From contig CAYWEY010000007.1 in the NCBI GenBank assembly GCA_964457955.1, positions 8,783 through 40,782 of the forward strand: a stretch of 32,000 bases of DNA. The letters run 5' to 3'. Made by a program: the position numbers and the translations under genes. The DNA comes from Candidatus Woesearchaeota archaeon (GTDB taxonomy: Archaea > Nanobdellota > Nanobdellia > Tiddalikarchaeales > Tiddalikarchaeaceae). Under the pieces are notes generated by a model. The model was not told the origin of the DNA, searched no databases, and worked only from the letters and a program-made list of their open reading frames with translations. Below, piece after piece: positions 1-32,000 of this stretch; within the stretch, counting starts at the first letter, position 1, and every line of letters begins with the position of its first letter.

Positions 1-2
1 GG

Positions 3-800
3 GTGGAAGTAATGGGCAGGGAGAAAATTTATTTCAACAAAACTAATGATAATAGTTTCATTCCTGAAAGAACAAATAGTTTTAATTATTCAGTAACTCA
101 GAAAAAACTGAATAATACGAATTATGAATGGGATTTTGACAATAATATTCTAAGCTATAAGGACTCAAATAACTGGTTTCATACAGGAAACTTCTTCACC
201 TGCAGTCTGGATAATACAACTAACTGTATAACAACAACAAATAATTATGATTATGAAGGAATAATTGAGGACAGAAGCAGCCGTAAAATTACTTATTACA
301 CAAGCCAGTTAAATAATAACTTAATAGTTGAGAATTATAAAAACAAAGACTTTGTTAAACTAATAATCACTCCACCAGACAATAATTTCTTATTCGCACC
401 ATTAATGAATACGTGTGGAACAATTGATGATTATTATAAAACAACAAATAATGAAGAAGAAACAATTACTGGATTAACAAACCTTACTTATGAAGAAGTA
501 TTAAACCATGAATGGAGTTATGCAGGTAAGAGAAGCGATAATGATTATTTAATAATATTTTACAAAAACAATGACTTGCTCCCAACTAATCCTGCAATAA
601 GAATTAGTCAGGATGCTTTATACTTTGCTTTCAAGAACAAGACAATAAACCTTTACTTATTAATGACTAATCAGGGATGGAGTTATGCAGACTACTTAAT
701 AAAAGAATTGGAGTCAGCAAGAGAATGCAGGAATAATATAACAATAAATCACGCGAATATTATTGGAAACAATATTCAGTTAATACAGGACTTTACTTAA
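3..800 (+). CDS. Hypothetical Asn/Thr-rich protein, C-terminal part (5' end outside window); probably extracellular/glycosylated
   Basis: ORF is open at the left window edge and long for stop-rich AT DNA. About 7 N-x-S/T sequons (NKT, NYS, NNT, NTT, NLT, NKT, NIT). No family recognised. Its 3' end overlaps the convergent rfcL 3' end by 8 nt. Confidence 0.6.
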   Translation: MEVMGREKIYFNKTNDNSFIPERTNSFNYSVTQKKLNNTNYEWDFDNNILSYKDSNNWFHTGNFFTCSLDNTTNCITTTNNYDYEGIIEDRSSRKITYYTSQLNNNLIVENYKNKDFVKLIITPPDNNFLFAPLMNTCGTIDDYYKTTNNEEETITGLTNLTYEEVLNHEWSYAGKRSDNDYLIIFYKNNDLLPTNPAIRISQDALYFAFKNKTINLYLLMTNQGWSYADYLIKELESARECRNNITINHANIIGNNIQLIQDFT

Positions 801-1953
801 GAAAATCTTCTTCTTTATCGCTTAATTCAACACCACTAACTTTTTTCCAAATCCTCATATGATGCATGTAATGCTTCTTAACCTTATCAGAAGAGCAGTG
901 CACGTGCCTGCCCAGTTTTTCACTAATACTGTCAAGCAAATACCTCTTACTTTTGGAGCGGAATAACTTATTAATCTTAACAGGATGCTCGTAGCGCGTG
1001 AATTTACGATAAACACTTTCTTTGCTGAAACTAACACCAAGAGTCATTAATAACTTAGCATACCATAAGAACCTCCAGTGATTCCTCCTATAAATCCTTC
1101 CCAAAAAAACATCACTGTTACTAATATGTTCGTAAGCTTTATGAACTTCACCAGGTTTTTTATACTCATTAATAATATTCTCACCAATCCATAATAATAA
1201 AGTATTAAAATTCATATTCCTCAAACGATCAGTGCTTGACAAACTCGTTTCTTCAGCACTTGCTTTAAAAACCATTTTTAATACCTGAAAAATATTCTCC
1301 TCCTTCTCACGCTCATACAAACCCTCCAAATCCTCATCACTCTCAATACTGCTCAAATCATTCAAAGCACTCCTAGCATCACCATTACTTAAACTCGCGA
1401 GTTTTCTTAAACCAGAAGAACTTAAACTAATACCTTCTTTTATACTAATATTCTTAAGAAGATTATAAACACTCCAGTACTTAATCTTCTTAACCTCAAC
1501 CATACGCGCCTTCTTCCTCAGAGTGGATAATTTCTTATTATAAACATTATTAGCAACCATGATTATAGGAAAACTAGTTTCCTTAATAATAGAAATAATT
1601 TCCTTCACTCCACCCCTGTCAGTCCTTCCGTGAATACCTTCAAGCTCATCAATAAGAATAACTCTTTTCTTGCTGAACAAGCTTGCCTGTTTGCTCGCAC
1701 TTCCAATAATATTCTTAATATTTTCAGCATTCCTCTTATCACTTGCATTAATCTCTAATAATTCAAAACCCAAATCATTACTAACTGCTCTAACTACGCA
1801 AGTCTTTCCCGCACCAGGAGGTCCATGAAGAAGTAATGCTTTCTTCTTAACATTAGGAAAATCTTTCAAGAATTTCTTAATAATACTAATCTCCTTTTCC
1901 CTCCCCACAACTTCTTCACAAGTTTCCGGAGAGTATTTAATAACTAAATTCAT
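793..1953 (-). CDS. rfcL: Replication factor C large subunit (AAA+ clamp loader)
   Basis: YSPETCEEVVGR N-terminus, Walker A GPPGAGKT, Walker B VILIDELEG. Sits immediately downstream of rfcS, and its ATG overlaps the rfcS TGA (ATGA at 1950-1953). At 386 aa it is shorter than typical archaeal RFC-L. Confidence 0.9.
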   Translation of the reverse strand: MNLVIKYSPETCEEVVGREKEISIIKKFLKDFPNVKKKALLLHGPPGAGKTCVVRAVSNDLGFELLEINASDKRNAENIKNIIGSASKQASLFSKKRVILIDELEGIHGRTDRGGVKEIISIIKETSFPIIMVANNVYNKKLSTLRKKARMVEVKKIKYWSVYNLLKNISIKEGISLSSSGLRKLASLSNGDARSALNDLSSIESDEDLEGLYEREKEENIFQVLKMVFKASAEETSLSSTDRLRNMNFNTLLLWIGENIINEYKKPGEVHKAYEHISNSDVFLGRIYRRNHWRFLWYAKLLMTLGVSFSKESVYRKFTRYEHPVKINKLFRSKSKRYLLDSISEKLGRHVHCSSDKVKKHYMHHMRIWKKVSGVELSDKEEDFLK

Positions 1954-2897
1954 TTTATTTTGTAAAACTGGGCTAGAAGCGACTCTAACTGTATGAATTC
2001 GTCGCTTCCTTCAGTTATTCTGAACTCGTAATCACCTATCTTCTTAATCATCCTTATCTTAGATTCAGTGCTTAAGTTATCAATCTTAAGCACTTCCTTA
2101 CTTATCTGCTTAACAACATCAATGCCGGATAATCCGTGTTCAGTAATAGTGTCGAATAATAAACTTCTTGCTTTCTTAAAATCACCATTAATACTCATTT
2201 TTAAGCATTCTCTTATTTCTTTAGGGCGAGCCATACTGCTCACTTCATAAACTATTTGTTCAGTAATCTTAGTACCTAAAACACTGCTTGACTGGAGAAT
2301 ATTGATTGCTTTACGCAAATCACCATTACTTATATCATAAATTTGTTCAACAACCATGTCAGTATAATCTAAATCCTCTTTATCAGCAATAAATTTGAGT
2401 CTCTTAACAACCGCTTCTCTTGGAAGACTAGTATATCTGAAAAGCATACATCTTGATTGTATTGGGTCAATAATCTTACTAGGATAATTGCAGTCAAGAA
2501 TAAAACGGCAAGTTTTAGTATACTTCTCCATAGTCCGTCTTAAAGCCTGCTGGGCTTCTCTTGTAAGAGCATCACTCTCACCTAAAAAAATGATTTTGAA
2601 AGGAACATCACCAATTGCTTTACTTCTCGCAAAATTCTTCACCTTAACACGAATAGTGTCAATACCCCGCTCATTACTCGCATTAAGTTCTAAAAAATTC
2701 CTCTTACAGTTATCACCGAATAATTCATTAACTAAAGCAAGAGTTGAAGCTGTTTTTCCAACACCTGCAGGACCAGCCATTAATAAATGAGGCATACTCT
2801 TGTTATTAACAAAAGCTTTAAGACGCTTAATAATGTGCTTCTGACCCACAATATTATCTAATTTTTTCGGTCTGTACTTTTCAGTCCATACTTCCAT
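1950..2897 (-). CDS. rfcS: Replication factor C small subunit
   Basis: WTEKYRPKKLDNIVGQ (RFC box II), Walker A GPAGVGKT, QQALRRTMEKY, SRC arginine-finger motif (IQSRCMLFRY). The Walker B reads FLGESDALT rather than the usual LDEADALT. Confidence 0.95.
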   Translation of the reverse strand: MEVWTEKYRPKKLDNIVGQKHIIKRLKAFVNNKSMPHLLMAGPAGVGKTASTLALVNELFGDNCKRNFLELNASNERGIDTIRVKVKNFARSKAIGDVPFKIIFLGESDALTREAQQALRRTMEKYTKTCRFILDCNYPSKIIDPIQSRCMLFRYTSLPREAVVKRLKFIADKEDLDYTDMVVEQIYDISNGDLRKAINILQSSSVLGTKITEQIVYEVSSMARPKEIRECLKMSINGDFKKARSLLFDTITEHGLSGIDVVKQISKEVLKIDNLSTESKIRMIKKIGDYEFRITEGSDEFIQLESLLAQFYKIK

Positions 2898-2942
2898 AAT
2901 AATATACTACGAACACAAATATTATTTAAAAACATTACCCAA

Positions 2943-3254
2943 CTAATCTTTTTTTATTAGTCCGAATTTTTTCAAACGCTCAATAATAGTCTTAACATCA
3001 TTCTCAATATCTTTTAGTTTAGCAGTTTTTGCTTTAGGATGACTGCTTTTCTTAACTTCATTCAGTAACATTTTAGAAATATCCTTTATTGTGTGACTCC
3101 CATCGCACTGATCCCATATGAATAATGCAATCTCATTCAGTTTGAAAAATTTTTTCTCATCCTCTTTTAATAAACCAACTTTCGGATTCCCCCCTTCTTT
3201 TTCAGAGGGAATACCTGCGCGCACAAATCCTTCAGCCTTCATAGGTTTTGCCAT
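2943..3254 (-). CDS. PqqD-like / RiPP-recognition-element-like small protein
   Basis: Matches the PqqD family pattern: FKLNEIALFIWDQCDGSHTIKDISKMLLNEV ... DVKTIIERLKKFGLI. The ORF-track start at 3275 is GTG. ATG candidates lie at 3254 (MAKPMKAEG) and 3242 (MKAEG); I chose 3254. Confidence 0.65.
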   Translation of the reverse strand: MAKPMKAEGFVRAGIPSEKEGGNPKVGLLKEDEKKFFKLNEIALFIWDQCDGSHTIKDISKMLLNEVKKSSHPKAKTAKLKDIENDVKTIIERLKKFGLIKKD

Positions 3255-3281
3255 AAGAATAAAGAAATAATTCACGGATTT

Positions 3282-3848
3282 TTAAATGCTTTGCTGCAGG
3301 TTATGGATTATTATATTAGTCAAAGGATTCTCAAGCCTGCTTAATTCCTCCTTAACAAAATAATCACTTTCTTCACTCATAGCATCTTTTAATACGCATC
3401 CAAAAGTCCCGGAATTATATACTCTGATAATAACTGAAATATTCTCACCAATAACACCATAATTCTTCAAATCATTAAGAATGATGGGGTCAGGATGATG
3501 AAATTCTCCAATAATCTTTTCCGCTTCTTCTTTATTATTCTCCGCATAATTAATAATTTTCCCGGCCAGACATTCATGATTAATATTTATTTTGTAAACA
3601 TTATGGCCAAACCAATTATTCCCATCCTTCAAAATTAGTTTGTTTTTCAAAAAACTCTCATACTCCTTATTAAGATGCGACCTAATCGCGGAATTGTATA
3701 AACTAATATAATTATTAACATCTTTGTATTTCTGGGGAAGAGAACCAATCTTCTCATAAAAGAATTCAAGCGCTTCTGAACATGACATTCTCATACCATA
3801 CTTTTCAGGAAACAAAGCCTTCTTAAGCTCTATTGGAATTTCTTTCAT
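3282..3848 (-). CDS. Hypothetical protein (188 aa), no family recognised
   Basis: Clean ATG-started ORF with a TTTATAAA box about 33 nt upstream on its strand. Same strand as the PqqD-like gene and 27 nt upstream of it. Confidence 0.6.
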   Translation of the reverse strand: MKEIPIELKKALFPEKYGMRMSCSEALEFFYEKIGSLPQKYKDVNNYISLYNSAIRSHLNKEYESFLKNKLILKDGNNWFGHNVYKININHECLAGKIINYAENNKEEAEKIIGEFHHPDPIILNDLKNYGVIGENISVIIRVYNSGTFGCVLKDAMSEESDYFVKEELSRLENPLTNIIIHNLQQSI

Positions 3849-3876
3849 AAACTAGTTTAAGAAAAAAAAATTCTTG

Positions 3877-3894
3877 TTTATAAATTTTTATAAA
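3877..3894. promoter_or_regulatory. Back-to-back TATA boxes (TTTATAAA + TTTTTATAAA) in the divergent spacer between the 188-aa gene and ileS
   Basis: TTTATAAATTTTTATAAA lies about 33 nt from the minus-strand ATG (3848) and about 32 nt from the ileS ATG (3922). This spacing fits archaeal leaderless or short-leader transcripts. Confidence 0.5.
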
Positions 3895-3921
3895 TCATCA
3901 AATATATTAATTATTCTAAAA

Positions 3922-6900
3922 ATGAAGATTGATTTAGTTAAGGCAGAGGCAGAAATAATAAGTTTCTGGGAAGAGAAAAATATTTACGAAAAAGCAAAAA
4001 ACAAAGTTAAGGAAAATAAGCCATTCTATTTTCTTGACGGCCCGCCTTACACAACTGGAAGAATACATGTGGGTCACGCATGGGGCAAGTCACTGAAGGA
4101 CTTAACTCTCAGATATTTAAGAATGAATGGTTATAACGTGCATGACAAACCAGGATATGATGTTCACGGACTACCTATTGAAGTGAAGGTTGAAGAAAAA
4201 ATAGGGCTTAAGAATAAAAAAGAAATTAAGGATTATGGAGTCCAGAAATTTGTTGAAAAATGTATAAGTTTTGCTAAAGAAATGGCAGAGAAGATGAATG
4301 AGGACTTCTCCAGACTAGGAATATGGATGGATTGGGATAATCCTTACTATCCATTGAAAAATACTTATATTCAGGGAGCATGGACTGCTTTAAAAAAAGC
4401 ATATGAGAATAATTATTTATATCGCGGTAAGAAAGTAATGACTTGGTGCGCTAGGTGCGCGACAGCTCTTGCAAAACATGAACTCGAGTACGAGGACGTA
4501 ACTGATAAGAGCATATTCGTGAAGTTCAGAACAAAAAAAGATGAGAACACTTACTTACTTATTTGGACAACAACACCATGGACAATACCATGTAATATGG
4601 GTGTGATGGTTCATCCTGATTTTGTTTACGCTAAAGTTAAGGTGAATGATGAATACTGGATAGTTGCTGAAGAACTTGTTGAAAAAATCATGAAAATACT
4701 GAAAATAAAAGATTATGAAATAGTTAAGAGAATAAAAGGTTCAGAACTTGAGGAAAAGAAATACGAACATGTTTTTAGTGAAGAAATGCCTGTCCATAAA
4801 GAACTTAAACACATTATTGTCCTCAGCAAAGAATACGTTGATTTAGATAGTGGGACAGGACTCGTCCACTGCGCTCCAGGATGCGGTCCTGAAGATTATG
4901 AAGTGGGAATAAAATACAAATTAAGTATTATGAACCCTGTTAATGAGAATGGAGTATTCTCAGGAGAAGAAAGCGGAAGATTCAAAGGATGGAATGCAAA
5001 GAAGGATGATAAGAAGTGGATAAAATTATTAAAAAAGAAAGGTTTATTGGCAGGAGTCCAAAAAATCACTCACGAGTATCCAACATGCTGGAGGTGTCAT
5101 GAACCAGTTATTTTCAGAGCAACAAAACAATGGTTCCTTAAAACAAGCAGTTTAAGAAATGCGATGAGAGAAAAGAATAAGAAAATCTTCTGGCAGCCGG
5201 ATTGGGCGGGGAATAAATGGTTTGATTCATGGCTTTCATCACTGCAGGACTGGTGTATAAGCAGACAAAGATACTGGGGAATACCTCTACCAATATGGAA
5301 GTGTGAAGAATGCAATAATATTGAATTATTCGCTACATGGACAGAACTTTATGAACGTTCAGGATACAAAGAGAGTGTTGAAGAAGTGGATTTACATAAG
5401 CACTTTGTGGATAAAATCACTTTCAAGTGCAAAAAATGCGACAGTATAATGAGAAGAGATCCTGACATACTAGATGTATGGCTGGATAGTGGAGCAGCAC
5501 CATGGGCTTCAATAGGTAAGAAGAGTCTGAAAAGTGCTGATTTAATAATAGAAGGAAAAGATCAGATAAGAGGATGGTTCAACAGCTTAATGTGCCTCAG
5601 CATGGTAGCATTTAAAAAACCAAGTTATAAAAGAGTTTACATGCACGGATTCATAAATGATGCAGAAGGCAAGAAAATGAGCAAAAGCAAGGGAAACGTT
5701 GTGAGTCCTGATGAAGTTGTGAAAAAATGGGGTGCTGATACTTTCAGATTCTACACTATTGGAGGAGTATCTCCCGGACTGGACTTGAATTATAACTTTA
5801 AAGATATGAAACTAAAAAATTCTTACTTAAGAATACTGTACAACATGGTCAAGTTTGTTAAGAACAATTTCGAACTCGAGGATTATAAAGGAAATAGTCT
5901 TGTTAGTGAAGAATTATCCCTTGAGAATCAGTGGATGGTTTCAAGAATAAACAATACACTAAAAAAATACGATGATTACATGTCAGAGTACAAATTATAC
6001 ATGATTCCAAGAATAATCGAGGATTTAATGATTGAAGACTTAAGCAGATGGTATTTTAAGATAATAAAGAACAAGATAAGTGAAGAAGAAGTCCTGAGCG
6101 TATTAGGGTATGCTTTTAAGAACTTATTATTAATGTGTGCTCCAGTAATTCCATACTCAAGCGAGTACTTATACCAAGAGCTTAAGGATTATTTATTACT
6201 TGATGAGGAGAGCATTCATTTAATGAAGTGGCCGAAAATCAAGAAATCAGGAATTAATGAAGTTCTTGAAGAAGATATGAGTCTAGTTAAGGAAATAACA
6301 AGCGCAATACTGAATGCAAGGAGCAAGGCAGGTAAAGGAATACGCTGGCCTTTAAAAAAAGTCATGATATTCTCAAAAGTTGAGGATATTGATATAAGAA
6401 TAATGGAATTCGCTGACATTGTTAAAGAATTAACTAATGTGAAAGAAATAGAGTTCACTAATGAAATGTTTGAACAAATAAAGTATTCTCTGAAACCCGT
6501 TATGAAAAAAATGGGAAAGAAATACGGAGAAGATGTTAAGAAATTATTAAAAATACTTAAAGAAGAGGATGAAGAAAAAATTGTTGAAGAATTATTAAGC
6601 AAAAATGTTTATGAATTGAAAGAAGGAAAAAATGTTTTTGTTGTTGAAAAAGAAGACTTTAATATTAAGAAAGAAGCTATGAAAGGTTTTTCACTTGCAA
6701 GTTTCTCACAAGGAGAAATACTCCTTGACTTAATAATAGATAAAGATCTTAAGATTGAAGGATACTCCAGGGAGATAACGAGAAGAATACAGTCATTGCG
6801 TAAAAAAAGAGGGCTGAGTAAGGATGAAGAAGTAAAACTCTATTATAAAACAAGTTCAAGACTCTTAAAGAATAGTATTAAAGAATACAAAAAAGAGATA

Positions 6901-6996
6901 GAAATAACAACAAACACTGAATTAAGTGGGAAAAAAAACCTTAAAGGCAAGAGTTTTAGTATAAAAGACAAAGAAATCACACTGAAAATAATTTAA
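3922..6996 (+). CDS. ileS: Isoleucyl-tRNA synthetase
   Basis: Class I motifs: HIGH-type GRIHVGHAWGK and KMSKS (GKKMSKSKGN). Editing-domain WTTTPWT. IleRS-specific DWCISRQRYWGIPLP. The track start at 3874 is TTG and lies on top of the TATA boxes, so I use the ATG at 3922 (MKIDLVKAEAEIISFWEE). Confidence 0.95.
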   Translation: MKIDLVKAEAEIISFWEEKNIYEKAKNKVKENKPFYFLDGPPYTTGRIHVGHAWGKSLKDLTLRYLRMNGYNVHDKPGYDVHGLPIEVKVEEKIGLKNKKEIKDYGVQKFVEKCISFAKEMAEKMNEDFSRLGIWMDWDNPYYPLKNTYIQGAWTALKKAYENNYLYRGKKVMTWCARCATALAKHELEYEDVTDKSIFVKFRTKKDENTYLLIWTTTPWTIPCNMGVMVHPDFVYAKVKVNDEYWIVAEELVEKIMKILKIKDYEIVKRIKGSELEEKKYEHVFSEEMPVHKELKHIIVLSKEYVDLDSGTGLVHCAPGCGPEDYEVGIKYKLSIMNPVNENGVFSGEESGRFKGWNAKKDDKKWIKLLKKKGLLAGVQKITHEYPTCWRCHEPVIFRATKQWFLKTSSLRNAMREKNKKIFWQPDWAGNKWFDSWLSSLQDWCISRQRYWGIPLPIWKCEECNNIELFATWTELYERSGYKESVEEVDLHKHFVDKITFKCKKCDSIMRRDPDILDVWLDSGAAPWASIGKKSLKSADLIIEGKDQIRGWFNSLMCLSMVAFKKPSYKRVYMHGFINDAEGKKMSKSKGNVVSPDEVVKKWGADTFRFYTIGGVSPGLDLNYNFKDMKLKNSYLRILYNMVKFVKNNFELEDYKGNSLVSEELSLENQWMVSRINNTLKKYDDYMSEYKLYMIPRIIEDLMIEDLSRWYFKIIKNKISEEEVLSVLGYAFKNLLLMCAPVIPYSSEYLYQELKDYLLLDEESIHLMKWPKIKKSGINEVLEEDMSLVKEITSAILNARSKAGKGIRWPLKKVMIFSKVEDIDIRIMEFADIVKELTNVKEIEFTNEMFEQIKYSLKPVMKKMGKKYGEDVKKLLKILKEEDEEKIVEELLSKNVYELKEGKNVFVVEKEDFNIKKEAMKGFSLASFSQGEILLDLIIDKDLKIEGYSREITRRIQSLRKKRGLSKDEEVKLYYKTSSRLLKNSIKEYKKEIEITTNTELSGKKNLKGKSFSIKDKEITLKII

Positions 6997-7001
6997 AAGC
7001 A

Positions 7002-7009
7002 TTTATAAA
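7002..7009 (+). promoter_or_regulatory. TATA box (TTTATAAA) upstream of tbp
   Basis: Located about 42 nt upstream of the TTG start. The predicted short leader would contain the GGTGAT Shine-Dalgarno-like element at 7037-7042. Confidence 0.4.
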
Positions 7010-7047
7010 CGTTTAGTTCTTTTCTTTATAAACATTGGTGATTAAAT

Positions 7048-7587
7048 TTGGCTAAAAAGAATTATAAGATACAAAACGTGGTTGCTAGCGCAACACTTCA
7101 CGTGGATGTTCCGCTTGAGAAAGTAGCGACAAAATTACCTAATACTGAGTATAATCCTGAACAATTCCCTGGGTTAGTGTTAAGACTTAGTAATATAGGA
7201 ATAACAGCATTAGTTTTTTCAAGCGGTAAGATAGTAGTAACTGGAGTAAAATCAGAGGAAAAGGTTCCTGACGCGGTTAAATTAATTCAGAAAGAACTTA
7301 AGAAAGCAGATATTAATTGCACGAAAAAGCCGGAAATGACTGTTGAGAACATGGTTGCAAGCGGTAATGTAGAACTAAAACTTAATCTCACAAAACTTGC
7401 TTTTAGTCTGCCAACAGCAGAATACGAGCCGGAACAATTCCCAGGACTAGTTTATAAAGTGCCTGGAGGACACATAACTTTCTTATTATTTAGTACAGGA
7501 AAAATAGTGTGCACTGGTGCTAAAAATGAGAAAGAAATAAAAGATTCTATTAAAGAATTGAAGAAAGAATTACTGAAACTCCAATAA
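7048..7587 (+). CDS. tbp: TATA-box binding protein
   Basis: Two direct repeats of the TBP fold: IQNVVASATL...EYNPEQFPGLVLRL...SGKIVVTG and VENMVASGNV...EYEPEQFPGLVYKV...TGKIVCTG. TTG start preceded by GGTGAT (7037-7042). An in-frame stop at 7039-7041 excludes any upstream start. Confidence 0.95.
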   Translation: MAKKNYKIQNVVASATLHVDVPLEKVATKLPNTEYNPEQFPGLVLRLSNIGITALVFSSGKIVVTGVKSEEKVPDAVKLIQKELKKADINCTKKPEMTVENMVASGNVELKLNLTKLAFSLPTAEYEPEQFPGLVYKVPGGHITFLLFSTGKIVCTGAKNEKEIKDSIKELKKELLKLQ

Positions 7588-7595
7588 AAAAAAAA

Positions 7596-7615
7596 TTTTT
7601 TTCTATTTTTTTTTT
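7596..7615 (+). terminator. Oligo-T terminator region after tbp
   Basis: The stop codon is followed by A10, then T7, CTA and T10 (TTTTTTTCTATTTTTTTTTT). Oligo-T tracts are the known archaeal termination signal. Confidence 0.5.
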
Positions 7616-7669
7616 GTTACTGTAAACTAGTTAGAAATGTTTTAATAAAAACACTGTAAACAAATTATT

Positions 7670-9043
7670 ATGAGCAGAGTATTAATAACTGGCGCAGCCG
7701 GTCAAACAAGCATATCTTTAATAAAACAGTTAATAAGTGAAGGTTATGAACCAATAGCTACAGATATTAAGGAAAAACCAGAATTATTAGAAGAATTAGG
7801 AACACCATATATAAGAGCAGATCTTACGAAAACAAAAGAATTGGAAGGAATAATAGAATACGCACCATATGATGGAGTAATTCATACAGCAGCAATAGTT
7901 GCACCATTAGTAAGAATAATCCATCATTATGAAGTGAATACAAGAGGTTCTCAGAACTTGTTCACTCTTCTTTCAAAAGAAGGAGTATTGTCAGAAAATG
8001 CTAAAGTAATCAATACAGCAACTGCTTCAGAATATAATTCTTTCAGAATAGTAAAAAATTTTTTTGGTTGGAAAAAAGAATATCATCCTGTTCCTGTTGA
8101 AGGAGCGGATGAGGATGAGCAGCCAATAGGTTGGATGGGAGGGCCTTTCAAGTCATACTGTGAATCAAAACTTTGGCAGGAATTATTAGGACACGAATTT
8201 AATGGTAAAGAAGAGGAAGAGATTAAGCAGATGTTGTCAGACCCAAGATATTATGATAAGTATAAAGAATACGTGGGACCAATAGAAAATAGTGAACTTC
8301 CAATAATTACTATAAGACCAGGACTTGTTTACTCACCCCATGTGACAGAACTCACAGGAGACTTACTTAACATGGTTGCATGCGGTTTTGGAAGAAGCCT
8401 TAGTTGTTTAATGCCTGACTTCCCTACAGGATTCGTCAGTGCAGATAATGTGGCGAGTATAGAAAAGTTCCTTTTAGAGCAGGATAATGATGAAGTTGTT
8501 GGACAAGTATATAATGCTGCAGACGATGCTCCAATAGGTTTCGCGGAATTATCAGAATTAGTGGGTGAAGCATTAGACAAGCCTTACAAATCAGAAATTC
8601 CTGACAGTGTGAAGATGCAGGAGTTAATAATGTACAGTAAATTATTCAACAGCAATAAGATGAAATTTATGATAAAAATAGCGATGGATGGACTTCATAT
8701 TCCAGTATTATTAGTGCTTACGGACATATTAGGAAATCATCATTTTAGTATTAATAAATTAAAAGATTTAGGATGGAAACCTGAAGGAAATGTTGTTGAA
8801 GAAATAGGTGATGTAGCAAGAGAAATGTATGAAGAAGGAAGGATTGGAGGATACACACCAGGACAGGAAAGAATTAATGACATGATAGGACAATTCTTAA
8901 ACCAGTTCGTGACAACCAAGTACATAGATGACAAAGAACTGGCGGTTAAGAATAAGAAAGTAGGTTGCAGAAGGAAATATAAAAAAATACATACAAAATA
9001 CGTGGCGCAGTTAAATGCTTGGAAAGAACATAAAAAGAGATAA
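7670..9043 (+). CDS. NAD(P)-dependent epimerase/dehydratase-family protein (extended SDR) with insertions and a basic C-terminal tail
   Basis: N-terminal Rossmann VLITGAAGQTSISLIKQL. Catalytic YxxxK (YCESK). At 457 aa it is much longer than the usual ~320 aa. Lys/Arg-rich tail (KKVGCRRKYKKIHTKY...KEHKKR). Confidence 0.8.
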   Translation: MSRVLITGAAGQTSISLIKQLISEGYEPIATDIKEKPELLEELGTPYIRADLTKTKELEGIIEYAPYDGVIHTAAIVAPLVRIIHHYEVNTRGSQNLFTLLSKEGVLSENAKVINTATASEYNSFRIVKNFFGWKKEYHPVPVEGADEDEQPIGWMGGPFKSYCESKLWQELLGHEFNGKEEEEIKQMLSDPRYYDKYKEYVGPIENSELPIITIRPGLVYSPHVTELTGDLLNMVACGFGRSLSCLMPDFPTGFVSADNVASIEKFLLEQDNDEVVGQVYNAADDAPIGFAELSELVGEALDKPYKSEIPDSVKMQELIMYSKLFNSNKMKFMIKIAMDGLHIPVLLVLTDILGNHHFSINKLKDLGWKPEGNVVEEIGDVAREMYEEGRIGGYTPGQERINDMIGQFLNQFVTTKYIDDKELAVKNKKVGCRRKYKKIHTKYVAQLNAWKEHKKR

Positions 9044-9046
9044 TTA

Positions 9047-9054
9047 TTTTTTTT
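9047..9054 (+). terminator. Oligo-T (T8) tract just after the SDR gene stop
   Basis: TAATTATTTTTTTTAA lies immediately downstream of the stop at 9041-9043. Confidence 0.4.
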
Positions 9055-9116
9055 AATATATGTTTTGTATTGAATAAATAAATTTAAGAATAGGTTTTTT
9101 TATATAATATTAATAA

Positions 9117-11153
9117 ATGAAAGTAGATGATGTTTCTGAAATTCGCGAACTCTTCCTCGAGTTCATGGATAAGGTGTATAAGAAAGAATTAGGTGAAGCT
9201 ATAAGTAAAGGAGAAAATTTCTTAATCATTGATTTCCAGAATATGGATAAGTTCAATCAGGAACTTGGTAACTTATTAATTGATTATCCTAACAAGATTA
9301 TTGAAGTCTTTGAAGACTCTTTGCAGAAAGAGCATGGTTTCAAGAGTTTTTACGTAAGATTCTCAAACCTGCCTGACTCGTGCTTGGTAAGAATAAGCAA
9401 TATTCGTAAGAAGCATTTAGAAAAATTCTTGTATATTGAGGGAATAGTAAGACAATCAAGCGATGTGCGTCCAATGTGCACATTAATAATATATAAGTGC
9501 TTACAATGCGAGCAAAAAATAAGTATTCCCCAGGAGATGAAAATTATTAAGAAACCCAAGAGGTGTCCTCACTGCGGGAAGAGAGGTCCTTTTGAAGAGG
9601 AGAAAAAGAAATTAGTTGATACTCAGCGTTTAATAATTGAAGAATGTCCTGAAAACCTGGAAGGGGGGAATCAGCCGAGAAGGATTAATATATTTTTAAG
9701 AAATGATTTGGTTGACCCAAGCATAGTTAAGAAATCAAGTCCGGGTTCAAAAGTAAGAATTGTGGGTGTTGTTCACTCATTTGCAAAAAGAATTCCTGCG
9801 CAGAGAGCAAAATCAACACTTTTTGACTTATACGTGGAGGCAAACTTTATTAAACCAATACAACAGGATTTTGATGATATTAATATAACAGAAGAAGATA
9901 TTGAAGAAATAGAATTATTATCCCAAGATCCCCAGATTTTTGACAAATTTGTTAGAAGTGTTGCTCCAACAATAAAAGGAAGAAACTATATCAAGCAGGC
10001 TATGATTCTCCAGATGTTCGGGGGTGTGAGGAAGGAGAGGGGGGATGGAACCGCAACCAGGGGAGATATTCATGTACTATTAATAGGAGATCCGGGTACG
10101 GGTAAGAGTCAGTTAGTTAAGAGTATGGGGTCTGTATGTCCAAAAGCGCGTTATGTGAGCGGTAAGGGAACAACAGGTGCTGGACTGACAGCAACAGTGG
10201 TGAGGGATGATTTCTTAAGAGGATGGGCTTTGGAAGCAGGAGCACTTGTTCTTGCTCATAAAGGATTATTGTGTGTTGACGAGATTGATAAAATGAGTGA
10301 TGAAGACCGTTCAGCAATGCACGAAGCTATGGAGCAGCAGCAAGTGAGTATAAGTAAAGCTAATGTTCAGGCAGTTTTGAATTGTCAGACTACACTACTT
10401 GCAGCAGCAAACCCGGAGTACGGCCGTTTTGACAGTTATAAACCTATTTCTGAACAAATTGATATGCCAGTTACTCTCATAAGCCGTTTCGACCTAATAT
10501 TCCCAGTTAGGGACATTCCTGACAGGGCCAAGGATACAGAATTAGCTGAGCACATGCTTAAAGGACACAAAGAACCGGATTCTCATCAACCAATGATTCC
10601 TTACGAGTTCATAAGAAAATATGTGAGTTATGCTAAGAAAAACATACGTCCAAAACTAACTAATAAAGCCATAAAATATATTAAGGACTTTTTTGTAAAC
10701 TTAAGGAATAAAGAAATCTTGTCAGCAGATGATTCACGCCCCGTTCCTATAACACCAAGACAGTTGGAAGCAATGGTTCGATTGGCTGAAGCAAACGCGA
10801 GGCTTCATTTAAGGAAAAAAGTATTAAAAGAGGATGCTAAGAGAAGTATTAGTTTAATGAAGAACTACCTGCATCGTTTAGGTGTTGATCCTGATACTGG
10901 AGAAATAGATATTGACAGAGTAGTAAGTGGAGTAACGAGCAGTCAGAGAAGCAAGATTCATGAAATGTTTGAAATAATTAAAGAACTTGAATCAGCCTTT
11001 GGAGGCAATATTCCTATAGAAGAAATTATAAAGGAAGCCGAATCTAGAGGTATTGAGGATATGAAAGCAAAAGAAACTATTGATAAGATGAAAAGAGCTG
11101 GAGAAATTTTTGAACCAAGACCAGGCATATTTAGGAGGACGAATTCAAAATGA
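9117..11153 (+). CDS. mcm: MCM replicative helicase
   Basis: C4 zinc motif (CLQCEQ...CPHCG), Walker A GDPGTGKSQL, Walker B LCVDEIDKM, sensor-1 AAANP, arginine finger SRFDLIF, sensor-2 PITPRQLEAMVRLAEA. No intein. Confidence 0.95.
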   Translation: MKVDDVSEIRELFLEFMDKVYKKELGEAISKGENFLIIDFQNMDKFNQELGNLLIDYPNKIIEVFEDSLQKEHGFKSFYVRFSNLPDSCLVRISNIRKKHLEKFLYIEGIVRQSSDVRPMCTLIIYKCLQCEQKISIPQEMKIIKKPKRCPHCGKRGPFEEEKKKLVDTQRLIIEECPENLEGGNQPRRINIFLRNDLVDPSIVKKSSPGSKVRIVGVVHSFAKRIPAQRAKSTLFDLYVEANFIKPIQQDFDDINITEEDIEEIELLSQDPQIFDKFVRSVAPTIKGRNYIKQAMILQMFGGVRKERGDGTATRGDIHVLLIGDPGTGKSQLVKSMGSVCPKARYVSGKGTTGAGLTATVVRDDFLRGWALEAGALVLAHKGLLCVDEIDKMSDEDRSAMHEAMEQQQVSISKANVQAVLNCQTTLLAAANPEYGRFDSYKPISEQIDMPVTLISRFDLIFPVRDIPDRAKDTELAEHMLKGHKEPDSHQPMIPYEFIRKYVSYAKKNIRPKLTNKAIKYIKDFFVNLRNKEILSADDSRPVPITPRQLEAMVRLAEANARLHLRKKVLKEDAKRSISLMKNYLHRLGVDPDTGEIDIDRVVSGVTSSQRSKIHEMFEIIKELESAFGGNIPIEEIIKEAESRGIEDMKAKETIDKMKRAGEIFEPRPGIFRRTNSK

Positions 11154-11815
11154 GCAATGATTATAAAAGACTAACAGCATTTAAATCAAATATTAAGAAA
11201 ATAACAGATTCAGAAATGATTTCTGAAGAAGACAGTCCTGATTATATAAAAATAAGTGATTTAAGGATTGCAAGAGTACGGATTATTGGAACAATCGTTA
11301 GTAAGAGAGTTAATTCTGAAAGAACTTATGCTTACTTAGTTGTTGATGATGGTACAGAAACAATAAGAATAAAAGCATGGAAAGATGATGTGGATAAATT
11401 GGAAAAACCTGTTGTTGGAGACATTATAGAATTAGTGGGCAGAGTGAGAGAATGGGATGATGAAAGATACCTTACTTGTGAAATAATAAAGATAATAAAT
11501 AATCCTAATCACTGGTTATTACATAAGTACGAACTATTATTAAGTGATGAAAAAGTGGAGAGAATAACTGAAAAAGTGAAGACAGGTGATGCCAGAGAAG
11601 TTGAGGGAAAAAAATCAGTAGAGGAAGAACTGGAGAACAAAATTATTAAGATTATAAAAAACAGTGATGTGGGTAGAGGAGTGAGTATGAAATTATTAAC
11701 TGAAGAAACAGGAAAAGATGAGAAAAATATTAGGCCTGTTTTGAAAAATCTTTTAAATGACGGAATAATTTATGAACCCACAAAACACAATTATAAGTTT
11801 TTAGAGGTTGAATAA
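11150..11815 (+). CDS. RPA32/Stn1-like protein: single OB fold plus C-terminal winged helix
   Basis: OB pattern VRIIGTIVSK...YAYLVVDDGTETIRIKAW...GDIIELVGRVREWDDERYL, followed by NNPNHWLLHKYELL. C-terminal winged-helix-like KIIKNSDVGRGVSMKLL...IRPVLKNLLNDGIIYEPTKHNYKF resembles the RPA32C pattern (..L.NEGHIYST.DD.HFK). ATGA overlap with the mcm stop, and AGGAGG at 11133-11138. Confidence 0.7.
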   Translation: MSNDYKRLTAFKSNIKKITDSEMISEEDSPDYIKISDLRIARVRIIGTIVSKRVNSERTYAYLVVDDGTETIRIKAWKDDVDKLEKPVVGDIIELVGRVREWDDERYLTCEIIKIINNPNHWLLHKYELLLSDEKVERITEKVKTGDAREVEGKKSVEEELENKIIKIIKNSDVGRGVSMKLLTEETGKDEKNIRPVLKNLLNDGIIYEPTKHNYKFLEVE

Positions 11816-11820
11816 AAAAA

Positions 11821-12225
11821 ATGAAGAGTTATAAAAGTTTATTAAAAAGAGCTGAAGAAATGCTTCCTGAACAAAGCAAGGAAGAAGCAAGATTCAATGT
11901 TCCAAGAGTAAAGGGAAGAATTCAGGGAAAAAGTACTAGAATAACTAATTTTAAGAAAATATCTGATTATGTGGCGAGAAATCCCAAACTACTTCTTAAA
12001 TACTTGTCAAAAGAACTTGCAACAAAAGGATACATGGATGGTAATACAGCAGTTTTTAAAGGAGTTTTTAAATCATACAAGCTTAATGAAAAAATAAAGA
12101 GTTTTGTTGATGAGTACGTTAAGTGCAGGGAATGTGGAAAACCAGATACAAGAGTTAAGAAGCAGGATAGGATACAATTCATTAAGTGCATGGCGTGCGG
12201 AGCAAAATATCCTGTGAAAATATGA
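11821..12225 (+). CDS. eif2b: Translation initiation factor aIF2 beta subunit
   Basis: 134 aa. YKSLLKRAEEMLPE N-terminus, FNVPRVKG, C-terminal zinc ribbon CRECGKPDT...CMACGA. Starts 5 nt after the preceding gene. Confidence 0.9.
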   Translation: MKSYKSLLKRAEEMLPEQSKEEARFNVPRVKGRIQGKSTRITNFKKISDYVARNPKLLLKYLSKELATKGYMDGNTAVFKGVFKSYKLNEKIKSFVDEYVKCRECGKPDTRVKKQDRIQFIKCMACGAKYPVKI

Positions 12226-12521
12226 TTCTTAAAACTCATAAATCATTAAAAGATTATGTTGTTGCTGCATGTGATAAGAGATTATTAGGCAAGAAAATAA
12301 TTGATGAAGAAAAAGATATAGAAATAACTATTAATAAGAATTTTTATGGGGGAAGAAAGTGCACGCAGGAAGAATTAGTGGAAGAAATGAAGAAAGCGAC
12401 AATAGTGAATCTTATTGGAGAAAAAACAGTGAGTACTGCAATAAAATACGAATTCATAAATAAGGATTCAGTTATAAGGATTAATAATGTTCCGCATGCT
12501 CAGATTATTAGGATGCTTTGA
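12222..12521 (+). CDS. DUF424-family protein
   Basis: Pattern VVAACDKRLLGK...FYGG...NLIGEKTV...INNVPHAQIIRM matches the archaeal DUF424 family, which often follows aIF2-beta. I use the ATG at 12222, which gives an ATGA overlap with the aIF2-beta stop, instead of the track start at 12186. Confidence 0.75.
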   Translation: MILKTHKSLKDYVVAACDKRLLGKKIIDEEKDIEITINKNFYGGRKCTQEELVEEMKKATIVNLIGEKTVSTAIKYEFINKDSVIRINNVPHAQIIRML

Positions 12522-12750
12522 AAAATCATCATTTTTATATTAGATTCTTTCTTTAAATATTCATAATATTTTTTTTCCCCCTTCTTTCATAATAATTATT
12601 TATTACATGCACTTTTATTCTTAACTGAATCTATCCCATAAAGAGTTTTCCTGCACCATTATTTAATTAAATAATCCATATGATTTTTCAAAAAACCAGC
12701 TTCTTTATCCTTTTTTTTTCAAGCATTTTAAGAATTGACTTCTTCAATAA

Positions 12751-13245
12751 TTACCATGGTTCTTTCTTAACACCCATCTTATGCCCTATAATGTTTGCTG
12801 TGCGGTGAATAATTGGAGTGATTATGATAAGAGTAAAGAACGTAATCCAAGAATAAGGTGTTACTATTCTCGCAAGTATTAGTGCTCCTATCATGAAGTC
12901 AATCATGTCAAGAAATCCTGCTTTAGCACCTCTCTTTATTCCTTTCCTTCTCTTAATAAAACTGCCAGCCATATCACCAAGCATTGCTCCCAGACCAATA
13001 AGTGAAAAACTCCATAAATGAATATTGTTCTGCACTATTCTTTTTAGCACTACTCCTGTAATAGTGGAGACTAAGACTGCGAAGAATAATCCTTCCCAAG
13101 TCTTCCCATCTCCCAGTAATCGTTTGCCGCGCCATTTTTTTCCAAAATCAATAGGGTGCTTTTTTAAACTAATAAGGAAGGGTGGTGCTCCGTTCGCAAA
13201 ATAAGCAGGTATTCCGATAAGGATTATTTCTGAAAAAAAACTCAT
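12751..13245 (-). CDS. carS: CDP-archaeol synthase (DUF46/CarS family)
   Basis: 164-aa polytopic membrane protein. Motifs AYFANGAPPF, PIDFGKKWRGKRLLGDGKTWEG, GDMAGSFIKRRKGIKRGAKAGFLDMIDF. Confidence 0.85.
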   Translation of the reverse strand: MSFFSEIILIGIPAYFANGAPPFLISLKKHPIDFGKKWRGKRLLGDGKTWEGLFFAVLVSTITGVVLKRIVQNNIHLWSFSLIGLGAMLGDMAGSFIKRRKGIKRGAKAGFLDMIDFMIGALILARIVTPYSWITFFTLIIITPIIHRTANIIGHKMGVKKEPW

Positions 13246-13312
13246 TATTTAAAGAATTATTTCTGTATAATTAAAAATGTTTTTAAACAATTCAATAATT
13301 ATTTTAGAATAC

Positions 13313-13897
13313 ATGATACTAAGCAGGATAAGAAAATGGTTCCATAAAGCAGTGGATCCTTTAATAAATTTCTTGGTTTTTTTAAAAATTACTCCAAACA
13401 TGGTTACAACTTCTGCTTTGCTCTTCTTATTCCCAACACTGTACTTCATAATGAATAAGAATACTTTCTGGGGAGGAATATTTATGGGAATAACATCAGT
13501 TATTGATGCTGTTGATGGAGCAGTAGCGGACAAAGTAGGTACGACCCGTTTCGGAGATTTTTATGATGCAGTGATTGACAGATTAGTTGAAGGAACTTTT
13601 TTTGTAGCAATCAGTTTAGGATTCCCTGAATACACTTATCTGTGTTTTTTAGCATTTCTTTTCAGTTACATGGTTAGTTATGTTGGTGCACGTGCAGAAG
13701 TATGGACTATAGGGATTAAGATGAAATATTTAAGTATAGGCAGCAGGGCGGGAAGACTCACCGTTCTTGTAGGCAGTTTAATACTCGGCTACTTAAGGAT
13801 TGGATTAATTATTGTCATAATAATAGCATTAATAGCATTGATTGGAAGAAGTTTTGTAACAATGGTAGTGTTAAGGAAGGCGAAGAAGACGAAATGA
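13313..13897 (+). CDS. CDP-alcohol phosphatidyltransferase family protein (archaetidyl-serine/-inositol-phosphate/-glycerol-phosphate synthase type)
   Basis: Signature D-x2-DG-x2-A-[R]-x7-G-x3-D-x3-D is present as DAVDGAVADKVGTTRFGDFYDAVID, with Asp at the usual Arg position. Multi-TM protein. The start could also be the ATG at 13277; I prefer 13313 (MILSRIRKWFHKAVDPL...ITPNMVT) because it leaves room for divergent promoters. Confidence 0.85.
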   Translation: MILSRIRKWFHKAVDPLINFLVFLKITPNMVTTSALLFLFPTLYFIMNKNTFWGGIFMGITSVIDAVDGAVADKVGTTRFGDFYDAVIDRLVEGTFFVAISLGFPEYTYLCFLAFLFSYMVSYVGARAEVWTIGIKMKYLSIGSRAGRLTVLVGSLILGYLRIGLIIVIIIALIALIGRSFVTMVVLRKAKKTK

Positions 13898-14025
13898 AAT
13901 CAATAATAAGAGACTTAGTATTTATTTATATTGGGTATAAGTTATTAACATCATCTTTCATTCTTTATGGAATGATGATTCTCGGATTCACTCTTTACTT
14001 CAGGATTGGAAAAATAACTGGTTAA
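13894..14025 (+). CDS. Possible 43-aa hydrophobic membrane peptide (below the ORF-track size cutoff)
   Basis: My own translation: MKSIIRDLVFIYIGYKLLTSSFILYGMMILGFTLYFRIGKITG*. Its ATG overlaps the TGA of the phosphatidyltransferase (ATGA at 13894-13897), the same coupling used by bona fide gene pairs in this window. Confidence 0.4.
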   Translation: MKSIIRDLVFIYIGYKLLTSSFILYGMMILGFTLYFRIGKITG

Positions 14026-14031
14026 TAATAC

Positions 14032-14041
14032 TTTTAAATAA
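14032..14041 (+). promoter_or_regulatory. TATA-like box (TTTTAAATAA) upstream of the Dak2-DegV-plsY operon
   Basis: Centred about 26 nt upstream of the ATG at 14063, with no SD in between. This pattern fits a leaderless mRNA. Confidence 0.4.
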
Positions 14042-14062
14042 TTTCTGCTTTGTAAATAAAGT

Positions 14063-14959
14063 ATGGAGATATTAACAACAACTACTTTCAAAAAAATGAT
14101 TTTTGAAACAAAAAATATTATGAACAATAAGAAAGATTATTTGAATTATGTTAATGTCTTCCCAGTACGTGATGGTGATACTGGGGATAATTTGTTAAAA
14201 ACATTTAATAATTCAAGAATAAGCGGGAAGAAATCGCTTAAAGAATTCATGCATGAACTGAAAGAATCATTATTATTAAGCGCAAGAGGGAATAGTGGAG
14301 TAATAATCTCCCAGTTTTATAAAGGATTCTGCGATTATTTAATAAAACAAAAATATGTTGGGTGTAACGAGTTTGCTGAAGCAATAAACAATGGTTGCGA
14401 GTATGCTTATAATGCAGTGAATAATCCTGTTGAAGGAACAATGCTTACAGTGCTGAAAGGAGCGAGTCAGGGAGCGTTCAAAGTATTAGATAAGACTGAA
14501 TCAATAATTGATGTGATGATAGGTTCTTTTGATTCAGCCCAGGAATACTTGAAGAAAACAATGAACATGCTTCCAGTTCTGAAAAAATCAGGAGTGGTTG
14601 ATGCAGGAGGATTAGGTGTTGTTTACATGCTCGGAGCTTGGCTCAGGGCTTTAGGAATAATACCTGAGTACGATCCGAGTATTGAGAATATGATTGTTAA
14701 AGAACAAAAGATGACAATTGAGAAAAAGCACTGCATTAATATTTTGTTAGAGAACTGCTCAGAATATGAAGAAGATGTTAGGAATGTTTTGGAAAAAGAA
14801 GGAGATTCTATTCAAATAATAACAAGCAGAAAATATTTACGAATCCATATTCATTCTGATAATTGTGAAAAGATTAAGAATATTTGTTCTGCTTTCGGAA
14901 AACTAAAAGAATATAAAACAACTAATATGAGAAAACAATATGAAAAAATCAGGAATTAG
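14063..14959 (+). CDS. Dak2-domain protein, FakA/YloV-like (fatty-acid kinase ATP-binding subunit) lacking the C-terminal domain
   Basis: NVFPVRDGDTGDNL and SARGNSGVIISQFYKG (Dak2/DhaL nucleotide-binding motifs). Middle-region pattern KHCINILLENC...EGDSIQIIT...LRIHIHSDNCEKI...TTNMRKQ as in YloV/FakA. 298 aa. Confidence 0.85.
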   Translation: MEILTTTTFKKMIFETKNIMNNKKDYLNYVNVFPVRDGDTGDNLLKTFNNSRISGKKSLKEFMHELKESLLLSARGNSGVIISQFYKGFCDYLIKQKYVGCNEFAEAINNGCEYAYNAVNNPVEGTMLTVLKGASQGAFKVLDKTESIIDVMIGSFDSAQEYLKKTMNMLPVLKKSGVVDAGGLGVVYMLGAWLRALGIIPEYDPSIENMIVKEQKMTIEKKHCINILLENCSEYEEDVRNVLEKEGDSIQIITSRKYLRIHIHSDNCEKIKNICSAFGKLKEYKTTNMRKQYEKIRN

Positions 14960-15752
14960 GATAATTGTTGACAACACAGTTGATTACTTGTCAGGAACAG
15001 ATAAAAACTTTGTCAGTGAAGTTAAGATTCATTTATTCATGAATAACAAAGAAGTGAATCTGGATAAAAAAAGTTTTTACAAAAAAATAAGAAATAATAG
15101 TTTCAGGACAAGTCAGCCAAACCCTGATGATTTCCTGAAAATATATGAAAAGTATAAAGATAAGAAATTAATAGTACTAACACTCACTTCAAAACTAAGC
15201 GGCACGCATAATAGTGCATTAATCGCAAAAAAGAAGAGCAAGAACCAGTATATTTCTGTAATTGATTCAAGAACAACAAGCGCGGGATTAGGAATATTGG
15301 TTAAGAAAGCAACGAGTATGATTAAAGAAGAATATTCTTATGAAGAAATAATAAAAAAGATTAAAAAAATTGTTCCAAAAATAAGAATTTTTTTAGTGCT
15401 TAAAAAACTTAAGTACTTAGTTAGGAGAGGAAGAATTAATAAATCATTAGGTGTATTGGACAATATTGTTCATTTAAAACCAGTAATAGGTTTTTATAAC
15501 GGAGAATTAAAGAGTGCGGGAAAAATGCTGTTATTTGAAAATATTGAGAAAGGATTCTATAATTATATTCATAAAAGAATTCTTAATGCTCAAAAAATAT
15601 ATCTTCTTCATAATAATATGAAGAGAGAAGCAGATTATTTAAAAAAAAGATTCGGAAGAGAGTATGGTGTTGAAGTAATTGATTACTTGAATCCAGCACT
15701 AGGTGTTTATTCAGGACCAGAATGTATTGCAATAGGGTGGATTGAGGAATGA
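14940..15752 (+). CDS. DegV-family fatty-acid-binding protein (FakB-like)
   Basis: IRIIVDNTVDYL, RTSQPNPDDFLKIYEKY, LTLTSKLSGTHNSALIA, VIDSRTTSAGLG, LKKLKYLVRRGRINK, HLKPVIGF, GVYSGPECIAIGW. Overlaps the upstream gene by 20 nt and plsY by ATGA. Confidence 0.9.
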   Translation: MKKSGIRIIVDNTVDYLSGTDKNFVSEVKIHLFMNNKEVNLDKKSFYKKIRNNSFRTSQPNPDDFLKIYEKYKDKKLIVLTLTSKLSGTHNSALIAKKKSKNQYISVIDSRTTSAGLGILVKKATSMIKEEYSYEEIIKKIKKIVPKIRIFLVLKKLKYLVRRGRINKSLGVLDNIVHLKPVIGFYNGELKSAGKMLLFENIEKGFYNYIHKRILNAQKIYLLHNNMKREADYLKKRFGREYGVEVIDYLNPALGVYSGPECIAIGWIEE

Positions 15753-16288
15753 TAATTACTATATTATTAAGCTACTTGATAGGCAGTTTTCCAACAGCAT
15801 ACTTGTTTTATAAAAAAATATTTAATAAAGGCACTGGAAACATGGGTGCTTACAATTTTTTAAAAACCACGAACTCGTATCTTAAAACAAGCATAATACT
15901 GCTTATTGATGTGTTTAAAGGAGTTCTTATCGTGATTCTTTCGCAAACACTTAGTCCAGGACTAAATAGTCTTATTATTGGAGTAGTTTCAGGAATAATA
16001 GGTCATGATTACAGTATATTCGTGAATTTCAAGGGAGGAAAAGGACTTGGTTTAAGTATTGGAGTATTATTATTACTGGAGCCTTTCTTCTTAGTTTACA
16101 TGATTATGATTCTCGGAGTATTATACTTTATTTTCAGAAATAATGTTAAGGCAGGACTTGCGAGCATACCTTTCCTAATAATTCTTTATTTAATAATGAA
16201 TCCCGAGAATTATCCTCTTATTCTTGGAGTAATCAGTGCATTACTAATAGTTCACAAAGACGTGATTAAGATTCTTAATTCTTTTTAA
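15749..16288 (+). CDS. plsY: PlsY-family acyl-phosphate:glycerol-3-phosphate acyltransferase homologue
   Basis: YLIGSFPTAYL, GTGNMGAYN (motif 1), IDVFKG (motif 2), GHDYSIFVNFKGGKGLG (motif 3). 179-aa polytopic membrane protein. Confidence 0.8.
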   Translation: MIITILLSYLIGSFPTAYLFYKKIFNKGTGNMGAYNFLKTTNSYLKTSIILLIDVFKGVLIVILSQTLSPGLNSLIIGVVSGIIGHDYSIFVNFKGGKGLGLSIGVLLLLEPFFLVYMIMILGVLYFIFRNNVKAGLASIPFLIILYLIMNPENYPLILGVISALLIVHKDVIKILNSF

Positions 16289-17201
16289 CACCGCACTTCT
16301 TTAACAACTCATCCCATTCATTATCAACATGTTTTTGTATTCTCTTAATAAACTCTTCATTCTCATCCTTAAATAAGTGTTTAAAACGACCCTGAGTCTC
16401 TAAATATTTCTTAATAGGAATCCTGTTCTTATTATGATAATTAAGTTTGTACTCTCCATCCTCTATCTCGTATAATGGCCAGAAATTAGTCTTCACAGCA
16501 AGTTTGCTTATGTCAATACTCATATCATACTTATGCTTCCATCCTACAGGACAGGGACTGAAAACATTAATGAAAGCAGGTCCTTTTTTACTAAAAGCTT
16601 TCTTTGCTTTATTAATTAAGTCATTCCAGTCATGAACTGCTGCTTGAGCAGCGTAAGGAATATTATGGGCTGCAACAATTTCAGTAATATTCTTCCTGTA
16701 CTCTTTTTTTCCGAAACTCTTCTTTCCCGCAGGACTTGTTGTAGTACTCGCACCGTAAGGAGTTGCACTGCTTCTCTGAATACCCGTATTCATATAAGCT
16801 TCATTATCATAACAAACATATAGAAAATTATGTCCTCTCTCAAGTGCTCCGCTCAAGGACTGGAGCCCAATATCATATGTTCCGCCATCTCCTCCGAAAG
16901 CAACAAAATTAATCTTCTTCTTAATCTTTCCATTCTTTTTTAACGCACGATAAGCTGTTTCAATACCACTTATTGTGGCACCCGCGTTCTCAAAAGCGCT
17001 GTGAATGAAAGGAACATTCCAGCTCGTGTAAGGATAAATAGTTGTAGTAACTTCCATGCAACCAGTTGCAGCACATACAACAACAGGGTCTTCGCTAGCC
17101 CTGAGTATATTCCTCATAATTATTGGAAAAGCGCATCCTGCACAACTCCTGTGTCCCGGATTAATTTTTTCAGGCTTTTCACTTAATTCTTTAAGATTCA
17201 T
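16275..17201 (-). CDS. porB: Pyruvate (2-oxoacid):ferredoxin oxidoreductase beta subunit (TPP-binding)
   Basis: PGHRSCAGCA, GCMEV, and the TPP motif FGGDGGTYDIGLQSL...YDNEAYMNTGIQRS. Last gene of the gamma-delta-alpha-beta order. Confidence 0.9.
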   Translation of the reverse strand: MNLKELSEKPEKINPGHRSCAGCAFPIIMRNILRASEDPVVVCAATGCMEVTTTIYPYTSWNVPFIHSAFENAGATISGIETAYRALKKNGKIKKKINFVAFGGDGGTYDIGLQSLSGALERGHNFLYVCYDNEAYMNTGIQRSSATPYGASTTTSPAGKKSFGKKEYRKNITEIVAAHNIPYAAQAAVHDWNDLINKAKKAFSKKGPAFINVFSPCPVGWKHKYDMSIDISKLAVKTNFWPLYEIEDGEYKLNYHNKNRIPIKKYLETQGRFKHLFKDENEEFIKRIQKHVDNEWDELLKKCGVKKN

Positions 17202-18343
17202 TTTCTCACCCCAATATATTTTTCAGGCTTCTTATTCTTCAGCATCTTATCAAAAACGTTTTTTACGTCTTTTTCAAATAAGTCTCTTCCTCCGAGTCCG
17301 AAAACACAACTATGCACTTCTTTATCCACACTATTCTTTATCTCTGAATAGAGGGGAGGATTAGCACCAAAACTAGTGCTCCTGTCTAATACGCACATAT
17401 TCTTAACATTCTTTAAAGCTTTACCAACTTCTTCGTATGGGAAAGGACGGAACAAACGAATCTTTAATAATCCTACTTTCTTACCTTCTTTTCTCATATT
17501 ATCAACAACATGCTTAGTGATTCCTGCAGCAGTACTCATAGTAACAATAACACAATCAGCATCATCCATCCTGTACTCTTCAAAATAAGGATAATTTCTT
17601 CCAGTTATTTTTGATAATTCTTCACCAATATTCAAATACTCTTTCTTCGCCTTCTCCATTGCCTGAATACGCTGGAATTGTGTTTCAAAATAATAATCCT
17701 GAAGTTCGAGAGGACCCATAGTAACGGGTTTGTCAACATTTAATAAATAATGCTTGGGCTCGTACTCTCCCACGAATTCCTGAACAGTTTTTTCATCAAG
17801 TATTTTCATATTCTGAACACAGAAACTGTTGATAAAACCATCCTGCATAATCATAGCAGGAAGCATGACTTTTTCAGCAAGCTTAATACTTAATAAAGTA
17901 TTGTCATAAACATCCTGAGCATTCTCACTGTACATCTGAATCCATCCAATATCCCTGCAAGCCATACTGTCCGCATGATCACAATGAATATTGATAGGGC
18001 TGCTTAAAGCCCTGTTAACTATGTTCATTACAATAGGAAGACGAGTTCCGCTCGCAACACCAAGTATTTCAAACATTAATGCAAGTCCGGCACTGCTTGT
18101 TGCAGTCATTGCCCTGGCTCCAGCAGCACTCGCTCCAACACAACCACTCATTGCGCTGTGTTCGCTCTCAACAAGAATCATTTCAGTATCAACCTCGCCG
18201 TCAGCAACGAACTGTGTGAAACTCATCATAATATTCGTCTGCGGCGTAATTGGGAAAGCACTCACTACATCAGGATTAATCTGCTTCATCACGTGGGCAG
18301 CAGATTCTGCTCCAGTAAAAATGACTTTTTTCTGACTTATCAT
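17198..18343 (-). CDS. porA: Pyruvate (2-oxoacid):ferredoxin oxidoreductase alpha subunit
   Basis: FTGAESAAHVMKQINPDVVSAFPITPQT, ESEHSAMSGCVGASAAGARAMTATSSAGLALM. ATGA overlaps on both sides. Confidence 0.9.
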   Translation of the reverse strand: MISQKKVIFTGAESAAHVMKQINPDVVSAFPITPQTNIMMSFTQFVADGEVDTEMILVESEHSAMSGCVGASAAGARAMTATSSAGLALMFEILGVASGTRLPIVMNIVNRALSSPINIHCDHADSMACRDIGWIQMYSENAQDVYDNTLLSIKLAEKVMLPAMIMQDGFINSFCVQNMKILDEKTVQEFVGEYEPKHYLLNVDKPVTMGPLELQDYYFETQFQRIQAMEKAKKEYLNIGEELSKITGRNYPYFEEYRMDDADCVIVTMSTAAGITKHVVDNMRKEGKKVGLLKIRLFRPFPYEEVGKALKNVKNMCVLDRSTSFGANPPLYSEIKNSVDKEVHSCVFGLGGRDLFEKDVKNVFDKMLKNKKPEKYIGVRK

Positions 18344-18660
18344 TTCTCGCCCACCCCGTAATTCTCAACCATTCTGATAGCATTAACCGGGCAGATCTTA
18401 GCACATATACCGCATCCTTTACAGTAATCAAGATCAGCATCCTGAATCTGTCCTTTCTTAATTTTTATACAATTCTCAGGGCAGAACATGAAGCATAATA
18501 AGCAATTAGTGCAAGTTTCAGGATTCCTAACTGGTTCGGCACTCTTCCAGTCGCCAGTTCTGTACTCAACACTGCTTCCTGGACTAATGATTGTTCCACC
18601 TATAGGGATTTCTCCAGCACCCATTTTTTTGTCACAATATTCTGATTTTTTCTTCTTCAT
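18340..18660 (-). CDS. porD: Pyruvate:ferredoxin oxidoreductase delta subunit (2x[4Fe-4S] ferredoxin-type)
   Basis: Two cluster motifs, CTNCLLCFMFCP and CKGCGICAKICP. The presence of a delta subunit favours POR/VOR-type enzymes. Confidence 0.9.
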   Translation of the reverse strand: MKKKKSEYCDKKMGAGEIPIGGTIISPGSSVEYRTGDWKSAEPVRNPETCTNCLLCFMFCPENCIKIKKGQIQDADLDYCKGCGICAKICPVNAIRMVENYGVGEK

Positions 18661-19217
18661 TTTATAACAGCCTCTTCAAAAGCTTTCTTAACACCTTTAA
18701 CATTTTTTTCAGCAATCTTTTTACCAAAATGTTCCTTAATAGCTTTATTAAAATTATCTAAATTTATGATATCTTGATTTGTTGCTTTAATAAAAGCACC
18801 AGTAGTAATAAGGTTTGGCTTATTAACATTCATTAAACTAATACTTATTCCTGTAGCATCAACAACACCAACTTTTCCCTTAAAACCAACTTTTTTCCTA
18901 ATTTTTTCAGGGCTTTTGCGAGTGTTTACAATCAGTAAACCATTACTAGCCAAGTCCTGAATAATCTTTTTGCACAATAGTGTTTCATCAATAACAATTA
19001 AAGCATCAGGAGTGGTGATAGGGGAGAAAGTCTTAATAATATTCTTACTTATGCGCGCAAAAGTCCTCATAGGTGCTCCAGCGCGCTCAGGCCCGTATTC
19101 AGGAAAAGCCTGTACGTAATCATCCATCATGAAACCAGCTTCAGCAATTAATTGAGCGCCTGTCTTAGCACCCTGTCCTCCTCTTCCATGCATTCTTATC
19201 TCATAAAAATCACTCAT
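18657..19217 (-). CDS. porG: Pyruvate:ferredoxin oxidoreductase gamma subunit
   Basis: IRMHGRGGQGAKTGAQLIAEA N-terminus. First gene of porGDAB. TTTATAAAAAA box centred about 26 nt upstream. Confidence 0.9.
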   Translation of the reverse strand: MSDFYEIRMHGRGGQGAKTGAQLIAEAGFMMDDYVQAFPEYGPERAGAPMRTFARISKNIIKTFSPITTPDALIVIDETLLCKKIIQDLASNGLLIVNTRKSPEKIRKKVGFKGKVGVVDATGISISLMNVNKPNLITTGAFIKATNQDIINLDNFNKAIKEHFGKKIAEKNVKGVKKAFEEAVIK

Positions 19218-19237
19218 AAAATGATTAATATAATTGG

Positions 19238-19248
19238 TTTATAAAAAA
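19238..19248 (-). promoter_or_regulatory. TATA box upstream of porGDAB
   Basis: The minus strand reads TTTTTTATAAA, centred about 26 nt upstream of the porG ATG (19217). Confidence 0.45.
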
Positions 19249-19257
19249 CTTTTCGAG

Positions 19258-19716
19258 TTATTCTATTAATAACTCACCTAAGTCATAAAATATTTTCTCT
19301 ATATTATTTCCTGTCTTGGCAGAAGTAGGATAATAATTGTCAGGAATTATTTCACGGATTTTTTCAGAATTTATTGTCATCCCTGTTTCCTATAAAAAAT
19401 TCCATGCATTTATTATAATAAACATTGTTCTTGCTTAATTCTCTCCATTCTTCAAGATTATACAATGTTTCTGTTCTTGTTAAGTCAAAGACGTATATCA
19501 CTATATTTGCTCCCTGGAAAAAACTGTCAAGTATGAATCTGAATCTTTTCTGTCCCCCCAAAATCTCATATAGAATAACTAATATGATTGTTATCAATAA
19601 TTTATGGATTTTTTTGTATCTTCATCAAACTTTTTAGTCATGAATCTTTTTATAATAGAAGTTTTTCCTCCAGCACCGTCTCCCGCAATAACTGTTTTGA
19701 AAGTATACTTATTCAT
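19258..19716 (-). pseudogene. Ras/Rab-like small GTPase gene broken by two frameshifts (-1, then +1)
   Basis: My own translation gives three pieces. Piece 1, from ATG 19716, is MNKYTFKTVIAGDGAGGKTSIIKRF...DEDTKKSINY* (G1 P-loop). Piece 2, 19597-19364 in another frame, is ...LYEILGGQKRF (G3-like)...VIYVFDLT...IGNRDD (G4-like). Piece 3, 19380-19258 and back in the first frame, is ...YYPTSAKTGNNIEKIFYDLGELLIE* (G5 SAK). The first shift maps to 19597-19621, which contains a T7/A7 run at 19609-19615. The second maps to 19367-19389. Confidence 0.7.
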
Positions 19717-19795
19717 TGAATTTTTTAAAAAATTCAATATCTAAATTTTTTTTATATTAGTAATATTTTTAAACAAGTTATTTTTTTTTGATATT

Positions 19796-20305
19796 ATGGG
19801 CAGGAAGAATCATAAACCACCTCATAAAATGCCTCGCAAAGGCAGAAAGAAGCAGAGGAATATAAATTCACAGTCTTTTCAGATTAAGGAATTACCTTCA
19901 TATAATGATATTGTCAAGTATTTTTTTAATTATGGTGAAATCAAACATTATAAATTAAGCACTCATGCTTATCTTGAAAGTTCTGATTATATTATTAAAT
20001 CAAAACACTCAATACCTAGTTCAAGTATTGTTTATAGAGTTTTTGACAAGTATCAAAAAGTAGTTCCTGAACAAGTTAAGTTTTCTGTAAGACATTCTTC
20101 TTATTATGTTGATACCTTAATATTGAACAAATTAAAAAATAAGGGTTCTTATTATGAATTTGTTGGATTTGCTTACTTTAATAATCATGAATGGAGTCTG
20201 AAGCACAGAAAGAACAATATTTTTGTTCCCGGACTTGTTAAGACAGAAAAAAGTTTTAAAAGTCTGGAAGAAACACTTGGTTTTGTTAAACAAAAAATAC
20301 AATAA
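19796..20305 (+). CDS. Hypothetical protein with highly basic N-terminus (169 aa)
   Basis: ATG-started ORF, MGRKNHKPPHKMPRKGRKKQRN.... No family recognised. Divergent from the GTPase remnant across an AT-rich 79-bp spacer. Confidence 0.6.
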   Translation: MGRKNHKPPHKMPRKGRKKQRNINSQSFQIKELPSYNDIVKYFFNYGEIKHYKLSTHAYLESSDYIIKSKHSIPSSSIVYRVFDKYQKVVPEQVKFSVRHSSYYVDTLILNKLKNKGSYYEFVGFAYFNNHEWSLKHRKNNIFVPGLVKTEKSFKSLEETLGFVKQKIQ

Positions 20306-20447
20306 ATTTTTTATAATATGCGTAAACGCAATTGTATTGTTATCTTTGATGACTGTTGGTGTCGCTTTCTTCTTGGTTAGTAATGTTCAGTCCACTATTA
20401 CTGAACAATCGGGAAGCGCTGTCGGAAGCACTCCTGGTCCAGAGTGA
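20283..20447 (+). CDS. Possible small membrane-anchored peptide (TTG start; very tentative)
   Basis: The downstream part of track ORF 20223-20447 encodes NKKYNKFFIICVNAIVLLSLMTVGVAFFLVSN..., a basic stretch followed by a TM helix. In-frame TTG codons at 20277 and 20283 overlap the end of the upstream gene. No homology recognised. Confidence 0.25.
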   Translation: MLNKKYNKFFIICVNAIVLLSLMTVGVAFFLVSNVQSTITEQSGSAVGSTPGPE

Positions 20448-20799
20448 ATGAAACATATGATACTAGTGCAGAAGTATTATATTTCATGCTTACAGTAATT
20501 TCGGGCATAATTATTCTTTGAATCATTATAATGTATCCTGCCCAATGACTTCTTCTTTCCCCGATGTGGAATCATGTCCGTATCGATTTTGATTGCTCAA
20601 CAGACAAGCATGAATTATACTTTAATCAAGAATTAGTTGGAGAAGATTTATCATTTTCATAAGCAGTAATTCACTACCACATTATAATTATATTGATTCA
20701 ATAGGATTCTGATTATAGTTTAGGAGATTAATACTTACCCAGCATGCTGCGGTGATGATAATTTTTCGAACTCAACAAACTCATGCACTGGTGGAGTAT

Positions 20800-22137
20800 T
20801 TACTTAAGCAAATCCTTTGCTTTAAAAACTGTTATTGTATTCGTTGTTTTCTTAATAAAGAATCCTGCAACAAAAACAATTGTTTCATCCTTTTTTATTA
20901 AATTATTTTTCACACACATCCTGGTTGTTTTAAATAATTCATCAGTATCATACTCTTCCATTCCTTCATAATATTGAGGCATTACACCATAATTTATCAT
21001 CAACTGTTTTTCAACAATTTTTTCAGGAGTGATAGCAATAATATTCTTTTTTGGTTTAAAACGGCTCAGCATTCTTGCAGTATGTCCTGAACGAGTCAGG
21101 CAGATAATCTGGGCATCAAGTTCGTCAGCAACACCAAAAGCATAATCAGTTATAATATTCTCAACATCGATTTTTTCAAGCTCGTAATGAGGCATTTCAG
21201 CCAGACTCTCAGTATTAAGACATATCTTATTCATCTTATTCACAACAATCACCGGATAATCACCAATACTTGTTTCTCCTGAAAGCATAAGACAATCAGC
21301 ACCATCCAGTATTGCATTAGCAACATCACTCGTCTCCGCTCTTGAAGGATTCTTACTCTTAATCATTGACTCCATCATCTGGGTTGCAACAATAACAGGC
21401 TCGCCAATAATATTGCATTTCTTAATAATCTTTTTCTGAATCATCGGAACTTTCTCACTAGGCATCTCAACACCCAAGTCTCCGCGCGCAATCATGACTC
21501 CATGAGCTTCTTCCAATATTTCATTGAAATTATCCACTCCTTCCTTGTTCTCAATCTTTGCAATAACTCTGATACCAGTATTTTTTAACTTCTTCTTAAC
21601 AAGTCTTAAATCATCAGCACTGCTCGTGTAAGAAACTCCTATGAATTCAATATTATTCTTTACAGCAAACTTGATTCCTTTTTCATCCTTTTCAGTAAGA
21701 ACAGGAAGTTCTATATCAATATTTCTGAAAATAATGCTCTTATTCTTCCTTAACTCACCATTATTCATCATCTTAACACGGACAGAGTCTTTCTTAACAT
21801 CAATAATTTCTCCATTATTCATTCCGTCATTAAATAATACTTCAACACCTTTGCTTAATTTGTCATAAATATCAACTGATAAAGAGAACTCAATAACATC
21901 ATCTTCTTCAAAAACAATATCCTCATTAACAGTCCTTACTTCAGGCCCCTGAGTATCAAGAAGTATTGGAATATCGGAAACATTTCTGACATTCTCTATT
22001 ATTTTTTCATACTGCTCAAAATCACCATGGGATAAGTTAATCCTTGCAGAATTCATGCCATTATTAACCATTTTTTTAATAATATTCTCGTCCATACTGC
22101 TGGGTCCCAGAGTACATATGATTTTTGTCTTCTTCAT
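20800..22137 (-). CDS. pyk: Pyruvate kinase
   Basis: KTKIICTLGPSS, RINLSHG, DTQGPEVR, IAKIENKEG, MIARGDLGVEMP, VATQMMESM, LSGETSIG. Its ATG overlaps the TGA of the upstream TrxR-like gene. Confidence 0.95.
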   Translation of the reverse strand: MKKTKIICTLGPSSMDENIIKKMVNNGMNSARINLSHGDFEQYEKIIENVRNVSDIPILLDTQGPEVRTVNEDIVFEEDDVIEFSLSVDIYDKLSKGVEVLFNDGMNNGEIIDVKKDSVRVKMMNNGELRKNKSIIFRNIDIELPVLTEKDEKGIKFAVKNNIEFIGVSYTSSADDLRLVKKKLKNTGIRVIAKIENKEGVDNFNEILEEAHGVMIARGDLGVEMPSEKVPMIQKKIIKKCNIIGEPVIVATQMMESMIKSKNPSRAETSDVANAILDGADCLMLSGETSIGDYPVIVVNKMNKICLNTESLAEMPHYELEKIDVENIITDYAFGVADELDAQIICLTRSGHTARMLSRFKPKKNIIAITPEKIVEKQLMINYGVMPQYYEGMEEYDTDELFKTTRMCVKNNLIKKDETIVFVAGFFIKKTTNTITVFKAKDLLK

Positions 22138-23006
22138 TTTCTCCTCCTCTTAATAATATTCTGTCCAGCAACAGCGCCTTCACTAACTGCTTTACACACT
22201 TGAAGTAATCCTCCTGTGCAGTCGCCTGCAGCCCAAACATTATTAGTATTAGTCTCCTGATTATCATCCACTTTTATGAAATAATTCTTAATTTCTATTC
22301 CCAATTCTCTTGCAAAATCAATGCTTGAAGCAGAACCAAGGAATACGAAAACACCATCAGTCCTGAATTCTTCACCATCAATGATTAAAGACTCTACTTT
22401 TTTATCTCCTTTTATTTCACTCACTTCTTTATCAATGATTTCAATATCATTCTCTTTTAATTCAGTCATCAAATCCTCACTAATATTCATTTCTTTACTG
22501 TTTGTTATTAGAGTAATATTCTGAGTAAAATCAATTAATTCCAGTGCTTTATCAGCACCATAATCCTCATTACCGATAACAACAACTTTCTTGTTTTTAA
22601 AGAAGAAAGCGTCACACATTGTGCAGTAACTCACTCCTTTACCAACAAATTTTTCCTCATTCTTAATACCACTTTTCTTAATTTCAACACCTGTAGCAAT
22701 TAACAAAAACTTTGATTCATAATTTTCTTTTTTTGTCTTAACAATAAATAATTCATTTTCTTTCTTAACACTCAATACTTCATCATTAATTATTTCAGCA
22801 CCACAATCCTCTGCCTGCTCAGTGCCTTTAACCATTAATTTTTTTCCGCTGATATTATTGTTTCCGAAAAAATTCTTGATAATAACTTCATCTTTCCATA
22901 TATCATTCTCTTTACCTATTATTAGAGTGCTTAATCCTGCAATACTTGTGTATATTCCTGCACTAAGTCCTGCAGGTCCCCGTCCTATTATAATAACTTC
23001 ATACAT
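22134..23006 (-). CDS. trxB: Thioredoxin-reductase-family flavoprotein with a degenerate NADPH-binding site
   Basis: FAD motif VIIIGRGPAGLSAG, redox-active CTMC in the position of CATC, C-terminal WAAGDCTGG. The positions of GGGNSA and HRRxxxR read VVVIGNEDYGADKA and LITNSKEMNIS. Confidence 0.85.
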   Translation of the reverse strand: MYEVIIIGRGPAGLSAGIYTSIAGLSTLIIGKENDIWKDEVIIKNFFGNNNISGKKLMVKGTEQAEDCGAEIINDEVLSVKKENELFIVKTKKENYESKFLLIATGVEIKKSGIKNEEKFVGKGVSYCTMCDAFFFKNKKVVVIGNEDYGADKALELIDFTQNITLITNSKEMNISEDLMTELKENDIEIIDKEVSEIKGDKKVESLIIDGEEFRTDGVFVFLGSASSIDFARELGIEIKNYFIKVDDNQETNTNNVWAAGDCTGGLLQVCKAVSEGAVAGQNIIKRRRK

Positions 23007-23035
23007 ATTAAAAAAATATGAAAAGAATTATTAAA

Positions 23036-23278
23036 TTATTTACTCTTTTTATTCTCCAAAACTTTATCTATTGCTATTTTGTTAAAACCAACAATAATCT
23101 CTCCATCAATATCAGTTACTGGCACACCCATCTGCCCGCTTTTCTCAATCATTTCATGAGCTTTCTCATCATCCTCACTCACATCGTATTCTGTAAAATC
23201 TATATTCTTGGACTTAAGATATTTCTTTACTTTTTTACAATAAGGACACGTTGGTGTTGAATAAACAATAACTTCCAT
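23036..23278 (-). CDS. Glutaredoxin-like / NrdH-like small redoxin
   Basis: 80 aa. VIVYSTPTCPYCKKVKKYL (CPYC active site), GVPVT...GFN. Lies 29 nt upstream of the TrxR-like gene on the same strand. Confidence 0.9.
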   Translation of the reverse strand: MEVIVYSTPTCPYCKKVKKYLKSKNIDFTEYDVSEDDEKAHEMIEKSGQMGVPVTDIDGEIIVGFNKIAIDKVLENKKSK

Positions 23279-23342
23279 AATAAAAGAATATTTTCCTATC
23301 TTTTAATAAGTTTTTTATACTAATAACTTTAATCAATTCTTG

Positions 23343-24698
23343 ATGAAAAAACATTTCATTAAAAGAGAATTAGATAAGAATAATAAGTTCGGCCAGAAAA
23401 CAATATATTATCACAGCCTGGATGAAATAATACGAATAGGAGAATCATTGCATGGTATTAAGCCTGATAAGAAGTATTTGGATTTCAATGAAAAGTACAA
23501 ATACACTCCTAAAATGAAGTATTCCCCCCTACAGCCTGAACCTTCCTGCGAGCCGAGCAGGACTTACCCATACCATGATGTATTATTCCATACTTTCGCT
23601 ATTAAGAAAGATGAAACTATGATAATAACTAGTCCAACAAGTGCTTTAAAAGCAGGATTAATGATAAAGAGTGAAGATGAGATTAAAAAAATATTATACT
23701 CTGATGATGAAGAAGGTTTTGAATTGATTAAGAAAAGAGTCAGGGAAGCGGGAGACAAGAACTTGTTCAGTGAAGCTTTTGTTGAAGGACTCTTGTGTTA
23801 TAATGCAGGAACTTATAAAGTCAGCAGTAAGAGTGAGGAAACACTTGATAAAATTATTATGGAGTTTAATGATGATAAGAGTGACGTGATTATTAAAAAA
23901 GAAACCAGTCCTAAACTATATGATTTGGCAGGCAAGCAGCCTTTAAGGAAGATTCCCTTAACCCAGGAATTTTTTATTCCTGAATCGCATGACATATTCG
24001 GTAACTGTTATCTTAATAAGATGTCAAAAATAAAATATGAATGGTTAAGAATACAGATTTACTGCCATCACTGGCTTACAGTTCTCTACGCGTTGAAGCA
24101 CGGGAATGAAAGAATAGGTGTGAAAGGAGCTGATTATGCATCAAACATTATTATTCCTTTTGAAGACATTATTAGTATGAAGAATCCGGAAATTGTCAGG
24201 ACTGCTCTTGAGATGAATTATTTCAAAAACACTGATTTTCCTAATCCTTCATTTGCAAGAAAAGAAGAATTACTTAATTGTCATGTTGATGCATGGTTGC
24301 TTAATTTTCCTGAAGAAATTCATCCTCCCGAAATAAATGATGTTATGAAGAAATACGCCTTAAGTGATTATCAAAGGAAAGAAAAGACTGCAAGAATATG
24401 GGGTTTGTACAAGATTCATCCAGAAATAGTTAAGCACTGGAAAAAAGTTATTAATTTAATGAGTCTTAATGACTTGAAACAAGAAGTTCAGGATTTAAGT
24501 AAAGAAGAATTACAGGAATATTTTTATAATAAAGCCAGAGATAAAAAATTTCTTAAAAAAACTCAGACAATAAATTCATCAAAATATTACAGTGTTGATG
24601 CAGACTCTGTGAAGACACCTTTAAGAATTGCAAGAAAAGATGATGTATTATTTTATGACGGATGGCCTTATAAGAACAGGAAATTAACAACTCCTTGA
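23343..24698 (+). CDS. Hypothetical protein (about 451 aa), no family recognised
   Basis: Long clean ORF. The track start at 23340 is TTG, immediately followed by an ATG at 23343. No catalytic motif I can name. Its 3' end overlaps the convergent surface-protein gene by 15 nt. Confidence 0.7.
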   Translation: MKKHFIKRELDKNNKFGQKTIYYHSLDEIIRIGESLHGIKPDKKYLDFNEKYKYTPKMKYSPLQPEPSCEPSRTYPYHDVLFHTFAIKKDETMIITSPTSALKAGLMIKSEDEIKKILYSDDEEGFELIKKRVREAGDKNLFSEAFVEGLLCYNAGTYKVSSKSEETLDKIIMEFNDDKSDVIIKKETSPKLYDLAGKQPLRKIPLTQEFFIPESHDIFGNCYLNKMSKIKYEWLRIQIYCHHWLTVLYALKHGNERIGVKGADYASNIIIPFEDIISMKNPEIVRTALEMNYFKNTDFPNPSFARKEELLNCHVDAWLLNFPEEIHPPEINDVMKKYALSDYQRKEKTARIWGLYKIHPEIVKHWKKVINLMSLNDLKQEVQDLSKEELQEYFYNKARDKKFLKKTQTINSSKYYSVDADSVKTPLRIARKDDVLFYDGWPYKNRKLTTP

Positions 24699-25814
24699 AC
24701 ATGTTGTTGTTGAAACAGCATAATCACATCCTTCAGGAACAAATTTTTCATTATCATCACAATTATTTAAGTCAGTGCATTCTCTTGTCTGAACACCATT
24801 AATGCATTCACTCCAACTTGTACAGCTCCACTGAGGATAACAAGGAGCGCACCGAATAACTGTTTTAGGAGCATCCTCAACCTGGTTGCATTCATTCCTG
24901 TCATAACATTCTTTTGTCTGTGTATGATTAATGCAATCACTCCCTTCCGTACATATCCAATCAGGATTACATAATATTCCTGGATTAAGTATTTCATCAA
25001 TATCCGGGCAGGACTGGTTGATGAAGTATTTTCCACATTTGCTTATTTGATTAGCATAATTATCGTACTCATTTTTTGTTACTCCACTCCAAGGGTCTTC
25101 AGGGATTGAGCATAAATACCATTTATAACAATATTTTTCCCTAATTTCTTCACTGCTCCTGTTAATGTAATACTTATTTATTGTTTGTTCAGTATTGAGA
25201 AGACAATTATCACACCTAGTCATATACTTGTACTGGGTTTCTCTTTCGCATTCATACACGCAGTTCTCTCTACATTCAATAGTATTGCAGGATTGGTTGC
25301 ATTTTTCAAAACAAGACCATGGTTCAGAAACATCCACTTCTTCAATCACTGTCTCATTCACTGAAGGCTCTTCCATTAAATCAATTAATGCTTCTGTAGA
25401 ATTATCATAATTAACAAAATAAGTATTATTTTCATAAAATATTTCAATTATTGTGTAAGTAGTGTTAATCGAATAATTTCCGGATTCTTCATCATAAGTG
25501 ACTGTTTCATTAGTTCCTAAAGGCATGGTTCTTAAACTCCCGCTCTTATTTGTGATGTAATAATATATCTGGGTTGATTCATTATAGTATATTGCTTCAT
25601 TCTTTTCTGAAACTTCTTCCAAAACACCACCATCATCAGTAATCACTATCCCACCATCATTATTTGTTAAATCGGGAGTGATTCCTTCACCACTTGTTAT
25701 GTTCTGATTATTAATATCTTCTTTCTGAAAAATTATGAAAAAAATTATTCCAATAACTATTAATAATACCAGTATTAATGATATTAATAATATTAACAAA
25801 GTGTTTCTTTTCAT
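24684..25814 (-). CDS. Membrane-anchored, sequon-rich, Cys-rich surface protein with two TSR-like Cys repeats
   Basis: N-terminal signal-anchor MKRNTLLILLISLILVLLIVIGIIFFIIF. I count 13 N-x-S/T sequons. Cys-rich C-terminal half. I use the ATG at 25814 (ATGA overlap with the aIF5B stop) rather than the TTG at 25826. Confidence 0.8.
   Translation of the reverse strand: MKRNTLLILLISLILVLLIVIGIIFFIIFQKEDINNQNITSGEGITPDLTNNDGGIVITDDGGVLEEVSEKNEAIYYNESTQIYYYITNKSGSLRTMPLGTNETVTYDEESGNYSINTTYTIIEIFYENNTYFVNYDNSTEALIDLMEEPSVNETVIEEVDVSEPWSCFEKCNQSCNTIECRENCVYECERETQYKYMTRCDNCLLNTEQTINKYYINRSSEEIREKYCYKWYLCSIPEDPWSGVTKNEYDNYANQISKCGKYFINQSCPDIDEILNPGILCNPDWICTEGSDCINHTQTKECYDRNECNQVEDAPKTVIRCAPCYPQWSCTSWSECINGVQTRECTDLNNCDDNEKFVPEGCDYAVSTTTCSRSC
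24726..24971 (-). repeat. Two tandem ~40-aa cysteine repeats (protein level) of pattern C-x3-W-x-C-x5-C-x-N/G-x-Q-T-R/K-E-C-x-D-x-N-x-C
   Basis: Repeat 1 is CNPDWICTEGSDCINHTQTKECYDRNECNQVEDAPKTVIRC (residues 286-326 from the TTG-based numbering). Repeat 2 is CYPQWSCTSWSECINGVQTRECTDLNNCDDNEKFVPEGC (residues 329-367). Confidence 0.65.
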
Positions 25815-27592
25815 CCCATTCCCCAAGCAAAATTTTTTTTCCTCTTAATCTTCATCACTTCCTGAACAACAGAGAGTTCGTTTTCAGTCATATAATTTCT
25901 TAGTTTTTTTTTAATTTTAAGAAACTCTTTCTCAGGAAGACTGGAGTAAAGAATTTCTCCGCCAGTAAAATCTTTTTCATAAACAGCATTCTTTATACTG
26001 CAGGCAAGTCTTTCGCCTGCAATTGCACTTTTTTTTGTCACTCCCTGCTCTTCCAGTTTCTTGACTCTTCCAATAATGTCTCCAGCTGAGTTCATGAGTA
26101 TAGTCCCGCTTGTTATTTTTCCCATAATTACTTCTACACCAACAACAGCAGGATTACTTTTTCTGAAAACAAAGTCTCCAAGCACTCTTATTTTGCATGG
26201 CTGCATGATTTTTTTAAGCTCTTCTTTCTTCTTTTTCTCCATTTCAGTATTCTTCCACTTTTTGTATTCTTCAAGAAGTTCGTATATTATTTTTGAATTA
26301 ATGAATTTTATGCCTTCACTTTTTCCTAATTTTTCAGCATCTTCATGAATATTTACGTTAAAACCCATAATTACTCCAAGATACTGGTTTTGTTCTTTAC
26401 TCCTCACAGCATTCATGACATTTTTTTTATTAATATTACCTATTTTTGCCTTACTTATTTTGATACCATGATTCTTCATGAAAGCTGTTATTGCTTCAAG
26501 GCTTCCCAGACTGTCTGCTTTTAGAACAATACCTTCTTTCTCAGTTTCTATTATTGTTTCGCTCATCTCTTCCTTCATCTCTTCTGCTAATTTTTTAGCT
26601 TCACTCATTGAATCAGCACTTCTTACAGGCATGCCTGGAACAGCATTCTCAAGATTAGGTGCATTAATCTTAATCCCTGTTGCAGCAGCAACTTTTTTAA
26701 TCTGTTTAAACTTGCACTGCTTGTCTCTTATTTCCTGCAATGGAAACGGTTTCAATAATGCTCTTATTCTTGTTATTATTGGTTCAGGAATGCTTCCAAC
26801 AACCAAGTACTGGTTTTTTTTCATAATGCCGTCATAAATTATAATATCTATTGTTGTACCCATGCCTTTTGTTTTCTTAACTTCAAGAATATTACCTTTT
26901 GCTTTCCCTGTTGTTGTTTTAAGTTCTTCACCTAAGTATTTCTGGGACAAACCGCTTATAAGCATTAGTAACTCACTTACTCCTTCACCCGTTTTAGCAC
27001 TGCAGGGTATGATAGCAACTTTTTCCTTATAATCCTTAATCTTGTTATAAATATCGCAATCAATATTGTAATTTCCTAAACCAACCATTATATCATACAT
27101 CTTGTTCTGCAAATATTCTTTTATATTTGATGATTGTTCTTTTATTGACTCATGAAAACACAATGTTTTTTTAGCCCTCCAACCAGGAATTAAATCTATC
27201 TTATTTGCAGCTATGATGAAAGGAACCTTAAAATGTTTAAGAATTTCAATACTTTCTCTTGTCTGGGTCTGTATTCCCTGAGTAATGTCAATAACTAATA
27301 CTGCAAGGTCTGCTATGCTTCCTCCTCTCTTCCTTAAATTAGTGAAAGCTTCGTGGCCTGGAGTGTCAATCGCCAATACTCCTGGAATATTCAGCTGGAT
27401 ATCTAATTTTTTTAATAATTCTCCGCATATCTGGTTAATTTTTGGTGAAGGAATTTCTGTAGCACCTATGCACTGGGTTATTCCTCCCGGCTCTTTTTTC
27501 TGCACAACACTCTCCCTTATCTTATCCAGTAAACTGCTTTTCCCGTGATCAACATGCCCTACAAACACGATTATTGGGCTTCTGCGGCTCAT
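25811..27592 (-). CDS. infB: Translation initiation factor aIF5B (IF-2 family GTPase)
   Basis: G1 VGHVDHGKSSLLD, G3 DTPGHEAF, G4 AANKIDL. 593 aa, typical archaeal length and domain order. Confidence 0.95.
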   Translation of the reverse strand: MSRRSPIIVFVGHVDHGKSSLLDKIRESVVQKKEPGGITQCIGATEIPSPKINQICGELLKKLDIQLNIPGVLAIDTPGHEAFTNLRKRGGSIADLAVLVIDITQGIQTQTRESIEILKHFKVPFIIAANKIDLIPGWRAKKTLCFHESIKEQSSNIKEYLQNKMYDIMVGLGNYNIDCDIYNKIKDYKEKVAIIPCSAKTGEGVSELLMLISGLSQKYLGEELKTTTGKAKGNILEVKKTKGMGTTIDIIIYDGIMKKNQYLVVGSIPEPIITRIRALLKPFPLQEIRDKQCKFKQIKKVAAATGIKINAPNLENAVPGMPVRSADSMSEAKKLAEEMKEEMSETIIETEKEGIVLKADSLGSLEAITAFMKNHGIKISKAKIGNINKKNVMNAVRSKEQNQYLGVIMGFNVNIHEDAEKLGKSEGIKFINSKIIYELLEEYKKWKNTEMEKKKKEELKKIMQPCKIRVLGDFVFRKSNPAVVGVEVIMGKITSGTILMNSAGDIIGRVKKLEEQGVTKKSAIAGERLACSIKNAVYEKDFTGGEILYSSLPEKEFLKIKKKLRNYMTENELSVVQEVMKIKRKKNFAWGMG

Positions 27593-27647
27593 AATTTATT
27601 ATAATGATAAGTAACTTTTTAAATTTTACATTTAATAACTAGTGTTA

Positions 27648-28634
27648 ATGAATCCTGTTATAAGCACTACTAATCTGAAAAAAAAGTATAAAGTGAACCG
27701 CAGAGAGGCAGGTTTTTTTAATAGTGTTAAGAATTTTTTATTCAGGAAATACGAGATTAAGAAAGCTGTTAAGGGAATCAGCTTTGATATTATGCCTGGT
27801 GAAAGAGTTGGTTTTGTCGGTCCAAATGGTGCGGGAAAGAGCACCACTGTTAAAATGTTAACAGGGATTCTTAAACCAACAAAAGGAGTTGTCAGAGTTC
27901 TTGGTAATAATCCTTTCAAGAACAGGAACAAGATTGTTAAAAGAATAAGCGTGATTTTCGGACAGAAAGGAAACTTGTGGTGGGATATTCCTGCAATAGA
28001 TACTTATTACTTGTTTAAGGAAATGTATAATATTCCTGAAAAAGAATTTCATAAAAGACTGAGGATTGTAAGAAATCGTCTTGGTATTAAGAAGTATTTG
28101 AATCAACCAGTGCGTAAACTAAGTCTTGGTGAGAGGATGAGATGCGAGCTCGGACTTATTTTTTTACATAATCCTGAAATAATCTTTCTTGATGAACCAA
28201 CAATTGGTGTTGACGTTGTTGGTAAGAAGAAAATAAGGGACTTCTTTAAAGAAATTAATAAAGAATATAATACAACCATACTCTTAACCAGTCATGACAT
28301 GGTTGATGTTGAAAAAATATGCGAAAGAGTTATTATAATAAATGAAGGAGAACTATTATATGATGGAAGCATTAATGATTTTAAAAAAAAATATATGACT
28401 CACAGAGTTATTGAACTCACTTTCAAGAAAAAAATAGGTTATAAAACTCTTTATGGAAAAAAAGTTATAAAGAGCAAGGGAAGGATTTGCAAGGTTGCTA
28501 TTCCTAAAAAAGAGAGTATGAGCCTCTTTTTGCGTAAAGTACTGCATCATTATGATATTGAGGATGTTAAGATTCTTGAATCAGATGTCACAGAACTCAT
28601 TAGAAAAATTTTTGAAAAAGGAGAGAAAAAATGA
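27648..28634 (+). CDS. ABC transporter ATP-binding protein (COG4586-like, uncharacterised ABC-2 system)
   Basis: Walker A GPNGAGKST, variant signature LSLGERMRCEL, Walker B IIFLDEPTIGVD, H-loop LTSHD. I prefer the ATG at 27648 over the GTG at 27642. Confidence 0.9.
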   Translation: MNPVISTTNLKKKYKVNRREAGFFNSVKNFLFRKYEIKKAVKGISFDIMPGERVGFVGPNGAGKSTTVKMLTGILKPTKGVVRVLGNNPFKNRNKIVKRISVIFGQKGNLWWDIPAIDTYYLFKEMYNIPEKEFHKRLRIVRNRLGIKKYLNQPVRKLSLGERMRCELGLIFLHNPEIIFLDEPTIGVDVVGKKKIRDFFKEINKEYNTTILLTSHDMVDVEKICERVIIINEGELLYDGSINDFKKKYMTHRVIELTFKKKIGYKTLYGKKVIKSKGRICKVAIPKKESMSLFLRKVLHHYDIEDVKILESDVTELIRKIFEKGEKK

Positions 28635-29425
28635 GTGTTGGTTTTGAACTTCTTAAAATGGGTTTTAAGAAAAGAATGAAGTACAGGCTTGATTTCCTGC
28701 TAGACATCTTGCTCATACCTTTCACTTTCTTAATAACTTATTTTGTATGGACAGCACTTTATGAATATAATGCAGTCAGCACTATCAAAGACTTCACACT
28801 TAATCAAACCCTTACTTATTATGCAATCAGCACTATCCTGATATGGGTTACGGGAACAAACCTGGTGCAGCAGGTTGGGCATATTATAACAAGAGGAGAG
28901 TTCGCAAGATACACAATCTTCCCTATTAGTTTTTTTGAATACAATTTTTTGAAAACAGTTGGTGAAAAAATTCCTGGAACAATAATAAGAATCCCCATAT
29001 TTTTTGTTTCTTTTGTTTATTTTTTTAAAATAAGTGTTAATACCAATATATTTCAGATAATTCTTTTCATTATTAGCTGTATTCTTAGTTTTGTATTATT
29101 ATTCACATTCACATACTTGATGTCGCTCCTATCATTCTGGGAGGAGGCTTACTGGAGTCTTAACATGCTTGTATGGGCTTTTTTAGGTTTTTTCAGCGGT
29201 TCATTAATACCTCTTGATTTTTATCCTTCTTTTCTTAGTTTTGTTAAATACCTGCCTTTTAAATACATAAATTATTCTCCTGTAATGATTTATATGGGCA
29301 GAATGAGTCTGGAGCAGACACTTATGGTTTTTTTTAATCAAATAATATTTATCATCATTTTTTATTATTTGGCAAAAATTGTTTTTAATAAAGGAAGAAG
29401 CAAGTTCACTAGTCAGGGGGGATGA
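28631..29425 (+). CDS. ABC-2 family permease (COG4587-like)
   Basis: Polytopic membrane protein with an ATGA overlap to the ATPase gene. N-terminal KKRMKYRLDFLLDILLIPF is typical of this permease family. Confidence 0.8.
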   Translation: MSVGFELLKMGFKKRMKYRLDFLLDILLIPFTFLITYFVWTALYEYNAVSTIKDFTLNQTLTYYAISTILIWVTGTNLVQQVGHIITRGEFARYTIFPISFFEYNFLKTVGEKIPGTIIRIPIFFVSFVYFFKISVNTNIFQIILFIISCILSFVLLFTFTYLMSLLSFWEEAYWSLNMLVWAFLGFFSGSLIPLDFYPSFLSFVKYLPFKYINYSPVMIYMGRMSLEQTLMVFFNQIIFIIIFYYLAKIVFNKGRSKFTSQGG

Positions 29426-29426
29426 A

Positions 29427-30209
29427 ATGGGTTTAATTAAATACATTATTAAGAATGTTACGATGCAGTTAAGTTCAAAAGCAGAGTATCGGGGCAATTT
29501 ACTGCTCTTCTTCTTTCTTGCAGTTTTGCTTCAGTTCACAACTGTTTTCATAACTTATAGTGTTGTAAACATTACTGATAATGGTTTTCCAGAATGGGAT
29601 TTTTATGAAATAGTCTTATTAATAGGTGTTTTTTCATTAGGCAAAGGAATCTATGATATGTTCTTTCATCATATTAAACACATATCATGGTATATTCATG
29701 AAGGACACTTGGATAATATGCTTGTTAAACCATTTCATCCAATTCTTCAAATGATTGATTTCAATATTTACGAAGTATTCCATATTATAGGTGCATTCAT
29801 AATGTTCTTTATCTGCATTCCTAATATCGATATTGATTTCAGTATTAATATTTTTTTCAAATTTTTACTCTTATTAATCACTAGTTTTTTCGCTGTATTC
29901 AGCACCCATTTAATTGCAGGAACAACTGGTTTCTGGATTGTAAAGAACGGGAGTATTGTATGGGCTTTGGAAAAAATTGTACGCGACTTCAGCAAGTGGC
30001 CTATGAACTTGTATGACAAGAAATTGTTATATGTTTTCTCATTCATATTCCCAGTTGCTTTAGTGAATTATTTTCCTACAAGCATACTATTAGGCAAGAA
30101 TCTGGATTGGTGGGTTTGGTTGACGCCAGTATGGGGAATAATTTATTTTTTATTAAGCATTGTTTTTTTTAATTATGGATTATCCAATTATTCCAGTACT
30201 GGGACTTGA
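29427..30209 (+). CDS. ABC-2 family permease, second subunit (COG3694-like)
   Basis: Polytopic membrane protein. The ATG at 29427 lies 1 nt after the upstream stop and is preceded by GGGGGGAT. The track start at 29379 would overlap the upstream gene by 47 nt. Confidence 0.8.
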   Translation: MGLIKYIIKNVTMQLSSKAEYRGNLLLFFFLAVLLQFTTVFITYSVVNITDNGFPEWDFYEIVLLIGVFSLGKGIYDMFFHHIKHISWYIHEGHLDNMLVKPFHPILQMIDFNIYEVFHIIGAFIMFFICIPNIDIDFSINIFFKFLLLLITSFFAVFSTHLIAGTTGFWIVKNGSIVWALEKIVRDFSKWPMNLYDKKLLYVFSFIFPVALVNYFPTSILLGKNLDWWVWLTPVWGIIYFLLSIVFFNYGLSNYSSTGT

Positions 30210-30247
30210 AAAGTTTTTTAAACATTTATTTTTTTTCTTAAATAAGA

Positions 30248-31645
30248 ATGAACAATAATATTTTATTAATTAATCCTGCACAAAGTTTTAAAAAAAGTTC
30301 TTTTGAGGATGAAAGGAAATGGGTTCCTCCTCTAGGCTTACTTTACCTTAATGAGTACTTGTTGCGTGCTGGTTTTAATTCTATTGTTCTGGATATGGAT
30401 TCAGGAGAATATTCTCTTAATGAATTATTAAATTTTATTCGGGAAAAAAATATTAGTGTTGTTGGAATAACTGTTTATACAAGAACAAGGAAGATGGCGT
30501 ATTATTTGTCAAAAAAGATTAAGCAGGAATTCCCAAACATTTATATTATGTTTGGAGGTGCTCACTGCACTATTTTCCCGGAAGATGCAAGAAAGAATTC
30601 AGAAGCTGATGTTATAGTCAGGAATGAAGCTGAATTAGAAATAGTTGATATTGTGAAGAATCGTAAAAAAGGAATTATTAACTGCAAATCTCCTTCTGAT
30701 TTGAACAAAGTTCATTTTCCGCGTAGAAATATTGATTTCTTGTCAGGAAATTATGGGAATGTTCTGGATATTAAGGTTTCAAAAAATCCTGCACCTTTAT
30801 CATCCAGCAGGGGTTGTCCTTTTAACTGCAGTTTTTGTTCAAGAGTGGATTTACTTAAGTTCAGGAAAAGACGTCCAGAGAATGTGGTTAAAGAGATTAA
30901 GCAATTATACGAGCAGGGTTATGACTGCATCATATTCACTGATGATAATTTCAGCACTATTCCCAAACGTGCAATGAAGATAGCTCGTTTAGTTAAGGAG
31001 AATAATATTGAAATGGATTTTGTTTTTCAGGGAAGAGTGAATACTGATGAAGATTTCTGGAAAACAATGAGTTCTGCAGGTTTTAATATTGTTTGTATAG
31101 GAATAGAGCATATTAAGCCCGAAATTATCAAATATTTTAATAAATACCATGATCCCAGTAAATGGAGAGAAAAAGTTGCAGAAACTTTTGAATTAATAAA
31201 CAAACATAATGTTCTTGCAGTAGGTTCTTTTATTCTCGGAGCACCCATGGAGACAAGAGAGGATGCTTTTGAATTAATCAATTTTCTGGATGAACAGAAT
31301 GTTGATTTTAAAAGCGGGAATGAATTATTGTATTCTTATGGAACCAAATTATGGAATGATGCAGTCAAACAAGGATTATTCTCTCCAAATATTATGCATA
31401 TGCCTGTTTCCAGGATTTATCCTGAGAAGAAGGAGTACTTGAATGAAGTCTTTGATATTGTCTGGAAAAAAAATATTAAGGGAGTTCCAAGAATACTTAA
31501 AAAACTTTTTTTTGGAACAAAGAAAGACAAGATTACTCCTATCTTATCTATGTCAAAACTATTTTTGAAAAAGTGGAAAAATATGTTTTTTAATCCTCCA
31601 GTAAGAGGTTATGGCAGGAAAGAAGAGTTTGATTTTACTTCTTAA
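30248..31645 (+). CDS. B12-binding-domain radical SAM protein (class B type)
   Basis: N-terminal B12-binding-like domain (ILLINPA...VVGITVYTRT...IMFGGAHCTIFPED), followed by the radical SAM cluster motif SSSRGCPFNCSFCS. Confidence 0.9.
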   Translation: MNNNILLINPAQSFKKSSFEDERKWVPPLGLLYLNEYLLRAGFNSIVLDMDSGEYSLNELLNFIREKNISVVGITVYTRTRKMAYYLSKKIKQEFPNIYIMFGGAHCTIFPEDARKNSEADVIVRNEAELEIVDIVKNRKKGIINCKSPSDLNKVHFPRRNIDFLSGNYGNVLDIKVSKNPAPLSSSRGCPFNCSFCSRVDLLKFRKRRPENVVKEIKQLYEQGYDCIIFTDDNFSTIPKRAMKIARLVKENNIEMDFVFQGRVNTDEDFWKTMSSAGFNIVCIGIEHIKPEIIKYFNKYHDPSKWREKVAETFELINKHNVLAVGSFILGAPMETREDAFELINFLDEQNVDFKSGNELLYSYGTKLWNDAVKQGLFSPNIMHMPVSRIYPEKKEYLNEVFDIVWKKNIKGVPRILKKLFFGTKKDKITPILSMSKLFLKKWKNMFFNPPVRGYGRKEEFDFTS

Positions 31646-31865
31646 TTATTTCTAGTTCAAAACCATTACTCTCAGCCGTTTTTTCTAGTGTTTTGCTGAG
31701 TTTTTCCAAGTTTTTTTCATCAATATCAATTATGAAAGACATTTCTGTAGTTATTTCTGATAATGGTTCAGTATTGTATTCCTGTATTTTTTTAGTGATT
31801 TCTTTCTCTAATTTTTTCAAATCCTTTTTCTTCTCTCTTTTTGTAAAAACAATCATTACTTCCAT
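31635..31865 (-). CDS. Hypothetical small acidic/basic protein (76 aa)
   Basis: ATG-started ORF with GTTTATAAAAG centred about 27 nt upstream on its strand. Its 3' end overlaps the radical SAM gene by 11 nt. No family recognised. Confidence 0.5.
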   Translation of the reverse strand: MEVMIVFTKREKKKDLKKLEKEITKKIQEYNTEPLSEITTEMSFIIDIDEKNLEKLSKTLEKTAESNGFELEIIKK

Positions 31866-31899
31866 AAGATACTAAAATATTTTTTTCTTTTATAAACTT

Positions 31900-31998
31900 T
31901 TAGAAAAGTACAAAAAAATCTTTTGTTTTTCTTCCACTTCCTGTTTTCTGAATTATTGTCCTGAAACTTTTCTTTTCAGCCTCTTGTTTCAATATCTT
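31900..31998 (-). CDS. Possible 3' end of a gene extending beyond the right window edge (very tentative)
   Basis: My own translation of the minus strand gives ...KILKQEAEKKSFRTIIQKTGSGRKTKDFFVLF*, with the stop at 31900-31902. Only 32 codons are visible, which could be open by chance. Confidence 0.2.
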   Translation of the reverse strand, partial: KILKQEAEKKSFRTIIQKTGSGRKTKDFFVLF

Positions 31999-32000
31999 CT

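Follow-up and report, generated by a model that had tools for sequence, protein, structure and literature searches.

A three-gene archaeal cassette predicted to couple a short fatty-acid kinase to a PlsY-family acyltransferase

The cassette described here, three overlapping genes on a contig of a Candidatus Woesearchaeota archaeon (CAYWEY010000007.1) of the small-genome DPANN type, probably encodes a minimal two-component fatty-acid kinase together with the consumer of its acyl-phosphate, as a variant of the known Fak-PlsY pathway. Family memberships, catalytic and donor-site residues and gene linkage all agree with an acyl-phosphate relay from Fak to PlsY, which had been put forward in a first-pass annotation of this DNA and which continues to be the best reading of what these sequences would encode. 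All coordinates given below refer to the window, by which we mean the entire stretch of 32,000 nucleotides that was analysed, and the features on which the argument turns are the following:

12751..13245, minus strand: CDP-archaeol synthase CarS, divergently transcribed (Pfam CarS-like, 2.7e-32; NF003114, 166.1 bits, cut-off 148)
13277..13897, plus strand: CDP-alcohol phosphatidyltransferase, archaetidylinositol-phosphate-synthase-like (Pfam CDP-OH_P_transf, 2.3e-10; NF040950, 106.6 bits, below the cut-off of 180)
14032..14041, plus strand: TATA-like box (TTTTAAATAA); by its position, a candidate promoter of the archaeal type
14063..14959, plus strand: short FakA (gene 1), 298 amino acids; Dak2 domain at residues 34-193, FakA middle/L domain at residues 222-295
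14940..15752, plus strand: DegV/FakB-like protein (gene 2), 270 amino acids; predicted fatty-acid binder
15749..16288, plus strand: PlsY-family membrane acyltransferase (gene 3), 179 amino acids; divergent "type A" paralogue

Layout of the cassette and the predicted kinase

Reading of the open reading frames places three overlapping, co-directional genes on the plus strand between positions 14063 and 16288. The start of gene 2 lies inside the end of gene 1 (overlap of 20 nt), genes 2 and 3 meet in an ATGA overlap of 4 nt, and an SD-like GAGGA is found directly upstream of the start of the PlsY-type gene 3. These overlaps and the common strand are exactly as the first-pass annotation had described them, and all of the peptide strings that it quoted are found in the three ORFs. 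The three genes are a single translationally coupled unit, and the proposal that they form one coupled operon is borne out both by the 20-nt and 4-nt overlaps and by the linkage of the trio in all archaeal-type loci considered below. Upstream of gene 1, an TTTAAATA octamer occupies positions 14033-14040, that is, 23-30 nt ahead of the ATG at 14063. The upstream box reported earlier is therefore present, yet the AT-rich window shows no enrichment of this octamer (7 occurrences vs. 9 expected), so that the promoter call is a matter of positional evidence only; the TATA-like box is a candidate for directing a near-leaderless transcript of the three-gene cassette.

Profile searches place the three products in the Dak2 (plus FakA_M), DegV and PlsY families, each above the curated Pfam cut-offs, in agreement with the families to which they had originally been assigned. 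Gene 1 matches both Dak2 (1.4e-29) and FakA-like_M (6.5e-14), whereas the full-length profiles capture it in part: TIGR03599 (YloV) aligns over its positions 1-299 of 530 only (252.9 bits, cut-off 396.1), and NF038248 (FakA) scores 179.9 bits, below its cut-off of 975. No trace of FakA_C, the C-terminal domain that docks FakB, was detected in gene 1 by the profile searches, and the protein ends three residues past the L domain. The Fak encoded here can consequently not be called "complete", as it had been, since gene 1 comprises nothing beyond an N (kinase) domain and an L/M (Cys/His/His) domain. What is left of the enzyme is well preserved. Gene 1 aligns with the solved FakA structures 7w7h and 7rm7, its D37 and D39 correspond to the Mg/ATP aspartates (DGDTG), and C224, H262 and H264 correspond to the catalytic C240, H282 and H284 of S. 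aureus FakA; in the staphylococcal enzyme, mutagenesis has shown both the aspartates and this cluster to be essential. Across 13 archaeal short FakAs, none of D37, D39, the GNSG stretch (G76-G79), C224, H262 and H264 varies. In vitro, a FakA_NL construct devoid of the C-domain retains catalytic activity, with a Km for FakB of 0.99 µM vs. 0.09 µM when the C-domain is present (11-fold higher). Judged by these residues, the most likely activity of gene 1 is the phosphorylation of a DegV-bound fatty acid at the expense of ATP.

Gene 2 matches the Pfam DegV family over positions 3-279 of 280 (8.7e-53; 179.9 bits, cut-off 27) and exceeds the cut-off of TIGR00762 (182.2 vs. 99.7 bits), while its score against the FakB1 equivalog NF038249 (83.5 bits) is below the cut-off of 350. 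Among its 25 solved DegV/FakB relatives, S. aureus FakB2 (4x9x) is the best. Residues T57, S87 and R165 of gene 2 correspond to the carboxylate-binding Thr61, Ser93 and Arg170 of FakB, and the equivalents of all three are invariant in 11 of 11 archaeal DegVs. The position of FakB His264/266 is occupied by Tyr257 in the window and by a tyrosine in Tiddalikarchaeum as well, with a histidine in the nine other archaeal DegVs; a tyrosine could still form a hydrogen bond at this place.

In the pathway that we propose, the DegV protein would bind a free fatty acid and hold its carboxylate through Thr57, Ser87, Arg165 and Tyr257. The short FakA would then use ATP to generate the acyl-phosphate, with the Dak2 domain providing the Mg-ATP aspartates and the L domain the Cys/His/His cluster. 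As the FakA_C docking domain is missing, the DegV protein would have to engage the kinase directly, and it may stand in place of FakA_C, probably in a manner analogous to DhaK-DhaL. In that system, a Dak2-type nucleotide subunit (DhaL) is combined with an EDD-fold substrate subunit (DhaK), an arrangement that is mirrored by the short FakA and DegV; in contrast to DhaK, the partner protein in the window is a DegV-type lipid binder, and the kinase carries an extra L domain with the Cys/His/His cluster. A DhaK/DhaL dihydroxyacetone kinase as such was considered and rejected, the DhaK-family profile match being negligible (7e-4). The cassette defines a natural Fak architecture without the C-domain, which is of relevance to the dispute over what FakA_C does.

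The PlsY-family protein and its acceptor

Gene 3 belongs to the Pfam family G3P_acyltransf (4.9e-24; 85.7 bits, cut-off 24.1) and scores 80.1 bits against the PlsY equivalog TIGR00023, below the cut-off of 137.2. Its AF2 model (pLDDT 90.9) adopts the seven-helix PlsY fold, and a Foldseek search with this model matched the Aquifex PlsY structures 5XJ5-5XJ8 alone, with TM scores of 0.75-0.78. The three PlsY motifs, as the field defines them, comprise residues 34-45, 100-107 and 177-189 of Aquifex PlsY. It had been stated that gene 3 carries all three, but the strings quoted in support represent other motifs; of the field-defined ones, gene 3 preserves motif 2 intact, while its motif 1 shows changes (GTGNMGAYNFLK) and its motif 3, at the extreme C-terminus, has a degenerate sequence (HKDVIKILNSF).

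With residue positions taken from an alignment anchored on a canonical Heimdall PlsY, gene 3 and Aquifex aeolicus PlsY (5XJ5-5XJ9) share, besides the fold and motif 2, the donor site, consisting of N37, N42, D59, H92 and GGKG in Aquifex numbering. The donor-site residues are invariant in the window's clade, among them those of the acyl-phosphate site proper, H86 (the counterpart of His92) and G96-G97-K98-G99 in the numbering of gene 3. The acceptor site, by contrast, departs from that of the Aquifex enzyme through S35T, T41Y, R45K, S142G and N180V, with Lys104 and His177 retained, and three of the four residues that clamp the phosphate of G3P (Ser35, Arg45, Lys104, Asn180) are changed. In Aquifex PlsY, S35T leaves 17% of the activity and R45K and N180A each abolish more than 90%; altogether, point mutants at the equivalents of the changed clamp residues and of Ser142 lose more than 80-90% of activity. 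Throughout the window's clade, position 35 is S, T or D, position 45 is K, I, A, M or L, position 180 is V or F, position 41 is Y or F, and position 142 is G, so that the acceptor pocket is more hydrophobic, and at times acidic, with His177 and Lys104 kept. This clade of divergent, fast-evolving paralogues is small and narrow, and specific to Nanoarchaeia. R45 is present in 91 of 147 of the nearest PlsY representatives (150 were taken), a heterogeneous set that makes a weak "canonical" control, and the residue conservation published over 7,288 sequences is the better reference.

Following the Fak-to-PlsY relay to its end, the acyl-phosphate would enter the phosphate hole of the PlsY-family protein (His92, GGKG), and the acyl chain would be transferred to an acceptor at the membrane. 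In organisms without PlsX, and probably without ACP, the cassette would in this way supply PlsY with acyl-phosphate derived from scavenged fatty acids. The default acceptor would be glycerol phosphate, yielding a lyso-phosphatidic-acid-like ester lipid, though the pocket has been remodelled in the window's lineage. Bacterial PlsY can use the acyl-phosphate made by FakAB and takes G1P as well as G3P as acceptor, and the presence of gpsA near the cassette in two relatives also fits this reading. The ester-linked lysophosphatidate that the first-pass annotation had envisaged is no certain product, however: the acyl-phosphate site is preserved, but Ser142 and, within the G3P clamp, three residues out of four (S35T, R45K, N180V) differ.

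A possible, if doubtful, alternative retains the same kinase front end and has the type A PlsY acylate an acceptor other than G3P (G1P, an ether lysolipid such as GGGP, or a more hydrophobic lipid alcohol taken up from a host), so that a hybrid or remodelled lipid would result. The combination of a conserved donor site with a non-conserved acceptor clamp in a narrow and fast-evolving clade would fit this proposal, as would the presence of two to three PlsY genes per cassette in four of the related loci (L002, L006, L089, L093), a multiplication that suggests a division of labour; in the window, moreover, the cassette abuts the genes for CarS and the CDP-alcohol transferase. Yet DPANN proteins evolve fast, and the pocket may have been remodelled around the same substrate, the more so as His177 and Lys104 are kept and gpsA is located near the cassette in relatives. 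More speculative, and held with low confidence, is the wider proposal that archaea possess their own minimal Fak for PlsY and that the Nanoarchaeia paralogues acylate a non-G3P acceptor (G1P, an ether lysolipid or a host lipid alcohol) to yield hybrid ester/ether lipids. If true, these cells would need neither ACP and CoA thioesters nor PlsX and PlsC to build hybrid membrane lipids, the fatty acids for which would be scavenged. With its altered acceptor pocket, this PlsY subfamily might make mixed ester/ether lipids, which would be of interest both for models of how membranes evolved and for the salvage of host lipids by archaea with small genomes. Archaeal lipoprotein acylation was rejected as an explanation, the known AliA family being unrelated.

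Relatives of the cassette and comparison with known systems

We examined 11 distinct loci of archaeal type, and all 11 contain the trio of short FakA, DegV and PlsY; these loci have differing neighbourhoods and stem from Nanoarchaeia, Diapherotrites and Heimdall-type Asgard archaea. In each of these short-FakA loci, a DegV gene and one to three PlsY genes are found on the same strand within 4 kb or less. As a bacterial control we used the full-length FakA loci from a GTDB genome scan with the short-FakA alignment, a scan that returned, among the matches listed, bacterial full-length FakAs only; PlsY is adjacent in 4 of the 79 loci among these matches. The nearest named relatives of the window are Nanoarchaeota archaeon GCA_016931175.1 and Ca. 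Tiddalikarchaeum. In a rough NJ tree, calculated without support values, the archaeal short FakAs form clades of their own, and their identity to FakA of bacteria is 31-37% only. We read the cassette as a module of archaea (DPANN and Heimdall-type) and not as a recent insertion from bacteria; the first-pass term "bacterial-type", which suggests a sporadic import, needs to be corrected in view of the conservation of the trio across archaeal loci and of this low identity.

It is quite unlikely that the window holds a canonical bacterial FakA/FakB/PlsY set that was acquired horizontally from a Firmicutes-like source and makes sn-1-acyl-glycerol-3-phosphate. The three family assignments hold under this scenario too, archaeal PlsY genes are interpreted in published trees as having been transferred from bacteria, the cassette-linked PlsY of the Heimdall-type loci and of L089 is fully canonical (S35, R45, K104, H177, N180), and in L002 and L093, the two closest long-context relatives, gpsA follows the cassette at a distance of a few kb. 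However, the short FakA lacks the very C-domain that defines bacterial FakA, the archaeal FakA clades are separate and distant from their bacterial counterparts, and the window's PlsY carries S35T, R45K, N180V and S142G, with clamp mutants of the Aquifex enzyme being impaired. Furthermore, gpsA is missing from the site in the window that is syntenic with L002 and L093, where a search found nothing but an unknown ORF and a GTPase-like gene in fragments, and none of gpsA, glpK, plsC or a second PlsY paralogue was found within the 32-kb window.

With the Fak systems of Firmicutes (S. aureus, S. suis, B. subtilis YloV/DegV), the cassette shares the Dak2 ATP/Mg domain, the L/M domain with its Cys and His-x-His, a DegV-fold binder with the Thr/Ser/Arg carboxylate site and, by prediction, acyl-phosphate as the donor for PlsY. 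It differs from them in that FakA is devoid of FakA_C (about 300 vs. about 550 amino acids), the histidine of FakB is replaced by a tyrosine, the genes for kinase and binder overlap and form one operon with PlsY, and the host is an archaeon. In bacteria, fakA is usually a neighbour of recG, and fakB and plsY are encoded at other sites.

While a metagenome scan with the single protein as the query gave no match, the same kind of scan with the clade alignment recovered one close relative and many fusion proteins. Single-chain Dak2-M-DegV fusions were assigned at about 66 loci by custom HMMs; as the custom FakA_C HMM is crude and mislabelling between the C-domain and DegV is possible, two of these fusions were checked, and confirmed, with Pfam. 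The fusions, which lie on metagenome contigs (e.g., L094 and L123), carry the three domains of genes 1 and 2, in that order and likewise without FakA_C, on a single polypeptide, and PlsY is absent within 4 kb in the approximately 66 loci. Their natural occurrence argues for a direct pairing of the N+L module with DegV.

Given the common fold of FakA_C and DegV, the overlap between genes 1 and 2 and a weak match of FakA_C to gene 2 (43 bits, 3.5e-11), gene 2 might be regarded as the split-off C-domain of a split or frameshifted fakA, with the true FakB encoded elsewhere. This is highly improbable: gene 2 scores as a full-length DegV with 180 bits, vs. 43 bits for FakA_C, and it retains the Arg that is absent from FakA_C. 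In all 11 loci, the counterparts of genes 1 and 2 are separate, and the junction between them ranges from an overlap of 38 nt to a gap of 104 nt. A frameshifted fusion of the two genes was likewise rejected.

PlsY and PlsC homologues have been reported from metagenome bins of Asgard archaea, MG-II/III and DPANN (Villanueva 2017; Coleman 2019; Manoharan 2019), and the window presents the same phenomenon, a PlsY gene in a genome otherwise encoding ether-lipid enzymes. In these surveys PlsY is considered by itself, with no function assigned to it, and PlsX is noted to be missing, whereas here PlsY is consistently linked to a minimal Fak; we found no literature that links Fak to archaeal PlsY. The cassette would explain the source of the acyl donor for archaeal PlsY homologues, namely free fatty acids and not de novo synthesis; a missing source of acyl-phosphate has likewise been raised for CPR bacteria. 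Ester-lipid formation in DPANN and Heimdall-type archaea thereby becomes an experimental question that can be addressed with the published coupled FakAB-PlsY assay.

Genomic neighbourhood and contig integrity

The flanks of the cassette are archaeal, with genes for RFC, TBP, MCM, RPA, aIF2-beta, CarS, POR and aIF5B, and profile searches of these flanking genes agree with the archaeal host contig inferred at first pass. The position of the cassette next to carS, to which attention had been drawn before, holds for the window but is not conserved, as CarS and the CDP-alcohol phosphatidyltransferase were not found beside the cassette in the 10 other archaeal loci. CarS, the CDP-alcohol transferase and the cassette form a lipid-gene neighbourhood specific to the window's genome.

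A bacterial fragment chimerically joined into an archaeal contig, an idea that draws on the mainly bacterial distribution of the families, has a virtually negligible likelihood, as the GC content of the cassette genes (0.28-0.32) fits the window mean (0.33), gene 3 and the convergent POR gene have 14 nt in common, and in 10 other contigs the trio is likewise surrounded by archaeal genes. In Logan, where SRR7048218 was assembled with an independent assembler, a contig is 100% identical over positions 8657-20189 of the window and thus reproduces both borders of the operon; together with the same trio in other archaeal contigs, this makes a mis-assembly very unlikely and effectively disposes of the earlier concern about a chimeric join.

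Gene order and genomic setting

The three genes of the cassette were recovered at exactly the ORF positions that the first-pass annotation had reported, and all of their Pfam matches lie above the curated cut-offs.

Genes of the cassette at 14063-16288 and their Pfam matches
14063-14959, + strand: gene 1, short FakA, 298 aa; Dak2 (1.4e-29) and FakA-like_M (6.5e-14)
14940-15752, + strand: gene 2, DegV/FakB-like, 270 aa; DegV (8.7e-53; positions 3-279 of 280)
15749-16288, + strand: gene 3, PlsY-family, 179 aa; G3P_acyltransf (4.9e-24)

The ATG of gene 2 sits 20 nt within gene 1, gene 3 starts at an ATGA overlap just behind an SD-like GAGGA and shares its last 14 nt with the convergent POR beta gene. 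The TATA-like box noted previously is indeed present 23-30 nt upstream of the first ATG, but the frequency of this octamer is not above chance in a window of 33% GC; GC content is uniform over the cassette region. Directly 5' of this candidate promoter lies a strongly hydrophobic 43-aa ORF (13894-14025, +), which is joined to the CDP-alcohol phosphatidyltransferase gene by an ATGA overlap at the end of that gene; no homologue of it could be detected at the other cassette loci.

The contig is archaeal throughout, carrying genes for the large and small RFC subunits, TBP, MCM, RPA, aIF2-beta, DUF424, CarS, a four-subunit POR and aIF5B. An assembly artefact is very unlikely given an SRR7048218 contig from a different assembler, which is 100% identical to window positions 8657-20189 and therefore covers both operon borders, and given ten further contigs in which the same trio lies between archaeal genes. 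The mechanically called DUF424 ORF has a GTG start and overlaps aIF2-beta by 40 nt (12186-12225), probably an ORF-calling artefact; on the identical Logan contig this gene was called from a later start (99 aa). The window also encodes a PqqD-like small protein (2943-3275, -) and a B12-binding radical SAM enzyme (30248-31645, +), and sizeable ORFs without a Pfam match lie at 3-800, 3282-3848, 19796-20305, 23340-24698 and 24684-25826.

The short FakA and the adjacent DegV protein

Gene 1 comprises the N (Dak2) and L/M domains of FakA and lacks FakA_C; it aligns to positions 1-299 only of the 530 in the YloV profile and scores below the FakA/YloV equivalog cut-offs. The short form is a family trait rather than a truncation: our database search recovered a series of homologues of 290-316 aa, present in Nanoarchaeota and Ca. 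Tiddalikarchaeum (51-60% identity), in a large Heimdallarchaeota/Asgard set (~314 aa; 31-34% identity), in Diapherotrites and in others. Across an alignment of 13 short FakAs, D37, D39, T40, G41, the GNSG loop, C224, H262 and H264 are invariant. The aspartates match the Mg/ATP aspartates of streptococcal FakA, and the last three residues match Cys240, His282 and His284 of S. aureus FakA_L, where mutation of any one lowers activity ~100-fold. FakA_C is the docking site of FakB; FakA_NL devoid of this domain retains kinase activity, with the Km for FakB rising from 0.09 to 0.99 µM.

That gene 2 might be a detached FakA_C is ruled out by its full-length DegV match (180 bits vs 43 bits for FakA_C). 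We class it as a FakB-type DegV. Among solved structures its best match is S. aureus FakB2, and the carboxylate-binding residues T57, S87 and R165 do not vary among the 11 archaeal DegVs; FakA_C, in contrast to gene 2, lacks the carboxylate-binding Arg. At the fourth ligand position (His264/266), the window and Tiddalikarchaeum have Tyr and the other nine have His.

In most of the hits of a second metagenome scan, a single ORF carries the N+L region with ~290 residues behind it. Our own HMMs classed ~66 of these metagenome loci as Dak2-FakA_M-DegV fusions; two were confirmed with Pfam as Dak2, FakA-like_M and full-length DegV (204-250 bits) without FakA_C. Such fusions (~590-600 aa) are abundant in metagenomes, examples being L094 (5896-7704) and the GC-rich L123, and none of the ~66 loci has a PlsY gene within 4 kb. 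As Rosetta-stone evidence, they suggest that a kinase lacking the C-domain uses DegV directly, and they may echo the DhaL/DhaK analogy previously drawn for FakA_N/FakA_C. What looks like a third wiring of the same components occurs in two further loci, L164 (5083-7437) and L168 (5056-7443), where a PlsY-family gene overlaps the 3' end of a reversed DegV-Dak2 fusion. This ~780-aa protein consists of DegV, Dak2 and a C-terminal region that contains a hydrophobic stretch; FakA_M was not matched.

The divergent PlsY and the predicted reaction

Gene 3 scores 80 bits against a PlsY equivalog cut-off of 137. Its confident AlphaFold model (pLDDT 90.9, pTM 0.83) has no matches other than the Aquifex PlsY structures (TM 0.75-0.78, E ~1e-6; next hit E >1). 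In the Aquifex enzyme, motif 2 (the GGKG phosphate hole), His92 and Thr41 form the acyl-phosphate site, and the G3P pocket consists of the phosphate clamp Ser35, Arg45, Lys104 and Asn180 plus Ser142 and His177; S35T retains 17% activity, R45K loses >90% and N180A >92%. The donor-site residues N37, N42, D59, H92 and GGKG are unchanged in the window protein, with Tyr replacing Thr41, and acceptor positions 35/45/104/180/142 read Thr/Lys/Lys/Val/Gly, with His177 kept. The first-pass annotation had credited gene 3 with all three PlsY motifs. The claim does not hold: of the three, only motif 2 is intact, with motif 1 altered and motif 3 degenerate (HKDVIKILNSF vs HRxNIxRL).

The window protein belongs to a divergent type A clade; a type B paralogue is also present in some cassettes. 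The ten members of the type A clade carry S/T/D at position 35, K/I/A/M/L at 45 and V/F at 180. An exhaustive search of 1.84 billion representatives yielded only three above 118 bits against a general PlsY background of at most 95 bits, pointing to a small clade. The nearest 150 PlsY representatives are heterogeneous; PF02660 thus clearly includes several non-canonical subfamilies. The PlsY proteins beside Heimdall-type cassettes are fully canonical. Of the three tandem copies in L089 (6811-8656), the first is likewise fully canonical and the next two are divergent. Tandem multiplication to two or three copies is also seen in L002 (7693-8815), L006 (4910-5991) and L093 (7687-8818). The Nanoarchaeia type B protein lacks even His177 and reads LKYATE.

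We consider it probable that the trio constitutes a minimal fatty-acid kinase of two components, coupled to a PlsY-family acyltransferase that depends on acyl-phosphate: the kinase would generate the acyl-phosphate that the acyltransferase consumes. This is a known pathway in variant form, not a new kind of system. Remodelling of the acceptor pocket makes it uncertain whether the window PlsY produces lysophosphatidate from G3P, as initially proposed; a non-G3P acceptor is a less likely but live alternative. FakAB-fed bacterial PlsY can use G1P as well as G3P.

Archaeal PlsY and PlsC homologues are already known from DPANN, MG-II/III and Asgard bins, where they were treated as transfers from bacteria. 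According to reviews, archaea possess only PlsY of the PlsX/PlsY pair, its function being called unresolved; the same acyl-phosphate gap has been noted for CPR bacteria. Membership in the archaeal cassette would answer where archaeal PlsY gets its acyl donor. We found no published link between Fak/DegV and archaeal PlsY in a literature in which subscription journals were thinly covered, so that a prior mention is possible; in the papers on Tiddalikarchaeum and on DPANN protein families these genes go unmentioned.

Distribution, origin and synteny of the cassette

The trio is a conserved archaeal cassette: short FakA, DegV and one to three PlsY genes occur together in 11/11 distinct archaeal-type loci with unrelated neighbourhoods. 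Among 79 control loci of bacterial full-length FakA, DegV was adjacent in 21 and PlsY in four; the one bacterial short form examined lies by recG, with neither.

Gene order in archaeal-type cassette loci
Window (this contig): FakA-DegV-PlsY(A)
L002/L003 (Nanoarchaeota GCA_016931175.1): FakA-DegV-PlsY plus a second, type B PlsY
L004 (Ca. Tiddalikarchaeum GCA_902385255.1): FakA-DegV-PlsY(B)
L005 (235-kb JGI contig): FakA-DegV-PlsY(A)
L006 (GCA_054030655.1): PlsY-PlsY-FakA-DegV, beside UbiA and RuBisCO
L089 (GCA_053995075.1): FakA-DegV-PlsY x3
L091 (Diapherotrites GCA_013154145.1): PlsY-FakA-DegV
L093 (metagenome contig): FakA-DegV-PlsY(A)-PlsY(B)
L007, L090, L092 (three Heimdall-type loci): FakA, DegV and PlsY with spacers

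The source labels of L090 (protein P0068) and L092 (P0049) are Bathyarchaeia and Zixibacteria, respectively; their neighbourhoods match that of the Heimdallarchaeota locus L007 (AP_endonuc_2, GT87, DUF87/HAS-barrel, Metallophos), a likeness that points to Asgard contigs having been mis-binned or mislabelled.

A rough NJ tree of the FakA N+L region, rooted at its midpoint, places the Nanoarchaeia, the Asgard and a third archaeal-type group in separate clades, with bacterial ~300-aa forms nested among full-length bacterial FakAs. The tree carries no support values and its sampling is biased, so that it leaves the origin of the cassette and the direction of transfer open; recent import from a Firmicute is unsupported.

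The adjacency to CarS/CDP-alcohol transferase is real in the window but genome-specific, the other cassette loci lacking it. L002 and L093, the two closest relatives with long context (both Nanoarchaeota-type), share with the window the ABC/aIF5B ... Pyr_redox/pyruvate-kinase block (20800-30209). Their cassettes directly follow aIF5B, whereas that of the window adjoins CarS; the three genes have thus changed place together. Neither plsC nor gpsA nor a second PlsY is present in the 32-kb window. In L002 and L093 gpsA follows pyruvate kinase; the syntenic position in the window has none. That site is occupied in the window by three consecutive short ORFs of 47, 77 and 40 aa (19258-19737, -), which taken together resemble a Ras/Rab-type small GTPase (GDGAGGKT ... 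DLT ... TSAK) interrupted by frameshifts, either a pseudogene or the result of sequencing errors.

What the first reader, a model, noticed from the sequence alone, without database searches (positions are those of the whole stretch)
22134..23006. Thioredoxin-reductase homologue keeps its FAD and CxxC sites but has a degenerate NADPH-binding site
Seen: the FAD motif GRGPAG, the redox-active CTMC and the C-terminal AAGDCTGG are all present. Where NADPH-dependent TrxRs carry GGGNSA and the 2'-phosphate-binding HRRxxxR, this protein reads VVVIGNEDYGADKA and LITNSKEMNIS, with no GxGxxA and no arginines. Established: pyridine-nucleotide-independent members of this family exist. Examples are the ferredoxin-dependent flavin thioredoxin reductases of clostridia, an F420-dependent enzyme in Methanocaldococcus, and the Thermoplasma enzyme that does not use NADPH. 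Inference: this enzyme probably takes electrons from something other than NADPH. Ferredoxin reduced by the nearby porGDAB is an obvious candidate, and the CPYC redoxin encoded 29 nt upstream is the likely substrate.
Basis: partly seen in the sequence, partly recalled or inferred. Interest (0 to 1): 0.6.

Follow-up and report, generated by a model that had tools for sequence, protein, structure and literature searches.

The report
NADPH-independent thioredoxin reductase in nanoarchaeon
This tiny-genome archaeon carries a disulfide-repair enzyme that has lost its NADPH site; it is an archaeal relative of a known bacterial type (TRi) whose electron source is still unidentified, and neighbouring genes in relatives point modestly to a small iron-sulfur ferredoxin.

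Summary
Observation confirmed. The 290-aa ORF (22134-23006, minus strand) keeps the FAD, CxxC and thioredoxin-docking motifs. Both NADPH motifs are replaced in register (GNEDYG for GGGxSA; TNSK for HRRD). It is Desulfovibrio TRi (PDB 5NII; E 1e-59; model TM 0.94-0.95, against 0.72 for clostridial FFTR), shown not to use NADPH or NADH, donor unknown. The host is a 1.26-Mb Nanoarchaeia genome; TRi was described only from bacteria. Orthologues follow the same aIF2...tri-pyk order in 7 of 8 family genomes. In three it is the only thioredoxin reductase found. Por genes are not adjacent in relatives. Outside the family, YruB-type redoxins neighbour 8/59 TRi genes (2/93 others) and single-cluster ferredoxins 3/59 (0/93). 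Best reading: ferredoxin to FAD to CxxC to redoxin/thioredoxin (about 0.6). Flavodoxin is not excluded; no F420 genes were found. The scan noted a similar NADPH-site-less reductase in another genome, without naming TRi. Verdict: new member of a known kind, a useful test case for TRi's donor.

The parts
22134..23006 (-). TRi-type flavin thioredoxin reductase, 290 aa (P0001)
   Evidence: PF07992; TIGR01292 234.6 bits, below its 343 cut-off; 5NII best, E 1.4e-59; TM 0.94-0.95 to 5NII; tree
22968..22985 (-). FAD-binding GxGxxG motif GRGPAG (res 8-13)
   Evidence: sequence; G8, G10, G13 invariant in 32 homologues
22614..22625 (-). Redox-active CxxC (CTMC, res 128-131), flanked by thioredoxin-docking GKG and FF
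   Evidence: sequence; C128, C131, D132, F135 invariant; docking residues as defined in PMC5627308
22557..22574 (-). Degenerate pyrophosphate-binding loop GNEDYG (res 145-150) in place of GGGxSA; Tyr149 is aromatic in 114 of 119 homologues
22494..22505 (-). TNSK (res 168-171), variant of the TRi signature T[Q/N]GK, in place of HRRD
   Evidence: signature from PMC5627308
22209..22232 (-). C-terminal FAD motif AAGDCTGG (res 259-266)
   Evidence: sequence; aligned to the same motif in 5NII
23036..23278 (-). YruB/Cp9-type glutaredoxin-like redoxin, 80 aa, CPYC; probable acceptor; stop codon 29 nt upstream of tri
   Evidence: TIGR02196 100.9 bits, above its 88.55 cut-off; PF00462
20800..22137 (-). 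Pyruvate kinase, 445 aa; start overlaps the tri stop (ATGA); a GGAGG-type sequence forms the last Arg codons of tri; conserved downstream neighbour
   Evidence: TIGR01064 above cut-off; junction; adjacent in 7 of 7 relatives
16275..19217 (-). porC-D-A-B (gamma, delta, alpha, beta) pyruvate:ferredoxin oxidoreductase; probable source of reduced ferredoxin, but not a conserved neighbour
   Evidence: on other contigs than tri in relatives

Best explanation
A homodimeric FAD disulfide reductase of the TRi clade that takes electrons from a one-electron protein carrier instead of NAD(P)H. Steps: (1) pyruvate:ferredoxin oxidoreductase (and the second 2-oxoacid:ferredoxin oxidoreductase) reduces a small ferredoxin, most likely a single-cluster [4Fe-4S] type (genes shown; the step is inferred). 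(2) Two ferredoxin transfers reduce FAD (inferred, by analogy with FFTR; the weakest step). (3) The pseudo-NADPH domain swings so that FADH2 reduces C128-C131 (established for the fold; DvTRi needs such a movement). (4) The dithiol reduces the adjacent CPYC redoxin and/or the genome's thioredoxin (shown for DvTRi with Trx1; inferred here). (5) These feed methionine-sulfoxide reductase and probably the class III ribonucleotide reductase through its neighbouring redoxin (genes shown; link inferred). Odds: TRi clade about 0.93; not NADPH about 0.95; redoxin or thioredoxin as acceptor about 0.85; ferredoxin as donor about 0.6.
For: Best PDB match by sequence and by fold is DvTRi, which is not reduced by 1 mM NADPH or NADH but reduces Trx1 when artificially reduced (PMC5627308). 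The tree separates 29 TRi-like rows from 21 others at 96/97, with the query inside, apart from the genome's own second reductase. Both NAD(P)H motifs are lost in register. All 9 family genomes have a 2-oxoacid:ferredoxin oxidoreductase and Fer4 proteins. A single-cluster ferredoxin gene (PF13370/PF13459) lies 7-25 nt from tri on the same strand in three unrelated lineages: grx-tri-fd in L132, OFOR-beta-fd-tri in L140, tri-fd in Natronoplasma L034. Counts are 3/59 TRi loci against 0/93 others, and 3/14 against 0/52 among archaeal loci. A related ferredoxin lies 2-3 genes downstream of tri in 6 family relatives. This genome has two such ferredoxins in tandem at G000:C3:51268-51784 and three more small ones. 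YruB redoxin is adjacent in 8/59 against 2/93 and again in L204. YruB/Cp9 redoxins are known to be reduced directly by a TrxR-like enzyme (PMC3720550). No glutathione-reductase-like protein was found in the genome with this query. NrdD with an adjacent redoxin is in 5 of 5 genomes tested.
Against: No biochemistry. The DvTRi authors argued against ferredoxin, because the pocket does not resemble the C. pasteurianum enzyme, and suggested flavodoxin. A flavodoxin-like gene is present in this genome and in 5 of 5 relatives tested. In this genome no ferredoxin gene is near tri. None of the 29 additional clostridial TRi loci had one within 1.2 kb. The overall ferredoxin enrichment is weak (p 0.057; kin are not independent, so even the archaeal p 0.008 overstates). 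In three relatives an opposite-strand gene separates tri-pyk from gpsA-fd, so that ferredoxin may belong with gpsA. The query departs from the clade consensus at S170 (G in 110/119), G150 (A in 115/119) and K153 (E/Q in 116/119). The AlphaFold match to the 5NII conformation may partly reflect training on 5NII.
Confidence: 0.58

Rival explanations
1. Same TRi enzyme, but the donor is flavodoxin (alone or interchangeably with ferredoxin), as proposed for DvTRi.
For: Proposed in PMC5627308. A Flavodoxin_5 protein is encoded at G000:C19:20849-21289 and in G002, G003, G004, G006, G007. PFORs commonly accept flavodoxin (own knowledge).
Against: No flavodoxin-like ORF within 1.2 kb of any of 59 TRi loci (one-query search plus FMN-loop pattern), whereas ferredoxins do occur. 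PF12724 also covers flavodoxin-fold proteins that are not carriers (own knowledge).
Confidence: 0.17
2. An NADH-dependent reductase for the YruB redoxin, like C. pasteurianum Cp34/Cp9 or AhpF.
For: YruB/Cp9 redoxins are paired with an NADH-dependent TrxR-like protein in C. pasteurianum (PMC3720550). Loss of the HRR arginines alone would fit NADH use. No NAD kinase was found in the family.
Against: NADH binding still needs the glycine-rich pyrophosphate loop, which is replaced here by N-E-D-Y. An NADH-type example keeps GGGDSG plus an acidic residue (L093). DvTRi is not reduced by NADH. No peroxiredoxin was found in the genome.
Confidence: 0.07
3. The donor is another low-potential protein, such as the PorD subunit directly, a dicluster ferredoxin tied to another oxidoreductase, or an unrecognised carrier.
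For: The genome has about a dozen Fer4-type proteins. Most TRi genes have no carrier gene beside them.
Against: No conserved unknown neighbour is shared across lineages. Por is not adjacent in relatives.
Confidence: 0.12
4. A decayed or ordinary NADPH-dependent duplicate of the genome's other thioredoxin reductase, or an F420-dependent enzyme.
For: The genome has a second, more canonical reductase (G000:C9:12526-13395; GGSDSA...YRGEE) that could cover the function.
Against: The tree places the two copies on opposite sides of a 96/97 branch. All catalytic residues are intact. Orthologues are kept in 7 of 8 relatives and are the only full-length PF07992 protein in G003, G006 and G007 (92-96% complete). 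CofE and CofC were not found.
Confidence: 0.04

Closest known systems
DvTRi, atypical thioredoxin reductase of Desulfovibrio vulgaris Hildenborough (PDB 5NII; Valette et al. 2017, PMC5627308)
   Same: 38% identity over the whole length; same FAD, CxxC and Trx-docking motifs; degenerate pyrophosphate loop (GEGVFA vs GNEDYG); TQGK vs TNSK; same short loop where E. coli has residues 223-231; model TM 0.94-0.95.
   Different: Archaeal host (the 17 described homologues were Deltaproteobacteria and Clostridia); Ser for Gly in the signature; gene paired with a YruB redoxin and pyruvate kinase rather than isolated; sole reductase found in three relatives, whereas DvTRi is an accessory oxidative-stress enzyme.
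Clostridial ferredoxin-dependent flavin thioredoxin reductase, CaFFTR (PDB 6GNA/6GNC/6GND)
   Same: No NAD(P)H motifs, short chain without C-terminal tail, open conformation; probably works alike (ferredoxin to FAD to CxxC to Trx).
   Different: Lower similarity (E 6e-42, 33%, TM 0.72); different residues at both motifs (GYNKEA; YYVPRYK); reported to use 2x[4Fe-4S] ferredoxin (PMC8154056), whereas TRi neighbours are single-cluster ferredoxins.
Cyanobacterial FFTR/DTR of Gloeobacter (PDB 5J60/6XTF; PMC8154056)
   Same: Pyridine-nucleotide-independent flavin TR.
   Different: Needs a C-terminal tail with a Trp stacked on FAD; the query ends at the last helix (KRRRK) without it; 26% identity, TM 0.58.
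Thermoplasma acidophilum TrxR (PDB 3CTY) and M. jannaschii F420-dependent DFTR
   Same: Archaeal TRs that do not use NADPH.
   Different: 3CTY keeps GGGNSG and scores E 1e-43, TM 0.55; DFTR needs F420, whose CofE and CofC genes were not found here.
C. pasteurianum Cp34/Cp9/Cp20 system (PMC3720550)
   Same: TrxR-like gene next to a YruB-type redoxin.
   Different: Cp34 is NADH-dependent and serves a peroxiredoxin; no peroxiredoxin was found here and the dinucleotide loop is lost.

Membership tests
TRi (Valette 2017) | Low-molecular-weight TR with only a PF07992 domain, about 300 aa, FAD motifs GxGxxG, ATG, GxFAAGD | tested here: met
   290 aa, PF07992; GRGPAG, ATG, NVWAAGD
TRi (Valette 2017) | CxxC with Trx-docking G[R/K]G and two Phe | tested here: met
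   GKGVSYCTMCDAFFF
TRi (Valette 2017) | Highly degenerate GGGxxAxE pyrophosphate motif | tested here: met
   GNEDYGADK, in register
TRi (Valette 2017) | T[Q/N]GK in place of HRRD | tested here: inconclusive
   Query reads TNSK (3 of 4). Its syntenic orthologues read TNGK (4), SNGK (2) or TNGE (1). The wider clade varies at positions 2 and 4; Gly is in 110 of 119.
TRi (Valette 2017) | Groups with TRi sequences, apart from TR1/NTR | tested here: met
   96/97 branch. DvTRi itself had no reference and was not in the tree; P0006, P0074, L191 and L192 stood in (the first two share GEGxxAANQAxEL with 5NII). 5NII is the top PDB hit by sequence and fold.
TRi (Valette 2017) | Not reduced by NADPH or NADH; reduces canonical Trx | not testable with these tools
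   needs purified protein
TRi (Valette 2017) | Confined to anaerobes | tested here: inconclusive
   Uncultured. The genome has PFOR and class III RNR, which fits an anaerobic metabolism; reads come from microbial-mat metagenomes of one study.
Canonical NTR (TrxB) | GGGxxAxE and VxxxHRRDx[F/L]R motifs | tested here: not met
   TIGR01292 score 234.6, below cut-off 343.45
Clostridial FFTR | Loss of NAD(P)H motifs, no C-terminal tail | tested here: met
Clostridial FFTR | Closest sequence and structure kinship to CaFFTR | tested here: not met
   6GNA E 6e-42, TM 0.72, against 5NII E 1e-59, TM 0.94; CaFFTR was not in the tree
Clostridial FFTR | Reduced by ferredoxin | not testable with these tools
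   only gene-neighbourhood hints
Cyanobacterial FFTR/DTR | C-terminal tail with aromatic residue stacking on FAD | tested here: not met
   chain ends QNIIKRRRK; feature from PMC8154056
DFTR (F420-dependent) | Host makes F420 | tested here: not met
   PF01996 and PF01983 not found in a 94.8% complete genome

The most novel reading that the evidence does not exclude
TRi is a second ferredoxin-dependent flavin thioredoxin reductase family, using single-cluster [4Fe-4S] ferredoxins and YruB-type redoxins. It is scattered through Nanoarchaeia, and in one family it has replaced the NAD(P)H enzyme, wiring thiol repair and dNTP synthesis straight to pyruvate:ferredoxin oxidoreductase. The grx-tri-fd operon of a relative (L132) would be a ready-made test set for the donor left open in 2017.
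Probability: 0.5. Interest if true: 0.6.

Novelty: new member of a known kind. Interest (0 to 1): 0.4.

Why it matters
TRi's electron donor was left open in the 2017 description, and I found no later paper in the library that names it. This finding extends the group from two bacterial classes to nanosized archaea (about 15 of 400 sampled Nanoarchaeia genomes). In some 0.9-1.0 Mb genomes it is the only thioredoxin reductase found, with few candidate carriers, which makes the donor question easy to test. If ferredoxin is the donor, these archaea run disulfide reduction and probably deoxynucleotide synthesis without NADPH. The concept of a pyridine-nucleotide-independent flavin TR is already established, so surprise is moderate.

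Tried and rejected
1) Complex prediction of a TRi dimer with FAD and its adjacent ferredoxin (L132 pair): no answer, score 0.00; not counted either way. 2) Absence of NAD kinase as a reason for losing the NADPH site: 0 of 9 family genomes have it, but 47 of 52 other class genomes lack it too, many with intact [HY]RR reductases, so it does not discriminate. 3) Por adjacency as evidence: not conserved. 4) Excluding flavodoxin by genome content failed: present in all tested. 5) Shifted NADPH motif: none. 6) Local decay of the genome's second reductase: rejected by the tree. 7) Direction of gene transfer between archaea and bacteria: deep TRi branches are unresolved, so no claim is made; GC content of tri (0.32) matches the genome. 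8) Sigma-70 promoter scan: uninformative for an archaeon. 9) No RNA holder listed. 10) Buey 2018 (FFTR) and Wei 2015 (NrdD3) are not held; they are cited only through other papers. 12) TRi searches in Desulfobacterota (2/301) and Thermoplasmatota (1/251) gave too few loci for neighbour counts. 13) Regex classing of loci was rough and was corrected by hand for 11 loci.

Full report
Observation. The finding is a 290-codon ORF on the minus strand at 22134-23006. All quoted motifs are present. Against canonical NADPH enzymes the alignment is gapless across the dinucleotide site: GNEDYG faces GGGDSA, and TNSK faces HRRD. No substitute motif exists elsewhere, and residues 110-222 hold one arginine. 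Contigs from four microbial-mat runs of one study show no differences.

Host. The genome is 1.26 Mb, 31.6% GC, 94.8% complete. The host is therefore a member of Nanoarchaeia.

What it is. The best PDB match by sequence is 5NII (E 1.4e-59; next 4.9e-45). An AlphaFold model (pLDDT 92) matches 5NII at TM 0.94-0.95, clostridial FFTR 6GNA at 0.72 and canonical reductases at about 0.54. AlphaFold may have seen 5NII in training, so the shared open conformation is not independent proof. 5NII is DvTRi. According to PMC5627308 it is not reduced by NADPH or NADH up to 1 mM, it reduces Trx1 when reduced artificially, its signature is T[Q/N]GK, and its donor is unknown. The authors excluded F420, doubted ferredoxin and suggested flavodoxin. 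They found 17 homologues, all in Deltaproteobacteria and Clostridia. The query reads TNSK; its homologues mostly read TNGK. A maximum-likelihood tree separates 29 TRi-like rows from 21 others at 96/97, with the query in a clade of its own family (95/83) and far from the genome's second reductase at C9. DvTRi itself could not be placed in the tree; close look-alikes stood in.

Distribution. Orthologues occur in 7 of 8 same-family genomes, always in the order aIF2...tri-pyk, which points to vertical inheritance within the family. Only this genome and G001 also keep a second, GGSDSA/YRG-type reductase. In G003, G006 and G007 (92-96% complete) TRi is the only full-length PF07992 protein found. Elsewhere in Nanoarchaeia about 13 further TRi-type genes were seen among 400 genomes, in several families. 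Clostridia hold many (45 of 300). Desulfobacterota (2 of 301) and Thermoplasmatota (1 of 251) hold few. The deep branches are unresolved, so no direction of transfer is claimed.

Acceptor. The upstream 80-aa ORF is a YruB-family redoxin above the TIGR02196 cut-off. Such Cp9-type redoxins are reduced directly by a TrxR-like enzyme in C. pasteurianum, and no glutathione-reductase-like protein was found here with the query. Within the family the redoxin is adjacent only in this genome, and a classical thioredoxin is the more constant partner. Across the clade, however, YruB genes flank 8 of 59 TRi genes against 2 of 93 other reductases, while classical thioredoxins show the reverse pattern (2 of 59 against 16 of 93); one more case turned up later. 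Kin inflate these counts. Likely end users are MsrB and a class III ribonucleotide reductase whose gene is followed by a small redoxin in 5 of 5 genomes. Thioredoxin- and NrdH-dependent NrdD subtypes are known. This link is inferred. No peroxiredoxin was found.

Donor. NADPH and NADH are disfavoured by loss of both motifs and by the DvTRi data. F420 is disfavoured because CofE and CofC were not found. The por genes in the window are real but are not neighbours of tri in relatives, so their nearness says nothing; still, all 9 family genomes have such an oxidoreductase. Better evidence comes from three unrelated loci where a single-cluster ferredoxin gene lies 7-25 nt from tri on the same strand: grx-tri-fd (L132), OFOR-beta-fd-tri (L140) and tri-fd (Natronoplasma, L034). 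None of 93 non-TRi loci had this. A related ferredoxin follows tri-pyk-(orf)-gpsA in six family relatives, though it may belong with gpsA. This genome keeps two of them in tandem on another contig. Against this, clostridial TRi loci show no ferredoxin neighbour, the overall enrichment is weak (p 0.057), and flavodoxin-like genes are present in every genome tested, though never beside tri. Absence of NAD kinase looked like a motive but is common across the class and was dropped.

Mechanism. Most likely: PFOR reduces a small ferredoxin; two one-electron transfers reduce FAD; domain rotation passes the electrons to C128-C131; the dithiol reduces the CPYC redoxin or thioredoxin. The genes and the lost NAD(P)H site are shown. 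The domain chemistry follows from the family. The donor is inferred (about 0.6; flavodoxin 0.17; other carrier 0.12; NADH 0.07).

Comparison and verdict. It works like a clostridial FFTR if the donor guess holds, but it does not file as one. By motif, fold and tree it files with TRi, with one signature residue changed (Gly to Ser). Earlier scan notes saw this same stretch and one similar reductase elsewhere, but none named TRi. It is a new member of a known kind, in a new domain of life relative to the 2017 description, and a practical handle on an open question. Interest 0.4.

Noticed in passing
window:12751-16288: Mixed lipid genes in a nanoarchaeon: CDP-archaeol synthase-like (12751-13245), CDP-alcohol phosphatidyltransferase (13277-13897), and bacterial-type fatty-acid kinase FakA/Dak2 (14063-14959), DegV/FakB (14940-15752) and PlsY (15749-16288). 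Relatives keep these nearby, with a bacterial-type glycerol-3-phosphate dehydrogenase gpsA.
   Followed up: partly
L001:6015-6917 (G000:C9:12526-13395): The genome's second thioredoxin reductase keeps GGSDSAAKE but has only one Arg (IIYRGEEIHPE), perhaps NADH-preferring; it lies 1.2 kb from a 2-oxoacid:ferredoxin oxidoreductase alpha/beta pair, as does its orthologue region in G001 (L119).
   Followed up: partly
G009-G060: 47 of 52 Nanoarchaeia genomes show no NAD kinase (PF01513), yet many encode reductases with intact [HY]RR NADPH motifs; the source of NADP(H) is unexplained.
   Followed up: no
L126 (G000:C4:29330-31323): Class III ribonucleotide reductase followed by an 84-aa CPNC redoxin and a dCTP-deaminase-like gene; the NrdD-redoxin pair is conserved in 5 of 5 family genomes tested.
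   Followed up: partly
window:22134-22150: The C-terminal Arg run of the reductase is spelled by AGGAGGAG, a ribosome-binding-like sequence for pyk, whose ATG overlaps the stop (ATGA).
   Followed up: yes
L051, L052, L061, L067, L078, L085, L107: A second clade of reductases without NADPH motifs (e.g. GNESAA...YRALS, GDGSAA...VCNDL) in Desulfobacterota and Methanomassiliicoccales, often next to a thioredoxin; it branches next to TRi in the smaller tree.
   Followed up: no
L161, L162, L164: In three Clostridia a roughly 425-aa thioredoxin-fused reductase gene lies directly upstream of tri.
   Followed up: no
L039:5989-7494 and L181:1003-2376: Two TRi proteins are fused to extra domains (502 aa in an Aenigmatarchaeota genome, followed by a hydrogenase-like large subunit gene; about 458 aa in a clostridium).
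   Followed up: no
L152 (G000:C3:51268-52137): Two tandem single-cluster ferredoxin-like genes behind a rhodanese-like gene, near msrB; one lacks the second Cys of the CxxCxxC motif.
   Followed up: partly
window:19796-20305, 23340-24698, 24684-25826: Three ORFs flanking the unit have no Pfam or NCBIfam match and differ from the genes at these places in relatives, suggesting variable insertion sites on both sides of grx-tri-pyk.
   Followed up: no
L127:5040-7078 (G000:C1): A small cluster of membrane-bound hydrogenase/complex-I-like subunit genes (NuoH-, I-, B-, D-, C-like by eye); a possible ferredoxin sink. Not annotated with tools.
   Followed up: no
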